Assembly (NCBI GenBank): GCA_902541245.1
Contig: CACBPT010000001.1
Location: 21,433 to 85,432, forward strand
DNA from: an uncultured SAR86 cluster bacterium
GTDB taxonomy: Bacteria; Pseudomonadota; Gammaproteobacteria; Magnimaribacterales; D2472
Direction of reading: 5' to 3'
DNA: 64,000 bases
Part shown: piece after piece, positions 1 to 64,000 of the stretch
Numbering within the stretch: position 1 is the stretch's first letter
Layout of the letters: each line of letters begins with the position of its first letter
The notes under the pieces: model-generated
Database searches by the model: none
Told to the model about the DNA's origin: nothing
What the model saw: the letters and a program-made list of their open reading frames with translations, nothing else
Made by a program: the position numbers and the translations under genes

Positions 1-660
<660 letters not shown>

Positions 661-758
661 TAAAAATTTACATAATGTTGCAGAATTGTTCCTTTTCATA
701 ATCATAAAACAGGTATAGAATTAATCCATCGTCTTTATTTTAATTTTTAGAGGAAATT

Positions 759-3700
759 ATGAAATTATTACGAAACTTTTTTATGATTGCATCTTTAATT
801 GCGATCCCAGCCTTTGGACAAGAACTTACTTCAGATATTACGGGCGTAGTTAGCGACTCTTCTGGAACTCCCTTAAGCGGAGCTAATGTAACTGTAACTT
901 ACAAACCTACAAATTCAACCTTTTCAAGAACAACAAGTTCAACTGGAAGGTTTAATGCTGGTGGTTTAAAGCCTGGTGGTCCATATGAAGTAACTGTTAG
1001 ATCAAGTCAATATAATTCTGAGACTGTATCAGGGATCACTCTTATTGTTGGAGATACAAAAAGAATTAATTTTGTTTTAGAAACAATCGATGAGGTGGTG
1101 GTAGTTGCATCAGCTGGAACAACTCTTGATACCGGTTATGGTTTTGGAACTGCATTAACTTCAAAGGATATTGAACAAACTGCTTCGGTTCAAAGAGATT
1201 TAAAAGATTTTATAAGATTGAATCCGCTTGTTTCTCTCGATGATGCCGAAGAGAATTACGAGGCTATTTCTATTGCAGGAGCTCATCCTAGAACAAACGA
1301 TTTGAGGGTAGATGGAGTATCTTTTAATGATGATTTTGGTTTAAATGCCAATGGTTATCCCTCGCAAAGAAGTCCAATTTCACTTAATGCCATTGAACAG
1401 CTTGCGGTAAAAGTCGCACCAGCATCGGTTGAATATTCTGGTTTTAGAGGCGGAGTAATTGAAGTTATTACAAAATCAGGAACCAATGAATTTACTGGAG
1501 AGGTATTTAGCTATGATAGAGGAGATTCATTTATGGGCGATGAATCAAATGGTGACGTCTATACATTTGATCTAGATGACACTTCAGAGGGTTTTGCTTT
1601 TGGTGGACCTATTTTAAAGGATAAGGCTTTCTTTTATGTTACTTATGAAGAAGCTGAGATTTCAAAACCAATCACACATGGTCCTATAGGCTCAGGCCTT
1701 CCTAACAACATCAGAATTACAACTGATGAAGTTGCCAATATTAGACAAATCACCCAGGATGTATATGGTTTTGATCCTTTAAGCTATACCAGTTCTAATG
1801 TATCAGTACAAGAATTTACAACTGTCAGACTAGATTTTGATTTAACTGATGCACATAGATTGACTGTGAATTATAAAGAAGTTGACAGTAGTAAACTTAA
1901 TGGAGCTAACAACAGCTCAAGTACTATGACTTTTTCTTCTGCAGAGTATCAAAAGGGTGAAGTAACTGAAACTACCGGCATGCTTTTGGTGTCAAATTGG
2001 TCTGATGATTTCATTACAGAATTTAGTTATTCAACTAAAGAACAACTTACATCGCAAATGTCTCCAGTTGGACAGGGGCTTCCTTTTTTTCAGATTAATG
2101 ATTGTGGTGCACAAGGCATACGATGTGAATTAGGACCAGATATATTTAGATCAGCTAATCAATTAGCTACAGAAACAACTTTTACTAAACTTAAAGGTAC
2201 TTATTACATGGGTAATCATAAGTTTACTTTTGGGTATGAAAATAAATTATGGGATATTTATAATGTATTCATTGAAGCGCAGGATGGTGGATATGAATTT
2301 GAAGGTATAGCTAATTATCAGGCGCAAATTGCTTCAAGCTTTGAACATCAAAATTCAAGAGATCTATCTGAACAAGGTGGTGCCGCTGTGTTTGAGTACT
2401 ATTTAGATTCTTTTTATATACAAGATGAAATAGACATTTCTGAAAAATTAAATATCTTGGTTGGTGTTCGATATGATGAATTCGACTCAGACGACTCACC
2501 TGCTGTTAACCAAGGATTTGTAGATACATTTGGATTTGCAAATGGAGGCATTGCTGGAACTAATCTAATTAATTACAGATTAAGTTTTGATTATGAAATT
2601 GATGAGGTCAGCAGATTAAAGGGTTTATTTGGTACTTTTTCCTCTAAGCTACCTACCGTTTGGATATCAAATGCCTACACCAATGATGGAGTCAGAATTG
2701 CCACATATAATCAAGCAAATGCTGCTGCTGGCTGTAACCCTTTAGTGGGCGTAACAACAACTATGCCCGCTTGTGTTAATGATGCAATTACAAATGCTCC
2801 ACTTCTTGCAGCTAAAGTTGACTTTATTGCCCCAAGTTTTGAATGGCCCGAGACTCAGACATTCAACCTAACTTATGAGAGAGAAATAGGTGACTGGTTA
2901 CTTACATCAACCTACTTAAATTCTAAGCAAGATGAGGCCAATTACAGAATTTTAGATGCTGGTACCGGCATTATAGGAGATAGGGCTTTGCCTGCAGTTC
3001 TTACTGCTCCAGATGGAAGGCCAATATTAAGTCAATCTGAGTCACAGTTTAAGACAACAAAGTTTGGTTTGTATACCAATAGTGGCGCTCAGCGTGAAGT
3101 CTTCTCAATTCAAATGTCAAGGTTGTTCAATGATGGTGAGGGAGCATTCTCAATTGGATATACCCATCAAAATATCGACATGATATGTAGCATGCAATCT
3201 TCTACTTCTCATTCAAATTATGGAAAATGTCCTGGGTCAGATTTTCAGTATAGACCTGCTTCAAGATCAATCTATGAAACCGAACACAGGCTTTTTGCAA
3301 CTCTATCATCAACGCATTACTTCTTTGGTCCTGAAAGTCCAACCACTTTCAATCTTTTCTTTGAAAGAAAATCTGGTTTACCAGGAACACTAACTTTTGA
3401 TACTTATTCAAGTCCAGGAAGATATCAAACTCAAGCATTCGGTCATGAGAGAAGAACTAATGATGACAACGCTCAACTTTTATATATACCCAGCGGTGTA
3501 GATGATCCTCTGGTTTGTTTTGTTTCATGTACATCTCCTGACTTAGCAGTAGCTGGTGAAATATTAGATCTACTCTACAACACATATGGTCTCGCTAATT
3601 ATGCAGGTCAAATTGTTCCTCCTGGAGCGTTTGAATTCCCATATCAAACTACATTGGATCTTAAAATCACGCAGGTTCTTCCTGGATTTAGAGATGATGA

Positions 3701-3968
3701 TGAGTTCGTAATTTCTTTAGGAATTGAAAATTTACTCAACTTACTTGATGATAATGAGGGGGAGATTTTCTACGGTGATTTCACAGGTAAAATTCCAGTC
3801 TTGGACTTTCAACTGACATCAGATCTATCTAGGTACATTTATGGAAACAGCAGAGGTGCTGATTATGCATTTAGATATAATCCAAATGATCCTTATGATT
3901 TGAGTAAATCTGCAGTGAATAGTATTTGGAGAGCTCAATTAGGATTCACTTATAGATTTTCGCTATAA
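759..3968 (+). CDS. TonB-dependent outer-membrane receptor, Oar-like, with N-terminal carboxypeptidase-regulatory-like domain
   Basis: Signal peptide MKLLRNFFMIASLIAIPAFGQ. N-terminal beta-sandwich-like segment GVVSDSSGTPLSGANVTVTY...GGPYEVTV, then a plug-like region and about 900 aa of barrel ending in the aromatic-rich strand LGFTYRFSL. SD AGAGGA lies just upstream of the ATG. Confidence 0.85.
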   Translation: MKLLRNFFMIASLIAIPAFGQELTSDITGVVSDSSGTPLSGANVTVTYKPTNSTFSRTTSSTGRFNAGGLKPGGPYEVTVRSSQYNSETVSGITLIVGDTKRINFVLETIDEVVVVASAGTTLDTGYGFGTALTSKDIEQTASVQRDLKDFIRLNPLVSLDDAEENYEAISIAGAHPRTNDLRVDGVSFNDDFGLNANGYPSQRSPISLNAIEQLAVKVAPASVEYSGFRGGVIEVITKSGTNEFTGEVFSYDRGDSFMGDESNGDVYTFDLDDTSEGFAFGGPILKDKAFFYVTYEEAEISKPITHGPIGSGLPNNIRITTDEVANIRQITQDVYGFDPLSYTSSNVSVQEFTTVRLDFDLTDAHRLTVNYKEVDSSKLNGANNSSSTMTFSSAEYQKGEVTETTGMLLVSNWSDDFITEFSYSTKEQLTSQMSPVGQGLPFFQINDCGAQGIRCELGPDIFRSANQLATETTFTKLKGTYYMGNHKFTFGYENKLWDIYNVFIEAQDGGYEFEGIANYQAQIASSFEHQNSRDLSEQGGAAVFEYYLDSFYIQDEIDISEKLNILVGVRYDEFDSDDSPAVNQGFVDTFGFANGGIAGTNLINYRLSFDYEIDEVSRLKGLFGTFSSKLPTVWISNAYTNDGVRIATYNQANAAAGCNPLVGVTTTMPACVNDAITNAPLLAAKVDFIAPSFEWPETQTFNLTYEREIGDWLLTSTYLNSKQDEANYRILDAGTGIIGDRALPAVLTAPDGRPILSQSESQFKTTKFGLYTNSGAQREVFSIQMSRLFNDGEGAFSIGYTHQNIDMICSMQSSTSHSNYGKCPGSDFQYRPASRSIYETEHRLFATLSSTHYFFGPESPTTFNLFFERKSGLPGTLTFDTYSSPGRYQTQAFGHERRTNDDNAQLLYIPSGVDDPLVCFVSCTSPDLAVAGEILDLLYNTYGLANYAGQIVPPGAFEFPYQTTLDLKITQVLPGFRDDDEFVISLGIENLLNLLDDNEGEIFYGDFTGKIPVLDFQLTSDLSRYIYGNSRGADYAFRYNPNDPYDLSKSAVNSIWRAQLGFTYRFSL

Positions 3969-3982
3969 GTTTGTTTATACAA

Positions 3983-4016
3983 TAAAAAAAGGGCGGTTAT
4001 ACCGCCTTTTTTTTTG
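3983..4016. terminator. Rho-independent terminator, possibly bidirectional (A-run / GC hairpin / T-run)
   Basis: AAAAAAAA-GGGCGGT-TAT-ACCGCC-TTTTTTTTT lies directly after the TBDR stop. GC stem 3992-3997 pairs with 4001-4006, with a T-run at 4007-4015 and an A-run at 3983-3990. Confidence 0.75.
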
Positions 4017-4030
4017 TTAAAATAAATTTA

Positions 4031-4936
4031 ATGTCATTCAATTCAATTCCAGTCTTTTCAATGCCAGACATTGAAAATCGAAATCAAGAGACCATTGATA
4101 GTCTTTATAAAGCGCTAACTACTCACGGATTTTTTACAATAACAGATCATGGAATTAAGGATGAGGTTTTAGCTTCTAGCTATAAAGTAAGTAAAGAATT
4201 TTTTGATCTTTCTGAAGATATAAAAAATAACTATGCTCACCCTGAAGCAGCAGGCGCAAGGGGATACACACCATTCGGAAAAGAAACAGCTGTTGGTGAA
4301 AAGACTCCTGATTTAAAAGAATTTTGGCATCATGGTCCAGTCATTGATGAATCGTTTGATGATAGAGTTCCTAAAAACATATTTGTTTCCGAGCTTGCAG
4401 ATTTTAATGGCCAATTTGATCTGCTATTCAACCAACTTAATATGCTTGGAATAAAGGTTTTAAGTGCTATAGCAGTTATCCTAGGCAAAGATCCAGATTT
4501 TTTTGATAACTGGGCTTTAAAAGGTAACTCAATATTAAGACTGATTCATTATCCACCTATCAATGATAATGCAAACATCATGCGAGCTAGAGCTCATGCG
4601 GATATAAATTTAATCACTTTATTAGTTGGTGCTGAAGAGTCCGGCCTTGAAGTTCAACATCCCTCTGGTGGATGGATACCAATTCAGGCAAAGAGCAAAT
4701 CAATAGTTTGCAATATTGGAGACATGATGCAGTTAGTTACTCGTTCTAAACTAAAAAGCACTAGTCATCGTGTTGTTGATCACAATATTGATAAATCTTC
4801 GTCCCGTTATAGCATGCCTTTCTTTCTCCATCCCTCGCCTGATATAGAACTGTGTTCCATCGTTGATGATTCACTTGAGTCTATTAGTGCCCATGACTTC
4901 CTAGAGGAGAGGCTCAGAGCAATTAAGCTATACTAA
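4031..4936 (+). CDS. 2-oxoglutarate/Fe(II)-dependent oxygenase (isopenicillin-N-synthase-like family)
   Basis: DIOX_N-like N-terminus (IPVFSM..., HGFFTITDHGI). Facial triad HAD in RAHADINLITLL plus distal His in STSHRV, and the 2OG-binding RxS in SRYSMPFF. Confidence 0.8.
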   Translation: MSFNSIPVFSMPDIENRNQETIDSLYKALTTHGFFTITDHGIKDEVLASSYKVSKEFFDLSEDIKNNYAHPEAAGARGYTPFGKETAVGEKTPDLKEFWHHGPVIDESFDDRVPKNIFVSELADFNGQFDLLFNQLNMLGIKVLSAIAVILGKDPDFFDNWALKGNSILRLIHYPPINDNANIMRARAHADINLITLLVGAEESGLEVQHPSGGWIPIQAKSKSIVCNIGDMMQLVTRSKLKSTSHRVVDHNIDKSSSRYSMPFFLHPSPDIELCSIVDDSLESISAHDFLEERLRAIKLY

Positions 4937-4939
4937 ATA

Positions 4940-6205
4940 ATGACAATAATATCGATAATTCAAATTATTATTGGCTTTTTAGGCCTTGTCTTGATTGCTA
5001 TACCTTTTTCACAAAACATAAGATCGATTAACTATAAACATATTCTTGCTGCGATATTTCTTCAAATTGTTTTAGCTTTTGCTCTTTTAAAGATACCTTT
5101 TATTGTTCAAATCTTTGCATATCTTTCTGAAGGTGTTACTGCATTACAGTTAGCTACTCAGGAGGGAGCTGAATTTGTATTTGGTTATCTCAGCAATGGA
5201 TCATTGTCTCCGTTCGAAAAATCTGGACAAGGAAATGCAATGATATTTGCATTCCAAATATTACCTTTGATCATTGTGATATCTAGTCTTTCCGCATTGC
5301 TTTGGTTTTGGAATATATTGCCACTAATTATTCGGTCAATATCCAAAATATTTGAAAAATTATTTAATATTGGCGGTCCCATTGGATTGGGAGCAACTGC
5401 AAATATTATTATGGGTCAAGTTGAAGCGCCGCTTCTTGTAAGACCATATTTATCCAAGATGAGTGATAAAGAACTATTAATTTTGATGACTGCAGGTATG
5501 TCCACTGTGTCTGGGTCTATTATGATTGCGTTAGTATCAATGCTATCTCCACAATTTCCAGATATAAATTTAATTCAGCATCTTGTTTCAGCTTCAATTT
5601 TATCTATACCAGCAGCAATAATGTATGCCAATATTATGATCCCATCCTCAAAGATAACTAATTTTGACGGAAGCTCTGTGCCAAAGGTTTATGACAGTTC
5701 TATGGATGCAATTACCAGGGGCACAAGGGATGGTCTTGAAATTTGTTTGAATGTTGCAGCTATATTAATTGCTTTCATTGCCCTTGTTTCTTTACTTAAC
5801 TCAATTCTTGGGATTGCAGGAAACTGGATCGGACTTAATGATTTATCTTTACAATTAATTTTAGGCTATATTTTCTTTCCGATTGTTTGGTTGATGGGTG
5901 TGCCTACTTCAGAAGCATTGGTAGGAGCTGAATTATTGGGTTTAAAAACTGCCCTTAATGAATTTGTAGCTTATGGTGCACTTGCAAATATTGAACCAGA
6001 CTTATTGTCTGATAAATCAAAACTTATTATTCTTTATGGCTTATGTGGGTTTGCTAATTTTTCTTCGGTTGGAATCCTTGTAACTGGAATTAGTGCAATG
6101 GCGCCTGAAAGAAAAAATGTTTTAATTAAAGTTTCCTTAAAAGCTCTTATTGGAGCTACTCTTGCATCATGTATGACTGGATTAGTTATAGGCTTATTAA
6201 TTTAG
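4940..6205 (+). CDS. nupC: Concentrative nucleoside transporter (NupC/CNT family)
   Basis: Polytopic membrane protein with the CNT hallmark GATANIIMGQVEAPLLVRPYL. Starts 3 nt after the oxygenase stop. Confidence 0.85.
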   Translation: MTIISIIQIIIGFLGLVLIAIPFSQNIRSINYKHILAAIFLQIVLAFALLKIPFIVQIFAYLSEGVTALQLATQEGAEFVFGYLSNGSLSPFEKSGQGNAMIFAFQILPLIIVISSLSALLWFWNILPLIIRSISKIFEKLFNIGGPIGLGATANIIMGQVEAPLLVRPYLSKMSDKELLILMTAGMSTVSGSIMIALVSMLSPQFPDINLIQHLVSASILSIPAAIMYANIMIPSSKITNFDGSSVPKVYDSSMDAITRGTRDGLEICLNVAAILIAFIALVSLLNSILGIAGNWIGLNDLSLQLILGYIFFPIVWLMGVPTSEALVGAELLGLKTALNEFVAYGALANIEPDLLSDKSKLIILYGLCGFANFSSVGILVTGISAMAPERKNVLIKVSLKALIGATLASCMTGLVIGLLI

Positions 6206-6628
6206 CCATATAATCGACGCATTTAAAAAAGCTGCGAAAATTAGCCATAAAAAATAGGGTAGATACAAATAAAATAAAACCCTAGATTGATCTTTTATAA
6301 TATTTAATATTCTATGATTTAAATAAATCAGAATACCTATATCGACAAATGCAATTACTGGAGCTTGAAAAAAAAAGAATATCCAAGACCAAGCTGCGTT
6401 AAGTATTAATTGAAAAATAAAGATAGAGCTAATTTTATCTGCAACTTTAAAAGAAATAAAAGCCATCATTATGTATAGAATTGGCCAAACAATTCCAAAA
6501 ACATAACTTGGCGGATTCAATGGACTTTTAATCAGTTCTGTATACCAATCATCAGAACCTATATAAGTATTTGCAAGGGATCCTATCACTGATGTTAGGA
6601 CAACCAAAATTGGCAGAATATATTTCAT
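6197..6628 (-). CDS. tspO: TspO/MBR family tryptophan-rich sensory protein
   Basis: Five hydrophobic helices with LNPPSYVFGIVWPILYIMMAF and NAAWSWIFF. I prefer the internal ATG at 6628 (MKYILPIL...) over the track start at 6679, which would overlap the upstream gene by 47 nt. Confidence 0.8.
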   Translation of the reverse strand: MKYILPILVVLTSVIGSLANTYIGSDDWYTELIKSPLNPPSYVFGIVWPILYIMMAFISFKVADKISSIFIFQLILNAAWSWIFFFFQAPVIAFVDIGILIYLNHRILNIIKDQSRVLFYLYLPYFLWLIFAAFLNASIIWLN

Positions 6629-6632
6629 TTTC

Positions 6633-7745
6633 TCAGGCTTTTTCAAGCAATATTGAGCAAATTGAATATCCAGCTCCAAAAGAGCAAATAATCCCTTTTT
6701 GACCTTCCTCTAATTGATTGTATTTATGAAAAGCTATTATCGACCCTGCGGAACTTGTATTTGCATATTCATCAAGAACAATTGGGGCTCGATCAGAAGC
6801 AAAATCATCACCCAACAACTTTTTAATTACATAGGCATTCATATTAATGTTTGCTTGATGGAGCCAATATCTCTCTATATCTTGAGGTGATAGATTTTGT
6901 TCATTGAGTTGATCTAAAATTAGCGAGGATACAAATGGCATTACCTCTTTAAATACACGTCTTCCATTTTGAAAGAAAAGTTGTTCAGATTCAGAATAAT
7001 CTTTATCTTCAATAGTATTCATATAACCAAAATTATTTCTTATATTGTTTGAAAATGAAGTTTTAAGTTTTGTATCAATAATCTTGAATTTATTTTCTGC
7101 TTTAGAGGCCTTTTCAATAACAACTGCTGTGCAAACATCTCCAAATATAAAATGTCCATCTCTATTTTTAAAATTGTTATGCCCAGAAGTTATTTCAGGA
7201 CTAATTACAAGGATTTTTGAAGATTTTCCAGCTTTTATATCAGCATAAGCATTGCTAATTCCGAAAGTAGAGGCTGAGCAGCCAACCATCATATCGTAAG
7301 CAAAGCCTTCGATGCCTAATTCATTTTGAACTTCAATAGCAACTGCAGGATATGCTCTTTGAAGGTTCGCAGCAGAAACAATCACGCAATCGATGTCAGC
7401 AGCATTTAAATTTGCATCTTTTAATGCTTGCTTAGCAGCTTTTACACATACTTCTGCTGAAAATGATAATTCATCATCAGTTCTCGCTTTAATTAAAGGT
7501 TTCATTCGTTGCGGATTTAACAGAGAATCCTTTTCAATTACATACCTACTTTTTATGCCTGATGCCTTAACAATAAACTCACTGGATGAGTGCTCTAGGG
7601 GAATAATAGATCCGTTTTCAATCTGATCTGCATTTTCTGCATTGAATAAGTCAACGTATTTATTGAATGATTCTACTAGCTCATCATTAGATATTTTATG
7701 AGGAGGAGTCCAAACTCCAGTTCCTGAAATATATATATCTTCCAT
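6633..7745 (-). CDS. Beta-ketoacyl-ACP synthase III family, long (about 370 aa) FabH-like form
   Basis: Cys-His-Asn triad contexts MVGCSASTFG, WLHQANINMN and YANTSSAGS. The ISGTGVWTPP N-terminus resembles the Pseudomonas PA3286-type KAS III as I recall it. SD AAGGGGA lies upstream. Confidence 0.8.
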   Translation of the reverse strand: MEDIYISGTGVWTPPHKISNDELVESFNKYVDLFNAENADQIENGSIIPLEHSSSEFIVKASGIKSRYVIEKDSLLNPQRMKPLIKARTDDELSFSAEVCVKAAKQALKDANLNAADIDCVIVSAANLQRAYPAVAIEVQNELGIEGFAYDMMVGCSASTFGISNAYADIKAGKSSKILVISPEITSGHNNFKNRDGHFIFGDVCTAVVIEKASKAENKFKIIDTKLKTSFSNNIRNNFGYMNTIEDKDYSESEQLFFQNGRRVFKEVMPFVSSLILDQLNEQNLSPQDIERYWLHQANINMNAYVIKKLLGDDFASDRAPIVLDEYANTSSAGSIIAFHKYNQLEEGQKGIICSFGAGYSICSILLEKA

Positions 7746-7762
7746 ATCTTTCCCCTTGTTAC

Positions 7763-8701
7763 ATGTTATTTTATAGTCTTATGGAGAAAATACCATTAGA
7801 TACAATATCGGGATCAAATCACTCATTTGATCTTTATCATTCAACTGGTGCTGATGTTATCGGCTTAATTCAAATATCTCATGGCATGGCAGAGCATAAG
7901 GGAAGATACATAGATTTTATAAATTTTTTTAACGAAAATGGCTATCACGTAGTTATATATGATCACAGAGGTCATGGTGATAGGATTATTGATGAAAAGA
8001 TTGGATTTTTTGATAATGCTAATGGGTGGGAATTAGTTGTTATGGATTTGATTACAGTTCATGAGGAAACTAATAAACTTTTCCCTAAAATTCCAAAAAT
8101 TTTATTAGGTCACAGCATGGGCTCTTGGATAGGTTTAGCAGCTATGCAAAAAAAGTCTTTTTTTGATGCTGCTTTAATATCTGGATCAAGCTATCCAAAC
8201 ACAATCCAGACTGCATTACAAAAAATATTTTTAAACTTTGAAACATTAAGACTTGGAAAAGATGGCTATAGTAAATTTTTACATAAAATTATATTTGGAG
8301 GTTTTAATTTAAAATTTAGAGATGTAGAAACTCCTAATGATTGGCTTACCAGAGACAGAATGAGTGTGGATAATTATACAAAAGATCCACTTTGTGGCTT
8401 TGTTGTATCAAATCAATTATGGGCTGATGTTATTTATGGGATAGAAGAGGTTTTCAAGAAAAAAAATTTGAAATTACTAGATAAAGAAATTCCTTTACTA
8501 GTTTTTTCTGGCACTCAGGATCCTGTAAGTAATATGGGTAAGGGCGCAGTAAAATTATATGAATGTTTAAAAGATTACAATTGTAAATCAGAGCTTTATC
8601 TTGTTGATGGTGCTAGACATGAAACTCTTAATGAAACTGATAAGATGACTACTTATAATTACGTCTTAGATTTTTTAATAAATAGACTCCATGGAAGATG
8701 A
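7763..8701 (+). CDS. Alpha/beta hydrolase, lysophospholipase / monoacylglycerol-lipase-like
   Basis: HGMAEHKGRY...YDHRGHG and nucleophile elbow GHSMGS. Late Asp/His contexts (GTQDPV, ARHE). Confidence 0.75.
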   Translation: MLFYSLMEKIPLDTISGSNHSFDLYHSTGADVIGLIQISHGMAEHKGRYIDFINFFNENGYHVVIYDHRGHGDRIIDEKIGFFDNANGWELVVMDLITVHEETNKLFPKIPKILLGHSMGSWIGLAAMQKKSFFDAALISGSSYPNTIQTALQKIFLNFETLRLGKDGYSKFLHKIIFGGFNLKFRDVETPNDWLTRDRMSVDNYTKDPLCGFVVSNQLWADVIYGIEEVFKKKNLKLLDKEIPLLVFSGTQDPVSNMGKGAVKLYECLKDYNCKSELYLVDGARHETLNETDKMTTYNYVLDFLINRLHGR

Positions 8702-9462
8702 TGGATTTAGATAATAAAGTTTCTCTAGTTACCGGTGCGGGCCAAGGCATTGGTGAAGGTATAGCTAAAAATCTTGCTTCAAAAGGATCAAAGGTTATTG
8801 TTGTAGATCTTAATCAACAATTATCAGAAAATGTGGCTGAGGAAATTAATGCTAGCTTTCCAAATTCTGCATTTAGTTTTCAAGCAGATCTTACTAATTC
8901 AGATGAGATTGAATCTATGCTTGAATTTGGTGTTATAAAATTTAATAAGATTGATTGTATTTGTAATAATGCTGCTTCTTCAAAAGGCATTGGTCCTGTT
9001 GAGAATTACTCTCTTGAAGATGTTCAAGCAACACTTGATTTAACATTTACTTCTCTATGGAAGTGCCTTCAAGCGGAAATAAGATTTTTAAAGCAGCAGG
9101 CTATTTCAGCCTCAGTTGTAAATATTTCATCTAATTCAGCTATAAAAGGATATGCATTTAATTCAATATATGCCGCCAGTAAGGCAGCAGTAAATAATTT
9201 AACGCAATCAATTGCAAAAGAGATTGCAAGAAATAACATAAGAGTTAATGCTGTATCACCTGGAACAATAAATACACCTGGCGTAAGAGAATATTTTAAA
9301 GCTGAACCAAAAGCTAAAGAAATGCTTGAAAAATCTTCCTTGTTAAGAAGAATCGGTGAACCAGAGGAAGTTGGAGAATTGGTTTCATTTCTTTTGTCTG
9401 ATAGATCCTCTTTTATCACTGGGCAAATTATTTCAGTTGATGGAGGCTCTTCAATTAATTAA
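8698..9462 (+). CDS. Short-chain dehydrogenase/reductase (SDR)
   Basis: TGAGQGIGEG cofactor motif, NNAA, and catalytic YAASKAAV. ATGA overlap with the upstream gene. Confidence 0.85.
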   Translation: MMDLDNKVSLVTGAGQGIGEGIAKNLASKGSKVIVVDLNQQLSENVAEEINASFPNSAFSFQADLTNSDEIESMLEFGVIKFNKIDCICNNAASSKGIGPVENYSLEDVQATLDLTFTSLWKCLQAEIRFLKQQAISASVVNISSNSAIKGYAFNSIYAASKAAVNNLTQSIAKEIARNNIRVNAVSPGTINTPGVREYFKAEPKAKEMLEKSSLLRRIGEPEEVGELVSFLLSDRSSFITGQIISVDGGSSIN

Positions 9463-9467
9463 ATCTA

Positions 9468-10157
9468 ATGTATAAAAATAAATATACTTACCCCGAATTA
9501 GTTAGGGTAGAAAAAAACGATATTAGATATTATCGAGATTCTAAAGAAAATCTAGTTCCTTCAGTTACCACTATTCTTTCAGCGACTGGTGATAAAAGCG
9601 GTATTGATGCCTGGAAGCGGCGCGTTGGACCTAAGGCAGCAAGAGCTGTTGTCGATGAGGCTACAACGATAGGCACCGCGGTTCACCTAGCAATTGAGAA
9701 CTACCTATATGGTAAAGAATGGAAAAACTTCACGGATGATAAAATGGGCTTGATGTCTCAACAAATTGCTCAGAGATTTATTGATGATTGTCTTGATGAT
9801 ATAGATGAAGTTTGGGGTCTAGAATCTGGTTTGGTTGTTGATGGATTATATGCTGGAACTGCAGACTGTATTGGCATGTTTAAAGGCAGGCCAACTATTA
9901 TTGATTTTAAGACAGCAAAAAAAATTAAACGAAAAGATTGGATTGAAGATTATTTTTTACAGGGAGCAGCTTATGCAAATGCTCATAATGTTATGCATGG
10001 AACTCAGATAAACTCCATTGCTATTTTAATGGTAGATAGAGATCTACTGTTTAAAGAATTTTTTGTTAGTGAGAATGAATTTGATAATTTCACTGATAAG
10101 TGGAAAAAAAGAATTATTGGTTATTATAAAACTCACGATATTTTAGGGAGAGAATAA
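9468..10157 (+). CDS. PD-(D/E)XK family nuclease, MGME1-like
   Basis: Ordered motifs PSVTTIL, DAWKRRV, GTAVHLAIENYL, GTADCIG...PTIIDFKTAKK (D...DxK) and FLQGAAYANAH (QxxxY). No Cys cluster. Confidence 0.65.
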   Translation: MYKNKYTYPELVRVEKNDIRYYRDSKENLVPSVTTILSATGDKSGIDAWKRRVGPKAARAVVDEATTIGTAVHLAIENYLYGKEWKNFTDDKMGLMSQQIAQRFIDDCLDDIDEVWGLESGLVVDGLYAGTADCIGMFKGRPTIIDFKTAKKIKRKDWIEDYFLQGAAYANAHNVMHGTQINSIAILMVDRDLLFKEFFVSENEFDNFTDKWKKRIIGYYKTHDILGRE

Positions 10158-10895
10158 ATGAATGATTTAAAAGATAGAAAAATTATGATCACTGGTGCAA
10201 GTTCAGGTTTTGGAAAAGAAACTGCAAAGATGTGCGTTGCTTTGGGAGCCAAGGTAGTGCTTGGCGCACGAAGAGAAGATAAACTTAAGGAATTATGCGA
10301 CGAGTTGGGCTCTGATTCATCAATTTATAAAGTAACTGATGTAACTTCCAAAGATCAAATGCAAGCTTTGGCCGATTATGGCATTAAAAATTTTGGAAGA
10401 ATTGATTCATTAGTAAATAATGCCGGAATTATGCCTTTATCGCTTCTCAAGAAGGGAAGAACTGACGAATGGGACCAAATGATCGATGTAAATATTAAAG
10501 GCGTTTTGTACGGAATAGATTCTGTTTATTCACATATGCTTGAGAGGGAGTCAGGGCAAATCATAAATGTTTCATCAGTTGCTGGAAAAAGAGTGATGCC
10601 AGGAAGTGCAGTGTATTCTGGAACTAAATATGCAGTAAGAGCTATTTCAGAAGGTTTAAGGATAGAGTCTTCTGGCAAGATACAAGTAACCTGCATATAT
10701 CCAGGAGCGTTTAAGACTGAGCTTGCATTCTCTATAAAAGACGAATCAATGTTAGAGACTCTGATGAGTAGAGGTATTGGAGAAGTTGCTCAACCTGCGG
10801 AAAGAGTCGCAGAGTCAATAATTTATGCTCTTCAATTAGATCCAGGAGTTTCAGTTAATGAAATAGTTATAAGGCCTACTGCTCAAGACGCATAA
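10158..10895 (+). CDS. Short-chain dehydrogenase/reductase (SDR)
   Basis: TGASSGFGKE, NNAG and YSGTKYAV. The start abuts the upstream stop. Confidence 0.85.
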   Translation: MNDLKDRKIMITGASSGFGKETAKMCVALGAKVVLGARREDKLKELCDELGSDSSIYKVTDVTSKDQMQALADYGIKNFGRIDSLVNNAGIMPLSLLKKGRTDEWDQMIDVNIKGVLYGIDSVYSHMLERESGQIINVSSVAGKRVMPGSAVYSGTKYAVRAISEGLRIESSGKIQVTCIYPGAFKTELAFSIKDESMLETLMSRGIGEVAQPAERVAESIIYALQLDPGVSVNEIVIRPTAQDA

Positions 10896-10902
10896 ATTTT
10901 AA

Positions 10903-12579
10903 ATGAAAATAACATTCTTCATTGTATTTATAATTTATGCCTCATCAATAATTGCAGATTCAAAATGTAATCAAGCTGATTTAATTCTTGAAAATGCATC
11001 TATTTATGATGGTTTAAGTGATAAATCATTTATTGGAAGTATTGGGGTTAAAGACTCTAAGATATCATTTATCAATAAAGGAAAAATAACTGCATATGGT
11101 GAGTGTGGTGGAACCAGAGTTATTAATTTAAAAGAATATTTTATTTATCCTGGATTTGTTGATGGACACGGACATTTAAAAGGAATTGGCTATAGAGAAT
11201 TAACTCTTAATTTACAAGGAATACCCTCTCTAGATTTAACTTTAAAAGCAGTTGAAAATTACTTATCTTTAAAACAACCTAATGATTGGATTATAGGGCG
11301 AGGATGGATTGACAAAACTTGGCCAGAAAAAAGATTTCCAACAAGATGGGATCTAGACTCTTTTTCTCCAAATAATCCTGTTGTTTTAGAGAGGGCAGAT
11401 GGTCATGCCATTGTTGTTAATAGCATTGTTTTAAAACTTGCAAATATAGATTCAAACACTCCTGATCCTCAAGGCGGTTTTATAGAAAAAGATGATAATG
11501 GTGAACCAACAGGTTTATTGGTTGATATGGCTATGAATTTGATAGCAGATTTAATACCAAAATTAACAAGGGACGATGACAAAAAAGCATTTCTAGAGGG
11601 ACTTCAAAGAAATGTTGCTCTAGGATGGACTCAAATACATGTTCCCGGAGGAACTTTTCAAGATATATCAATTTTAAATGAAATTAAATCAGAGAATAAT
11701 CTTCTGCAAAGAGTTTATTTTATGGTCAGTGATGGAGAGCCAGCTGACTTACTTCTTGAAAAAGGACCCATTATAGATTCAGAAAATTTATTAACGGTTC
11801 GAACAATTAAAATGTATGCAGATGGAGCATTAGGCTCTAGAGGTGCCGCACTAATTGAAAAATATAGTGATTATGATGGCAAGGGAGTTTTTATATTTCG
11901 TGAAGAAGAGACCAAACCAAGATTATCTAAAGCTTTAAAAAAGGGCATACAAATAGCGACGCATGCTATTGGTGACAATGGGAACAGAGTTGTTTTAGAT
12001 TGGTATGAAGATGCCTTTGAAAACGCAAAAAATAATGATCAAATAATTTCTGAGCCAAGGTGGAGAATAGAGCATGCTCAAAACATTACTCCAATTGATC
12101 AAAAACGATTTGTTGAATTAAATGTTATTCCTGCTATGCAACCATCTCATGCAATCGGTGATTTACATTTTGCAATTGATAGATTGGGATTAGAAAGAAT
12201 TAACAATGCATATGCTTGGAGAGATCTCATAGATCAGGGTTTGATTATTGCAGGGGGCTCAGATGCCCCTGTTGAAATTGGTGATCCAAGAATTGAATTT
12301 TATGCAGCTATTGCTAGGAAGGATGTTGATGGATTTCATGCTGAGGGATGGAATCTAAATCAAAGATTAACTAGATTTGAAGCATTAAAAATGTTTACCA
12401 TATGGCCAGCAATTGCATCATTTGAAGATAATGTTAAAGGTACAATTGAGGTTGGTAAGTTGGCAGACTTTACTATTTTTGACAGCGATATTATGACAAT
12501 TCCTGAGCAAGAAATATTAAATGTGAAGAACATTTATACCATTGTTGGTGGACGAATAGTTTTCGAGGAGTTACTTTAA
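10903..12579 (+). CDS. Secreted amidohydrolase-family metallohydrolase (Amidohydro_3 / YtcJ-like)
   Basis: Signal peptide MKITFFIVFIIYASSIIA. Metal ligand contexts GFVDGHGHL, THAIGD, MQPSHAIGD and GSDAPVE. Confidence 0.8.
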   Translation: MKITFFIVFIIYASSIIADSKCNQADLILENASIYDGLSDKSFIGSIGVKDSKISFINKGKITAYGECGGTRVINLKEYFIYPGFVDGHGHLKGIGYRELTLNLQGIPSLDLTLKAVENYLSLKQPNDWIIGRGWIDKTWPEKRFPTRWDLDSFSPNNPVVLERADGHAIVVNSIVLKLANIDSNTPDPQGGFIEKDDNGEPTGLLVDMAMNLIADLIPKLTRDDDKKAFLEGLQRNVALGWTQIHVPGGTFQDISILNEIKSENNLLQRVYFMVSDGEPADLLLEKGPIIDSENLLTVRTIKMYADGALGSRGAALIEKYSDYDGKGVFIFREEETKPRLSKALKKGIQIATHAIGDNGNRVVLDWYEDAFENAKNNDQIISEPRWRIEHAQNITPIDQKRFVELNVIPAMQPSHAIGDLHFAIDRLGLERINNAYAWRDLIDQGLIIAGGSDAPVEIGDPRIEFYAAIARKDVDGFHAEGWNLNQRLTRFEALKMFTIWPAIASFEDNVKGTIEVGKLADFTIFDSDIMTIPEQEILNVKNIYTIVGGRIVFEELL

Positions 12580-14171
12580 TTATTGTTTAAGATCAAATCA
12601 GCGCATTTAGCTCCAACCACGTTGCATGTTGCATTTGTATTTCCAGATATTATGGTTGGAAAGATTGATGCATCTGCAACTCTTAAGCCTCTAATACCCT
12701 TTACTTTTAAATGTTTATCAACAACACATTCAGCTCCGTTCCCCATTTTGCAGGTTCCAATTGGATGATAAACAGACAGAGACTCATTCCTGATAAATTC
12801 ATCAATCTCATTATCTGTTTGATAAATTGATCCAGGCTGAATTTCAGTTGCTCCTAGATTCTTCATGGTTGGAGTATTGAAAACTTTTCTAATTTTATTT
12901 ACCCCTTCAATCATATGCTTGATATCTTTTTCCTCAGTTAGATAATTAGCAAAGATTTTTGGAGCAATATTCGGATCAGAGGACTGTAATTCAATATGTC
13001 CTCTGCTTTCTGGTCTTAAATTACATATTGATGCTGTTATTCCAGATGAAGGTTTCATGGCTCCACTTTTCTTGTATTCACCGGCACCAGGTGCAAAGTG
13101 AATTTGTGCATTTGGTGTTTTTTCATTTGAATTAGTTTTAAAAAATACACCTATATCTGACGCAGGGTAGGTCATTAATCCTGTATATTTAATAAAATAT
13201 TCATAGAGATTTTTGACCATTGCAAATGGTTTCATTAGCTCGCTAAATGTTTTTAATTCATTAACCTTGTAACTTAAATTCACAGTAAGATGATCTTGTA
13301 AATTTTGACCAACTCCAGGTAAGTCATGAACTAGAGCTATTTGATATTTTTTAAGATGATTTTTTGGGCCAATTCCAGATAGCATAAGTATTTGAGGTGA
13401 GTTAATGCTTCCCCCACTGAGAATTAATTCAGATGAACATCCTATTACTCCTGAAAATTTTTTATTTGAAATCTTTACACCTATTACTTTTTTATTTGAG
13501 ATGATAATTTTTTCAACTAAGGTACTTGTTAGGATATCTAAATTTGGTCGATTTGATATTGGTTTTAAAAATGCATCAGCAGCGCTAAATCTTTTTCCAT
13601 TTTTAATATTTACTTGATATTGTCCAAATCCTTCCTGATCTGCTCCATTAAAATCATTATTATTTTTGAAACCAAATTCTGAACATGCCTTTAAAAATTC
13701 TTTAGATGCATCAAGAATAGGTTGAAATGTTTCAACCCACAAAGGGCCAAAATTTCCGTGAAATTGATCTTCATGATTTTGATTATTCTCCAAAGCAATA
13801 AAATATTTTAGTAAATCGCGATAGCCCCAACCATTATTTCCTAATTGTTCCCAATTGTTATAATCATCAGCTTGACCGCGAATATATAACATTCCATTAA
13901 TGGAGCTACTTCCTCCTAACGTTTTTCCTCTTGGCCAATTTATTGTTCGATTATTTAAATTTTTTTCAGGCTCAGTTTCATAGCACCACCCATATTTTTT
14001 ACTCTTAAACAATGAACTTGCTGCAAGAGGCATCTTGATAGAGTATGAAGAATCCATTGGACCGGCCTCAATCAAAAGAACAGAATTTTTAGGATCTTCT
14101 GAAAGTTTATTTGCTAAAACACAACCTGCACTTCCAGCGCCAACAATGATATATTTATGGCTGAATTTCAT
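12576..14171 (-). CDS. GMC-family FAD oxidoreductase (choline / long-chain alcohol dehydrogenase-like)
   Basis: IIVGAGSAGCVLANKLSED, GGSSSINGMLYIRG, and the C-terminal HPIGTCKMG active-site region. Confidence 0.85.
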   Translation of the reverse strand: MKFSHKYIIVGAGSAGCVLANKLSEDPKNSVLLIEAGPMDSSYSIKMPLAASSLFKSKKYGWCYETEPEKNLNNRTINWPRGKTLGGSSSINGMLYIRGQADDYNNWEQLGNNGWGYRDLLKYFIALENNQNHEDQFHGNFGPLWVETFQPILDASKEFLKACSEFGFKNNNDFNGADQEGFGQYQVNIKNGKRFSAADAFLKPISNRPNLDILTSTLVEKIIISNKKVIGVKISNKKFSGVIGCSSELILSGGSINSPQILMLSGIGPKNHLKKYQIALVHDLPGVGQNLQDHLTVNLSYKVNELKTFSELMKPFAMVKNLYEYFIKYTGLMTYPASDIGVFFKTNSNEKTPNAQIHFAPGAGEYKKSGAMKPSSGITASICNLRPESRGHIELQSSDPNIAPKIFANYLTEEKDIKHMIEGVNKIRKVFNTPTMKNLGATEIQPGSIYQTDNEIDEFIRNESLSVYHPIGTCKMGNGAECVVDKHLKVKGIRGLRVADASIFPTIISGNTNATCNVVGAKCADLILNNN

Positions 14172-14197
14172 TAATCTAATATCTCTTAGGTAATCAT

Positions 14198-14893
14198 ATG
14201 CGTCAAGTAATAGCCATTGGTGGAGGAGGCTTCGGCAGAACCACTAAATCTAAACTTATAGAACAATTTATTCTTGATCAAACAGGCAAGGCAATACCTA
14301 ATATATGTTTTATTCCTACTGCTACAGGCGATTTAGAACAATACATTAAAAATTTTTATTCTGTTTTTTCAAAATTAAAATGTAATGCCTCTCATATTAG
14401 TTTTTTTAAACGAACTATTGACCTTCAAGAGCACATTGCAAAACAAGATGCTGTCTTTGTTGGGGGAGGAAATACAAAAAGTATGTTAGCTGTATGGAGA
14501 GACTGGGGCTTAGATATAATTCTTGAAGATGCTTATCAACGTGGCGTAATAATGAGTGGAGTAAGTGCTGGTGCAATTTGTTGGTTTGAAAATGGTTTAA
14601 CTGATTCATGGGAAAGCGAGCTTAAACTAATTGAATGCATGAATTTCATTCCTGGAAATTGTGCTCCTCATTATGATGAAGAGCCTGAAAGAAGGCCTGC
14701 AACAAAAAAACTTCTTGAAGAAAAATATATTAATTTTATGTATGGAATTGAGGGTGGGGCAGCGCTTCATTTTGTTAATGAGACACCTAAGCAAACCATA
14801 AGATTTAATGAAAATAAAAATGCTTATAAAGTAACACTTGATAAAGATGTAATTAATGAGAATGCCTTTAAATTTATGGAGTTAACAAATTAA
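14198..14893 (+). CDS. Peptidase S51 (dipeptidase E-like) family protein
   Basis: VFVGGGNTKSML and the nucleophile context GVSAGAICWFE. Length about 230 aa. Confidence 0.7.
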   Translation: MRQVIAIGGGGFGRTTKSKLIEQFILDQTGKAIPNICFIPTATGDLEQYIKNFYSVFSKLKCNASHISFFKRTIDLQEHIAKQDAVFVGGGNTKSMLAVWRDWGLDIILEDAYQRGVIMSGVSAGAICWFENGLTDSWESELKLIECMNFIPGNCAPHYDEEPERRPATKKLLEEKYINFMYGIEGGAALHFVNETPKQTIRFNENKNAYKVTLDKDVINENAFKFMELTN

Positions 14894-14982
14894 ATTATGA
14901 TGCCAAATTTTTGTACAAATCTAGCCTTTTTCCTCTGAATAAGTTAATTTATCAGTAATTTTAATTAATTTAGTTAACATTT

Positions 14983-15522
14983 ATGTTTACAAGAATGGAC
15001 CAGAGCACTCAAGAAGAGTGGCAGCACATCAGTGAAGAGCACTTGCCCCACATATTTGATATGCCAAAAAGAATTATTTCAATGTTAAAACAAGCTAAAG
15101 AATTAACGCTTGGTTTTGGTACTGATCAGTTACACCATGCTTTACAAACGGCAACAATGGCAAGAAGAGCTGGAGCTGATGATGAGATGATACTCATTAG
15201 TTTAATTCATGACATTGGAAAGGTGATTAATGTGCCTAATCATGGTCAAATCGCTGCTGAAATGATAAAGCCGTATGTTAGCGAAGATGCATATCACATA
15301 ATAAGAACTCATCAAGATTTTCAAGGAGAGCATTACTATCATTATATGGGTAAACCACAAGATTTACGTAAACAGTATGTAAATGAGTCTTGGTATAAAA
15401 AAGCAATTGAGTTCACAGATGAATGGGATCAAGCAGCATTTGATCCTGAGTATAAAACTGATTCTTTAGAATCATTTGTGCCCTTGATCAATAAGTTTTT
15501 TGCTGCTCCTCATACGGTCTAA
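14983..15522 (+). CDS. HD-domain protein, PhnZ/MIOX-like (possible diiron oxygenase)
   Basis: QLHHALQTATMARRAGADDEMILISLIHDIGK, followed by NHGQIAAE, HIIRTHQDF and EWDQAAFD. About 180 aa, a stand-alone gene. Confidence 0.65.
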   Translation: MFTRMDQSTQEEWQHISEEHLPHIFDMPKRIISMLKQAKELTLGFGTDQLHHALQTATMARRAGADDEMILISLIHDIGKVINVPNHGQIAAEMIKPYVSEDAYHIIRTHQDFQGEHYYHYMGKPQDLRKQYVNESWYKKAIEFTDEWDQAAFDPEYKTDSLESFVPLINKFFAAPHTV

Positions 15523-15554
15523 TTAATCAAGAACACCGACAACTCTCAAAAATT

Positions 15555-16280
15555 ATGAAAAGTAATATTTGGAGTGATATAAAAAAAGAAATTACTCTTA
15601 GAATAAATGCAGAGCCATCATTAAAGGATTATCTTGAGAGCTTAATTTTATCTAAGGATAATATAATTGAAGCAACAGCAGCAATCCTCGCATCAAAACT
15701 TCATAATGATGCGTTATCATCAATCGACCTATTTCACATAATTTTGTCTTCATACAATGAAAAAAAATCTATTCAAGATAGTCTCATTGAAGATATTTTA
15801 TTTTTTCGTAAAAATGATCCAGCTTGTAAATATTTATCTACTCCACTTCTTTTTTATAAAGGTTTTCAGGGGTTAGCTGCATATAGATCAAGCAATATTT
15901 TGTGGACAAATGATAGGCATACTATGGCTTTGTATATTCAAAATAGATCATCTGAAGTATTTGGTGTTGATATCCATCCAGCCGCGACTATTGATAGTTC
16001 CGTGATGATTGATCATGCGACAGGCGTCGTAATTGGTGAGACCTCTAAAATTAATAAGGGTGTTTCAATTTTTCAAGGTGTTACATTAGGTGGTAAAGGT
16101 TTTAATAGAGGTGATAGGCATCCTAAAATTGAAGAGGGAGTATCTATTTTTGCTTCTAGTACAATTTTAGGGAATGTTACGATTGGTAAAAATTCTGTTA
16201 TTGCTGCTGGAAGTTTAGTGCTTGAGGATGTTGAAGAGGACACAACAGTAGCTGGAATTCCTGCAAAAAAAATTAAATAG
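15555..16280 (+). CDS. cysE: Serine O-acetyltransferase (short form without extended C-terminal tail)
   Basis: SAT N-terminal helical region plus hexapeptide repeats DIHPAATIDSSVMIDHATGVVIGETSKINKGVSIFQGVTLGG. Confidence 0.85.
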   Translation: MKSNIWSDIKKEITLRINAEPSLKDYLESLILSKDNIIEATAAILASKLHNDALSSIDLFHIILSSYNEKKSIQDSLIEDILFFRKNDPACKYLSTPLLFYKGFQGLAAYRSSNILWTNDRHTMALYIQNRSSEVFGVDIHPAATIDSSVMIDHATGVVIGETSKINKGVSIFQGVTLGGKGFNRGDRHPKIEEGVSIFASSTILGNVTIGKNSVIAAGSLVLEDVEEDTTVAGIPAKKIK

Positions 16281-17295
16281 AACTTAAGATTTCTTTTTCT
16301 TCATCGTTCATTTCGGAATCAATTTTTTCAAATAATGCAGATGTTAAATACCTTTCCGCAGTATCTGCTAGCATGCATAAAATATTTGACCCGTTAGGGG
16401 CTTCATCTGCTATTTTCATTGCAACTGCAAATGTTGATCCCCCAGATATTCCAGTAATTATTCCTTCATTGGTAGCTAATTGATGAGACCAGTAAATTCC
16501 ATCTTCACCTGTGACAGGTATATTAATATCAAAATAATTATTATCAATTGATTCTTGTAGCACTAAAGGGATAAAGTCAGGTGTCCAACCTTGGATTGGA
16601 TGAGGGTTCCATGAATCATGCGCACTTGCAGGTGATCCGTCCTGATTTCTTTTTTGTGCTATTAAACTATTAACCAATTGAGCATTTTCAGGTTCAGTTA
16701 TAACCAGTTTTGTTTTAGGTGATTGATCTCTTAGAACACGAGAGACCCCACTAAAAGTCCCACCCGTTCCATAACCTGATACCCAATAATCTAATCCTAA
16801 TTCTTTAAAGTCATTCAAAATTTCTATAGCAGTTGTTTTTTCATGAATATCTGCATTCGCATCATTTTCAAACTGCTTGGCATAAAACCATTTATTTTTT
16901 TTGCATAATTTTTTGGCAAGATTATATGCAGCAGTTGTTCCCTCAGATGCTGGCGTTAATAGAACTTTAGCTCCAAGAAATCGCATTAATTTTCTTCTTT
17001 CTATGGATGTACTGTCAGGCATTGTCATTACACATGGATAACCTTTGCATGCACATACCATCGCCAATCCGATTCCAGTATTGCCACTTGTCGCTTCAAC
17101 AACAGTTTGTTTAGGTTTCAAAAAACCTTCTTTTTCAGCTTTTTCAATAATACTTAAAGCCAATCTATCCTTTACTGAACCTCCTGGATTGAAGTACTCA
17201 GCTTTGACAAAAAGATTAATATTTTTAGGTGCAATGTTTTTAATTTTTATTATTGGTGTGTTGCCAATAGAACTTAATAAGTCTTTATAAATCAT
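16273..17295 (-). CDS. cysK: Cysteine synthase family PLP enzyme (O-acetylserine sulfhydrylase-like)
   Basis: PLP lysine context GGSVKDRLALSII, EATSGNTGIGLAMV, GYGTGGTFSG and GISGGS. 340 aa with an insertion before PIQGWTPDFIP. Confidence 0.8.
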   Translation of the reverse strand: MIYKDLLSSIGNTPIIKIKNIAPKNINLFVKAEYFNPGGSVKDRLALSIIEKAEKEGFLKPKQTVVEATSGNTGIGLAMVCACKGYPCVMTMPDSTSIERRKLMRFLGAKVLLTPASEGTTAAYNLAKKLCKKNKWFYAKQFENDANADIHEKTTAIEILNDFKELGLDYWVSGYGTGGTFSGVSRVLRDQSPKTKLVITEPENAQLVNSLIAQKRNQDGSPASAHDSWNPHPIQGWTPDFIPLVLQESIDNNYFDINIPVTGEDGIYWSHQLATNEGIITGISGGSTFAVAMKIADEAPNGSNILCMLADTAERYLTSALFEKIDSEMNDEEKEILSSI

Positions 17296-17395
17296 GATAG
17301 GCGCCTTATTTAATATTCAAGTAATTAGTTTTAAATAAAATATTATAATATTAATACAAGAAGTTTTTTAGTGAATATGATGACCACAAGCCACA

Positions 17396-17423
17396 TTTAC
17401 TTATTTCTAAAAATCTTTAAAAT
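17396..17423 (+). promoter_or_regulatory. Candidate sigma70 promoter for tRNA-Ser (TTTACT-16 nt-TAAAAT)
   Basis: TTTACT at 17396-17401 and TAAAAT at 17418-17423, 17 nt before the mature tRNA 5' end. The background is AT-rich, so specificity is low. Confidence 0.3.
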
Positions 17424-17440
17424 GCTTTATCCAACGGATA

Positions 17441-17530
17441 GGAGAGATGGCAGAGCGGTTGAATGCACTGGTCTTGAAAACCAGCAAACCTTCGCGGGTT
17501 TCCAGGGTTCGAATCCCTGTCTCTCCGCCA
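17441..17530 (+). tRNA. tRNA-Ser (anticodon UGA), CCA encoded
   Basis: Acceptor GGAGAGA/TCTCTCC. Anticodon stem-loop CTGGT-CTTGAAA-ACCAG. Long variable arm AAACC-TTCGC-GGGTTT. T-arm CAGGG-TTCGAAT-CCCTG. Discriminator G followed by CCA. Confidence 0.95.
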
Positions 17531-17534
17531 GTTT

Positions 17535-18866
17535 TTAGTTGCTCAAACTAGAATATAACAATGTTTTAAGCTCTTCTCTGATTGGGTATCTGTCTGATGG
17601 CATGAACTGAGTCATCATTGTAGCTGTTACATTATTTTTTCTATCAACCCAAAAAATTGTGCTTGCTGCTCCACCCCAAAAAAATTCTCCTTCAGAAGAA
17701 AAAGTTCCAGCTACTCCAGGATTCATGATAGTTCCAACTGTTAAGCCAAATCCTACTCCTTCTAACCCAAATGCAGATCCATCTTTTAAGATTTCATCTG
17801 AAAGATGATTATTTGCCATTAAATCAACAGATGCCTCGCTAATAATTCTGACACCATTTAAGATGCCACCATTTAAAAGCATCTCAGCAAATTTACTATA
17901 ATCATCAATATTTGAGACTAAGCCTGAACCGCCGTCATAAAGTTTTGAGGAATTAGTAAGATAAGGTGACTTATCAAAAGCATCTATTGGCCGCAGATCT
18001 TTTGAAAATATAAGTTCAGCTTGATTTAGACCTGAGGGAGCCACAATTTCACCATCTCGAGAAAAAGCTCCTGAGGTGTAAAGAGTTGTAAATGAATCTT
18101 TATCACTTTCATTTACTGAAAAACCAATGCTTTTAAGTCCCAATGGTTCAAATATGTTTTTTTGTAAATATTCAGCAAAGGTGTCTCCAGAAATAACTTC
18201 AACTACACATCCCAAAATATCCATGTTAATTCCATATGACCATTTTTCTCCTGGATTATGAAGCAGGGGTGCAGATGCTGCAGCGGCAGAAAACTGACAG
18301 GTATTTCCTGGAAATTTATTTAATTCTGCATCCACAGCACCAAAATAATAGGGACGAATATTATTCTTTCTATATATTTGGTTGACTGGACCTTCACCAG
18401 CCCAACTGTATGTTAGCCCACTTGTATGAGTTAATAGGTCTCTAATTGTTATCTCTCTTTTTGGCTTAAGAACGTAGTCTTGAAAATCAAGATTTATAAC
18501 TTTGGTATCTTTAAAGGCAGGAATATATTTTGAGACTTTATCATTTAACCTCAATTTTCCATTCTCAATTAGTTGCATAATTGCAACGCCTGTAACTGGC
18601 TTGGTCATTGAATAAATTCTATAAACTGTTTTTCTATTTACACTTATTCCTTTTTCAATATCGGCATATCCAAAAGTATGACGAAGGATTTCTTTATTAT
18701 CTTTTTTAATTAAAATTGAGATATTAGGCAGGCTCCCATTATCAACATACTCGTTAAAATGATTTGTAATTCTTTGTTTATCGGCCAAGTCTAAGGAGTT
18801 AGCAGCTAGTTGGGATGATATCAAAAAAAATAATATTAATGATGTAAAGATTCTCATAAATTTCAC
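17535..18866 (-). CDS. Secreted serine hydrolase, beta-lactamase/esterase (class C-like) fold
   Basis: Signal peptide MKFMRIFTSLILFFLISSQLAA. SxxK motif in RIYSMTKPVTG. 443 aa. Confidence 0.8.
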   Translation of the reverse strand: MKFMRIFTSLILFFLISSQLAANSLDLADKQRITNHFNEYVDNGSLPNISILIKKDNKEILRHTFGYADIEKGISVNRKTVYRIYSMTKPVTGVAIMQLIENGKLRLNDKVSKYIPAFKDTKVINLDFQDYVLKPKREITIRDLLTHTSGLTYSWAGEGPVNQIYRKNNIRPYYFGAVDAELNKFPGNTCQFSAAAASAPLLHNPGEKWSYGINMDILGCVVEVISGDTFAEYLQKNIFEPLGLKSIGFSVNESDKDSFTTLYTSGAFSRDGEIVAPSGLNQAELIFSKDLRPIDAFDKSPYLTNSSKLYDGGSGLVSNIDDYSKFAEMLLNGGILNGVRIISEASVDLMANNHLSDEILKDGSAFGLEGVGFGLTVGTIMNPGVAGTFSSEGEFFWGGAASTIFWVDRKNNVTATMMTQFMPSDRYPIREELKTLLYSSLSN

Positions 18867-18906
18867 CTATAATTTATCAATATTATTTTATTACACTAAC
18901 GAACTA

Positions 18907-19311
18907 ATGGCATCCTCCCAAATAAATTTAAATAATCCTCCAAAATTTTTATCAATTCTGGGATCTAAAGATGTTAAATTTGATGAAATTAATGAATCTA
19001 TAACAATGATCTTTGAAATAAGTGATGAGCTTACGCATTCTGATGGAAAAATAGTGCAGGGTGGATTTATTACAGCCATGCTTGATGCCACTATGGCACA
19101 TCTACTAATTTTCGTGAAAAAAGGAGAATATAATCCATTAACTCTTGGTATTAATGTTGCATTTCTTGCATCAGGGTCACCAGGTATTTTTACTGCAAAA
19201 GCAAAGATCGAGAAACTAGGAAAGAGTATTGTTTTTACAACTGGTTCACTTCTTCAAGAAGACAAATTGATTGCTACTGCATCATCAACTAATAAACTTA
19301 TTAAACTTTAA
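18907..19311 (+). CDS. PaaI-family hotdog-fold thioesterase
   Basis: HSDGKIVQGGFITAMLDATMA core motif, 134 aa. Confidence 0.7.
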   Translation: MASSQINLNNPPKFLSILGSKDVKFDEINESITMIFEISDELTHSDGKIVQGGFITAMLDATMAHLLIFVKKGEYNPLTLGINVAFLASGSPGIFTAKAKIEKLGKSIVFTTGSLLQEDKLIATASSTNKLIKL

Positions 19312-19331
19312 AAATTATTTATCTGTTTAAA

Positions 19332-20420
19332 ATGAATATGAAAGAAAACTTTCTTAATTTTATAGATAGTGTAAAGCCTGAGAAAGACTTTATTGATGAA
19401 GAAATTCCAAAAGCGCCTAATTATGACGATAAATCATATTGGGCAGCTTTGCCTGAGCGTGATGGATTACATAACTTATCACCTGATAATAAACCATCCA
19501 TGGAAATTAAAAATTTTGATGTTTTTTATATTCATCCAACCGGTTATTTTTTAAAACATTGGAATGAGCCACTTGAAGATGATTCTGCCTCATATGAGAG
19601 GACTGGGAGTCATCTAGCATCTCAAGCATCTGCATTCTCAGAAACATGTAACGTTTATGCTCCCTACTACCGACAAGCAACATATTTTTCATTTTATGAT
19701 GCACAGTCAAACGGAGCTTTGGCTCAAGATGTTGCCTATTCTGATGTTGTGAATGCATTTAATGTGTATATGGAAAAATTCAATTCTGGAAGACCCTTTT
19801 TTATAGCTGGCCATAGCCAAGGAGCATTGCACGGACAAAGACTTGTACACGAATATATTTCTCTGAATCCAAATAGGCAGAAATTTATTGCAGCATATTT
19901 GATTGGATACATATTACCAATAAAGCATTTTAATAATTTATATCCTGATCTTTTCATCTCAAAATCTGCAGATGATCAAAAATCAATAATTTCATGGAGC
20001 ACAGGTTTGCAGGGATTTACTAGAAGCAGAGCCCATTCAATGTTTTGGTTACCCAATGGATGGACAACTGAAAATATGGAACAGCCATTAGTGTGTCAAA
20101 ACCCTTTATGTTGGACTTCAAATAAAGATTGGCAGCATGACAAAGATAATATTGTTATTAGACTAAGATCAAATAATTCTTTTCTAACTGACTATTCTGC
20201 TACAAAACATAAACACTCTAGGATATCGATTGATTCAATTGATGATTTAGACTTTGAAGCCAGATATTCTAAAAACTTCATGATTGAAACTCGAGGACCA
20301 TTAATTGACAAAATCAAACCATTTGCTCCTAATGGAGATCTACACAACTTTGATATGTCATTGTTTTGGGGCGCAATCAGAAATAACGTTAAAGTGAGAG
20401 CAAATGCATTTCAAACATAA
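19332..20420 (+). CDS. DUF3089-like alpha/beta hydrolase (lipase-like)
   Basis: DVFYIHPTGY and nucleophile elbow FFIAGHSQGA. Confidence 0.6.
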   Translation: MNMKENFLNFIDSVKPEKDFIDEEIPKAPNYDDKSYWAALPERDGLHNLSPDNKPSMEIKNFDVFYIHPTGYFLKHWNEPLEDDSASYERTGSHLASQASAFSETCNVYAPYYRQATYFSFYDAQSNGALAQDVAYSDVVNAFNVYMEKFNSGRPFFIAGHSQGALHGQRLVHEYISLNPNRQKFIAAYLIGYILPIKHFNNLYPDLFISKSADDQKSIISWSTGLQGFTRSRAHSMFWLPNGWTTENMEQPLVCQNPLCWTSNKDWQHDKDNIVIRLRSNNSFLTDYSATKHKHSRISIDSIDDLDFEARYSKNFMIETRGPLIDKIKPFAPNGDLHNFDMSLFWGAIRNNVKVRANAFQT

Positions 20421-21354
20421 ACTCAGCATTTTTTTCCTTTTAATTATTTGTATTGATGCATCGTCGTTTAATGAAGGATATGCTTTAAATGAAAATACAA
20501 AGATTGCTTTCAGAGATTATGGGCCTCCTTCTGGCAAACCAATATTGCTAGTCACGGGATTAGGTGCTCAACTCACTCTTTGGCCTGATTTTTTAATAGA
20601 TGAATTACAGGCAAATAATTTTAGACCCATTGTTTATGACAATAGAGATGTTGGTCTTTCAACAAGATTTTCCTCACAGCCATCTCAATTTTTAAATTAT
20701 TTAAAATATTTTTTATTCATTCCAATTAATCCCGAGTATTCAATTGCTGATATGGCATCCGATGGTATATCTGTTCTTGATGAATTGAAAATTGATCAAT
20801 CACATATCTTGGGAATGTCCATGGGAGGCATGATTTCTCAAGTGATGGTTGCTAATTACCCCTCTCGAGTCAAGTCATTTACTATGATTTCATCTACAGC
20901 GTCAACCCCCAATCCATTCAATGGACCAGAATTCAAGATCACCAGACAACTATTAAAAAGATCTGCTGCTAAAGATGACATAGAGGGCAGGATAGAGCAA
21001 TCTATTAAACTTTTTGGGCTAATTGGGACACCTGATACTAATTATGACACTCCAGAATTAAGAGAACACATGCGTTCATACATAAAAAGAGGAGGAGACG
21101 ATGGGGGTTTTATAAGACAAATGGCTGCCATTGTAGGTTCAAAAAATAGAAAAAAATTAGTTAAATCTATACAGACTCCAACCTTAATCATTCATGGAGA
21201 TATTGATCCATTAATTAAAGTTAAAAATGCGTATCAGGCGCATAAACTTATTGGCTCAAGTGAGCTTATTATTGTAGAAGGAATGGGCCATTTACTTGAT
21301 AAGAAGGCTTTTAAAAAATTCCAATCTCAGCTAATAAAATTTCTAAATAATTAA
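20404..21354 (+). CDS. Secreted alpha/beta hydrolase
   Basis: N-terminal hydrophobic leader MHFKHKLSIFFLLIICIDA. PILLVTGLG, GMSMGG, and C-terminal GMGHLL. Confidence 0.8.
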   Translation: MHFKHKLSIFFLLIICIDASSFNEGYALNENTKIAFRDYGPPSGKPILLVTGLGAQLTLWPDFLIDELQANNFRPIVYDNRDVGLSTRFSSQPSQFLNYLKYFLFIPINPEYSIADMASDGISVLDELKIDQSHILGMSMGGMISQVMVANYPSRVKSFTMISSTASTPNPFNGPEFKITRQLLKRSAAKDDIEGRIEQSIKLFGLIGTPDTNYDTPELREHMRSYIKRGGDDGGFIRQMAAIVGSKNRKKLVKSIQTPTLIIHGDIDPLIKVKNAYQAHKLIGSSELIIVEGMGHLLDKKAFKKFQSQLIKFLNN

Positions 21355-21388
21355 ACAGAAAACATAATTTTTTTCGATACAATATCAC

Positions 21389-22789
21389 ATGGCTATTCAA
21401 GTAAAAGAAAAATTTTTTTATGCCTCAGGAGCAATCGCAAATGGAGTTAAGAATGATGCCTTTACATTCTTTCTTTTGTTTTTTTATTCTAACATTATAG
21501 GCCTGACCCCAGGATTAGCCAGTTTAGCAATCTTTATAGCGTTGTTAGTCGACGCTTTTACAGATCCATTAATGGGAGTCATATCTGACAGAACTCAACA
21601 TAAATTAGGAAGACGACATCCATATTTTTTACTAGGTATGATTCCAATGTCATTGTCTTACTTCATGCTTTTTTCTATCCAGACTTCTTGGCAGTTATCT
21701 CAACAACATTTATTTCTATGGATGCTAAGTTTTACTTTATTAACCAGATTAGGCATGACAATTTTTGAAGTACCGCATAGGTCACTGGGAAGTGAAATGA
21801 CAAGATCATACACAGAAAGAACATCAATATTTGCAGCTAGGGAGCTTTTAGGATGGTTTGGTGGTTTATTTAATGCATTTTTAGCATACACAATATTTTT
21901 TAAAGATACTCCTGATTACATGCCTGGAACAAAGAATCCTGATCCATGGATCTATTACGGTATGACTGGAGCAAGTATAATGTGTATTTCAGTCTTGCTT
22001 ACATACTTTGGAACATTAAAGTATCGAAATCATTCCGATGCAAAAATAGCAACTTTCAATTTAAAGTTAATACTAAATCAAATTTTTATTGCTTTGAAAA
22101 ATAAATCTTTTTTAATATTCTTTTTTGGATATTTGTTTATTGCAATTAGTTGGGGCATGGGAAGTTCTTTGCAGATATACATGAATACATATTTCTGGGA
22201 ATTTAAATCAATTATGCTGGCTTCATATCTTGGAATTTATGTTTTATCAACATTAAGTGCGTATTTAATTGTTCCTAGATTAGTTGAAGTAATTGAAAAA
22301 AAAACTATTTTATTAATTGCAATTTCTTTTGCAGCTTTAATACCCCCAATACCCATAATTTTGTTTATTAATAACTTACTTCCAGATACAGGAACTTGGA
22401 ATCTTTTTTACGCAACAATTCCATTTGTATATGTTGCAAATACTTGTCTATCTTCAAGTGCGATTATAAGAGAATCAATGTTGGGTGATATAAGTGATGA
22501 AGTTGAATTAGAGAGTGGTATAGGTCAGCAAGGATTAATGTTTGCTTCAAGCTCTTTGATTGGTAAATTGAATACGGGTTTAGGAATTTTAATGGCAGGC
22601 ATTACCTTAGAATTTATAAATTTTCCTCAGGGAACTGATGTAACACCTTCTGCAGAAAATATATTTAATCTTGCAATGGTTCAAGGTCCATTAGTTGCAA
22701 TTTTAATGATTATTCCATTTGGAATATTTTCATTATATAAGATAGATAGATATAGACATCAACAAATTCTTGCTAAACTAAATCACTAA
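21389..22789 (+). CDS. MFS_2 / glycoside-pentoside-hexuronide (GPH) family cation symporter
   Basis: DAFTDPLMGVISDRTQHKLGRRHPYF loop motif typical of MelB/GPH-type transporters. About 12 hydrophobic segments. Confidence 0.8.
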   Translation: MAIQVKEKFFYASGAIANGVKNDAFTFFLLFFYSNIIGLTPGLASLAIFIALLVDAFTDPLMGVISDRTQHKLGRRHPYFLLGMIPMSLSYFMLFSIQTSWQLSQQHLFLWMLSFTLLTRLGMTIFEVPHRSLGSEMTRSYTERTSIFAARELLGWFGGLFNAFLAYTIFFKDTPDYMPGTKNPDPWIYYGMTGASIMCISVLLTYFGTLKYRNHSDAKIATFNLKLILNQIFIALKNKSFLIFFFGYLFIAISWGMGSSLQIYMNTYFWEFKSIMLASYLGIYVLSTLSAYLIVPRLVEVIEKKTILLIAISFAALIPPIPIILFINNLLPDTGTWNLFYATIPFVYVANTCLSSSAIIRESMLGDISDEVELESGIGQQGLMFASSSLIGKLNTGLGILMAGITLEFINFPQGTDVTPSAENIFNLAMVQGPLVAILMIIPFGIFSLYKIDRYRHQQILAKLNH

Positions 22790-22808
22790 AACATTAATTT
22801 TATTAATT

Positions 22809-23054
22809 ATGAAAGCAGCACATGTAATTACATTATTTCTTTGGGCATTTGGGATAGTGAATCTTTTTGAACCATTCAATGGATGGTTATTTTATTTGGC
22901 TTCAGGGATATTCTATTTACTTCTTATTGCACATTTAGTTGAATGTGTTATCTACAGAAATAAAATTCATAATTCTGATGATTCTCCATTTGTTGCATTT
23001 TCTATGACCCTTTTATTTGGTGTTGTATACCTTAGCTCAATAAAAGACTCTTAA
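22809..23054 (+). CDS. Small integral membrane protein (possibly DUF1145-like)
   Basis: 81 aa with three hydrophobic segments and LLLIAHLVECVIY. The family call is from memory only. Confidence 0.45.
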   Translation: MKAAHVITLFLWAFGIVNLFEPFNGWLFYLASGIFYLLLIAHLVECVIYRNKIHNSDDSPFVAFSMTLLFGVVYLSSIKDS

Positions 23055-23056
23055 TT

Positions 23057-24427
23057 TTGGAAGTTTTAGATGGGGGAGATAAAATCCCCAAAGGGTCAAT
23101 GGGTGTATGGAAACTCGCTTGGCCCTCAATTCTTACAAATCTTTTCTACGCTACTAGCTCAATCGTTGCAATTAAAGTAGTTGGAGGTCTTGGACCTGAT
23201 GCAATTGCTGCAGCAGTAACAGGTCAAAGAGTTACATTTATTCTGCAAGCTATTTTAACTGGAGTTTTAGCTGGATCAACAGCATTAATTGCGAGACATT
23301 GGGGCGCAAAAGATAAGTTAGAGGCAGGAATTTTTTTTACTAGAACTGTTCAATTAGTTATTTTTTTATCTATTATTTCTGCATTTTTGATTTGGCAATT
23401 TGCTGAACCACTCGTAAGATTTTTCGGCTTAAAAAATCAAGCTTTAATTTACTCCTCCGATTATTTAAAAGCTGTTGCACCTTTTTATATAGCATTTGGA
23501 TGTGGAATGGCATTAATTACTGCATTAAGAGCTGTTGGCGATGTAAAAACACCTTTATTTATTGGCGTGATTATGAATTTATTTGCTATTTTTTTTATGA
23601 TGGTTTTTGTGAATGGATGGCTGGGTTTTCCTGAATATGGTGTGATTGGTGCAGCTCTTGGCAATGGTCTTTCATTTGTTATTGGAGCGGCATTATTAAT
23701 AGTATTTTGGTTATCAAATCAATTATCTGTTAGATATTCAACGATCTTTGATCTAGATTTAGATCGAGTGAAAGAAATTTTTAAAGTGGGGTTGCCAGCA
23801 GCACTTGAACAAGTTATTTTTCAACTTGGTATTACAGCTTTTCTTATTTTAGTTGCATATTATGGAACTGAAGCTTATGCAGCTTACGGAATTGGAGTTC
23901 AAATTTTATCTTTTTCATTTGTTATTGGATTTGGTTTTTCAATAGCTGGCGCTACATTGGTTGGACAGCATCTAGGTGCTAAAAATAAAAATCAAGCAAA
24001 AAGAGCCGGATGGGGAGCAATGAGGCTCTCTATAGTTTCTATGACATTTTTTGGAGTTATTATTGCTACTTTTGCTGAGCCGCTGGCAAGATTTATGATT
24101 GATAATGATGAAGTAGTAAGATTAACTGTAATATTTATATGGTTGCTAGGGTCAATGCAACCACTAATGGCAATAGAATTTTCAATTGGAGGAGCACTTA
24201 GAGGTGCAGGTGACACTAAAACCCCCTTGGCAATTACATTAACATGTTTACTTTTTATTAGAGTATTTCTTGCACTGATATTCTTTTTACTAGATGCAAG
24301 TATAGAAATAATTTTCTCAACCCTCCTTGCCGACTACATAGTAAAAGGTTTTTTATATGTTTCTAGATTTAGATCTGATAAGTGGATGAATGTATTAAAG
24401 ATTAAGGAAGCTGATCAGCAACCTTAA
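23057..24427 (+). CDS. MATE-family multidrug/toxin efflux transporter
   Basis: 12-TM pattern with AIKVVGGLGPDAIAA and ALRGAGDTKTPL. The track start is a TTG. The in-frame ATG at 23096 (MGVWKLAWP) is an alternative start. Confidence 0.85.
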   Translation: MEVLDGGDKIPKGSMGVWKLAWPSILTNLFYATSSIVAIKVVGGLGPDAIAAAVTGQRVTFILQAILTGVLAGSTALIARHWGAKDKLEAGIFFTRTVQLVIFLSIISAFLIWQFAEPLVRFFGLKNQALIYSSDYLKAVAPFYIAFGCGMALITALRAVGDVKTPLFIGVIMNLFAIFFMMVFVNGWLGFPEYGVIGAALGNGLSFVIGAALLIVFWLSNQLSVRYSTIFDLDLDRVKEIFKVGLPAALEQVIFQLGITAFLILVAYYGTEAYAAYGIGVQILSFSFVIGFGFSIAGATLVGQHLGAKNKNQAKRAGWGAMRLSIVSMTFFGVIIATFAEPLARFMIDNDEVVRLTVIFIWLLGSMQPLMAIEFSIGGALRGAGDTKTPLAITLTCLLFIRVFLALIFFLLDASIEIIFSTLLADYIVKGFLYVSRFRSDKWMNVLKIKEADQQP

Positions 24428-25832
24428 TTAAAACTTCAATCACTCTTTTCCAAAGCTTATTTTCGTTTGCATTTATTTTTTGTGATTGAAGGTTATTAAT
24501 AAACTTAATTAATAGATTTTTAACATCATCTTTTGAGATGCTTGTCTTTGAAAATTTATTTTGTAACATTTCTAAAGCTATTTTTTGCTTGAGGGCTTGA
24601 TTAGATTTAGGTACATCTATTTGTGCAATTAGCTCAAGCTTAACTACGCTTTCAAGTAAAGCATCTTCATCTCCAATATAAAGAGGGGACTTTAATACCT
24701 TTAAAATATCTTTATTAATAATTTCATTTTGCACATCTCCTTTCTCAAGATTAATAAGAATATTTTTATAAGCCACTAATTTTTCTTCGAACATTATTGA
24801 AATTTGTTTTTTTTCGAATGCTATAACTTCTTTCTGAAGTTTGATAAATTCTGGAGACTTTCTTACTTTAGTAATATCTTTAATTTGGTTTTTAACTTTT
24901 TTAACCTTACAGTTGTCTTCCTTGAGTTCATTTGATAAATTTTTAATAAGAGCAAGCTCATCATTTGCTGCTGCTTTTTCTTCAATAAAAAACTTATCAG
25001 CAGCTTCGTTTAGTTTTTTCCATAAAAGAGGCTCATTTTTTTTTCCACTTGGACCTGTTTCTTGATATTCACGTTTAATTTTTTTAAATTTTTGTATGCA
25101 CACCTGATTATCATCATCACTAATTAATTCCACTTTCTTAATTAGGGACTCTTTGATCTTATAATTTTTATTTTCTTGATCTTTGATAGCATCATTGATT
25201 GGCTCTCTAGAAAGGTGAAATTCAGATTTTAATTTTGAGAAGTCTTCATCGAGCACCGGAGCAAATTTTTGCCATGACTGAAAAGTTTTACTTAAGTATT
25301 TAGTCATATCAATTAATCCAGGCCATTTTCCAGAATACTTGTTAGTATATTGATTAATATCTTCTATTATTTTCTTTCTCTCCATAGCATTAGAGATTTT
25401 AATAGCTTTTAATTCCTCATAATATTGTGCGCATGGCTCCCATGCTTTATCTGTAAGCTTTTTAAAGCTCATCCATTGATCTCGACTCGCTGGTTTGGAA
25501 GTCTGATCTAATAACTGCCATCTTGTTTGTAAACTATGAATTTCGTTAGCTTGCTTTTTGGGATTTTCTAAAGGTTTAGAAATTAATTTTTCAATCTCTT
25601 CAATAATTTCATTTCTTTTTGGATTTGTTGCAAATGAAGAGATTTCATTAAAGTATCTAGATTGAGCAGACATAAAATTAAATCTGTGTCTCAATTTGTT
25701 CGAAACTTTTCCCTCCGCTTTTATTAATCTAGAAACTTCGCTAACAATTTTTTGTGCTAATTTTATTTGACCAGCTTCAAAATGTTTTTCAGCTTTGTCT
25801 AATGAGTTGAATAAAGTTTTGTGAGTTTCCAC
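24402..25832 (-). CDS. DUF349-like helical repeat protein
   Basis: Lys/Glu-rich helical protein with recurring W-x-x-L / LWKKLNEAADKFF-type repeats. 476 aa. Confidence 0.55.
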   Translation of the reverse strand: METHKTLFNSLDKAEKHFEAGQIKLAQKIVSEVSRLIKAEGKVSNKLRHRFNFMSAQSRYFNEISSFATNPKRNEIIEEIEKLISKPLENPKKQANEIHSLQTRWQLLDQTSKPASRDQWMSFKKLTDKAWEPCAQYYEELKAIKISNAMERKKIIEDINQYTNKYSGKWPGLIDMTKYLSKTFQSWQKFAPVLDEDFSKLKSEFHLSREPINDAIKDQENKNYKIKESLIKKVELISDDDNQVCIQKFKKIKREYQETGPSGKKNEPLLWKKLNEAADKFFIEEKAAANDELALIKNLSNELKEDNCKVKKVKNQIKDITKVRKSPEFIKLQKEVIAFEKKQISIMFEEKLVAYKNILINLEKGDVQNEIINKDILKVLKSPLYIGDEDALLESVVKLELIAQIDVPKSNQALKQKIALEMLQNKFSKTSISKDDVKNLLIKFINNLQSQKINANENKLWKRVIEVLIKVADQLP

Positions 25833-25865
25833 AATAGTTAATTTTGATGTTTATAATTATCTTAA

Positions 25866-26864
25866 ATGAAGAAAAGAATTTTAACAGGTATTACAACAAC
25901 TGGTACTCCTCATATAGGAAATTATTTAGGCGCTATTAAGCCTGCGCTTGATTTAGTAGAGCCAGATAATGATTCATTTTTTTTTCTTGCAGATTATCAT
26001 GCTTTGATAAAACAAAATAATCCTAGAGAAATTGAGAAAAGTGTCAAAAATGTTGCTCTAGCTTGGCTTTCATCAGGCTTAGATCCTGAGATTTCAAATT
26101 TTTATAGGCAGTCTGACATCCCAGAAGTTCATGAATTAACATGGATTTTAAATTGTAGCGCATCCAAAGGACTGCTAAATAGGGCTCATGCCTATAAATC
26201 AATGACAGCTGAAAATACACAAGCTGGAAATGATGAGGATAAAGCTATTAATATGGGGTTATTTTCATATCCAGTATTGATGGCATCAGATATTTTGATA
26301 TTTAATGCAACACATGTACCTGTTGGACCTGATCAAGCTCAGCATATGGAAATGACTCGAGATATAGCTGGTACTTTTAATCATTCATATTCAAATTTAT
26401 TAGTATTACCAGAGGCCATTATTCAGAATGAAGTATCAGTTCCAGGAATTGATGGAAGAAAAATGAGTAAATCTTATAACAATATTGTTCCATTTCTATC
26501 ATCAGAAAAAGATTTAGAGAAATCTATCTCAAAAATTGTTACAAATTCATTAGAGCCTGGTCAGGCAAAAGATACAAAAGACTGCACTCTTTTTCAGTTA
26601 TATTCATTTTTTGCTACCACTGATGAAATTAACGAAATGAATCAAGCATACAAGGATGGAATTGGATGGGGTGATGCTAAGAAAAAACTATTTTCAATTA
26701 TTAATTCTGAAATATCTCCTATTAGAGAAAAATATTTTGAATTAAATGATAAACCAAATTTATTAAATGATTTATTCTTTGAAGGGGCACGGAAAGTTCG
26801 TCCTCAAGCACAAGAACTTATTGGAAGACTACGTGAGGCCCTAGGTATAAATAAAATTGTATAA
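25866..26864 (+). CDS. trpS: Tryptophanyl-tRNA synthetase
   Basis: HIGH-type TGTPHIGNYLGA and KMSKS. 332 aa. Confidence 0.92.
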   Translation: MKKRILTGITTTGTPHIGNYLGAIKPALDLVEPDNDSFFFLADYHALIKQNNPREIEKSVKNVALAWLSSGLDPEISNFYRQSDIPEVHELTWILNCSASKGLLNRAHAYKSMTAENTQAGNDEDKAINMGLFSYPVLMASDILIFNATHVPVGPDQAQHMEMTRDIAGTFNHSYSNLLVLPEAIIQNEVSVPGIDGRKMSKSYNNIVPFLSSEKDLEKSISKIVTNSLEPGQAKDTKDCTLFQLYSFFATTDEINEMNQAYKDGIGWGDAKKKLFSIINSEISPIREKYFELNDKPNLLNDLFFEGARKVRPQAQELIGRLREALGINKIV

Positions 26865-28062
26865 ACCTTCGTCTTGGCTAAAGTTTGGTTTATTTTCAGT
26901 TGGCCTTGGTCAATCCTTTGCATTTGTCTTGGTGCCACCATTAGCAAGAGATTTAGGTTTAACAGTTGTTGAAACATCATTAATTTTTTCTATTTCAGCA
27001 GTAGCATGGGCTGTAACTAGTTCTTCGTGGGGGAGAGTATCAGATAAATATGGCAGAAAAAATATTGCCGTCATAGGTTTAATTGGGTATTCAGTCTCAA
27101 TCATTGCGTTAATTACTCCGCTTTTTCTTGTTGAAAGAAATTTATTAGATTTTGTTTTCCTTTTGCCTTTATTAATATTTGGAAGGTTAATAAATGGACT
27201 TATTGGCTCAGCTACAAGACCTGCTGCTTTTGCATATATTGCAGATATTTCAGAGAAATCCAAACGAACAAAGAAATTTGCAAGGCTTGAATCGAGCTTT
27301 TTAGTTGGGACGATAATGGGTCCGATGATAGGCGGATTTCTTTTTTTATACTCAAAACCTTTACCATTCTATATTTTTGCAACATGTGGGTTTATTTCTG
27401 CTTTAGGAATTTTCTATACATTTCCTAAAACAACTTTATTAAAAGAGAAAGCCGAGGACATGCTTTCTAAGCTATCATTTAAAGATAAAAGTGTTTGGCC
27501 ATTTCTATTTATCGCCGCGCTTTCATCTCTCTGTCAGGCATCACTATTGCAGTCAATTGGATTTTTTATTACCGATGTTTTTTCTGACGAAAAAGATCTT
27601 CCATTAGTAATTAGCTTAACATTCGTTGTGCTTTCATTATCAACAGTTGTAAGCCAATATATATTTACTGATATAAAACCAATAAGTAATGATAAATTAT
27701 TGATTTACGGAACTTTTCTTACATTAATATCTTACATTATTGCCGCACTCTCAACCTCAATAGCATTATTTTATTTATCTATGATGATAAATGGTTTAGG
27801 CACTGGCATGTTTAGACCTGCAAATGCATCTTCTTTATCACTTGCTCAAAGCACTGACAATCAAGGTAAGGCAGCAGGTTATTTGGGTTCTGTTATGCCA
27901 ATTGGCCATGTGCTTACACCAATTATTGCCATGCCAATATACCAACTTAGTCCTGAGTATTTATATTTTTTTAGTGCTTTCCTATGTTTTGTATCTTTAT
28001 TATTTATAATATTGCATCCAATACTGAAAAATAATGAACAAGCCAGCACTATTATTAATTAA
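26857..28062 (+). CDS. MFS transporter
   Basis: 12 hydrophobic segments with the MFS loop motif WGRVSDKYGRKN. Confidence 0.8.
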   Translation: MYKPSSWLKFGLFSVGLGQSFAFVLVPPLARDLGLTVVETSLIFSISAVAWAVTSSSWGRVSDKYGRKNIAVIGLIGYSVSIIALITPLFLVERNLLDFVFLLPLLIFGRLINGLIGSATRPAAFAYIADISEKSKRTKKFARLESSFLVGTIMGPMIGGFLFLYSKPLPFYIFATCGFISALGIFYTFPKTTLLKEKAEDMLSKLSFKDKSVWPFLFIAALSSLCQASLLQSIGFFITDVFSDEKDLPLVISLTFVVLSLSTVVSQYIFTDIKPISNDKLLIYGTFLTLISYIIAALSTSIALFYLSMMINGLGTGMFRPANASSLSLAQSTDNQGKAAGYLGSVMPIGHVLTPIIAMPIYQLSPEYLYFFSAFLCFVSLLFIILHPILKNNEQASTIIN

Positions 28063-29044
28063 TTTAGGGACTCCTGACTCTCCATCATATCTTGATGTAT
28101 TTAAATACCTAAGAGAATTTCTTATGGATGGAAGAGTTATCGATATTCCTTCCTTTTTTAGATTTATTTTAGTAACTCTAATCATTTGTCCAATAAGATC
28201 ATTTGCATCAAGTAAAATATATAGAGAATTATGGGATCTTTCAGGCGGCGTTTCTCCCCTGTTCAAAAATACTGAAGAGTTAACTAAAAAATTAAATTCA
28301 AATCAAAATAAATACAATGTTCATTTTGCAATGCGTTATCAAAAACCAAGTATTAAAAAAGCTTTAGAAGAAATTAAAAAAACAAATCCCTCAGAACTCA
28401 TTGTTCTTCCCTTATTTCCCCACTATGCTTCAGCTACCACTGGTAGTGTTTTTCAAGAGCTTACTAAAAAGATCTCAAAAGAATGGGTTATTCCTTCTGT
28501 TAGATTCATATCACAATACTATGATCATCCTTCATTTATAAATGCATGGGTTGAAGCTGCAAATAATTTTAATCACCAGGATTATGATAAAGTAGTTTTT
28601 AGCTATCACGGCCTACCAAACTCTCAAGTAAATAAAGTTTATGTTGATAATCAATGTGATGGAAAAAATTGTGAGCATGAAGTTAATGAGGAGAATTATT
28701 ATTGCTATAAATCTGCGGTTTATGAAACTTCAAAGCTGATTGCAGAAAAGATTTCTCTTCCCAGAGACAAATATGATGTTACTTTTCAATCTAGATTAAC
28801 AAATAATTGGTTAGAGCCTTTTTCTGATGATGTTATAAAAAGTTATCCTGAGAAAGGTATAAAGAAAGTTCTTGTATTTTCTCCAGCTTTTACAGCTGAT
28901 TGCTTAGAAACTGTTATTGAAATTGGTGATGAATACAAAGAGCTTTTTATAAATGCAGGTGGCCAAATTCTTGATTATGTACCTTCATTAAATTTTTCAG
29001 ATGCTTGGGTTCAAGCTATCATAGACATTGTTGATAAAAAATAA
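28034..29044 (+). CDS. hemH: Ferrochelatase
   Basis: LLLINLGTPDSPS, FSYHGLP and PAFTADCLETVIEI. Confidence 0.9.
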   Translation: MNKPALLLINLGTPDSPSYLDVFKYLREFLMDGRVIDIPSFFRFILVTLIICPIRSFASSKIYRELWDLSGGVSPLFKNTEELTKKLNSNQNKYNVHFAMRYQKPSIKKALEEIKKTNPSELIVLPLFPHYASATTGSVFQELTKKISKEWVIPSVRFISQYYDHPSFINAWVEAANNFNHQDYDKVVFSYHGLPNSQVNKVYVDNQCDGKNCEHEVNEENYYCYKSAVYETSKLIAEKISLPRDKYDVTFQSRLTNNWLEPFSDDVIKSYPEKGIKKVLVFSPAFTADCLETVIEIGDEYKELFINAGGQILDYVPSLNFSDAWVQAIIDIVDKK

Positions 29045-29052
29045 GGATTGTT

Positions 29053-29931
29053 ATGTTTAAAGATGATTTATTAAAAGGAAAGAAAATTTTAGTAACCGGT
29101 GGCGGAACAGGTCTGGGAAAAGAGATGTCTGAGCATTATATTCAACATGGAGCTGAGGTTGTAATTTGCGGAAGACGAGAGAGTGTTCTTGCAGATACGG
29201 CTGCAGAATTTAAAGATAAATATGATGCTAGTGTAAGGTTTCAGCCCTTGGATATCCGTTCACCTCAGGATGTTGAAGATTTTGTTGAGACTATCTTCCA
29301 AGAAGGTCCACTTCATGGTTTAGTTAATAATGCTGCTGGTAATTTTATATCACCAACCAAGGATTTATCGGCAAGAGGTTTTGATGCAATTGCAAATATT
29401 GTTTTTCATGGCACATTTTATGTAACTAATGCTGTTGGTAAAAAATGGCTTGAGCAAAATATCAAAGGTTCAATTATTTCTATTCTTGCAACCTGGGTTT
29501 GGACAGGCTCTCCCTATGTTGTACCCTCTGCAATGTCAAAATCAGCTTTACATACAATGACTAAATCTCTTGCTGTTGAATGGGGTCCGTATGGTATTAG
29601 GATAAATGCTATCGCTCCTGGTCCATTCCCAACAGAAGGTGCCTGGGCAAGATTAAGTCCCGAAGGTGCTCTTGAGGATTCAGGTTCTATGAGCACAATT
29701 CCAATGGGTAGAGTGGGAGAAATGAGCGAATTACAAAATTTGGCCACTTTTTTAATGGCAGATGGCTGTGAATATCTTACAGGACAAACTATTGCATTAG
29801 ATGGTGCTCAGTATCTCTCAGGCGGAGGTACTTTTTCGCAGCTTTCAAAAATGTCTGAAGATGACTGGTCTCAAATTAGAAGCATGATAAAAAAAACAAA
29901 TGATTCAGATAAAGCAAAAAGATCGACATAA
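29053..29931 (+). CDS. SDR, 2,4-dienoyl-CoA reductase-like
   Basis: VTGGGTGLGKE, NNAAGNF and SAMSKSAL (DECR-like S..K arrangement). 292 aa. Confidence 0.75.
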   Translation: MFKDDLLKGKKILVTGGGTGLGKEMSEHYIQHGAEVVICGRRESVLADTAAEFKDKYDASVRFQPLDIRSPQDVEDFVETIFQEGPLHGLVNNAAGNFISPTKDLSARGFDAIANIVFHGTFYVTNAVGKKWLEQNIKGSIISILATWVWTGSPYVVPSAMSKSALHTMTKSLAVEWGPYGIRINAIAPGPFPTEGAWARLSPEGALEDSGSMSTIPMGRVGEMSELQNLATFLMADGCEYLTGQTIALDGAQYLSGGGTFSQLSKMSEDDWSQIRSMIKKTNDSDKAKRST

Positions 29932-29979
29932 CAAATCATATTTTGAATTGTTAGGCTAAAATAACTTAAAGAGGTAAAT

Positions 29980-31401
29980 ATGGAACATCAACAAATGAAA
30001 GAAATTTTAAACAAACAAAAAGCTTTTTTTATTAAAAATGGACCCCCGTCCTATGAATTGAGAATTGATAGGTTAGATAGGATGAAATCATTGATTATGG
30101 AAAATCGCTATAAAATTGTAGATGCATTAAATGAAGACTTTGGTGTCAGGTCTAAGAACCAGTCTATGGCTACAGATGTCTATACAATTGTTCCAAGCAT
30201 TGAATATGCTAAGAAGAATCTGAAAAAGTGGATGGCTGGCTCAAAAAGAAAAGCCAATTTTCCACTTGGATTTTTAGGAGCTAAAGCTTCCGTAGATTAT
30301 GAACCTCTTGGCACAGTTGGGATGATTTCTCCATGGAACTTTCCCGTTTTTTTAACTTTCTCACCTGCTGCATCAATTTTTGCTGCTGGAAATCAGATTA
30401 TGCATAAACCAAGTGAGTATACAGAGCAGACATCGGCTTTGTTAAAAGAATTATGTGACACTGCTTTTGATGAAGAAGAATTCGCAACAATTCTTGGAGG
30501 CCCTGATGTAGGTGCATCTTTTACAAAACAAAAGTTTGACCACCTTTTATATACAGGCAGTGGCGCGGTAGCAAAACATATTATGAAAGCTGCTTCTGAA
30601 AATTTAGTTCCAGTTACACTTGAACTTGGGGGCAAATCTCCTGTCATAGTCAGCAATTCTGCCGATAGTGCAATTGCTGCAAAAAGAATTATGCTCGGTA
30701 AAACAATGAATGCTGGTCAAATTTGTCTAGCTCCAGACTATGTTATGGTTCATTCAGATAAAAAAGACGAACTGGTTTCTGGCATGAAAGAGGCTGTTGC
30801 AGAGTTTTATCCTGATCTAAAACATAATGATGATTACACCTCAATTATTAATGAGAAACATTATGATCGATTGCAGGGTCTTCTTAGTGACGCAAAGGAG
30901 AAGGGCGCCTATATTGATGAGATTAATCCTGCTAATGAGGATTTTTCTCAGCAAGAGGCATTCAAAATTCCCCCAACTCTTGTTATGAATCCCACTGATG
31001 ATATGGAAATCATGAAGGAAGAAATTTTTGGTCCATTATTGCCTGTCAAAGAGTTTTCTGAGGTGGATGAGACTATTTCTTACGTTAACGCTAATGATAA
31101 ACCCTTAGGATTGTATTATTTTGGGTCTAATAAAAATGAAGAGGACCGAGTTTTATCCAGGACTTCCTCAGGAGGCGTAACTATTAATGATGTTTTAGGT
31201 CATATTCAGCAAGAAGATCTTCCGTTTGGTGGTGTAGGGCCTTCAGGAATTGGGAGCTATCATGGGGAAGAGGGTTTCAAGACTTTTAGCAATGCAAAAG
31301 CAGTCTATAAACAAATTGGCTCTCGGTTTGACAAGCTTTTATCTGCAATTCGTCCTCCATATAAAGGCGATATCGAAAAGGTGTTAAAACAAATCACCTA
31401 G
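29980..31401 (+). CDS. Aldehyde dehydrogenase (ALDH3 / coniferyl- or fatty-aldehyde dehydrogenase-like)
   Basis: ELGGKSP, catalytic Cys in GQICLAPDY, and EEIFGPLLPV. SD AAGAGG lies upstream. Confidence 0.88.
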   Translation: MEHQQMKEILNKQKAFFIKNGPPSYELRIDRLDRMKSLIMENRYKIVDALNEDFGVRSKNQSMATDVYTIVPSIEYAKKNLKKWMAGSKRKANFPLGFLGAKASVDYEPLGTVGMISPWNFPVFLTFSPAASIFAAGNQIMHKPSEYTEQTSALLKELCDTAFDEEEFATILGGPDVGASFTKQKFDHLLYTGSGAVAKHIMKAASENLVPVTLELGGKSPVIVSNSADSAIAAKRIMLGKTMNAGQICLAPDYVMVHSDKKDELVSGMKEAVAEFYPDLKHNDDYTSIINEKHYDRLQGLLSDAKEKGAYIDEINPANEDFSQQEAFKIPPTLVMNPTDDMEIMKEEIFGPLLPVKEFSEVDETISYVNANDKPLGLYYFGSNKNEEDRVLSRTSSGGVTINDVLGHIQQEDLPFGGVGPSGIGSYHGEEGFKTFSNAKAVYKQIGSRFDKLLSAIRPPYKGDIEKVLKQIT

Positions 31402-31406
31402 TATCT

Positions 31407-32645
31407 ATGAACACATTGCCTATTTACTTGGGCTACAAGTACTTTAGATCTAAAAAAGGCGCTTTCGCGTCTTTTACTTCATTAATGGCAATTGCAGGAT
31501 TATCTTTGGGGGTTGCAGCTCTAGTTATAGTTTTGTCAGTTATGAATGGATTCGAAAAGGAATTACAAACAAGAGTGCTTGGAGTAGTCCCTCAATTAGT
31601 TATTCGTTCGGATAATAATATTGATAACTATGATCAATTGCTCAGTGATATAAGTAATTCAGCCGATGTCATAGGGGTTAGTCCTTATATTGAAACCCAA
31701 GGTTTAATGAGTGCAAAAAATAGATCGAGAGGGATTTTTTTAACCGGCATAAAACCAGAAATTGAATCAACTATGTCAATTCTTCCAGAGTTTTTAATTG
31801 ATGGATCTATGAAGAGTCTTACTTCTAAAAATGGAATCATTATAGGCGCTTGGTTGTCGAGATATTTAGGAGTAGGTGTTGGCGAGACTGTAAGTATCAC
31901 AACAACAAACCTTCGTTCATCTATTTTAGGAACATTTCCAAGAACTATTACTTTAGAGGTAACGGGAATATTTGAGCTCAAAGCGGAGCTAGATCAGTCC
32001 CTTGTTTTAATTCATCATGATTTAGCAGCAAATATTATTAACCTTGAACCAAAATCAACCCAAGGAATCAGAATAAAAACAAATGATTTGTTCGCAGCAA
32101 ATTCAATTGGCTTTCAATTATTAACTCAATCTGTCTTTGACAATAATGATTATTACTTTACATCATGGCAGCAGACTCACGGAACATTATTTCAAGCTAT
32201 TAAATTAGAAAAAAGATTAATTAGTTTGATGCTTTTTTTAATTATTACAGTTGCTGCCTTCAATATCTTGTCTACTATTGTTATGACAGTTAAGACAAAA
32301 GAAAAAGAAATTGCAATTTTAAAAACTATGGGTTGTTCAAAATATCAATTAACTTTAATTTTTATTAATCTAGGTTTCATAATTGCTTTTACGGGAATAT
32401 TACTCGGTTTAATAATTGGTCTAATAGTTACACCGAACATTAATGAGCTTATTAATTTTATTGAAAATTTTAGCAATAGAAGCCTAATGGATAGTTATTT
32501 TATTAATTATTTTCCTTATGAATTTAGACTGACTCAGCTTGTATATATATGTTTATCTGTTTTGACTATGAGTTTGATTTTTTCTTATTTTCCAGCTGCA
32601 AGAGCAGCTAAATTAAAACCTGTAACAATCCTTCGCCATGAATAA
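31407..32645 (+). CDS. Lipoprotein-release ABC transporter permease (LolC/LolE family); the only one at this locus
   Basis: MacB-type fold: TM1, a periplasmic domain of about 200 aa, then an FtsX-like C-terminal 3-TM bundle. N-terminus LGYKYFRSKK. Confidence 0.85.
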   Translation: MNTLPIYLGYKYFRSKKGAFASFTSLMAIAGLSLGVAALVIVLSVMNGFEKELQTRVLGVVPQLVIRSDNNIDNYDQLLSDISNSADVIGVSPYIETQGLMSAKNRSRGIFLTGIKPEIESTMSILPEFLIDGSMKSLTSKNGIIIGAWLSRYLGVGVGETVSITTTNLRSSILGTFPRTITLEVTGIFELKAELDQSLVLIHHDLAANIINLEPKSTQGIRIKTNDLFAANSIGFQLLTQSVFDNNDYYFTSWQQTHGTLFQAIKLEKRLISLMLFLIITVAAFNILSTIVMTVKTKEKEIAILKTMGCSKYQLTLIFINLGFIIAFTGILLGLIIGLIVTPNINELINFIENFSNRSLMDSYFINYFPYEFRLTQLVYICLSVLTMSLIFSYFPAARAAKLKPVTILRHE

Positions 32646-33315
32646 GCTTGTAGCAACAGATATATTTAAGGCTTTTAAGACTGGAGCTTACCATGCTCAA
32701 GTTTTGTCTGATATATCAATTGATATTATTCAAGGGGAGACAATTGGAATTATTGGATCGTCAGGAAGTGGCAAAACAACTCTCCTTCAAATACTTGCTG
32801 GATTAGAATTTCCAGATAGTGGCGAAATTTTTTTTAATGACATTAATTTGTCAATAAATAATGCTAAGCAATTTAGTATGATGAGGAATAAATTATTTGG
32901 TTATGCATATCAATTTCACTACTTGTTAGATGATCTTACTGTTTTTGAAAACTGTAATCTTGTTTTTCAGATATCAAACAGTAAAGATATCAATAAAAAC
33001 TCACAAAAAATATTTGAAACTCTGCATGAACTTGGTATAGATAAATTACAAAATAATTATCCCTACATGCTATCAGGTGGAGAAAGACAGCGTGTTGCTA
33101 TTGCAAGAGCTATTGTTCATGAGCCTATCTTTATATTAATGGATGAACCAACAGGTAATTTGGATCATGAAAATGCAGATGTAATTCAAGATTTAACAAT
33201 AAAATTAGCGAAAGATCATAATATAGGTATTATGGTTGCAACTCATGATTTAAATTATGCTAACAAATTAGATAAAGTATTTCGCATAGAGAATGGGAGC
33301 TTAGTATCAAAGTAA
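32638..33315 (+). CDS. lolD: Lipoprotein-release ABC transporter ATPase
   Basis: Walker [10 protein letters not shown], signature [14 protein letters not shown], Walker [12 protein letters not shown]. Confidence 0.85.
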
Positions 33316-33316
33316 G

Positions 33317-33919
33317 ATGAATAATTTATTAATATCTGGGGGATGGTTTGTATGGCCTTTGCTTGTGTGTTCAATTCTGCTTATTTCCATTGTTTTAGAA
33401 AGACTTTGGTTTTTGCAAAGAAGGTTAGTTGCTCCAAAGGGTTTGCTTAGACAGGTTAAAAATCTTATCGAGAAGGACTCATTTCATCTTCAAAATCAGC
33501 AAGATATTTCAATTACATCTCATCTTGGAGACTTACTTCAACATTGTCATCAATACAAATCAAATCCAAGAGAGTTTGTTGAAGTTAAGGCTGAAGAAAA
33601 AGCTTCTGAAATTAAAATACTACTTGAACGAAATCTATCAATGTTGAGCACTATTGCAAGCATAAGTCCTTTATTAGGGCTTTTAGGAACTGTAGTAGGT
33701 ATGATTAAAGTATTTAGTAATATTGATATTAATGGTTCTGCAAACACAGATTTATTAGCAGTTGGTATATCAGAGGCTTTAATTACTACTGCGTTTGGAC
33801 TTATCATTGCTGTTCCAGCAATAATATTTTATAGATATTTCGATCAAAAGACTTTGATTTTAATGTCAATATTGCAATCAAATACATCTATTTTTCTGGA
33901 CTTTTTGTACAAAAAATGA
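33317..33919 (+). CDS. MotA/TolQ/ExbB-family proton channel
   Basis: Three TM segments with [11 protein letters not shown] and [16 protein letters not shown]. Confidence 0.8.
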
Positions 33920-34320
33920 AGTTTTACAATAATAAAGATAGAGCATTATCCGTCGAAATTACACCACTGATTGATATTGTTTTTTTACTTGTAATTTTTT
34001 TTGTCGTTACATCAAAAATTGAAACCAATCAATATCTCACCCTAGATTTACCTAAAACTGAATCTTTTGCATCTACAATATCAAACAATACACAAAACAT
34101 TATTCTGTTAGATTCAGGAAAACTCATTGTAAATGACCAAGAATTTTCTATGACAGAGATTGATCTATTAATAGCTGGTGTTAACGCAAGTTTTTCTAAA
34201 TCCGAGGTTGTAATTCTTTCAATCGAGAGTAAAGCCTATCATGAATGGGTGATCGCATTGATGGATGGCTTGCAGCAACTTGGATTTCAAAACCTGCAGA
34301 TTAAAACTTATAATGATTAG
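33916..34320 (+). CDS. ExbD/TolR-family biopolymer transport protein
   Basis: [19 protein letters not shown]-terminal TM motif. ATGA overlap with the upstream gene. Confidence 0.8.
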
Positions 34321-34322
34321 TC

Positions 34323-37079
34323 ATGAGCCCCTTAAAAAGATTATTCTCATATACTTTAAGATTTAAATTTTCATTTTTTTTAAGTATTTTAGGTTTTATT
34401 CTTTTTGCATCTGCTGATATTGCAGCTGTTGAATGGATAAGAAGAATTATTGAATTTATTAATTCCAATCAACAAGATTTCAGCATTTACCTTGTTTTAG
34501 CATTAATTTTTATCGCAGCAGGAAGGGGCTTAGGTTTCTTTGTTGGTAATTATTTCATGTCAAGAGTAGGTTTTGGAATTGTGCATGATTTAAGATCCGA
34601 GCTTTTTTCAAAATTAATTAATCTTCCAAAAACTTACTTTGACCAAAACCAGTCTGGTCAACTTATTAATAGAATTACTTTTACGACTACTCAGGTTTCT
34701 GGAGCTGCATCAAATGCAATCAAGACTCTTGTAAGGGAAGGATTTCTTCTTGTTGGATTGTTAGTATATATGCTCACATTAAATTGGAAGCTTACCTTGC
34801 TTTTGTTAATTACAACTCCCTTTATAGCATTGATTGTTTATGTAGCAGGACGAAGGCTGAGAAAATTAGCTAAGACCATTCAAACTGCTATGGGTGATGT
34901 AACTCATGTTGCATCTGAGGCTGTCGATGGGAATCTTGAGATAAAATCATTTAATGCAGAAAAATATGAAAAAGATAGATTTTTTGATGCCAATGCCTCC
35001 AATAAAAATCAAAATTTAAAATTAGAAGCCACAAGTAATCTGGCTACTCCAATTATTCAACTTTTAGTCTCAATTTCTTTATCAATAGTGGCTTATTTTG
35101 CTTTAGGCTCTCAATTAGGTATAGAGTTGAAAGCAGAGGATTTTGTTGCATTTATAACTGCTGCTGGATTAATGGCTAAACCAATTAGGCAGCTCTCAAA
35201 TATTAATGCAGTTATACAAAAGGGTTTAGCAGCAGCATTAGAGATATTTGATCAATTAGATGAAAAAGATGAAGAAGATTCAGGCAAAGTTGATTCAAGC
35301 ATCCTTGGAAATATTAAATTTTCAGATGTCAGTTTTTCATATAACTCTAAGGAATTTGTTCTGAGCAATTTAAATTTTGAAATTTCTCAAAACGAAACTG
35401 TTGCCATTGTAGGAAAGTCAGGATCTGGAAAATCAACTATCGCAAGTCTAATATCTAGGTTTTACTCTAATTACTCAGGCGATATCTCTATAGATGGTAT
35501 TAGCATTCATGATTATAAGCTATCACATCTTCGTAGATATATTTCAATTGTTAACCAATCACCAACATTATTTAATGATACCATCGAAAAAAATATTGCT
35601 TATGGAGAAAATGATATTGATCAAGATAAATTAATTGAAGCCGCTGAAATTTCAGGTTGCAATGAATTCATTTCTAAACTTCCTGAGGGTTATAAATCTG
35701 AAATTGGCGATGATGGTGTTCTTCTCTCTGGTGGTCAACGTCAGCGAATAGCCATAGCAAGAGCATTCTACAAAGATTCGCCTATTATCATTTTGGATGA
35801 GGCCACATCTGCATTAGATAATGAATCTGAATTAATAGTTCAAGAAGCAATTGAAAAGTTAATAAATAACAGGACTACAATCGTAATAGCTCACAGACTT
35901 TCTACCATTGAAAATGCCGATAAAATTTTAGTGATTGATAAAGGTTCAGTGGCTGAATCAGGTACTCACTCAATATTGTTAGATCAAGACGGAATCTACA
36001 AAAGTTTGTACCAAAATAAATTTAATGATTCAGATGACATAGACAAGTCTTCAAGAGGAATTGTAAGGCAGGAGCATCTTCCAACCTTTACAGAAGAACC
36101 TGTTGAGCAGGGTTACTTAATTGATGCATGGTATAGAAAAAGTTTTTGGCTTTATCTCTTAACACCTTTAACTTTTTTATTTACTTCTTTTATAAAATTC
36201 CGAAAAAAGTCATATATAAAAAACTCAAAAAAAGTTTGGAATTCTCCTGTTCCAATAATTGTTGTTGGAAATATTTCAATGGGTGGTACTGGAAAAACTC
36301 CATTGGTAAAATTTATTGCTTCTGAATTGTCTAAACGTGGATATAAACCAGGATTAGTAAGTAGAGGCTATGGTGGAAAATTTTCAACAACACTTGAGGT
36401 TACTAATGATAGTACTCATAAAGAAACTGGAGACGAGGCTCAGATTTTAGCCAAATTAAACCTACCATTTTTTCTTGATAAAAATAGATCAAGAGCTGCA
36501 AAGAAACTTCAAGAAAATTATGACGTTGATGTCATAATCTCAGACGATGGGCTTCAGCATTATGCAATGGGGAGAGATATTGAGATTGCTGTTATTGACG
36601 GAGTTAGAAGACTTGGTAATGGTTTTGCATTCCCAGCAGGCCCATTAAGAGAACCAAAATCAAGATTAGATGAAGTTGATTTTATCATTAATAATGGAGG
36701 TCCCACAGAAGGAGATGAAATTTTAATGACTCTAAGTCCTACTAAATTTGTTCATTTAAATTCTGGTAAAGAATATTCTGTTGATAAGTGGCCGATGCAT
36801 AATCAGGTTCATGCTCTTGCTGGAATTGGAAACCCTAATAGATTTTTTGACTTACTATTAAGGTTAGGATTTGAGTTTGATAAAAATCCATTTCCAGATC
36901 ATCATAAATACAGCAAAAGAGATTTGTATTATCTCGATCACCTCCCGATACTTATGACTGAAAAAGATGCAGCCAAATGTAAGCATTTTAAAAACTCTAA
37001 GATTTGGTATTTAAGCATTGAGTCTAAAATAGAGTCACAGTTTATTGATACGTTAGTGGAAAAATTAAATGATAGATAA
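34323..37079 (+). CDS. msbA-lpxK: Fusion protein: lipid A ABC exporter MsbA (N-terminal, about 570 aa) plus tetraacyldisaccharide 4'-kinase LpxK (C-terminal, about 320 aa)
   Basis: One uninterrupted frame. The MsbA part has GKSGSGKST, LSGGQRQR, IIILDEATSALD and IAHRLST. The LpxK part has FWLYLLTPLTFLF, VVGNISMGGTGKTP and DDGLQH. Confidence 0.85.
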   Translation: MSPLKRLFSYTLRFKFSFFLSILGFILFASADIAAVEWIRRIIEFINSNQQDFSIYLVLALIFIAAGRGLGFFVGNYFMSRVGFGIVHDLRSELFSKLINLPKTYFDQNQSGQLINRITFTTTQVSGAASNAIKTLVREGFLLVGLLVYMLTLNWKLTLLLLITTPFIALIVYVAGRRLRKLAKTIQTAMGDVTHVASEAVDGNLEIKSFNAEKYEKDRFFDANASNKNQNLKLEATSNLATPIIQLLVSISLSIVAYFALGSQLGIELKAEDFVAFITAAGLMAKPIRQLSNINAVIQKGLAAALEIFDQLDEKDEEDSGKVDSSILGNIKFSDVSFSYNSKEFVLSNLNFEISQNETVAIVGKSGSGKSTIASLISRFYSNYSGDISIDGISIHDYKLSHLRRYISIVNQSPTLFNDTIEKNIAYGENDIDQDKLIEAAEISGCNEFISKLPEGYKSEIGDDGVLLSGGQRQRIAIARAFYKDSPIIILDEATSALDNESELIVQEAIEKLINNRTTIVIAHRLSTIENADKILVIDKGSVAESGTHSILLDQDGIYKSLYQNKFNDSDDIDKSSRGIVRQEHLPTFTEEPVEQGYLIDAWYRKSFWLYLLTPLTFLFTSFIKFRKKSYIKNSKKVWNSPVPIIVVGNISMGGTGKTPLVKFIASELSKRGYKPGLVSRGYGGKFSTTLEVTNDSTHKETGDEAQILAKLNLPFFLDKNRSRAAKKLQENYDVDVIISDDGLQHYAMGRDIEIAVIDGVRRLGNGFAFPAGPLREPKSRLDEVDFIINNGGPTEGDEILMTLSPTKFVHLNSGKEYSVDKWPMHNQVHALAGIGNPNRFFDLLLRLGFEFDKNPFPDHHKYSKRDLYYLDHLPILMTEKDAAKCKHFKNSKIWYLSIESKIESQFIDTLVEKLNDR

Positions 37080-37233
37080 AGATATTCTCGATCTAATGGG
37101 ATGTATTAGGTGCAAATCTAAATTAATTGATAAGGAAAAATACCTTGAGTGCTCTAGGTGTAACATTGGTTACCCAATTGAAGAAGATATACCAAGAATG
37201 CTTGAAGAAAGAATATTTACTTTGAATGACTGA
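37069..37233 (+). CDS. Trm112/YcaR-family small zinc-ribbon protein (54 aa); not in the supplied ORF track
   Basis: My own translation: MIDKDILDLMGCIRCKSKLIDKEKYLECSRCNIGYPIEEDIPRMLEERIFTLND. It has CxxC...CxxC plus the IPxML tail. It overlaps the msbA-lpxK stop by 11 nt and the kdsB start by 8 nt. A ycaR-type gene sits between lpxK and kdsB in other gammaproteobacteria. Confidence 0.7.
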   Translation: MIDKDILDLMGCIRCKSKLIDKEKYLECSRCNIGYPIEEDIPRMLEERIFTLND

Positions 37234-37975
37234 TCGTTTTGTAATTATCGTTCCAGCTAGAGCTGCTTCGACCCGTCTACCAAATAAACCTATGATGCCA
37301 ATTCACGGCCGGTCACTCATTTCACGAATCATAGATTTAGCTCAATCATCCAATGCAATAAATTCATATATAGCAACAGATAGTATTGAGATAAAGAATC
37401 ATGCAGAATCGCTTGGTGCTAATGTTGTAATGACTTCTGACAAACATGCTTCTGGCATGGATAGAATTGCCGAAGCTGCAAAAAAAATAGATCTTCCTTT
37501 GGATACTCTAATTTTAAATTTACAAGGTGATGAACCCTTCATGCCTTTGCAAATTATCAATAAATTGCCAATGCTTGTAAGCAAAGATGCTCCTATAACA
37601 ACAGCATGTGTTAGCTTTAATGAAAATATGGATATCAACAATCCCAATGAAGTTAAAGTTGTAAGATCAAAATCAAAAAAAGCTATTTATTTTTCACGTT
37701 CAGTTATACCAAATTCTTTCACTTTTGATTATAAAAATTATTTAAAGCATTTAGGAATCTATGCTTATACCAATGAAACACTGCAAGCCCTAAGTAAATT
37801 GGACCAAACTGAAAATGAAGAAACAGAAAGACTAGAGCAATTAAGATTTTTAGATAACGGATTTAATATTTATGTCGAAGATTTTGAATTTGATGCTCCT
37901 ATCGGAATTGATACACCAGACGATTTGGAAGCAGCGATAGCTTTTGCCAAAGAAATGACTGATGATGCTAACTAA
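37226..37975 (+). CDS. kdsB: 3-deoxy-manno-octulosonate cytidylyltransferase (CMP-KDO synthetase)
   Basis: IIVPARAASTRLPNKPM, NLQGDEPF and EQLRFLDNG. Confidence 0.9.
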   Translation: MTDRFVIIVPARAASTRLPNKPMMPIHGRSLISRIIDLAQSSNAINSYIATDSIEIKNHAESLGANVVMTSDKHASGMDRIAEAAKKIDLPLDTLILNLQGDEPFMPLQIINKLPMLVSKDAPITTACVSFNENMDINNPNEVKVVRSKSKKAIYFSRSVIPNSFTFDYKNYLKHLGIYAYTNETLQALSKLDQTENEETERLEQLRFLDNGFNIYVEDFEFDAPIGIDTPDDLEAAIAFAKEMTDDAN

Positions 37976-38924
37976 CTCTTTTGGTTTGCAGGCAAATGCA
38001 AAAAACTATATCAGTATAAATTCCTTAGATGATTTATCAAAAATAGAAAATCTATATGATAAAAAATTATTGATTCTTGGTTCTGGCACCAATGTAATTC
38101 TTGATAATTATTTTGATGGAACTGTAATTAAGGTTCAATTAACAGATATAGAAAATCATAAAGATTATATTTCAGTTGGTGGGGGCGTTGATTGGGCTCA
38201 ATTAATAGAATATTGTTTAGTAAATGGACTCTATGGAATTGAAAACCTGACTCATATCCCTGGATCTGTTGGAGCAGCACCTGTTCAAAACATTGGCGCT
38301 TATGGAGTTGAAATAAGCTCTTTTATCAAAAACATTGAATGCTTTAATTTAAAAACAAAAAAGCTTGAAACTCTGAATAATGATCAATGTAAGTTCGGAT
38401 ATAGAAATTCGATATTTAAATCAAAAGACTTGGTTATTTTAAAAGTTAATTTTGTATTCGAGAAATCTTTTCAGCCTAATTTAAGTTATCCATCATTAAG
38501 TCAATTTTTAAAAGATAAATCAATTGATACATCATCTTTAACACCTAGAATGCTTTCCGAATTAATTAAGCAATTTAGAAATTCCAAGTTACCAGATCCA
38601 GAGATTGAACCAAATGTAGGAAGTATCTTTAAAAATCCTATTGTCAGCGTTAAAGATTTTGATAAAGATTTCTTAGTTGGACACAAGTGGGATCAAGGTG
38701 ATGGATATACAAAGCTTAGCTCAGCTAGGCTAATAGAGCTGATTGAATCTGACTTAATTATTCCTGATACTCTACGTTTTTATGAAAATCATTCTCTTGT
38801 GCTTATTAATAATGGCGGCGCATCTTTCAATGAAGTCATTTATTTACTTAATCAAATCAAATCTAGAATACTCAAAGAATTTAATATCAAGCTAGAAATA
38901 GAGCCTGAGATTATTTCAGTATGA
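37962..38924 (+). CDS. murB: UDP-N-acetylenolpyruvoylglucosamine reductase
   Basis: GSGTNV, IPGSVGAAPVQNIGAYG, FGYRNSIFK and GSIFKNP. Confidence 0.85.
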   Translation: MMLTNSFGLQANAKNYISINSLDDLSKIENLYDKKLLILGSGTNVILDNYFDGTVIKVQLTDIENHKDYISVGGGVDWAQLIEYCLVNGLYGIENLTHIPGSVGAAPVQNIGAYGVEISSFIKNIECFNLKTKKLETLNNDQCKFGYRNSIFKSKDLVILKVNFVFEKSFQPNLSYPSLSQFLKDKSIDTSSLTPRMLSELIKQFRNSKLPDPEIEPNVGSIFKNPIVSVKDFDKDFLVGHKWDQGDGYTKLSSARLIELIESDLIIPDTLRFYENHSLVLINNGGASFNEVIYLLNQIKSRILKEFNIKLEIEPEIISV

Positions 38925-39529
38925 TGTTCTTTTCTGCTGCCTTAGCTCATTTGTTAGCTGTGATGTCACCAGGCCCAGATACTGCTATTATTTTTCATCA
39001 ATCATTCACTAAAGGTCGAAAAGCAAGCGTTCTAACTGCTCTTGGTATTGGTTTTGGAATATTTGTACACTGTTTTTTTGCTATCTCTGGAATTTCATTG
39101 TTGATTTATAGTGTTCAGGAAGCAAAATTATTGATTAAAATTTTTGGTGGCTTGTATTTACTATATATCGGTTTAAGTTTTTTTATTTCTAAAAGATCTT
39201 CAGATAGCAACGAATTAAAATCTTTCTTACAGAATCCATTTCTTATTGGATTAATTACTAACTTATTAAATATTAAGGCGTTTTTATTTACTGTTTCTCT
39301 TTTCTCTTTAATAAATCTTGGTCCTAATTTTATTGAAGCATTAATGTATTTACTCTACTTTCCTATCGTGACTGCTGCATGGTTTTCATTTGTAAGTTTC
39401 GCACTTACTCATGATTCTTTAGGAGATATTTTTAATAAATACTCAAATAACATTCAAGTTATTTCTTCTTTGTTTATTTCGGTATTAGGAATATTATTGT
39501 TAATTCAAACATTTTATGGACTTCGCTAA
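38921..39529 (+). CDS. LysE/RhtB-family amino-acid exporter
   Basis: N-terminal SPGPDTAII motif, six hydrophobic segments, 202 aa. Confidence 0.75.
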   Translation: MMFFSAALAHLLAVMSPGPDTAIIFHQSFTKGRKASVLTALGIGFGIFVHCFFAISGISLLIYSVQEAKLLIKIFGGLYLLYIGLSFFISKRSSDSNELKSFLQNPFLIGLITNLLNIKAFLFTVSLFSLINLGPNFIEALMYLLYFPIVTAAWFSFVSFALTHDSLGDIFNKYSNNIQVISSLFISVLGILLLIQTFYGLR

Positions 39530-40055
39530 ACTTTTAAATTCAGTCAATTCAATTAAAGAGGAATTTCCTCCAGTGCATCTTTGGGACCCAGAATTATGTG
39601 AAGGTGTTGAGATGAAGATTGATAGAGAAGGGAATTGGTTTTATCAAGGATCCATCATAGATAGAAAAAAATTAAAAGTTTTATTTTCTAGAATTTTAAA
39701 ATTAGAAAAAAATAATTACTTTTTAGTTACGCCTGTTGAAAAAGTGTCTGTTAAGGTTGATCTTGCTCCTTATATGATTATTGATTATGAAGTTGATGAC
39801 AGCAAGACAAAAATTATTCTAAAGACAAACTTAGATCTATCCATTCCTCTAAATAAAGATCATAAATTGGAGATCAAGAGGGTTGGAGATGAGAATATTC
39901 CATTTGTTTATGTCAGAGATGGGATAGAGGGCTTTATCTCTCGTTCTGTTTACTACTCTTTGATAGATATTGCGCTTAGTCAAGAAAATGATTCTTCAGG
40001 TGAGCTAATATTAAAAAGTTTTAACTGTTTATTTAGCCTAGGCGAAGTCGCTTAA
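39516..40055 (+). CDS. DUF1285-family protein
   Basis: PPVHLWDPELCEGVEMKIDREGNWFYQGSIIDRKKLKVLFSRIL...YFLVTPVEK matches my recollection of the DUF1285 signature. Confidence 0.65.
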   Translation: MDFAKLLNSVNSIKEEFPPVHLWDPELCEGVEMKIDREGNWFYQGSIIDRKKLKVLFSRILKLEKNNYFLVTPVEKVSVKVDLAPYMIIDYEVDDSKTKIILKTNLDLSIPLNKDHKLEIKRVGDENIPFVYVRDGIEGFISRSVYYSLIDIALSQENDSSGELILKSFNCLFSLGEVA

Positions 40056-40062
40056 AACAAAT

Positions 40063-41799
40063 TTAATCAGTGCTGTTATCAATCCACTCATTGATATATT
40101 TTTCCAGAGTATCAAGGGGTAAGGCTCCTCTTTTTAAAACCTCATGATGAAAGTCTTTAATATCAAAGCTGTCTCCAAATGCTAATTCTGCATTTGCTTT
40201 TAGTTCCAATATTTTTAGTTGTCCGATCTTATATGCAAGTGCTTGACCAGGCCAATTAATGTATCTGTCAACTTCATTCAAAACATCTTGTTTTGTTTTA
40301 GCTGAATTATTAAGAAAATAATTTATAGCATCTTGTCTGCTCCAATCAAAGTAGTGCATTCCCGTATCAACAACAAGCCTTATTGCTCTCCACATGTCAT
40401 AGGTAAGCTGACCAAATTTTGAGTATGGATCTTGATATAGACCTAAATCATAACCAAGTCTCTCGCTATAAAGTCCCCAACCCTCAACATAAGCAGTTAT
40501 ACCTCCATATTTTCTAAAATTTGGTAAATCTAGTTCCATTGCCAGCGCAATTTGCAAATGATGTCCAGGCATCGCTTCATGAACACTGAGAACTTCAATT
40601 TCATATTTAGGTCTCACTTCGGGTCGATAAAGATTTACAAAGTAATATCCTGCACGAGAACCATCTGCGGCTGGACGTTGATAATAAGCAGTTGTCGTAT
40701 CGGGAGCACTCTCCATAGGAATGGGTTTTAGTCCATATGGCATTGATGGAAGAACTTTAAATAGTTTCACTAATTCAGGATCAATTCTTTTTGATGTAGC
40801 AAGGTATGCTTCAAATAAATCTTCTGAAGTATCATAGTAAAACTTGGGATTAGTACGTAAATCATCTAAAAAAGCTTTAAACGAACCATCCCATTTAACT
40901 TCCTTTATTACTGCTTCCATTTCCTCTCTAATCCTATCAACCTCTGCTAATCCAATTTCATGAATCTTTAGTGGAGTAAGATTAGTGGTAGTAAATTTCC
41001 TTGCCAAGAATTCATAATATTCTTTGCCATTTTTAATTTCTTTTATACCTATGGATGTTCTGCAAGCAGGCAAATAATCTTCTTTAAAAAATGTATGAAG
41101 ACGAGAATAAGCAGGAATCACTTTAGTTTTTATGACATCTAGAGCTTTTAATTGTATTTCCTCAGACGAATCTATCTCATTATTTATGTTTTCAAAGACT
41201 CTATAGAAAGGGCTATCTTTAGGCTCGACAAAAACTTGTAATTCAATTTGTTTATAAACTTTTTCCATAAGAAATCTTGGTGGAACAATCCCTTGATCAA
41301 TGCCAATTCTTGCTTTTTCAATTGCATCATCAATTAACATATTTATTTTTGAAAGTCTTTCAATCCAATCTAAAAAATTTTGTTTATTTCTTAGAGGAAT
41401 TATGCTCGTTGTTTCGTGTTTTAATTGAATACCGCCCCTGTGACTAAATGGCATTAAAAATTTTTTAAATGAATGAGCTTCTATTGAATTTTCATATTGT
41501 TTTTTAAAAAGAAGATAATTAACTTGATTCTCTTCAGTAAAATTTTTTGTGTCAAATTCTTCCAATTGATTCAACACTTGTAACTCAATCTGATGATTTG
41601 AATAAATTTTTTCAATTGAAGTATCCGACCATTTTGTGTTGTTGGTAAGGTCTCCCATGCTGGAAGCATAGACTGGATTATCAGCTATCATTCTTTCCCA
41701 TTCTGAATTAAGGAGAGAATTAAATTGAACCTGATGATTTTCTGTTGAACACCCTATTAGTAATATTAATAAAGCATAGAGTGAAATGCTTTTCATCAC
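40063..41799 (-). CDS. DUF885-family lipoprotein (putative metallopeptidase-like)
   Basis: Lipobox LLIGC after MMKSISLYALLI. HEAMPGHHLQ motif. 578 aa. Confidence 0.75.
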   Translation of the reverse strand: MMKSISLYALLILLIGCSTENHQVQFNSLLNSEWERMIADNPVYASSMGDLTNNTKWSDTSIEKIYSNHQIELQVLNQLEEFDTKNFTEENQVNYLLFKKQYENSIEAHSFKKFLMPFSHRGGIQLKHETTSIIPLRNKQNFLDWIERLSKINMLIDDAIEKARIGIDQGIVPPRFLMEKVYKQIELQVFVEPKDSPFYRVFENINNEIDSSEEIQLKALDVIKTKVIPAYSRLHTFFKEDYLPACRTSIGIKEIKNGKEYYEFLARKFTTTNLTPLKIHEIGLAEVDRIREEMEAVIKEVKWDGSFKAFLDDLRTNPKFYYDTSEDLFEAYLATSKRIDPELVKLFKVLPSMPYGLKPIPMESAPDTTTAYYQRPAADGSRAGYYFVNLYRPEVRPKYEIEVLSVHEAMPGHHLQIALAMELDLPNFRKYGGITAYVEGWGLYSERLGYDLGLYQDPYSKFGQLTYDMWRAIRLVVDTGMHYFDWSRQDAINYFLNNSAKTKQDVLNEVDRYINWPGQALAYKIGQLKILELKANAELAFGDSFDIKDFHHEVLKRGALPLDTLEKYINEWIDNSTD

Positions 41800-43421
41800 A
41801 TATTAGGGTAATTCGGACCACCGGTACCTTCGGGCGTTACCCAAGTAATATTTTGAGATGGATCTTTAATATCGCATGTTTTGCAATGAACGCAATTTTG
41901 TCCGTTGATAACAAATTTTGGTTCGTTATCTTTTTCCACAACTTCGTAAACACCAGCTGGACAGTATCTTTGTGCAGGTTCGTCATATATAGGCAGATTT
42001 TGAAGTATTGGTATGGTTGAGTCTTTAAGTGTCAGGTGACAAGGCTGATCTTCTTCGTGATAGGTATTGGAAAGAAATACAGAACTTAGCTTATCAAAAC
42101 TGATTTTACCATCAGGCTTTGGATATTCTATTTTTGGCATATCAGCAGCAGGTTTCATGCAAGCATAGTCTGGAGTTGTATGTCTGAGAGTAAAAGGGAG
42201 TTTACCTCTAAATATCAATTGATCTATTGCGTTGAAAGCAGCTCCAATTAGAGCACCAAATTTATGGAACATGGGTCCAAAGTTTCTTGATTTGTAGAGC
42301 TCTTCATGAATCCAACTTGATTTAACTAAATCATTGAATTGAAGATCACTATCATTATCAATATTTTTAAAAATGGCTTCTGCAGCAAGCATTCCAGATT
42401 TCATAGCGGTATGGGAACCTTTAATTTTTGAAAAAATCAGTGTTCCAGCATTGTCGCCTACTAAAACACCACCTGGAAATTCCATGCTTGGTAGAGATTG
42501 AAGACCACCTTTAATGAGTGCTCTAGCTCCATAAGTAATTCTTTCTCCTCCTTCTAAATACCGTCTGATTGATGGATGAGTTTTCCAAGTTTGAAATTCA
42601 TCATATGGACTAAGGTGAGGATTTTCATAATCTAGTGGAACGACATATCCCAAATATACTTCATTATTATCTGCATGATAGAGGTAAGATCCAGCAGGGG
42701 TATTTTTAGCACTAGGCCAGCCATTCGTGTGGATAACAAGACCTTCTTGATGCACCTCATCCTTAATTTTCCAAATTTCCTTAAATCCAATTCCATAATG
42801 TTGCGGGTCTTTATCCTTATCTAACTCAAATTTTGATATTAATTGTTTACCAAGATGGCCTCTGCAGCCTTCACCAAATATTGTATATTTAGCTTTAATA
42901 TCTATCCCTGCTTCGTATCCTGCTTTTTGTTCACCGTTTAAACCAACACCCATTTCTCCAGTTCTAACGCCAACAACTTTATCTCCTTCGTAGAGGATCT
43001 CACTTGCAGGAAAACCGGGAAATATTTCAACTCCCAAATCTTCTGCCTGAGTTGCGAGCCATCGACAAAGATTTGCAAGACTGGCTACATAATTTCCATG
43101 ATTATTCATGGGTGGCATTACAAATGAAGGAATAGGCAAGCTGAATTTTTCAAACATAAACATTAACTTATCTTTTTTAACTGGAACATTGAGAGGGCAT
43201 TCTTTTTCTTTCCAATCTGGAATAAGTTCATTTAAAGCTGTAGGTTGAAATACATTTCCTGAAAGTATATGAGCACCTATTTCAGAACCTTTTTCAAGAA
43301 GACATATTTCTAGAGATTTATCATTTTCTTTCGCCAGTTGAGCAAGTTTTATGGCAGCGCTGAGGCCAGATGGACCTCCGCCAACGATGACGACATCGTA
43401 TTCCATAACTTCTCTTTCCAT
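41796..43421 (-). CDS. Electron-transfer flavoprotein:ubiquinone oxidoreductase (ETF-QO)
   Basis: YDVVIVGGGPSGLSAAIKL. C-terminal 4Fe-4S region CPAGVYE...CVHCKTCDIKDP. Strong SD AGAGGGAG upstream of the ATG at 43421. Confidence 0.92.
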   Translation of the reverse strand: MEREVMEYDVVIVGGGPSGLSAAIKLAQLAKENDKSLEICLLEKGSEIGAHILSGNVFQPTALNELIPDWKEKECPLNVPVKKDKLMFMFEKFSLPIPSFVMPPMNNHGNYVASLANLCRWLATQAEDLGVEIFPGFPASEILYEGDKVVGVRTGEMGVGLNGEQKAGYEAGIDIKAKYTIFGEGCRGHLGKQLISKFELDKDKDPQHYGIGFKEIWKIKDEVHQEGLVIHTNGWPSAKNTPAGSYLYHADNNEVYLGYVVPLDYENPHLSPYDEFQTWKTHPSIRRYLEGGERITYGARALIKGGLQSLPSMEFPGGVLVGDNAGTLIFSKIKGSHTAMKSGMLAAEAIFKNIDNDSDLQFNDLVKSSWIHEELYKSRNFGPMFHKFGALIGAAFNAIDQLIFRGKLPFTLRHTTPDYACMKPAADMPKIEYPKPDGKISFDKLSSVFLSNTYHEEDQPCHLTLKDSTIPILQNLPIYDEPAQRYCPAGVYEVVEKDNEPKFVINGQNCVHCKTCDIKDPSQNITWVTPEGTGGPNYPNM

Positions 43422-43461
43422 CGATTGCTCCCTCTTTTTTTAGTGGTAAAAAAACATTACA

Positions 43462-43487
43462 ATTATATCCGCATAAACCTTATAATT
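43462..43487. promoter_or_regulatory. Back-to-back candidate -10 boxes in the ETF-QO / etfBA divergent spacer
   Basis: TATAAT on the + strand at 43481-43486 and on the - strand at 43467-43462. Together they form a 7-bp inverted repeat AATTATA-N13-TATAATT. The -35 elements are weak. Confidence 0.3.
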
Positions 43488-43560
43488 AATGATATTATAT
43501 CAAAAATTAATAATAAATTATAACTATTTAAAATAATATCAGATTAAAAGAGCTCAATCT

Positions 43561-44313
43561 ATGAAAATATTAGTTCCAATCAAGCGTGTAGTAGATTATA
43601 ACGTGAAAGTAAGACCCTTAGGCGATCAATCTGATGTAGATCTGAATAATGTCAAAATGGCGATGAATCCATTTTGTGAAATTGCTGTTGAAGAAGCTGT
43701 GAGACTGAAAGAGGCAGGGACTGCAACTGAAGTTGTGGCTGTGACTGTTGGTAAATCAGACTCTCAGGAACAACTTAGAACTGCACTAGCACTGGGAGCT
43801 GATAGAGCCATATTAGCAGAAACAGATTCACTTTTAGAACCTTTAGCAATAGCGAAAGTTCTCTCAAAGATTATCGAAGAAGAATCTCCGCAATTAGTAA
43901 TTTTAGGCAAACAGGCCATTGATGGAGATAACAATCAAACGGGTCAAATGCTTGCTGCTATGTTGAATTATTCCCAGGCAACATTTGCATCCGAAGTTAA
44001 AATTGATGGAGATTCAGCATCTGTAACTCGAGAAATAGATGGCGGCCTCCAAACAATTAAGGTTTCTCTTCCAGCTATTATTACAACCGATTTAAGACTT
44101 AATGAGCCGAGATATGCATCTCTGCCAAATATTATGAAAGCCAAGAAGAAAGAATTGGATGTAAAATCGATTGGAGAGATGGGAGTTGATATAAATAATA
44201 GAATGGAATTGTTGTCCGTTGAACTTCCTGCATCTAGACAAGAGGGCATTAAAGTTGAATCAGTTGAGGACTTAGTTAGTAAATTGAAAGAAGAAGCAAA
44301 GGTGATTTCATGA
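43561..44313 (+). CDS. etfB: Electron transfer flavoprotein beta subunit
   Basis: [18 protein letters not shown] and [20 protein letters not shown]. Confidence 0.92.
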
Positions 44314-45239
44314 GTATATTAGTTATAGCAGAGCACGATAACGCAAACTTAAAGCCTGCAACGTTAAATACCGTTGCTGCGGCTAAAGAATTGAATGGTG
44401 AAGTGCACCTTCTTATTTCTGGTAATTCCTGTCAAAGTGTTGCTGATGAAGCAAGCGGAGTTGAAGGTATTTCCAAGATTCTTATCTCTGACAATGCTGC
44501 TTATGAAAATCATTTAGCTGAAAGTACAGCTAATCTAATTAAATCAGTTGCTAGCAATTATTCTCACATACTTGCAGCAGCAACAACATTTGGAAAAAAT
44601 GTTTTACCGAGACTCAGCGCATTGCTAGATGTGCAACAAATATCAGAAATTACAGAAATTGTTTCTGAAGATACTTTTAAAAGACCTATATATGCAGGAA
44701 GTTGTATTGCAACAGTCAAATCAAATGATTCGATCAAAGTAATTACAGTCAGAGCTACAGCCTTTGATCCTGTGAATTCATCTGGCGGTTCTGCATCCAT
44801 TGAAAATATTGATGCTGATAACATTTCTGATTTAACATCCTTTGTCGGAGAAGAGATTGCTCAGAGTGATAGACCAGAGCTAACAGCAGCTAGTATTGTA
44901 ATCTCAGGTGGAAGAGGCATGCAATCAGGTGATAATTTCCATCTCCTGGAGGCAATTGCAGATAAGCTTGGTGCAGCTGTTGGTGCTTCCAGGGCTGCTG
45001 TTGATGCAGGTTTTGTTCCCAATGATTACCAAGTTGGCCAAACGGGTAAAATTGTTGCACCAGATTTATACATAGCTGTTGGTATTAGCGGTGCCATACA
45101 GCATTTAGCTGGAATGAAAGATTCAAAGGTAATTGTGGCTATAAATAAAGATGAAGATGCGCCTATTTTTCAGGTTGCTGATTATGGATTGGTGGCAGAC
45201 CTGTTTAATGCTTTGCCAGAGCTTTCAGAACAACTCTAA
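44310..45239 (+). CDS. etfA: Electron transfer flavoprotein alpha subunit
   Basis: [47 protein letters not shown] overlap with etfB. Confidence 0.92.
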
Positions 45240-45240
45240 C

Positions 45241-46347
45241 CTACTGATTTGAAGTAATATTTAATCCTAGCCTTTCAATATTTTGACTGGCTGATCCATT
45301 AATTAGCTCACATTCTTTTGCAAGCAGGCAATATCTCCATAAAACGTAATCTTTATCCACTCCCGCACCTCCGTGCAGGTGCTGAGCAGAATAACTTATT
45401 TTATGACAAGCATTTCCAGCCCAAATTTTTGACACTAATGCGTCATTTTCGCAATCAAGATTTGTATTCAGATTTGTTGATGCTTGTTGATTAACTAATC
45501 TCAAGCATTCAAGTTCAATAAAACAGTCTGCTGCCCTGTGTGAAACTGCTTGAAAAGTTCCAATAACTCTGCCAAATTGCTCTCGTTCAGATGTGTAAGA
45601 TGCAATTAAAGATGTCATTTTGTTAGTTACCCCAAGAGCTATATAACTTCTCATCACCATATTTATTTGTAACAAGTATCTTAAAGTTTCCAGTCCACGT
45701 CCTTCTTGATGAACTATATTAGATCGTTCGATTGACACATTATTTAGCTCTACTTTAAATAAAGGGGAGTTAGCAGTAGAAGTTAGTTGAGTTAATTTAA
45801 CTTCATCAGTTTTCACAAGGACGAGGATCACACCTTTATTTGAAGATGCGGAAATCAAAATACCCTTAGCTAAAGACGATATTTCAGAAAGATATTTTGA
45901 ACCATTAATAATTACTTTATCACCATCAAAAACTGCTGTAGTAGTTGGATTTTCTGGATCATGGTTTAGCGGTTCTAAAATAGCTGACGTATATATTTCA
46001 CCTTTAGTTATAGACGAAACAATAGATTGATGATTATCATTTTTACTAAATTTTTGAAGTGTTTGAGCAACATCAACTAAACATCCAGTTAAACTCAATG
46101 GAACAGCATAAAAACCTAGACACTCAAAAAGAATTCCTAGATCATATAAATCTTCGCCACTACCATTTAATTTTTCATTGATACCAAGTCCTAAATATCC
46201 ATTAGTTGCAAGAAAATCATAAAGGCTTTCGTCATGCTTAAACTCATTATCAAATTCCTTTAGTTTTTCTGAAGAGCATTTTTCTGAGAATATTTTGTTC
46301 AGAGATTCTCTTATCTCTCGTTGATGACTTAATTCTGAAAAGTCCAC
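45241..46347 (-). CDS. Acyl-CoA dehydrogenase family protein, 'small' partner of an adjacent pair
   Basis: ACAD C-terminal helical domain with FQAVSHRAADC and QHLHGGAGVDKDY. GTG start shares one nt with the upstream TAG (TAGTG). Confidence 0.8.
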   Translation of the reverse strand: MDFSELSHQREIRESLNKIFSEKCSSEKLKEFDNEFKHDESLYDFLATNGYLGLGINEKLNGSGEDLYDLGILFECLGFYAVPLSLTGCLVDVAQTLQKFSKNDNHQSIVSSITKGEIYTSAILEPLNHDPENPTTTAVFDGDKVIINGSKYLSEISSLAKGILISASSNKGVILVLVKTDEVKLTQLTSTANSPLFKVELNNVSIERSNIVHQEGRGLETLRYLLQINMVMRSYIALGVTNKMTSLIASYTSEREQFGRVIGTFQAVSHRAADCFIELECLRLVNQQASTNLNTNLDCENDALVSKIWAGNACHKISYSAQHLHGGAGVDKDYVLWRYCLLAKECELINGSASQNIERLGLNITSNQ

Positions 46348-47528
46348 TAGCGACTCCTTGGCATGAATAAACCTGCCATCGCTATAATATCTCTTTGAAC
46401 TTCATTGGTGCCACCTCCAAAAGTTAATATAGATGCTGTTCGGTACATTCTTTCAAGGCGCGCATTTAGAATTTTTAATTCCGAATCATTTTTTAAGATA
46501 CTTAGCTCACCCATAATTTCCATCAAAAGTCTATAAGCCTCAATAAAAAATTCAGATCCGTAAACTTTAGCGACTGAAGCCTCTGCCATATTGAGCTGAT
46601 CAGACTCCATAATCCATGTTTGTTTCCAGCAAATTAGTTTTAATGCTTCAATTCCGGAGTGAATTTGAGCAAAATTTTGTTTTACCCATGACAAATCAGT
46701 TAAAGATTGATCATTACCAATTTCAGTATTTTGAGCTAATTCTAAAACGTTCCTATAAAGTTCTTCAACAGGACCATGATTAACTAAAGCAAGTCGCTCT
46801 AAGTTTAATTGATTAGTTATTAGTGACCATCCTTGATTCACTTCACCAACTAAATGTGAATATGGGACTTTGATATTTTCATAGAAAGTAGCATTAGTTC
46901 TTACATCGCCTAAAGTGTTAATTGCAGTCAAAGAAAAACCTGGGTCATTTGTTGGAACTATAAACATTGAAATTCCCTTGTGATTCTTGGCTTCAAAATC
47001 AGTTCTTGCTGCAAGCCATATATAGTCTGAAAAGTTTGCTAGACTAGTCCACATTTTTTGACCATTTATAAGATATCCATCTTTTTCTTTAATAGCTTTT
47101 GTTTGTAGAGAGGCCAAATCAGTCCCAGAATTTGGTTCAGAGTAACCAATACCAAATATTAATTTTCCTTGTAAAATTTTTGTTGCTATTTCTTCTTTGG
47201 CCCAATCAGATCCATACTCTGCAATCATCGGTCCCACTGATTCTGTTGTTAGAAATGGGAACGGAAAGCCAGTTCGCATTACAGTCTCAACAAAGATGTA
47301 TTGCTCAATTGGACTTAGCTCCTTACCACCAAACTCTTTTTTCCAACTAAGGCCTATCCATCCATCCTCGCCCATGGTGAGCATAGCTTTTTTAAATTCT
47401 GGGCCGCCACCTTCAAAATATTCTGGATTATTTAGCTCTGTTTTTAACTCAGGTGTAATTAATCCTTTGAAGTATTCTTGCAGCTCATCTTTTAATTTAG
47501 CTTGTTGTGGATTTAATTGTATTAGCAT
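46347..47528 (-). CDS. Acyl-CoA dehydrogenase, 'large' partner of an adjacent pair
   Basis: GYSEPNSGTDLASLQTKA, NGQKMWTS and FGGGTNEVQRDIIA. Confidence 0.88.
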   Translation of the reverse strand: MLIQLNPQQAKLKDELQEYFKGLITPELKTELNNPEYFEGGGPEFKKAMLTMGEDGWIGLSWKKEFGGKELSPIEQYIFVETVMRTGFPFPFLTTESVGPMIAEYGSDWAKEEIATKILQGKLIFGIGYSEPNSGTDLASLQTKAIKEKDGYLINGQKMWTSLANFSDYIWLAARTDFEAKNHKGISMFIVPTNDPGFSLTAINTLGDVRTNATFYENIKVPYSHLVGEVNQGWSLITNQLNLERLALVNHGPVEELYRNVLELAQNTEIGNDQSLTDLSWVKQNFAQIHSGIEALKLICWKQTWIMESDQLNMAEASVAKVYGSEFFIEAYRLLMEIMGELSILKNDSELKILNARLERMYRTASILTFGGGTNEVQRDIIAMAGLFMPRSR

Positions 47529-47572
47529 TTGACTACTAGTATCTCATCTTCATTTCTCAAGGCAATATCTTC

Positions 47573-47758
47573 GTGTATTATTATTTTATGGAAAGTTACA
47601 CAAAAACGATGGAAATACTCCATAAAAAACTACTCCAAGCAAGAACAAAAGATCAAGAAGACAGGATTGTTAATTTAATGCTAGCTGAGGCAAGGCGATA
47701 TAGAAAAACAGAGGATTTGAAGCTACTTGATCTTAAAGATTCAAATTCGACTGCATAG
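47573..47758 (+). CDS. Hypothetical small charged helical protein (uncertain; possible ATG start at 47588)
   Basis: ORF only, with no recognisable motif. It fills the 231-bp gap between two minus-strand genes. Confidence 0.25.
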   Translation: MYYYFMESYTKTMEILHKKLLQARTKDQEDRIVNLMLAEARRYRKTEDLKLLDLKDSNSTA

Positions 47759-47759
47759 C

Positions 47760-48767
47760 TTATTTTAATATTGCAATAACTTCCAAATGATCAGTATTTG
47801 AAAACTGATCAAACAATCCAATTGATTTAACCTCTCTTTTCATAATTTTTAAGTCACGAAAAAAAGTTTCTGGATTGCATGATATGTAAATCATATTTTT
47901 AAATTGACTAGACAAATTTATAGTTTCGATACTTAAGCCAGCTCTTGGAGGATCGACCAATATATGGCTAAAGTTATATGAAGTTAAATCAATATTCTTT
48001 AATCTTCTATATATGCGCTTATTACTTAGTGCTAATGCTGTCTCATTGTCAGAAAGCCTTGCGGTTTCAATATTTGCAACACCATTTAATTTTATTGACT
48101 CTATCAATAGCCTAACCGCATGACGATTATTTTCTGTCGCAAAAACTTTATTGAATTTTGAAGCTAGGGGTAGGGTGAAGCCTCCACAGCCACAATAAAC
48201 TTCAAGTAGATCCTTTGAGTCTTTTAAATAATCTGTAATAAAAGAAATCATCATTGAATAAAGGTAGAAATTAGGCTGAAAAAAAACTACATCGTTTTGT
48301 AATATTTCAAAGCTAGAATTTTTATATTTACATATTATTTTTAAATTATCTTTATCATTGATAATTTTTTGATTTTTACTTCTTCCAATGATAGAAAGAT
48401 TTTTGAATTTTGCTTGAATAACTTTAGCTTCAATACTCCATTCATCCTTGAGTTTTTTGTGATAAATCATTGTAGCTAAAATATCTGATCCTGAAGATCT
48501 AAAATTAATTTGAAATAATTTTGATTTTAAAATGCTCGATTTATTAATATATTTTAACAATTTTGGCATTATTTTTTGGATGCTATGATGAGGAATTTTA
48601 GATTCATCCATATATATTTTTTTCCCATCTTCAATCATTGTGTATGAGCTTTTACTAATACCGAACTCACATCTAGCCCTGTAACCAGAAGCAGGTGATA
48701 AAAATATTGAAGGTTTAATATCTGATAAGGTTGATAGTTCAAGACAAAATTTAGAGAACTTATTCAT
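47760..48767 (-). CDS. trmA: tRNA (uracil54-C5)-methyltransferase
   Basis: Collinear with E. coli TrmA as I recall it: SPASGYRARCEF, KLFQINFRSS, MIYHKKLKDEWSIEA, SAM site YCGCGGFTLPLA, DPPRAGL, and catalytic YISCNPET. Confidence 0.85.
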   Translation of the reverse strand: MNKFSKFCLELSTLSDIKPSIFLSPASGYRARCEFGISKSSYTMIEDGKKIYMDESKIPHHSIQKIMPKLLKYINKSSILKSKLFQINFRSSGSDILATMIYHKKLKDEWSIEAKVIQAKFKNLSIIGRSKNQKIINDKDNLKIICKYKNSSFEILQNDVVFFQPNFYLYSMMISFITDYLKDSKDLLEVYCGCGGFTLPLASKFNKVFATENNRHAVRLLIESIKLNGVANIETARLSDNETALALSNKRIYRRLKNIDLTSYNFSHILVDPPRAGLSIETINLSSQFKNMIYISCNPETFFRDLKIMKREVKSIGLFDQFSNTDHLEVIAILK

Positions 48768-48928
48768 ATCAAATTTATTACGAGTATAATAAACCCAATA
48801 AATACAATGTTTAGGGTTAAAAATAGTATTATAAATTTAGAAACCGTTAAATTATTAAGATCACTTTGAAGATCTTTTGAGGTGCGAACACCCATTAACG
48901 ATGCTAGGATCCTTTTAAACCACATATT

Positions 48929-49528
48929 ATGACAAGCAAGATTATCACAATTACTAAGACTGCCGAAGAGTATTTATCTAAGCTGATAGCAGAGAAAAAT
49001 GAACCTGGAACTGCTGTAAGGGTTTTTATCTCTGATCCAGGGACCGCGAATGCTGAAACATGTTTGGCTTATTGTAAACCAGATGAGCTTGTTGCTTCTG
49101 ATACTCTTATATCGCTTCCAACGCTTTCAGTTTACGTTGAAGAGCGAAGCATCCCATTTCTCTTAGACGCAGAGGTGAATTATGATGTTGATAATTTTGG
49201 AGGCCAATTAACTATCAAAGCTCCGAATGCTCGATTACCTAACATTTCTCCTGATAGTCCTCTTGAGGATAGAGTTAATTATGTTATTTATAATGAAATT
49301 AATCCCATGTTAGAGTCCCATGGAGGTTTAGTCAGTTTATTAGAAATTACCGATGATAACTTTGCAATTCTTCAATTCGGAGGAGGGTGTCAAGGTTGTG
49401 GCATGGTTGATGTAACTCTAAAAGATGGAATTGAAAAAACTCTTTTAGAGCAGTTACCTGAGTTAGCTGGCGTTAGAGATATGACAGATCACTCTATGGA
49501 TGAAAACGCATTTTACAGAGAAGAATAG
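48929..49528 (+). CDS. nfuA: Fe-S cluster biogenesis/carrier protein NfuA
   Basis: N-terminal degenerate A-type domain plus the C-terminal Nfu domain GGGCQGCGMVDVTLKDGIE. Confidence 0.88.
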   Translation: MTSKIITITKTAEEYLSKLIAEKNEPGTAVRVFISDPGTANAETCLAYCKPDELVASDTLISLPTLSVYVEERSIPFLLDAEVNYDVDNFGGQLTIKAPNARLPNISPDSPLEDRVNYVIYNEINPMLESHGGLVSLLEITDDNFAILQFGGGCQGCGMVDVTLKDGIEKTLLEQLPELAGVRDMTDHSMDENAFYREE

Positions 49529-50388
49529 ACTGAGACTATTATTCCAATCTTTGGATGATCAAAATAGTGCACTTCATTTTTAAAAATTCTTCTCTCCTCT
49601 TTTAACAGATATTTCACTTCATCTAATCTTATTAGTGGCTCACTGAAGGCTTCCTTTGTATTGATTTTAGGTTTTACAATTTCACCTTTTTCAAATATTT
49701 TTGTATTTATTTTAATTTCATAGTCTTTTATTTCGTCAGGAATTGAGTCTTTCAAAGCATCAAGTTTAATTTTATTTATAATTTTTTTATCTTTATTAGA
49801 GCTTAAATCGCCCTCTAAATATGCAATTACATCTAGATGAAGATATCTACTTTTATACAGTTTGATTAGAAGTCCATTATTGTCAAAAATTTCATGTATG
49901 TATGGCGCATTTTCCTTTGATAAAGCTGGTTGAATCCATGACTCTTTGTGCAGAATCTTGTACTCTTTTCTGCGATCAAGTCTTCTATAAATATTATTAA
50001 GTTGATCAAGCTTAGATTTTTTTTCAAACCACTTACTTTCGTCTATTTGAGAATTGGTTTTTATATTGGTTAATCCGGATGATTCTTTGTTATTAGTATT
50101 TGTTTCATTAATAGGCATCATATCAACTGAAAACTCATTTTCTTCAAAGTCAAACGAGTTGATTATTGATTTTTCATTGAGAGAGATTTCTAATTTATCT
50201 TGTAATGTAATAGTATTTATACCTTCAATACTTAGTTTTTGTGACTCAAGCTCCTCATTTCCAATTATCTCCAGTTGCTCAAATACAACAATCTCGACAA
50301 TATATATTTCATTATTATTTTTTTTAGCAACGGAGTAAAAGCTCGCAAAAAAAATTAGAGAGAGTGTAAAAAATTTATAAAAGTTCAT
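49513..50388 (-). CDS. CsiV-like periplasmic protein (DUF2803)
   Basis: Signal peptide, IYIVEIVVFEQ near the N-terminus and HYFDHPKIGIIVSV at the C-terminus. Sits immediately downstream of mfd with a 14-nt overlap. The family call and its mfd adjacency in Vibrio are from memory. Confidence 0.55.
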   Translation of the reverse strand: MNFYKFFTLSLIFFASFYSVAKKNNNEIYIVEIVVFEQLEIIGNEELESQKLSIEGINTITLQDKLEISLNEKSIINSFDFEENEFSVDMMPINETNTNNKESSGLTNIKTNSQIDESKWFEKKSKLDQLNNIYRRLDRRKEYKILHKESWIQPALSKENAPYIHEIFDNNGLLIKLYKSRYLHLDVIAYLEGDLSSNKDKKIINKIKLDALKDSIPDEIKDYEIKINTKIFEKGEIVKPKINTKEAFSEPLIRLDEVKYLLKEERRIFKNEVHYFDHPKIGIIVSVYSSL

Positions 50389-53300
50389 TTAATAACTTGG
50401 CTACAGCAGATCGCTTATCAATATTCTCAGCAATATCTAGGATAATCTTACTTTCATTTTTAAGCTTTATCTTAGCTGATCCTGATTGAATCAATCCAAT
50501 TAATTTTTTATATACTTGATCAGTTAAATTATTGTTAAAAGTAAGCATTGCATTCTGATGATTAGAGTAGATTTTTTTAATGCCTACATTTGCTGCAATT
50601 ATCCTTAGCTTTGAATTTTCAATTAGATTCAATAGCTCATTACCCGGTTTTCCACATCGATCTTTAAGATCAATTAATATTTGATCAATTTGTTCAGATG
50701 TTTCAGCATCATTCAATGATCTATAAACTTTCAACCTTTCATTAGCAACTGGAAGATATGTATCAGGAATTAAAGCACGATCATTAAAATTAATTTCTGT
50801 ATCAAGGATTGGATCTTGCTGATGTCCTTTGGTGTCATTAACAGCATCTTTTAACATTGATAAATACATACTTAGTCCTATAGCTTCTATATGTCCACTT
50901 TGTTTAACTCCTAAAAAATCACCAGCCCCTCTTATTTCAAGATCCTCTTGAGCAATAAAATATCCCGACCCTAAATCAGAATACTTTACCAATGAATCTA
51001 ATTTTGCTTTAGGTCCTTTCTTTAAGTCCATGTTTGGAATTAGTAAATAACAATAAGCTTGGCGCAATGATCTTCCAACACGACCTCTTAATTGATGTAA
51101 TTGCGACAGACCAAATTTGTGAGCATCAATGACAATCATAGTATTTGCATTTGGAATATCTAAACCCATTTCAACAATTGTTGTACAAATAAGAATATCT
51201 ATTGAATTTGCGTTAAAGCCATTCATTGTTTTAGTAATTAATTTTTTTGATAATTTTCCATGAGCAATGCCTACATTTGCCTCCGGTGTAAGATCTGTAA
51301 TTTGCTTTTTCAATTGCTCCATTTTTGAAATATCATTTTGAACTATGAAAACCTGCCCACCCCTTGATATTTCTCTATCGATAGCATTTTTAATAATTTG
51401 TTGATTTTGTATATTTAAAAAAGTTTTTACGCTTATTCTTTCTAGAGGAGGAGTATATAGGTAAGAAAAATCTTTTAATCCAGAATAGACAAGATTCAAT
51501 GTTCTGGGAATAGGAGTTGCAGACATGTAAAGGATATGAGTTGTTGACTGTCTTGATTTAATAATCTCTTTTTGTTTTGTCCCAAATCGATGCTCTTCAT
51601 CGATTACTAGTAAACCAAGATTATCAAGAGCAATTTCATTATTAAGCAATGTATGTGTTCCAATTAAAATATCAATTTTTTTATGTTTAAAATCCTCGTA
51701 AATCTTTAGTTTATTTTTTTGGGATGTATGTCTTGTAAGAAGTTCTATGTTAACTGGAAAGTTAAAAAATCTTTTTACAAAACTTTCTAAGTGTTGTTTG
51801 GCTAAAATAGTACTAGGAGCTAAAAGCATTACCTGTTTTTTAGCATGGACAGCTACAAAGGCTCCGCGCATTGCAATTTCAGTTTTTCCAAAACCAACAT
51901 CACCACATATCACTCTATTCATTGGCTTAATCAATGAAATATCTTTTATAACATCATTAATGCAATTGATTTGATCCTTCGTCAAAACGTATGGGAAATC
52001 ATTATCAAACTCGTTATAAGAATTTTTGTCACAGATCAGTTGACTGGAAGATGCAATAGAACGTCTTGACTCGATGTCTAGAAGTTCTGCAGCATGATCA
52101 AGAGCTTTTAATTTCGCCTTTTCTTTTTTTATCTTCCATTTATTTGACGATAATGAATCAAGGGGTATCCCTTGAGCTTGGGTTGTTTGAAATTTAGAAA
52201 CTAAGTAAGATTGCCTAATTGGAACATATAAAATTTCATTTTCATGATATGTAATTTTTATGTATTCCTCCTCACTGCTGTTTGTTTTTAAAACTTCTAG
52301 ACCCTCATAAATTCCAACACCATAATCAACATGAATAACTAATTCATTATCAAGAAATGGATTTTCGAAATTTTTGATAAGCGAATCATTAATTTGTGAA
52401 CTATTTTTTTTACTTAAAATTTCTGAGCTTACAAATTCATCAAGATTTAGATGAATAAAACTTCCATTTTCGTTAATAAATGATCGAGCTGATAAGTGAA
52501 AACAACTAAATATTCCATCTCTTATGATGAAAGGAATTGTTGTGGTATTTATTTTATATTTCTTATTAATTTCATCTAATTTCGTCTGTTCCGACGAAGT
52601 AATTAAAAGAGAAGCTAATTCTCCATTAATTTGTTTGTCAACTAACTCTTTTAACTGTATTTCTTTATCTTTTTTGTTATCAATTAGGGCGTTATAACTT
52701 ACACAAGAAATTTCTTTTGATGAATCTAAATAAGATTGAATCTCTTGCATTTGAAATATGTAGTCATTTGGTTTCATTAACGGTCTCGATACATCAATTG
52801 ACTCTTCCTGATATCTTTCTTCTACAAAACTAATATGAGAAAGTAACAGTTGATCAATTTTGTTTGATTTCATTAGACTAAACTCAGGAAAAAAATCTAT
52901 CAGATTCGAATTATCTGTCTGAATCAGCGGATTATATATTTCATATCCTTCGGGATATTGACCATTAACTAAAGTTTTAAATATTTCACAATGTCTTTCA
53001 TCATGTGCTTGAAAATAGTTTCTCCAGTTTGATTTAAATTTTTTTATCGATTCATCGTCTAATCTAATCTCTGAACCACTGAATAGTTTAAATTTAGATA
53101 ATTTATTAATCATATGTTGTGATGAAGGATCAAATTGTCTTATTTCATCAATTTGATCTCCAAAAAAATCAACTCTTAAGGGTTCTTTATGAAATCCAGA
53201 GTAAAAATCAACAACACCACCTCTTACTGTGTATTCATTGATTGATGTTACTTTATCAACTCTTTGATAATTCAATTCTTCTAAAACATCTGTTAAATCT

Positions 53301-53659
53301 TTAATAGAGAGTGAATCTCCAATCCTAAATTGCTTTCTTGCAAAAAAATGATTTTTCGAAGGCAATTTTTCAAATAAGTTTATGCAGCTTGTAACTACAA
53401 TTTTTAGATTTTTTTTGTCTGAATTTAATAGCTTTAGTCTATCTTGAATAATCGAATCTGTGGTTGAGAATCTGTCGTATGGCAGAATTTCTCTTTCTGG
53501 ATAATATCCAACTCTTGAATTATGCAGCAATAACAGCAATTCATTTTTCAATAATCTAGCCTCTTTATCTGATTCACAGAAATACAAAATCTGTTTATCT
53601 TCTAGCGTTGAGTACTTGATAAGTTCGAAAGCTATAGATTGATGCTGTTTTTCTAACAT
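50375..53659 (-). CDS. mfd: Transcription-repair coupling factor
   Basis: 1094 aa. Superfamily 2 motifs GDVGFGKTE, LVIDEEHRFG and HQLRGRVGR, plus a UvrB-homology-like N-terminal region. Confidence 0.95.
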   Translation of the reverse strand: MLEKQHQSIAFELIKYSTLEDKQILYFCESDKEARLLKNELLLLLHNSRVGYYPEREILPYDRFSTTDSIIQDRLKLLNSDKKNLKIVVTSCINLFEKLPSKNHFFARKQFRIGDSLSIKDLTDVLEELNYQRVDKVTSINEYTVRGGVVDFYSGFHKEPLRVDFFGDQIDEIRQFDPSSQHMINKLSKFKLFSGSEIRLDDESIKKFKSNWRNYFQAHDERHCEIFKTLVNGQYPEGYEIYNPLIQTDNSNLIDFFPEFSLMKSNKIDQLLLSHISFVEERYQEESIDVSRPLMKPNDYIFQMQEIQSYLDSSKEISCVSYNALIDNKKDKEIQLKELVDKQINGELASLLITSSEQTKLDEINKKYKINTTTIPFIIRDGIFSCFHLSARSFINENGSFIHLNLDEFVSSEILSKKNSSQINDSLIKNFENPFLDNELVIHVDYGVGIYEGLEVLKTNSSEEEYIKITYHENEILYVPIRQSYLVSKFQTTQAQGIPLDSLSSNKWKIKKEKAKLKALDHAAELLDIESRRSIASSSQLICDKNSYNEFDNDFPYVLTKDQINCINDVIKDISLIKPMNRVICGDVGFGKTEIAMRGAFVAVHAKKQVMLLAPSTILAKQHLESFVKRFFNFPVNIELLTRHTSQKNKLKIYEDFKHKKIDILIGTHTLLNNEIALDNLGLLVIDEEHRFGTKQKEIIKSRQSTTHILYMSATPIPRTLNLVYSGLKDFSYLYTPPLERISVKTFLNIQNQQIIKNAIDREISRGGQVFIVQNDISKMEQLKKQITDLTPEANVGIAHGKLSKKLITKTMNGFNANSIDILICTTIVEMGLDIPNANTMIVIDAHKFGLSQLHQLRGRVGRSLRQAYCYLLIPNMDLKKGPKAKLDSLVKYSDLGSGYFIAQEDLEIRGAGDFLGVKQSGHIEAIGLSMYLSMLKDAVNDTKGHQQDPILDTEINFNDRALIPDTYLPVANERLKVYRSLNDAETSEQIDQILIDLKDRCGKPGNELLNLIENSKLRIIAANVGIKKIYSNHQNAMLTFNNNLTDQVYKKLIGLIQSGSAKIKLKNESKIILDIAENIDKRSAVAKLLNELL

Positions 53660-53668
53660 ATGGTGAAG

Positions 53669-53674
53669 TATAAT
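53669..53674 (+). promoter_or_regulatory. Candidate -10 box (TATAAT) for the ACAD-ACAD-gap transcription unit
   Basis: Perfect TATAAT 45 nt upstream of the preferred ACAD start (53714). Any -35 would lie inside the first codons of mfd. Confidence 0.3.
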
Positions 53675-53713
53675 TTGCGCCTAAATAATAATCTAAAAAA
53701 CAGGAACACTAAC

Positions 53714-54886
53714 ATGGATATAAGTTTTTCAGAACAAGATCTTCAATTTCAAGAAGAGATCAGAGCTGGTTTAAATGGAGCAGAGTATCCTGCTCATGTA
53801 AAAGAAAAGCAGGAAAAAGGAATTAATTTTTCTAAAGAAGATGTAATTGATTTTCATAAATTTCTATCAAGTAAAGGTTGGATGGGTTATAACTGGCCAG
53901 TTGAATATGGAGGAACTGGATGGTCTCCTGTTCAAATTTATCTTTTCCTTAATGAGCTAGCTCTTGCTCAATGTCCAACGATTCTTCCTTTTGGCGTAGG
54001 TATGGTTGGACCGGTAATATATACATTTGGCACTCAGGAGCAAAAAGATAGATTCCTTCCAGATATTCTTAATTTTGATACTTGGTGGTGTCAAGGTTAT
54101 TCAGAACCAGGTTCAGGGTCTGATTTAGCTTCACTTAAAACTAAAGCTGTTTTAGAGGGAGATCATTATGTTGTTAATGGTTCAAAAACTTGGACAACTC
54201 TTGCCCAAAATGCTGATTGGATATTTTGCTTAGTTAGAACTGAAACCACGCAAAAGAAACAAGAGGGCATTTCTTTCCTATTAATTGATATGAACACACC
54301 AGGTATTGAAGTCAAACCAATTATTACAATTGATGGTGATCATGAGGTCAATTCTGTTTTCTTCACAGATGTGAAAGTGCCAGCTGATCAGCTAATTGGT
54401 GAAGAAGGTAAAGGCTGGACCTATGCTAAATTTTTATTAGCACATGAGAGATTTGGAATTGCAGGAGTACCAGTAGTAAAAGTACAAATTGATAGATTAA
54501 AAAATCTTACTGCTGAATATGATGACGCTGATTTAAATAAAAAAATAGCTGAATTAGAGATTGATTTAGAGGCTTTGGAATTTACAGAGCTTAGAACATT
54601 AGCTGCAATTGCTGAAGGTGGTCACCCAGGAGCTGAATCTTCGATTTTAAAAATTCGAGGTACTGAAATTCAACAAAGATTAACTGAACTTTATGTTGAA
54701 GCTGCCGGACAATACATACTTCCATACGAGGGACCAGATGGCTTTGAGTCAAATAGGACTCCATCAGGACCGGAATATGCTAGTTCATCTGTTGCTCAAT
54801 ATTTAAATTATAGAAAAACATCGATTTATGGTGGCAGTAACGAGATCCAAAAAAATATTATCGCTAAAGCAATCTTAGGAGTTTAA
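53714..54886 (+). CDS. Acyl-CoA dehydrogenase, 'large' partner of second adjacent pair
   Basis: GYSEPGSGSDLASLKTKA, NGSKTWTT and YGGSNEIQKNIIA. I prefer MDISFSEQDLQF (53714) over the track start at 53660, which abuts the mfd start codon. Confidence 0.88.
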   Translation: MDISFSEQDLQFQEEIRAGLNGAEYPAHVKEKQEKGINFSKEDVIDFHKFLSSKGWMGYNWPVEYGGTGWSPVQIYLFLNELALAQCPTILPFGVGMVGPVIYTFGTQEQKDRFLPDILNFDTWWCQGYSEPGSGSDLASLKTKAVLEGDHYVVNGSKTWTTLAQNADWIFCLVRTETTQKKQEGISFLLIDMNTPGIEVKPIITIDGDHEVNSVFFTDVKVPADQLIGEEGKGWTYAKFLLAHERFGIAGVPVVKVQIDRLKNLTAEYDDADLNKKIAELEIDLEALEFTELRTLAAIAEGGHPGAESSILKIRGTEIQQRLTELYVEAAGQYILPYEGPDGFESNRTPSGPEYASSSVAQYLNYRKTSIYGGSNEIQKNIIAKAILGV

Positions 54887-54888
54887 GT

Positions 54889-56004
54889 ATGAACTTAAAT
54901 TATTCTGATGAGCAAAATATGCTCAGAGAACAAGTATTGAAGTTTTGCGAAACAAACTATGATTTTATAGATAGAGAAAAGATTTTAGAATCTGATATTG
55001 GTTTTAGTAAGGATAATTGGCAACAATTTGCTGAGCTTGGTTGGCTAGCTGTTCCATTTAAGGAAGAAAATGGAGGGTTTAATTTTGGACCCGTTGAACT
55101 AACTGTATTATTTGAAGAATTTGGTAAAGCACTTGTAGTTGAGCCATATCTAAGTTCTGTTGTGATGAGTGGAACGATTATAGAAAATTCAAATCATAAA
55201 AATAAGTCGTCAATCATTGAAAAGATAATTTCTGGTGAACACCAAATGTCAGTTGCCTATGCAGAACCAAATATTGGATATAAATTTTTTGATTGCTATG
55301 CTTCTACATCTGTTAGTAACAATATTTTATCTCTTAATGGAACTAAATCTCTTGTCTTAAATGCAGGCAATGCCAATCAATTTATTGTTCTTGCAAAGCA
55401 TGAAGGTTTATCAGCTTTAATAATGGTTGATGCAGAGGTTGATGGATTGTCAATTCAAAGCTTTAAAACTATAGATGGTCAAACATGCGGTGAATTAACT
55501 TTTGAAAATGTTTTGATAGATACAGATTCTATAATAGCGTCCGGTGATGATGCGGAAGCAATCTTTAATAAAATGATGGATCTAGCAATATTGTGTATAA
55601 GCGCTGAGGCAGTGGGCGCAATGAATGCGTCATATGTGAAAACAGTTCAATATACCAAAGAGCGTGAACAATTTTCTCAACCGATCAGTAATTTTCAAGT
55701 GCTGCAACATAGAATGGTGGATATGTTCATCGAAACTGAATTGACAAAGTCACTATTAATCAAAGCAACCTTACAACTTGACTCAAATGATCCTGATGCA
55801 AAAAGTACTATTTCAGCTCTGAAAGTTCAGGTTGGAAAAGCGGGACGTCTAATTGGTCAGAATGCTGTTCAGCTTCATGGGGGCATGGGAGTAAGTAATG
55901 AAATGTCTATCGGCCATTACTTAAAAAGATTTACAGCCATAGACTCTATGTTTGGTAATACTTCACACCATATAAATAAATATCAAGCAAAGCAAAAGGA
56001 ATGA
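54889..56004 (+). CDS. Acyl-CoA dehydrogenase family protein, 'small' partner of second pair
   Basis: FQVLQHRMVDM and QLHGGMGVSNEMSIGHY. 371 aa. Confidence 0.8.
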   Translation: MNLNYSDEQNMLREQVLKFCETNYDFIDREKILESDIGFSKDNWQQFAELGWLAVPFKEENGGFNFGPVELTVLFEEFGKALVVEPYLSSVVMSGTIIENSNHKNKSSIIEKIISGEHQMSVAYAEPNIGYKFFDCYASTSVSNNILSLNGTKSLVLNAGNANQFIVLAKHEGLSALIMVDAEVDGLSIQSFKTIDGQTCGELTFENVLIDTDSIIASGDDAEAIFNKMMDLAILCISAEAVGAMNASYVKTVQYTKEREQFSQPISNFQVLQHRMVDMFIETELTKSLLIKATLQLDSNDPDAKSTISALKVQVGKAGRLIGQNAVQLHGGMGVSNEMSIGHYLKRFTAIDSMFGNTSHHINKYQAKQKE

Positions 56005-57488
56005 CTGATCTCACAAAAAATCCAGACTTACGTTCTCGAGAGAAAATCGATGATTATTTTGGTGATTGGAAATGGAGAGAGGGCCTAGCAGAATTGATGG
56101 TTCCAATTATTGGGCGTCTATACAGACATGGCGTTCATGTAATGATTTATGGTCAGTCACTTGTGAATAAATCTGCTGTTAATATTATGCATGCCCATAG
56201 ATTTGTAAGGCAGATTGAAGGAAATGAATTCAGTGAACTGGAAAGTTTTCCGTTACTTGAAAGGCTCAGTAAAATGGATTTACCAGACTGCGAGGTAGAT
56301 ATTGGTGAATTAGCTGTAAGATGTCCATTCTTCAATGATCTTAAGTCTAGTCCAGATTCCATAGATACTTTTCTTAAAGAGCAAATATCCTGTAATGATA
56401 TAAAAATTAATAGACCTGAAAAACCTCAAGATATAGTTTTATACGGTTTTGGAAGAATTGGAAGATTAATGGCCAGAATGCTTGTTCAAACAACTGGTCC
56501 TGGTAATTACTTTAGACTAAAAGCAATTGTAGTAAGAAAAACTGGTAATAATGATTTAGTAAAAAGAGCAAGCTTATTAAGAAGAGATTCAGTTCATGGG
56601 CGCTTTGATGGCACTATTAGGGTTGACTTTGAAAATGAACTTTTAGTTATCAATGGAAATCCTGTGAAGTTTATATATTCAAGCTCTCCAAACGAAATTA
56701 ATTATTCTGAATTTAAAATTGATTCACCAATTGTTATTGATAATACAGGCATATGGAGGGATGAAAATGATCTCTCTCAACATTTAAAAAGTGGCGCTTC
56801 AAAGGTTATTCTGACTGCACCTGCAAAAGGCGATATAAGAAATATAGTTTTTGGTGTTAATGATTCTGCTCTTCAGGAATCGGATAGTATTATTTCTGCT
56901 GCATCCTGCACAACTAACGCTATTGTTCCAGTATTGAAACTTATTAGTGATAACTATGGAATTTTAAATGGCCACATTGAAACAGTGCATTCTTATACAA
57001 ATGATCAAAATCTTATTGATAATTTTCATAAGGGGGATAGAAGAGGAAGAAGCGCTGCTTTAAACATGGTTATAACATCAACTGGCGCAGTAAAAGCCGT
57101 ATCTAAAGCAATACCCGAACTTAAAGATAAATTAACTGGTAATGCTATCAGGGTTCCGACACCTAACGTAAGCCTTGCTGTGCTAGTTTTAAATATTCAT
57201 AGAGCTGTCACTCGAGATGATCTAAATAATTTCTTAAAAGAATCAGCCTTTACTAGTAAATATAGAGAAATTATTGGTTACACAAATTCACCAGAAGCCG
57301 TATCTACAGATTTTTATTCAAGCCCATATGCAACAACAATTGACTCTGAAGCAACTATTGCAGAAGGCAATCAAATCACACTTTATTGCTGGTATGATAA
57401 CGAATACGGCTATACAAAACAGGTCTTAAATTTAACAAAAAAAGTTGCTGCTATTGATCTTCAGAGATTTCCGAAACCAATAGATTAA
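56001..57488 (+). CDS. gap: Glyceraldehyde-3-phosphate dehydrogenase, long form with an N-terminal extension of about 143 aa (Pseudomonas Gap2-like)
   Basis: Rossmann VLYGFGRIGR begins near residue 146. Active site SAASCTTNAIVPVLK, and WYDNEYGY. ATGA overlap with the upstream ACAD. Confidence 0.85.
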   Translation: MTDLTKNPDLRSREKIDDYFGDWKWREGLAELMVPIIGRLYRHGVHVMIYGQSLVNKSAVNIMHAHRFVRQIEGNEFSELESFPLLERLSKMDLPDCEVDIGELAVRCPFFNDLKSSPDSIDTFLKEQISCNDIKINRPEKPQDIVLYGFGRIGRLMARMLVQTTGPGNYFRLKAIVVRKTGNNDLVKRASLLRRDSVHGRFDGTIRVDFENELLVINGNPVKFIYSSSPNEINYSEFKIDSPIVIDNTGIWRDENDLSQHLKSGASKVILTAPAKGDIRNIVFGVNDSALQESDSIISAASCTTNAIVPVLKLISDNYGILNGHIETVHSYTNDQNLIDNFHKGDRRGRSAALNMVITSTGAVKAVSKAIPELKDKLTGNAIRVPTPNVSLAVLVLNIHRAVTRDDLNNFLKESAFTSKYREIIGYTNSPEAVSTDFYSSPYATTIDSEATIAEGNQITLYCWYDNEYGYTKQVLNLTKKVAAIDLQRFPKPID

Positions 57489-57574
57489 GTAATATAATAA
57501 GACTATTTTTAAGTTTCTATATAAACAATAGTAATAATTAATTATAATTAACACAGATTTTACTGAAGGGTACT

Positions 57575-58894
57575 GTGATAAAAACCAAAAAAGGGCTCGA
57601 TCTACCAATTTCTGGAATTCCGTGTTCGGAAGTTGATTACTCGACTGCTATAAATTCAATTGCTATCTTAGGATCTGATTATGTTGGTTTAAAGCCAACT
57701 ATGATGGTTGATGAGGGTGACATAATTTGCTCAGGACAAAAACTCTTTGAAAACAAAAAGAACCCTGGAACATATGTCACTGCTCCGTCATCAGGAATAG
57801 TAAAATCAATAAATAGAGGCGAAAAAAGAAGATTTTTGTCTTTAGTAATCGATATTGATACTTCTATTGAGCCTAATAAATTCGATTTAAATAAATATGC
57901 TAATTCAATCGATTTCTTGGTTGATTCAGGTACTTTATCGTATTTTAGAACAAGACCTTATAACAGGATGCCCAATCCTGATGAAATGCCATCAGCTATT
58001 TTTATTAATGCATGTGATACAAATCCACTATCTATAGATCCCTTTGAATTAATTAAACATGATCAAGACAACTTTAATACCGGACTGGAGTTTATTAAAT
58101 CTATTAACTCAAAGTCAAAAATTTATTGTTCATTTCAAAATGATAATTTTGATCAATCTATAGATGGCATTCTTTATAAGCAATTTAGTGGACCTCATCC
58201 CTCTGGTCTTGTTGGAACTCATATTCACTATTTATATCCTGTTGGGCAAAATAGAACTGTTTGGAATATTTCATGGCAGGAAGTTATCTCTATTGGATCT
58301 CTCATACAAAATCAAATTCTTCGTTCAGAAAAATTCGTAAGTCTTGGTGGCCCAAATGTTTTTGATCCGAAGATCTTAAAAATAAAATATGGCTCAAGTT
58401 TATTAGAAGCAACAGCAGGAAAAATTTCAGATAATTCAAGAATTATTTCTGGATCAGTTCTAAACGGACACACAGGCGATGGTGTTATGAATTATTTAAG
58501 CATTTTTGATAATCAGATTTCAGTATTACCCGATGAATCCAATGATATCTTGTTTAACTGGGCAATGCCTGGCTCAAAACTTCACTCAAAATTGCCTGCT
58601 TTTATTTCTTCATGGATAAAACCTGAAAAATATAATTTTAATGTATCAATGAATGGAGGAAATAGAGCAATCGTTCCTATTTCTTCGTACCAAGAAATTA
58701 TGCCGTTAAATATTCTTATGACGCAGCTTCTTAAGAGTTTGATAACCTTGGATATTGAGTTAGGTGAAAAATTAGGAGTATTAGAGCTAGCCCCTGAAGA
58801 TCTAGCGCTTGCAAGTTATGTATGTCCTAGTAAATACGATTATCAATCAATTCTAAATTCTAATTTAGAGAAAATGTATGAGGAATTTAAATGA
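57575..58894 (+). CDS. nqrA: Na+-translocating NADH:quinone oxidoreductase subunit A
   Basis: GTG start preceded by GAAGGG. MIKTKKGLDLPISGIP resembles the Vibrio NqrA N-terminus. Confidence 0.93.
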   Translation: MIKTKKGLDLPISGIPCSEVDYSTAINSIAILGSDYVGLKPTMMVDEGDIICSGQKLFENKKNPGTYVTAPSSGIVKSINRGEKRRFLSLVIDIDTSIEPNKFDLNKYANSIDFLVDSGTLSYFRTRPYNRMPNPDEMPSAIFINACDTNPLSIDPFELIKHDQDNFNTGLEFIKSINSKSKIYCSFQNDNFDQSIDGILYKQFSGPHPSGLVGTHIHYLYPVGQNRTVWNISWQEVISIGSLIQNQILRSEKFVSLGGPNVFDPKILKIKYGSSLLEATAGKISDNSRIISGSVLNGHTGDGVMNYLSIFDNQISVLPDESNDILFNWAMPGSKLHSKLPAFISSWIKPEKYNFNVSMNGGNRAIVPISSYQEIMPLNILMTQLLKSLITLDIELGEKLGVLELAPEDLALASYVCPSKYDYQSILNSNLEKMYEEFK

Positions 58895-60126
58895 AGTCTT
58901 GGCTTAGATCAGTCAATGCAAGCATTAAACCTAGGTTTATGCCCGGAGGCACCCAAGCTAAATGGTTTCCTATTTATGATGCTATTGAAAACTTTATATT
59001 TTCATCCACTCATAAAACCATTAATCCTATTCATGTTAGAGATTCTATTGATATACAGAGAATCATGGTTATTGTTTGGCTTGCTGCTTTCCCAGCAATG
59101 TTTTTTGGTATGTATAACATTGGTAATCAAACATTAGATTACTTTTCACTTGCTGGAGTTCAAAATTCAAATGATTGGCACCACATATTTATAAATTTTG
59201 TGGGCTACACAAGTGATACCTTTTTTACAAAGATGTGGATCGGAGCCGTATATTTTATTCCAATATATGCAGTTACATTTGCTGTTGGTATTTTATGGGA
59301 AATTCTTTTTGCTGTAGTCAGAAAACATGAGATTAATGAAGGATTATTCGTTTCTTCAATTTTATTTGCTCTGAGTTGCCCGCCTGATTTACCTTTGTGG
59401 CAAGCAGCAATGGGTATTACTTTTGGAATCGTTATAGGCAAAGAAGTATTTGGTGGAACAGGTAAAAACTTTTTAAATCCAGCCTTAACTGGAAGGGCCT
59501 TTATATATTTTGCATATCCCTCTCAATTGTCTGGAGACAAGGTTTGGATTGCGGGTCTATCTGATACTGGAGTTGTCCCAGAAGGTTACAGTGGAGCTAC
59601 TGCACTTGGATATGCAGCTGAAAATGGAATACAGGGGCTCACAGATAATTTTTCTTGGCTTGATGCTTTTATCGGAAATATTCCTGGATCTGTTGGAGAA
59701 ACATCTGTTATTGCTATAGGTATTGCCGCAGTTATTCTATTAGGAACAGGTGTTGCATCTTATAGAATAATAATAGGAACAATATTAGGAATGATTGTAA
59801 TGTCATCAATCTTAAATATTGTAGGATCAGATACAAATCCTATGTTTTATGTTCCTTGGTACTGGCATTTTGTAATTGGCAGTTTTGCATTTGGATTAGT
59901 TTTTATGGCTACTGAGCCAGTTTCAGGTTCAGGTACAAATCTTGGAAGATGGATATATGGAGCTTTGATTGGAGTAACTGTTATTTTAATTAGGGTTATC
60001 AATCCAGCATTTCCTGAGGGAATGATGTTGGCAATATTATTTGCAAATCTTTTTGCTCCAGTCATTGATCATATGGTCGTATCAAGTAATATCGCAAGAC
60101 GCAAGAGGGCTTTATCATATGAATGA
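58891..60126 (+). CDS. nqrB: Na+-NQR subunit B
   Basis: Polytopic protein with the FMN attachment context YSGATALG. Confidence 0.95.
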   Translation: MKSWLRSVNASIKPRFMPGGTQAKWFPIYDAIENFIFSSTHKTINPIHVRDSIDIQRIMVIVWLAAFPAMFFGMYNIGNQTLDYFSLAGVQNSNDWHHIFINFVGYTSDTFFTKMWIGAVYFIPIYAVTFAVGILWEILFAVVRKHEINEGLFVSSILFALSCPPDLPLWQAAMGITFGIVIGKEVFGGTGKNFLNPALTGRAFIYFAYPSQLSGDKVWIAGLSDTGVVPEGYSGATALGYAAENGIQGLTDNFSWLDAFIGNIPGSVGETSVIAIGIAAVILLGTGVASYRIIIGTILGMIVMSSILNIVGSDTNPMFYVPWYWHFVIGSFAFGLVFMATEPVSGSGTNLGRWIYGALIGVTVILIRVINPAFPEGMMLAILFANLFAPVIDHMVVSSNIARRKRALSYE

Positions 60127-60892
60127 TTCAATTATAAAGACTCTAACAGTTTCATTTCTAGTATGTTTGTTTTGTTCCTTAATCGTTTCTTATGCGGCTG
60201 TAAATTTAAGAGACTTACAGAATCTAAATAAACTCAATGATCAGAGAATAAAAATTCTTAAGACTGCAGCAATTTATAGTCCAAATGAATCCATTGAATC
60301 ACAGTTTTCTCGCCTTACTCCAAAATTTGTAGACTTCTCAACTGGCGATCTTTTGGATCAATATGGCGATTATGATTTAAATACATATGATCCTGTTTAC
60401 TTTTCAAAACAACCGAGTCACTCAACCCCAATTCCAACTTCAGAAGACATTGCTATTGTTAAGAATAAAGAAAATATTGGTAAGATTTATTTACTAAAAG
60501 ACTCCTCTGAAAATCTAGAAAAAGTTATTCTACCAATAAGAGGATATGGTCTTTGGGGAACTTTATATGGATATATTGCAATTGATAGTGATCTAAATAC
60601 TATTAGAGGACTTGAGTTTTATGCTCATAAGGAAACTCCGGGATTGGGAGCTGAGGTTGATAACCCAAAATGGAAAGCATTATGGGATGGAAAATCCATA
60701 TATAAGGATGATCAGGTAGAGATTGAAGTTATTAAGGGCAAAGTTGATCCTTCAAACAAGATGGCAACATATCAAGTTGATGGGCTTTCAGGCGCAACCC
60801 TAACAAGCAGAGGAGTTACCAACATGTTGGTATATTGGTTTGGTGAAAGTGGTTACAAAGAAACGCTTAAAAAAATAAATTATGAAAGTTAA
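60119..60892 (+). CDS. nqrC: Na+-NQR subunit C
   Basis: Start moved to MNDSIIKTL (ATGAATGA overlap with the nqrB stop). Single TM segment, and FMN attachment motif [12 protein letters not shown]. Confidence 0.9.
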
Positions 60893-61568
60893 GCAGTATA
60901 AAGATGTTCTATCAAAGCCACTAATTGAAGAAAACCCAATCACACTTCAAATACTCGGCATCTGTTCAGCTTTGGCTGTTACAAGCAATCTCTCTGTAAC
61001 ATTAGTGATGTGTGTAGCCCTTACCAGTGTTGTTTCATTTTCAAATTTATTTATATCCTTGATTAGAAATTATATTCCAAGCAGTGTAAGAATTATTGTT
61101 CAGATGACTATCATTGCTTCATTAGTGATAGTGGTTGATGAGTTGCTTAAGGCTTATGACTATGAGACAAGCAAAAAACTCTCAGTATTCGTTGGCTTAA
61201 TTATTACTAATTGCATAGTGATGGGAAGGGCTGAAGCTTTTGCTATGAAAGAAAAACCTTTCATAAGTTTTTTAGATGGTTTAGGAAATGGTTTAGGATA
61301 CAGCGTAATATTAATTGCTGTTGCAGTTGTAAGGGAGCTACTTGGAGCTGGAACTCTAATGGGATATGAAATTTTTTCATTAGTCTCAAATGGAGGTTGG
61401 TATCCAGCAAACAATCTTTTACTCCTACCTCCAAGTTCATTTATTTTAATTGGACTAATGATATGGGGAATAAGAGAGTACAAAAAAGATCAAATTGAGC
61501 CTAATGAATTCAAATTATCTGGTCATGCAACTGCTCCAGATTTAAGAAAAAAAGAAGCAAATGTTTGA
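60882..61568 (+). CDS. nqrD: Na+-NQR subunit D
   Basis: [17 protein letters not shown] and the Rnf/Nqr D-E family pattern. Confidence 0.93.
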
Positions 61569-62172
61569 ACATTATCTAAATATTTTCATCACTACAGTCT
61601 TCATAGAGAACATTGCTCTTTCGGTTTTTCTAGGGATGTGTACTTTTATTGCTATTTCAAAAAAAATAGATGCTGCTTTTGGTCTTGGAATTGCAGTGAT
61701 TGTTGTTTGTTTAATCACGGTACCACTTAATAATCTGATCTATAATTTAGTGCTGAAAGAAGGGGCTCTATCATGGGCAGGTTTACCTAATGTAAATTTA
61801 GAATTTGTAGGACTCATAAGTTACATAGGAGTTATTGCTGCTGCAGTTCAGATATTAGAGATGTTTTTGGATAAGTTTGTGCCAGCACTCTACAATGCTT
61901 TAGGAGTATTTTTGCCATTAATTACAGTTAATTGTGCAATTTTAGGAGCATCACTTTTTATGATAGAAAAAGATTTAAAATTTGGTGAAAGTGTTGTCTA
62001 TGGCTTGGGCGCTGGAGTTGGATGGGCCATGGCTATTGTTGTTTTAGCCGGCATTAGAGAAAAATTAAAATATTCAGATATTCCTGATGGCCTGCAAGGA
62101 TTAGGCATGACTTTTATAATTGTTGGGTTGATGAGTTTCGGTTTTATGTCTTTTGGTGGTATATCTCTTTAA
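61561..62172 (+). CDS. nqrE: Na+-NQR subunit E
   Basis: [16 protein letters not shown] and [13 protein letters not shown]. Confidence 0.95.
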
Positions 62173-62201
62173 AATTTTTTTTTAGTAACAATATATAAGC
62201 T

Positions 62202-63434
62202 ATGCAAATTGATTTACTTTTAGGTGTTTTCTCATTTACCGGAGTTGTGTTACTGCTCGTAGCAATAATCATTGCTGCAAGAAGTCAATTAGTTAGTTCT
62301 GGAAATGTCTCAATTGAAATTAATGGAGACTCCTCTAATCCTATTGTCGTTCCATCTGGTAATAAGTTATTGCAAACACTTGCTGAAAATAAGATTTTTC
62401 TATCATCTGCATGCGGTGGCGGTGGAACGTGTAGCCAATGCAAGTGCCAGATAGAAGAGGGCGGTGGTTCTATTTTACCAACTGAAGAATCTCATTTTAA
62501 CTCGAAGGAAAAAAAAGATGGCTGGAGATTGTCTTGTCAGGTATCAGTAAAAAATGACTTAAAGATTACAATTCCAGAAGAAGTATTTGGAGTAAAGGAA
62601 TGGGAGTGTGAAGTTATTTCAAATGATAACGTTGCAACTTTTATCAAAGAGCTTATTTTGAAGTTGCCAGAGGGGGAGGATGTTCATTTTAAAGCTGGTG
62701 GATATGTTCAACTCGAGGCTCCAGCATATAAGGATCTTAATTATAAATCATTTGACGTTGCCGAAGAATATAGACAAGATTGGGATAAGTTTAAAATTTG
62801 GGATAATGTTGCTAATAGCTCTGAACCAATCATAAGAGCCTATTCAATGGCGAATTATCCTGATGAAAAAGGGGTTTTAAAATTTAATATTAGAGTTGCA
62901 AGCCCTCCGCCTGGCTCCTCTGATATTCCACCAGGCCTTATGTCGTCTTGGACTTTTAATCTCAAACCAGGCGATAAAGTAAGAGTCTTTGGTCCATTTG
63001 GTGAATTCTTTGCAAAGGAAACATCTGCAGAAATGGTTTTTATTGGTGGTGGAGCAGGTATGGCGCCCATGCGAGCTCATATATTTGATCAATTGTTAAG
63101 AATTAATAGTGATAGAAAAATATCATTTTGGTATGGTGCTAGAAGTTTAAAAGAAATGTTTTATGTTGAGGACTTCAACAAATTAGCTGAGACAAATGAA
63201 AATTTTAATTGGCATGTTGCACTTTCCGATCCCCAGCCTGAAGACGACTGGGATGGACTGACTGGTTTTATTCATCAGGTTATATATGAAAATTACCTCA
63301 AATCTCATAAAGCTCCTGAAGATTGTGAATATTATATGTGTGGCCCACCAATGATGAACAAAGCATGCATAGATATGTTAATAGATCTTGGTGTAGAGCC
63401 AGAAAATATAATGCTAGATGACTTTGGCGGTTAA
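62202..63434 (+). CDS. nqrF: Na+-NQR subunit F
   Basis: N-terminal TM segment, 2Fe-2S ferredoxin [12 protein letters not shown]...SCQ, FAD site RAYSMANY, and NAD site [11 protein letters not shown]. Confidence 0.95.
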
Positions 63435-63443
63435 ATTATATCT

Positions 63444-64000
63444 TTGAACAGATTAGTCCTATCAAAACTTATCGCATTACTTATAGGATTAGGATGTATT
63501 CTTTTAGCTTATAATTATAATAAGTCAGCCACTTATTTTACATCTGGTCCAATTTTTGGCACTTCATGGAAATTAGTTACAACAGAATATGTAACTGATT
63601 CATTGAAACAATCAATTCAAAATGAATTAAATAGAATAGATTTAATTGCATCAAATTATAAAACAGACTCAGAACTATCATTTATAAATAAAAGTCCTAC
63701 TGATCAAATTATTAATATTTCTGACGAAATGTTTACTATGCTTAGTTTTGCTGAGGATTTATATATAAAAACTAGTGGCCTGTATGATATTACCCTTGGA
63801 AGTTTAATTATAGATGAGGGTTTTGGCCCAATGGCTTCGATGAGTGATGAATCAATTCAAGTATCATCAAAAAGATTTGAGTTTATTTCAGATAGTTCAA
63901 TAATAAAAAATGATAATTTCCAATTTGACCTTTCATCTATCGCAAAGGGTTTTGCTGTTGATTCAGTATCTAGAATTTTACTAGCCGCAGGTAAAAATAA
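63444..64000 (+). CDS. apbE: FAD:protein FMN transferase ApbE (3' end outside window)
   Basis: My own translation from TTG at 63444: LNRLVLSKLIALLIGLGCILLAYNYNKSATYFTSGPIFGTSWKLV...DLSSIAKGFAVDSVSRIL. Frame is open to the window edge. This is the canonical position after nqrF. Confidence 0.75.
   Translation, partial: MNRLVLSKLIALLIGLGCILLAYNYNKSATYFTSGPIFGTSWKLVTTEYVTDSLKQSIQNELNRIDLIASNYKTDSELSFINKSPTDQIINISDEMFTMLSFAEDLYIKTSGLYDITLGSLIIDEGFGPMASMSDESIQVSSKRFEFISDSSIIKNDNFQFDLSSIAKGFAVDSVSRILLAAGKN

Follow-up and report, generated by a model that had tools for sequence, protein, structure and literature searches.

A conserved msbA::lpxK gene fusion in SAR86 and other marine Gammaproteobacteria predicted to join the lipid A flippase to the lipid A 4′-kinase

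MsbA and LpxK are both essential proteins and both antibiotic targets. In Escherichia coli they are made as two polypeptides of 582 and 328 amino acids, encoded by separate cistrons (b0914–b0915; msbA at 966621–968369, lpxK at 968366–969352) that overlap by 4 nt and are co-transcribed (PMC4412817); an earlier note on the present locus had likewise described them as adjacent but separate. In the chromosome studied here, from the abundant marine bacterium SAR86, both genes appear to lie in one reading frame. This raises the question of whether the joined frame is real, whether it yields one protein or two, and what a lipid A kinase attached to the lipid A exporter would mean. We analyzed the locus within a 64,000-nt stretch of this chromosome (contig CACBPT010000001.1, positions 21,433–85,432), hereafter the window, which contains the following features:

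33317–33919, + strand: exbB-like gene, directly upstream of the fusion
33916–34320, + strand: exbD-like gene, ending 2 nt ahead of the fusion ATG
34323–37079, + strand: msbA::lpxK fused open reading frame, 918 codons plus stop, ATG start, three Pfam domains
34377–35174, + strand: MsbA transmembrane domain (ABC_membrane, aa 19–284; Pfam)
35361–35810, + strand: MsbA nucleotide-binding domain (NBD) core (ABC_tran, aa 347–496; Pfam)
35412–35438, + strand: Walker A GKSGSGKST (aa 364–372; from the translation)
36030–36077, + strand: linker, variable polar half (aa 570–585, SDDIDKSSRGIVRQEH); whole-codon indels only, coil
36078–36116, + strand: linker, conserved acidic half (aa 586–598, LPTFTEEPVEQGY; alignment, pN/pS)
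36117–36221, + strand: LpxK N-terminus (aa 599–633) with LIDAWY motif, helix FWLYLLTPLTFLFTSFIKF (hydrophobic, rich in aromatic residues) and the first part of a basic stretch
36153–37067, + strand: LpxK kinase domain (PF02606, aa 611–915; Pfam, NCBIfam, alignments)
36267–36302, + strand: LpxK P-loop GNISMGGTGKTP (aa 649–660; alignment)
aa 703–705, + strand: GDE motif (alignment)
36543–36560, + strand: DDGLQH motif (aa 741–746; alignment)
37069–37233, + strand: YcaR/Trm112p-like ORF of 54 aa (Trm112p 20.2 bits, just below the cut-off of 22)
37226–37975, + strand: kdsB, downstream
37962–38924, + strand: murB, downstream
Peptide across the linker and the LpxK start, predicted from sequence: QEHLPTFTEEPVEQGYLIDAWYR

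The uninterrupted 918-codon msbA/lpxK frame that the earlier note had reported was recovered free of stops, while the two remaining frames over the junction were stop-rich in the translation of the window. At 33% GC, stops are expected at a frequency of 0.075 per codon, which gives a probability of ~8e-32 for an open frame of 918 codons by chance; the 29-codon spacer would be open by chance with p ~0.10, multiplied by 1/3 for being in frame. Pfam assigned ABC_membrane to aa 19–284, ABC_tran to aa 347–496 and LpxK to aa 611–915 (3.5e-94) of the chain, and the MsbA and LpxK halves alike exceeded their NCBIfam equivalog cut-offs. Both halves are intact family members with their catalytic residues retained. 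We consider the 918-aa chain (roughly 100 kDa) to be a genuine, vertically inherited fusion and, with a probability of about 0.85, one polypeptide carrying both essential activities.

The MsbA half (aa 1–569), previously described as complete, scored 631.5 bits against TIGR02203 on its own and 629.3 bits within the full protein (cut-off 602), and it could be aligned end to end with E. coli MsbA: aa 5–567 correspond to residues 14–580 of 582 with 38% identity. Because the alignment reaches residue 580 of 582, the native MsbA end can be placed at about aa 569 (nt 36029); the MsbA-like C-terminus GIYKSLYQNKF was indeed found in the translation. The enterobacterial model NF008381 was missed (534 versus 867 bits), as expected for a distant gammaproteobacterium. 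According to Pfam, this half is built as a half-transporter in which ABC_membrane, with six helices, precedes a single ABC_tran NBD, and AlphaFold placed long transmembrane helices across aa 15–312. All ATPase motifs named beforehand (GKSGSGKST, LSGGQRQR, Walker B IIILDEATSALD and the H-loop IAHRLST) were present; the Walker B region reads ILDEATSALD, the H-loop region AHRLST, and signature, Walker B and H-loop lie downstream of Walker A, extending to aa 528. A Q-loop is present as well, so that the ATPase set of Walker A, Q-loop, signature, Walker B and H-loop is intact. K370, Q412, S469–Q472, D492–E493 and H524 were invariant among 127 fused proteins. R68, R138 and R289 pair in the alignment with R78, R148 and K299 of E. 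coli MsbA, positions that we take to be the lipid-A-contacting residues in MsbA structures; R68 was invariant and R138 and R289 were nearly invariant in the same 127 proteins. The best PDB match of this half was 9bd6 (545 bits), and the MsbA structures (9BD6; E. coli 3B5W/5TV4, and others) match aa 4–567 of the window protein to E. coli residues 13–580. The solved MsbAs stop a few residues past the NBD without a C-terminal enzyme domain, whereas the window MsbA continues into LpxK. By family membership, the MsbA half is a predicted lipid A/core-lipid A flippase.

The claim that a full LpxK follows the linker was borne out by aa 599–918, which scored above the cut-offs of both TIGR00682 (251.3 bits, 247.6 bits for the full protein; cut-off 91.95) and PF02606 (316 bits versus 27, covering profile positions 3–327 of 328). 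This half shares 40% identity with E. coli LpxK, key residues being aligned, and matched PDB entries 4EHW/4EHX at 1e-26. Both the P-loop VVGNISMGGTGKTP and DDGLQH, motifs already noticed in the first reading, were found in the translation. GGTGKTP, GDE, DDGLQH and PDHH align to their equivalents in the Aquifex aeolicus and E. coli enzymes; G654–P660, E705, D741–H746 and D859–H860 were invariant in the 127 fused proteins, and D704 nearly so. In A. aeolicus LpxK, catalytic roles have been described for the P-loop K/T, D99/E100, the Walker B residues D138/D139, H143 and H261 (PMC6286764), and the equivalents of K51/T52, D99/E100, D138/D139 and H143 are conserved in our alignment. The window protein thus shares fold family, P-loop, GDE, DDG..QH and DH with A. 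aeolicus LpxK (4EHW, 4EHX, 4EHY, 4ITL, 4LKV); the latter, however, is a stand-alone enzyme with a free N-terminus, whereas the N-terminus of the window's helix is tied to a cytoplasmic NBD. Family membership makes the LpxK half a predicted tetraacyldisaccharide 4′-kinase. Since W6 of E. coli LpxK pairs with W603, the ancestral LpxK Met1 falls on aa 598, a position occupied by Tyr598. Compared with the two E. coli polypeptides, the stop is gone, a tyrosine stands at the Met1 site and an additional linker of 29 aa joins the halves.

A single indel in this one assembly might have erased both the stop of msbA and the start of lpxK, given that a one-base indel at an E. coli-like 4-nt overlap could join the frames. 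Frameshifts do occur in related sequences: the long-read MAG L050 is frameshifted elsewhere in the gene and the protein P0122 past the LpxK helix. We therefore examined how widely the fusion recurs. A single frame ran through both P-loops in 55/55 complete SAR86 species-level loci, which span 65–98% identity, subclades A, B and E, SAGs as well as MAGs, and single-cell, short-read and long-read assemblies. The same architecture was present in more than 120 close metagenomic protein clusters of 918 aa (ENA, JGI, NCBI, Tara, Logan), at least 16 more distant clusters at 50% identity were fused, and so were 120/120 of the best 120 profile matches, some on contigs of 2.5–6.5 Mb. The database search for ABC_membrane, ABC_tran and LpxK in one chain, proposed in the earlier note, hence returned an architecture that is widespread both in SAR86 and elsewhere among marine Gammaproteobacteria. 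Carriers outside SAR86 were labeled "Pseudomonadales" or Ca. Azotimanducaceae, included genomes of 4–6.5 Mb, and had linkers of 30–55 aa. The fusion is thus not confined to the window genome. The in-frame junction in all 55 SAR86 genomes of every assembly type, its presence in the metagenomic clusters and distant lineages, and the fact that the junction is a selected 29-codon linker rather than a 1-nt slip leave an assembly error with a practically negligible chance; on the sequence evidence, recurrence has already refuted it.

Several loci called for closer inspection. L043, L047, L050 and L057 gave match spans 1.2–1.6 kb too long, as an insertion or split gene would; tblastn traced the excess to the upstream LolD-like ATPase, which cross-matches the NBD. 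L050 carries several frameshifts, either assembly errors or signs of a pseudogene, within the MsbA part, yet keeps one frame over the junction and does not speak against the fusion. P0122 (651 aa) was considered as an unfused SAR86 form and dismissed, as its frame passes through the linker and the whole LpxK helix before it shifts.

The polar linker of about 29 residues that had been placed at nt 36030–36116 matched exactly (aa 570–598). Across the 55 loci, SAR86 linkers measured 27–29 aa and every indel comprised whole codons. The proximal part was almost free to change (pN/pS ~0.61 for aa 570–585), whereas aa 586–598 gave a pN/pS of 0.10 in the window's clade and 0.27 in the SAR86A-like clade, a constraint equal to that of the catalytic domains. 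This pattern supports translation of the linker and a partial constraint on it, and indicates that its distal half is under purifying selection in SAR86. The acidic half carries the motif P-[TE]-[FY]-x-[ED]-E, which is specific to SAR86; it was missing from fusions outside SAR86, whose linkers are longer and unconserved. AlphaFold (overall pLDDT 80.6, pTM 0.50) modeled the variable half as coil with a pLDDT of ~30 and residues 569–596 below 50, while LpxK reached 86–95. The model is thus one of two confidently predicted domains joined by a predicted disordered linker.

Proteases could reach a disordered linker, and cleavage there would be compatible with the sequence; LpxK might also be freed by internal initiation. 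In either case the fusion would exist at the gene level only. Searching for initiation signals ahead of the LpxK part revealed an AGGAG at nt 36071–36075 within the window's linker, with no start codon downstream at a usable distance. This AGGAG was found in 10/55 loci and is not conserved, and we rejected it as an initiation site in the window; an SD-like 4-mer core was present in 33/55 loci. No canonical in-frame start was found between codons 563 and 625 in the window or its clade, nor was any in-frame start for a separate LpxK conserved among the 55 SAR86 loci. An ATG occurs at codon 586 in 12/55 loci and at the ancestral LpxK start (codon 598) in 3/55, so that some lineages could make free LpxK in addition. 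Internal initiation would need neither the maintained frame and length nor selection on the distal linker, and we regard two proteins from one ORF as very unlikely, the single polypeptide remaining our preferred reading.

The fusion also bears on membrane topology. LpxK's membrane helix is internal to the chain in the window protein, whereas it is N-terminal in all characterized members. AlphaFold predicted a short helix at aa 598–604 followed by a single continuous helix at aa 608–633 (pLDDT 86–91) that aligns with the N-terminal helix of A. aeolicus LpxK and is followed by a basic patch; the basic stretch RKKSYIKNSKK continues to aa 637 (nt 36233). On the octanol scale, the best 19-mer of the helix had a ΔG of −14.6 kcal/mol, in line with SAR86 fusions in general (~−14 kcal/mol); in fusions outside SAR86 the median is −6 kcal/mol. 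The SAR86 helix is far more hydrophobic by this measure, a further difference from A. aeolicus LpxK. Because this hydrophobicity equals that of a true transmembrane segment, standard predictors will probably call it transmembrane. The argument in the earlier note that the helix is not bilayer-spanning is nevertheless sound, with the NBD before it and the kinase after it both cytoplasmic: the half-transporter is N-in/C-in, with its terminal NBD in the cytoplasm, and LpxK depends on ATP, so that a single crossing is excluded. Crystal structures of A. aeolicus LpxK pointed to an N-terminal amphipathic, interfacial helix with a basic patch, and the helix is necessary for activity (PMC6286764). From topology and the Aquifex structures combined, we infer that the helix is interfacial in the fusion as well. 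The interfacial view is already published, and the fusion backs it independently, from evolution.

How could such a gene arise? In the window cluster each gene adjoins or overlaps the next. The YcaR-like ORF, which overlaps the lpxK end by 11 nt and the kdsB start by 8 nt, occupies the position of ycaR in E. coli and in L062 and L063, two distant genomes with the fusion. The two functions, their order and the downstream ycaR–kdsB are the same as in the E. coli operon; the upstream neighbors differ, with ycaI in E. coli and exbB–exbD in the window. The arrangement exbB–exbD–msbA::lpxK–ycaR–kdsB is common to SAR86 and the "Pseudomonadales" group, being identical in L062 and L063 (the latter the complete chromosome CP121333.1). 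Neither a second msbA or lpxK nor waaA or lpxL was found within the whole window. Probably, the msbA stop was lost in an operon whose genes already abutted or overlapped, as in E. coli. The fusion could then be a harmless, neutral by-product of operon compaction. The 4-nt overlap in E. coli, the compact window cluster and the freely changing proximal linker fit such an account, and fused and unfused MsbAs interleave in a poorly resolved tree, compatible with repeated gain and loss: in neighbor-joining analysis of the MsbA domain, links between the three fused clades reached at most 31% bootstrap, and monophyly of all fused proteins was recovered in 0/100 replicates. Each of the three clades, on the other hand, was supported by 86–100%, and the fused state is thus stable inside each. 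Moreover, the fusion has been kept over divergence to 32–50% identity and in non-streamlined genomes of 4–6.5 Mb, and in SAR86 the distal linker evolves under constraint. Neutrality is a serious alternative, albeit one we hold to be unlikely.

We favor an arrangement in which two LpxK domains per transporter, expected because MsbA works as a homodimer, would each hang off the cytoplasmic C-terminus of an NBD on a disordered tether (~29 aa in SAR86, 30–55 aa in other lineages). The tether would reach back to the membrane and place the LpxK helix and basic patch in the cytoplasmic leaflet, the helix being interfacial or deeply embedded and non-spanning. The kinase would stay cytoplasmic and convert the disaccharide-1-phosphate precursor into lipid IVA by phosphorylation. 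The likely advantage would be obligatory 1:1 co-expression and co-localization of the last indispensable lipid A step with the exporter. Of the earlier proposal that an early lipid A step is tethered to the exporter, the covalent fusion thus stands, while "early" does not apply to LpxK. In E. coli, WaaA, LpxL, LpxM and core addition act between LpxK and MsbA (PMC6286764, PMC4412817); for this reason the tether alone does not imply direct substrate hand-off, and direct channeling is unlikely where WaaA and the late acyltransferases normally intervene.

A tighter machine for synthesis and export can nonetheless be pictured, with two LpxK domains at the cytoplasmic-leaflet entry, by the lateral gate of MsbA, the LpxK helix packed on the transmembrane domain and the acidic motif docked on a basic surface, so that the product or a minimal LPS would be passed on directly. 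LpxK catalyzes the last absolutely required Raetz step, E. coli can survive while exporting lipid IVA (PMC6286764), the acidic motif is constrained like the catalytic domains, and the unusually hydrophobic SAR86 helix would be compatible with packing on MsbA. However, kdsB lies in the same operon, pointing to Kdo synthesis and to WaaA presumably acting between both steps; outside SAR86 the motif is missing and the linkers are longer and unconserved; and AlphaFold leaves the motif unstructured (pLDDT 30–50), with a pTM of only 0.50, and nothing points to an interface. We consider this machine quite improbable. If it did exist, the flippase mouth would be the site where lipid IVA or its immediate derivatives are made, and the cycles of kinase and transporter could couple.

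Precedent for an enzyme fused to a type-IV ABC half-transporter of the superfamily to which MsbA belongs comes from the peptidase-containing ABC exporters of the bacteriocin/NHLP type (C39 peptidase, ABC_membrane and ABC_tran), families that also appear among the NCBIfam matches of the window protein. Those exporters carry the enzyme at the N-terminus, where it processes the cargo itself just before transport. In the window fusion, by contrast, the enzyme is C-terminal and flexibly tethered, and several further steps separate its reaction from export.

No description of the fusion was found in the literature searched, although precomputed Pfam tables already assign all three domains to the fused proteins. 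Sources that name these proteins call them "MsbA" only, and pathway reconstructions for SAR86 and its relatives can, as a result, wrongly lack lpxK. The fused chain could serve as a ready-made construct for structures of lipid A enzymes relative to MsbA. It also constitutes a natural test of topology, in which the membrane helix of LpxK must function without crossing the bilayer. Finally, the fusion resembles a coupling experiment performed by nature, and suggests that a large group of ocean bacteria tolerates or favors having the last indispensable lipid A step held at a fixed 1:1 ratio beside the exporter.

A single frame carries both enzymes:

34323-37079, + strand: msbA::lpxK ORF, ATG start, 918 codons in a single frame

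Pfam placed three domains on this one chain (ABC_membrane, aa 19-284; ABC_tran, aa 347-496; LpxK, aa 611-915, 3.5e-94), and NCBIfam identified the N-terminal part as the MsbA equivalog (TIGR02203, 629 bits versus a cut-off of 602) and the C-terminal part as the LpxK equivalog (TIGR00682, 248 bits versus a cut-off of 92). The single fused ORF of 918 codons that an earlier note had claimed was thus confirmed, and all motifs listed there were present in the translation. Alignment with the E. coli K-12 proteins matched MsbA residues 14-580 of 582 to aa 5-567 (38% identity) and LpxK W6 to W603 (40% identity), so that the position of LpxK Met1 corresponds to Tyr598. Together, the two alignments delimit a linker of aa 570-598 (nt 36030-36116), exactly where it had been proposed. 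A 918-codon open frame is not expected by chance (p ~8e-32 at 33% GC) and the remaining two frames over the junction are full of stops; the 29-codon linker would be open by chance in about 10% of cases, and in frame in one third of these. The decisive point for the fusion is its recurrence in other genomes.

With each GTDB species represented by a single genome, scanning gave 59 SAR86-type loci, 55 of them complete, and every complete locus had one frame without stops that takes in the ABC Walker A as well as the LpxK P-loop. These 55 loci, from single-cell genomes as well as MAGs, represent subclades SAR86A, B and E, with identities of 65-98%. At the protein level, single-cell genome AG-453-K07 showed 98% identity to the window, which itself stems from a SAR86-cluster gammaproteobacterium. 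ENA, JGI, NCBI, Tara and Logan contributed over 120 additional clusters, each exactly 918 aa long and with an identical set of three Pfam domains. Candidate exceptions were rejected: over-long match spans arose where the upstream LolD-like ATPase cross-matches the NBD; locus L050 (FRAM18_bin311, 5257-7958) has its MsbA part in five frame segments with at least four frameshifts, yet a single frame over the junction and LpxK; and in P0122, a 651-aa SAR86 protein first taken for a possible unfused form, the frameshift comes only past the LpxK helix. The L050 frameshifts may be assembly errors or may mark a decaying gene. The msbA::lpxK junction is not an artefact; the comparison demonstrates one ORF encoding two intact enzymes on a conserved in-frame tether.

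The SAR86 linkers are 27-29 aa long and differ by whole-codon indels only. Their polar first half (aa 570-585) varies under little constraint (pN/pS ~0.6). The second half (aa 586-598; P-[TE]-[FY]-x-[ED]-E plus flanks) is constrained about as strongly as the catalytic domains: pN/pS is 0.10 for the clade of the window and 0.27 for the SAR86A-like one, compared with 0.05-0.19 for TMD, NBD and kinase core, all ratios being approximate owing to saturated synonymous sites. From its coding pattern, the junction appears to be read as protein. A search for internal initiation signals, proposed in the earlier note, found no in-frame ATG, GTG or TTG in window codons 563-625 and no conserved one in or near the linker among the 55 SAR86 loci. 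The window linker contains an AGGAG (nt 36071-36075) with no start codon after it, and among the 55 loci just 10 carry this element in the linker. ATG is found at codon 586 in 12 of 55, and three SAR86B-like loci (L022, L025, L028) keep an ATG exactly at the ancestral LpxK start; Met also stands there in P0122 (context …S-M-VVDAWY / G-M-LLDAWY), and F, Y or L in the remaining SAR86 clades. This Met looks like a vestige of the old lpxK initiation site. The N-terminal helix of LpxK is required for activity (PMC6286764), and in the window genome canonical initiation cannot, going by the codons present, yield a free LpxK that retains it. Proteolytic release from the fused chain would be another, less likely route to free LpxK.

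An AlphaFold2 model of the fused chain, built from a 127-sequence alignment (mean pLDDT 80.6, pTM 0.50), gave mostly good confidence for the MsbA TMD and NBD and a very confident LpxK domain (pLDDT 86-95), with the linker (aa 569-596) at pLDDT ~30 and without secondary structure. The LpxK N-terminal segment formed a single continuous helix (608-633) with no hairpin, which aligns with the N-terminal helix of A. aeolicus LpxK. With a cytoplasmic NBD before it and an ATP-dependent kinase after it, this helix cannot span the bilayer in a single pass. The earlier suggestion that it is not a simple bilayer-spanning anchor is therefore sustained by the NBD-helix-kinase order; this main structural implication is in line with the crystal structures of A. 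aeolicus LpxK, from which an amphipathic, interfacial N-terminal helix plus a basic patch had been deduced (PMC6286764), and the fusion lends that picture independent support. The SAR86 helix (window aa 608-626, nt 36144-36200) is aromatic-rich and has the hydrophobicity of a true TM helix: on the octanol scale its best 19-mer reaches a dG of about -14 kcal/mol, which no MsbA TM helix of the same protein equals. In non-SAR86 fusions the helix is milder (median best-19-mer dG -6 kcal/mol versus -14 in SAR86) and broken by K/R. The SAR86 helix may be packed against the MsbA TMD.

Searched exhaustively, the 50%-identity representatives yielded at least 16 more clusters with the fusion, each aligned in one stretch over both halves (32-50% identity), and a profile built from 14 of them recovered the fused architecture in 120 of 120 top matches (954-1031 aa). 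The ABC_membrane+ABC_tran+LpxK architecture, whose spread had been left to a database search, is hence widespread in SAR86 and other Gammaproteobacteria. Named carriers are 'Gammaproteobacteria', 'Pseudomonadales' and 'Candidatus Azotimanducaceae' MAGs; several fused genes lie on contigs of 2.5-6.5 Mb, including the complete chromosome CP121333.1, so that the fusion is no peculiarity of streamlined genomes. Non-SAR86 linkers are low-complexity, 30-55 aa long and without the acidic motif of the SAR86 linkers, and all fusions resume after the linker at the '(L/V)xxAWY' N-terminus of LpxK. In an NJ tree built on the MsbA domain, bootstrapping supported three robust fused clades: SAR86 (100%; 93% when P0121 was included), 'Pseudomonadales' (100%) and a third group (86%). 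Bootstrapping of this tree never recovered monophyly of all fused forms and resolved no order among the three clades or relative to genuinely unfused MsbAs. Two fused proteins labelled 'Flavobacterium sp.' and 'Cyclobacteriaceae bacterium' MAGs at NCBI (P0365, P0382) are ~60% identical to gammaproteobacterial proteins, and their contigs are probably mis-binned. The most divergent fused protein, P0186 (1146 aa), bears an extra C-terminal tail of ~180 aa past LpxK that is low-complexity and A/E/K/P-rich.

The distant fused genomes L062 and L063 share with the window the order exbB-exbD-[msbA::lpxK]-ycaR-kdsB...murB. Two further features belong to this neighbourhood:

31407-33315, + strand: LolC/E-like permease (FtsX + MacB_PCD) and LolD-like ATPase, directly upstream of exbB-exbD
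37069-37233, + strand: YcaR/Trm112p-like ORF, 54 aa, CxxC...CxxC, Pfam Trm112p 20.2 bits (slightly below the 22-bit cut-off)

The YcaR-like ORF, easily missed, occupies the position of ycaR in E. coli, L062 and L063. It closes what looks like a 146-nt gap between lpxK and kdsB, sharing 11 nt with the end of the former and 8 nt with the start of the latter. With the Lol-like genes immediately ahead of exbB-exbD, the genes for lipoprotein sorting, ExbBD, LPS (msbA::lpxK, kdsB) and murB are packed tightly on one strand as a single envelope cluster. Elsewhere, the window encodes a 1069-aa outer-membrane beta-barrel protein whose N-terminus carries a CarboxypepD_reg domain (759-3968, +) and, downstream of an ETF/ETF-QO set (41796-45239), acyl-CoA dehydrogenase genes (45241-47528 and 53660-56004). 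Its only Rfam match is a tRNA (17441-17527, +, 60 bits), whose 87-nt length suggests a long variable arm.

LpxK catalyses the Raetz pathway's last strictly essential step (PMC6286764), and a pathway model puts the output of their shared transcript at ~432 LpxK and ~206 MsbA molecules in each E. coli cell (PMC4412817). In the fusion, an MsbA homodimer would bear two LpxK domains on flexible tethers looping from the NBD C-terminus back to the cytoplasmic leaflet, which would fix a 1:1 stoichiometry and co-localise the LpxK step with the exporter. Direct channelling from LpxK to MsbA is less likely, because kdsB in the same operon implies Kdo addition between the two and no interface was predicted. 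Functional coupling of the two activities is a hypothesis. As for the origin of the fusion, most simply the msbA stop would have been lost where msbA and lpxK already overlapped, the extra 29 aa being recruited from spacer sequence or added later; the separate E. coli genes, with their 4-nt overlap, are an analogue of this proposed pre-fusion state.

Both domains are textbook, and neighbouring genes of an operon commonly fuse in evolution. Precomputed Pfam assignments already give all three domains, the sources naming these proteins say only 'MsbA', and no description of an MsbA-LpxK fusion was found in the literature searched. The msbA::lpxK fusion is real and widespread, and is useful for topology, structural work and annotation.
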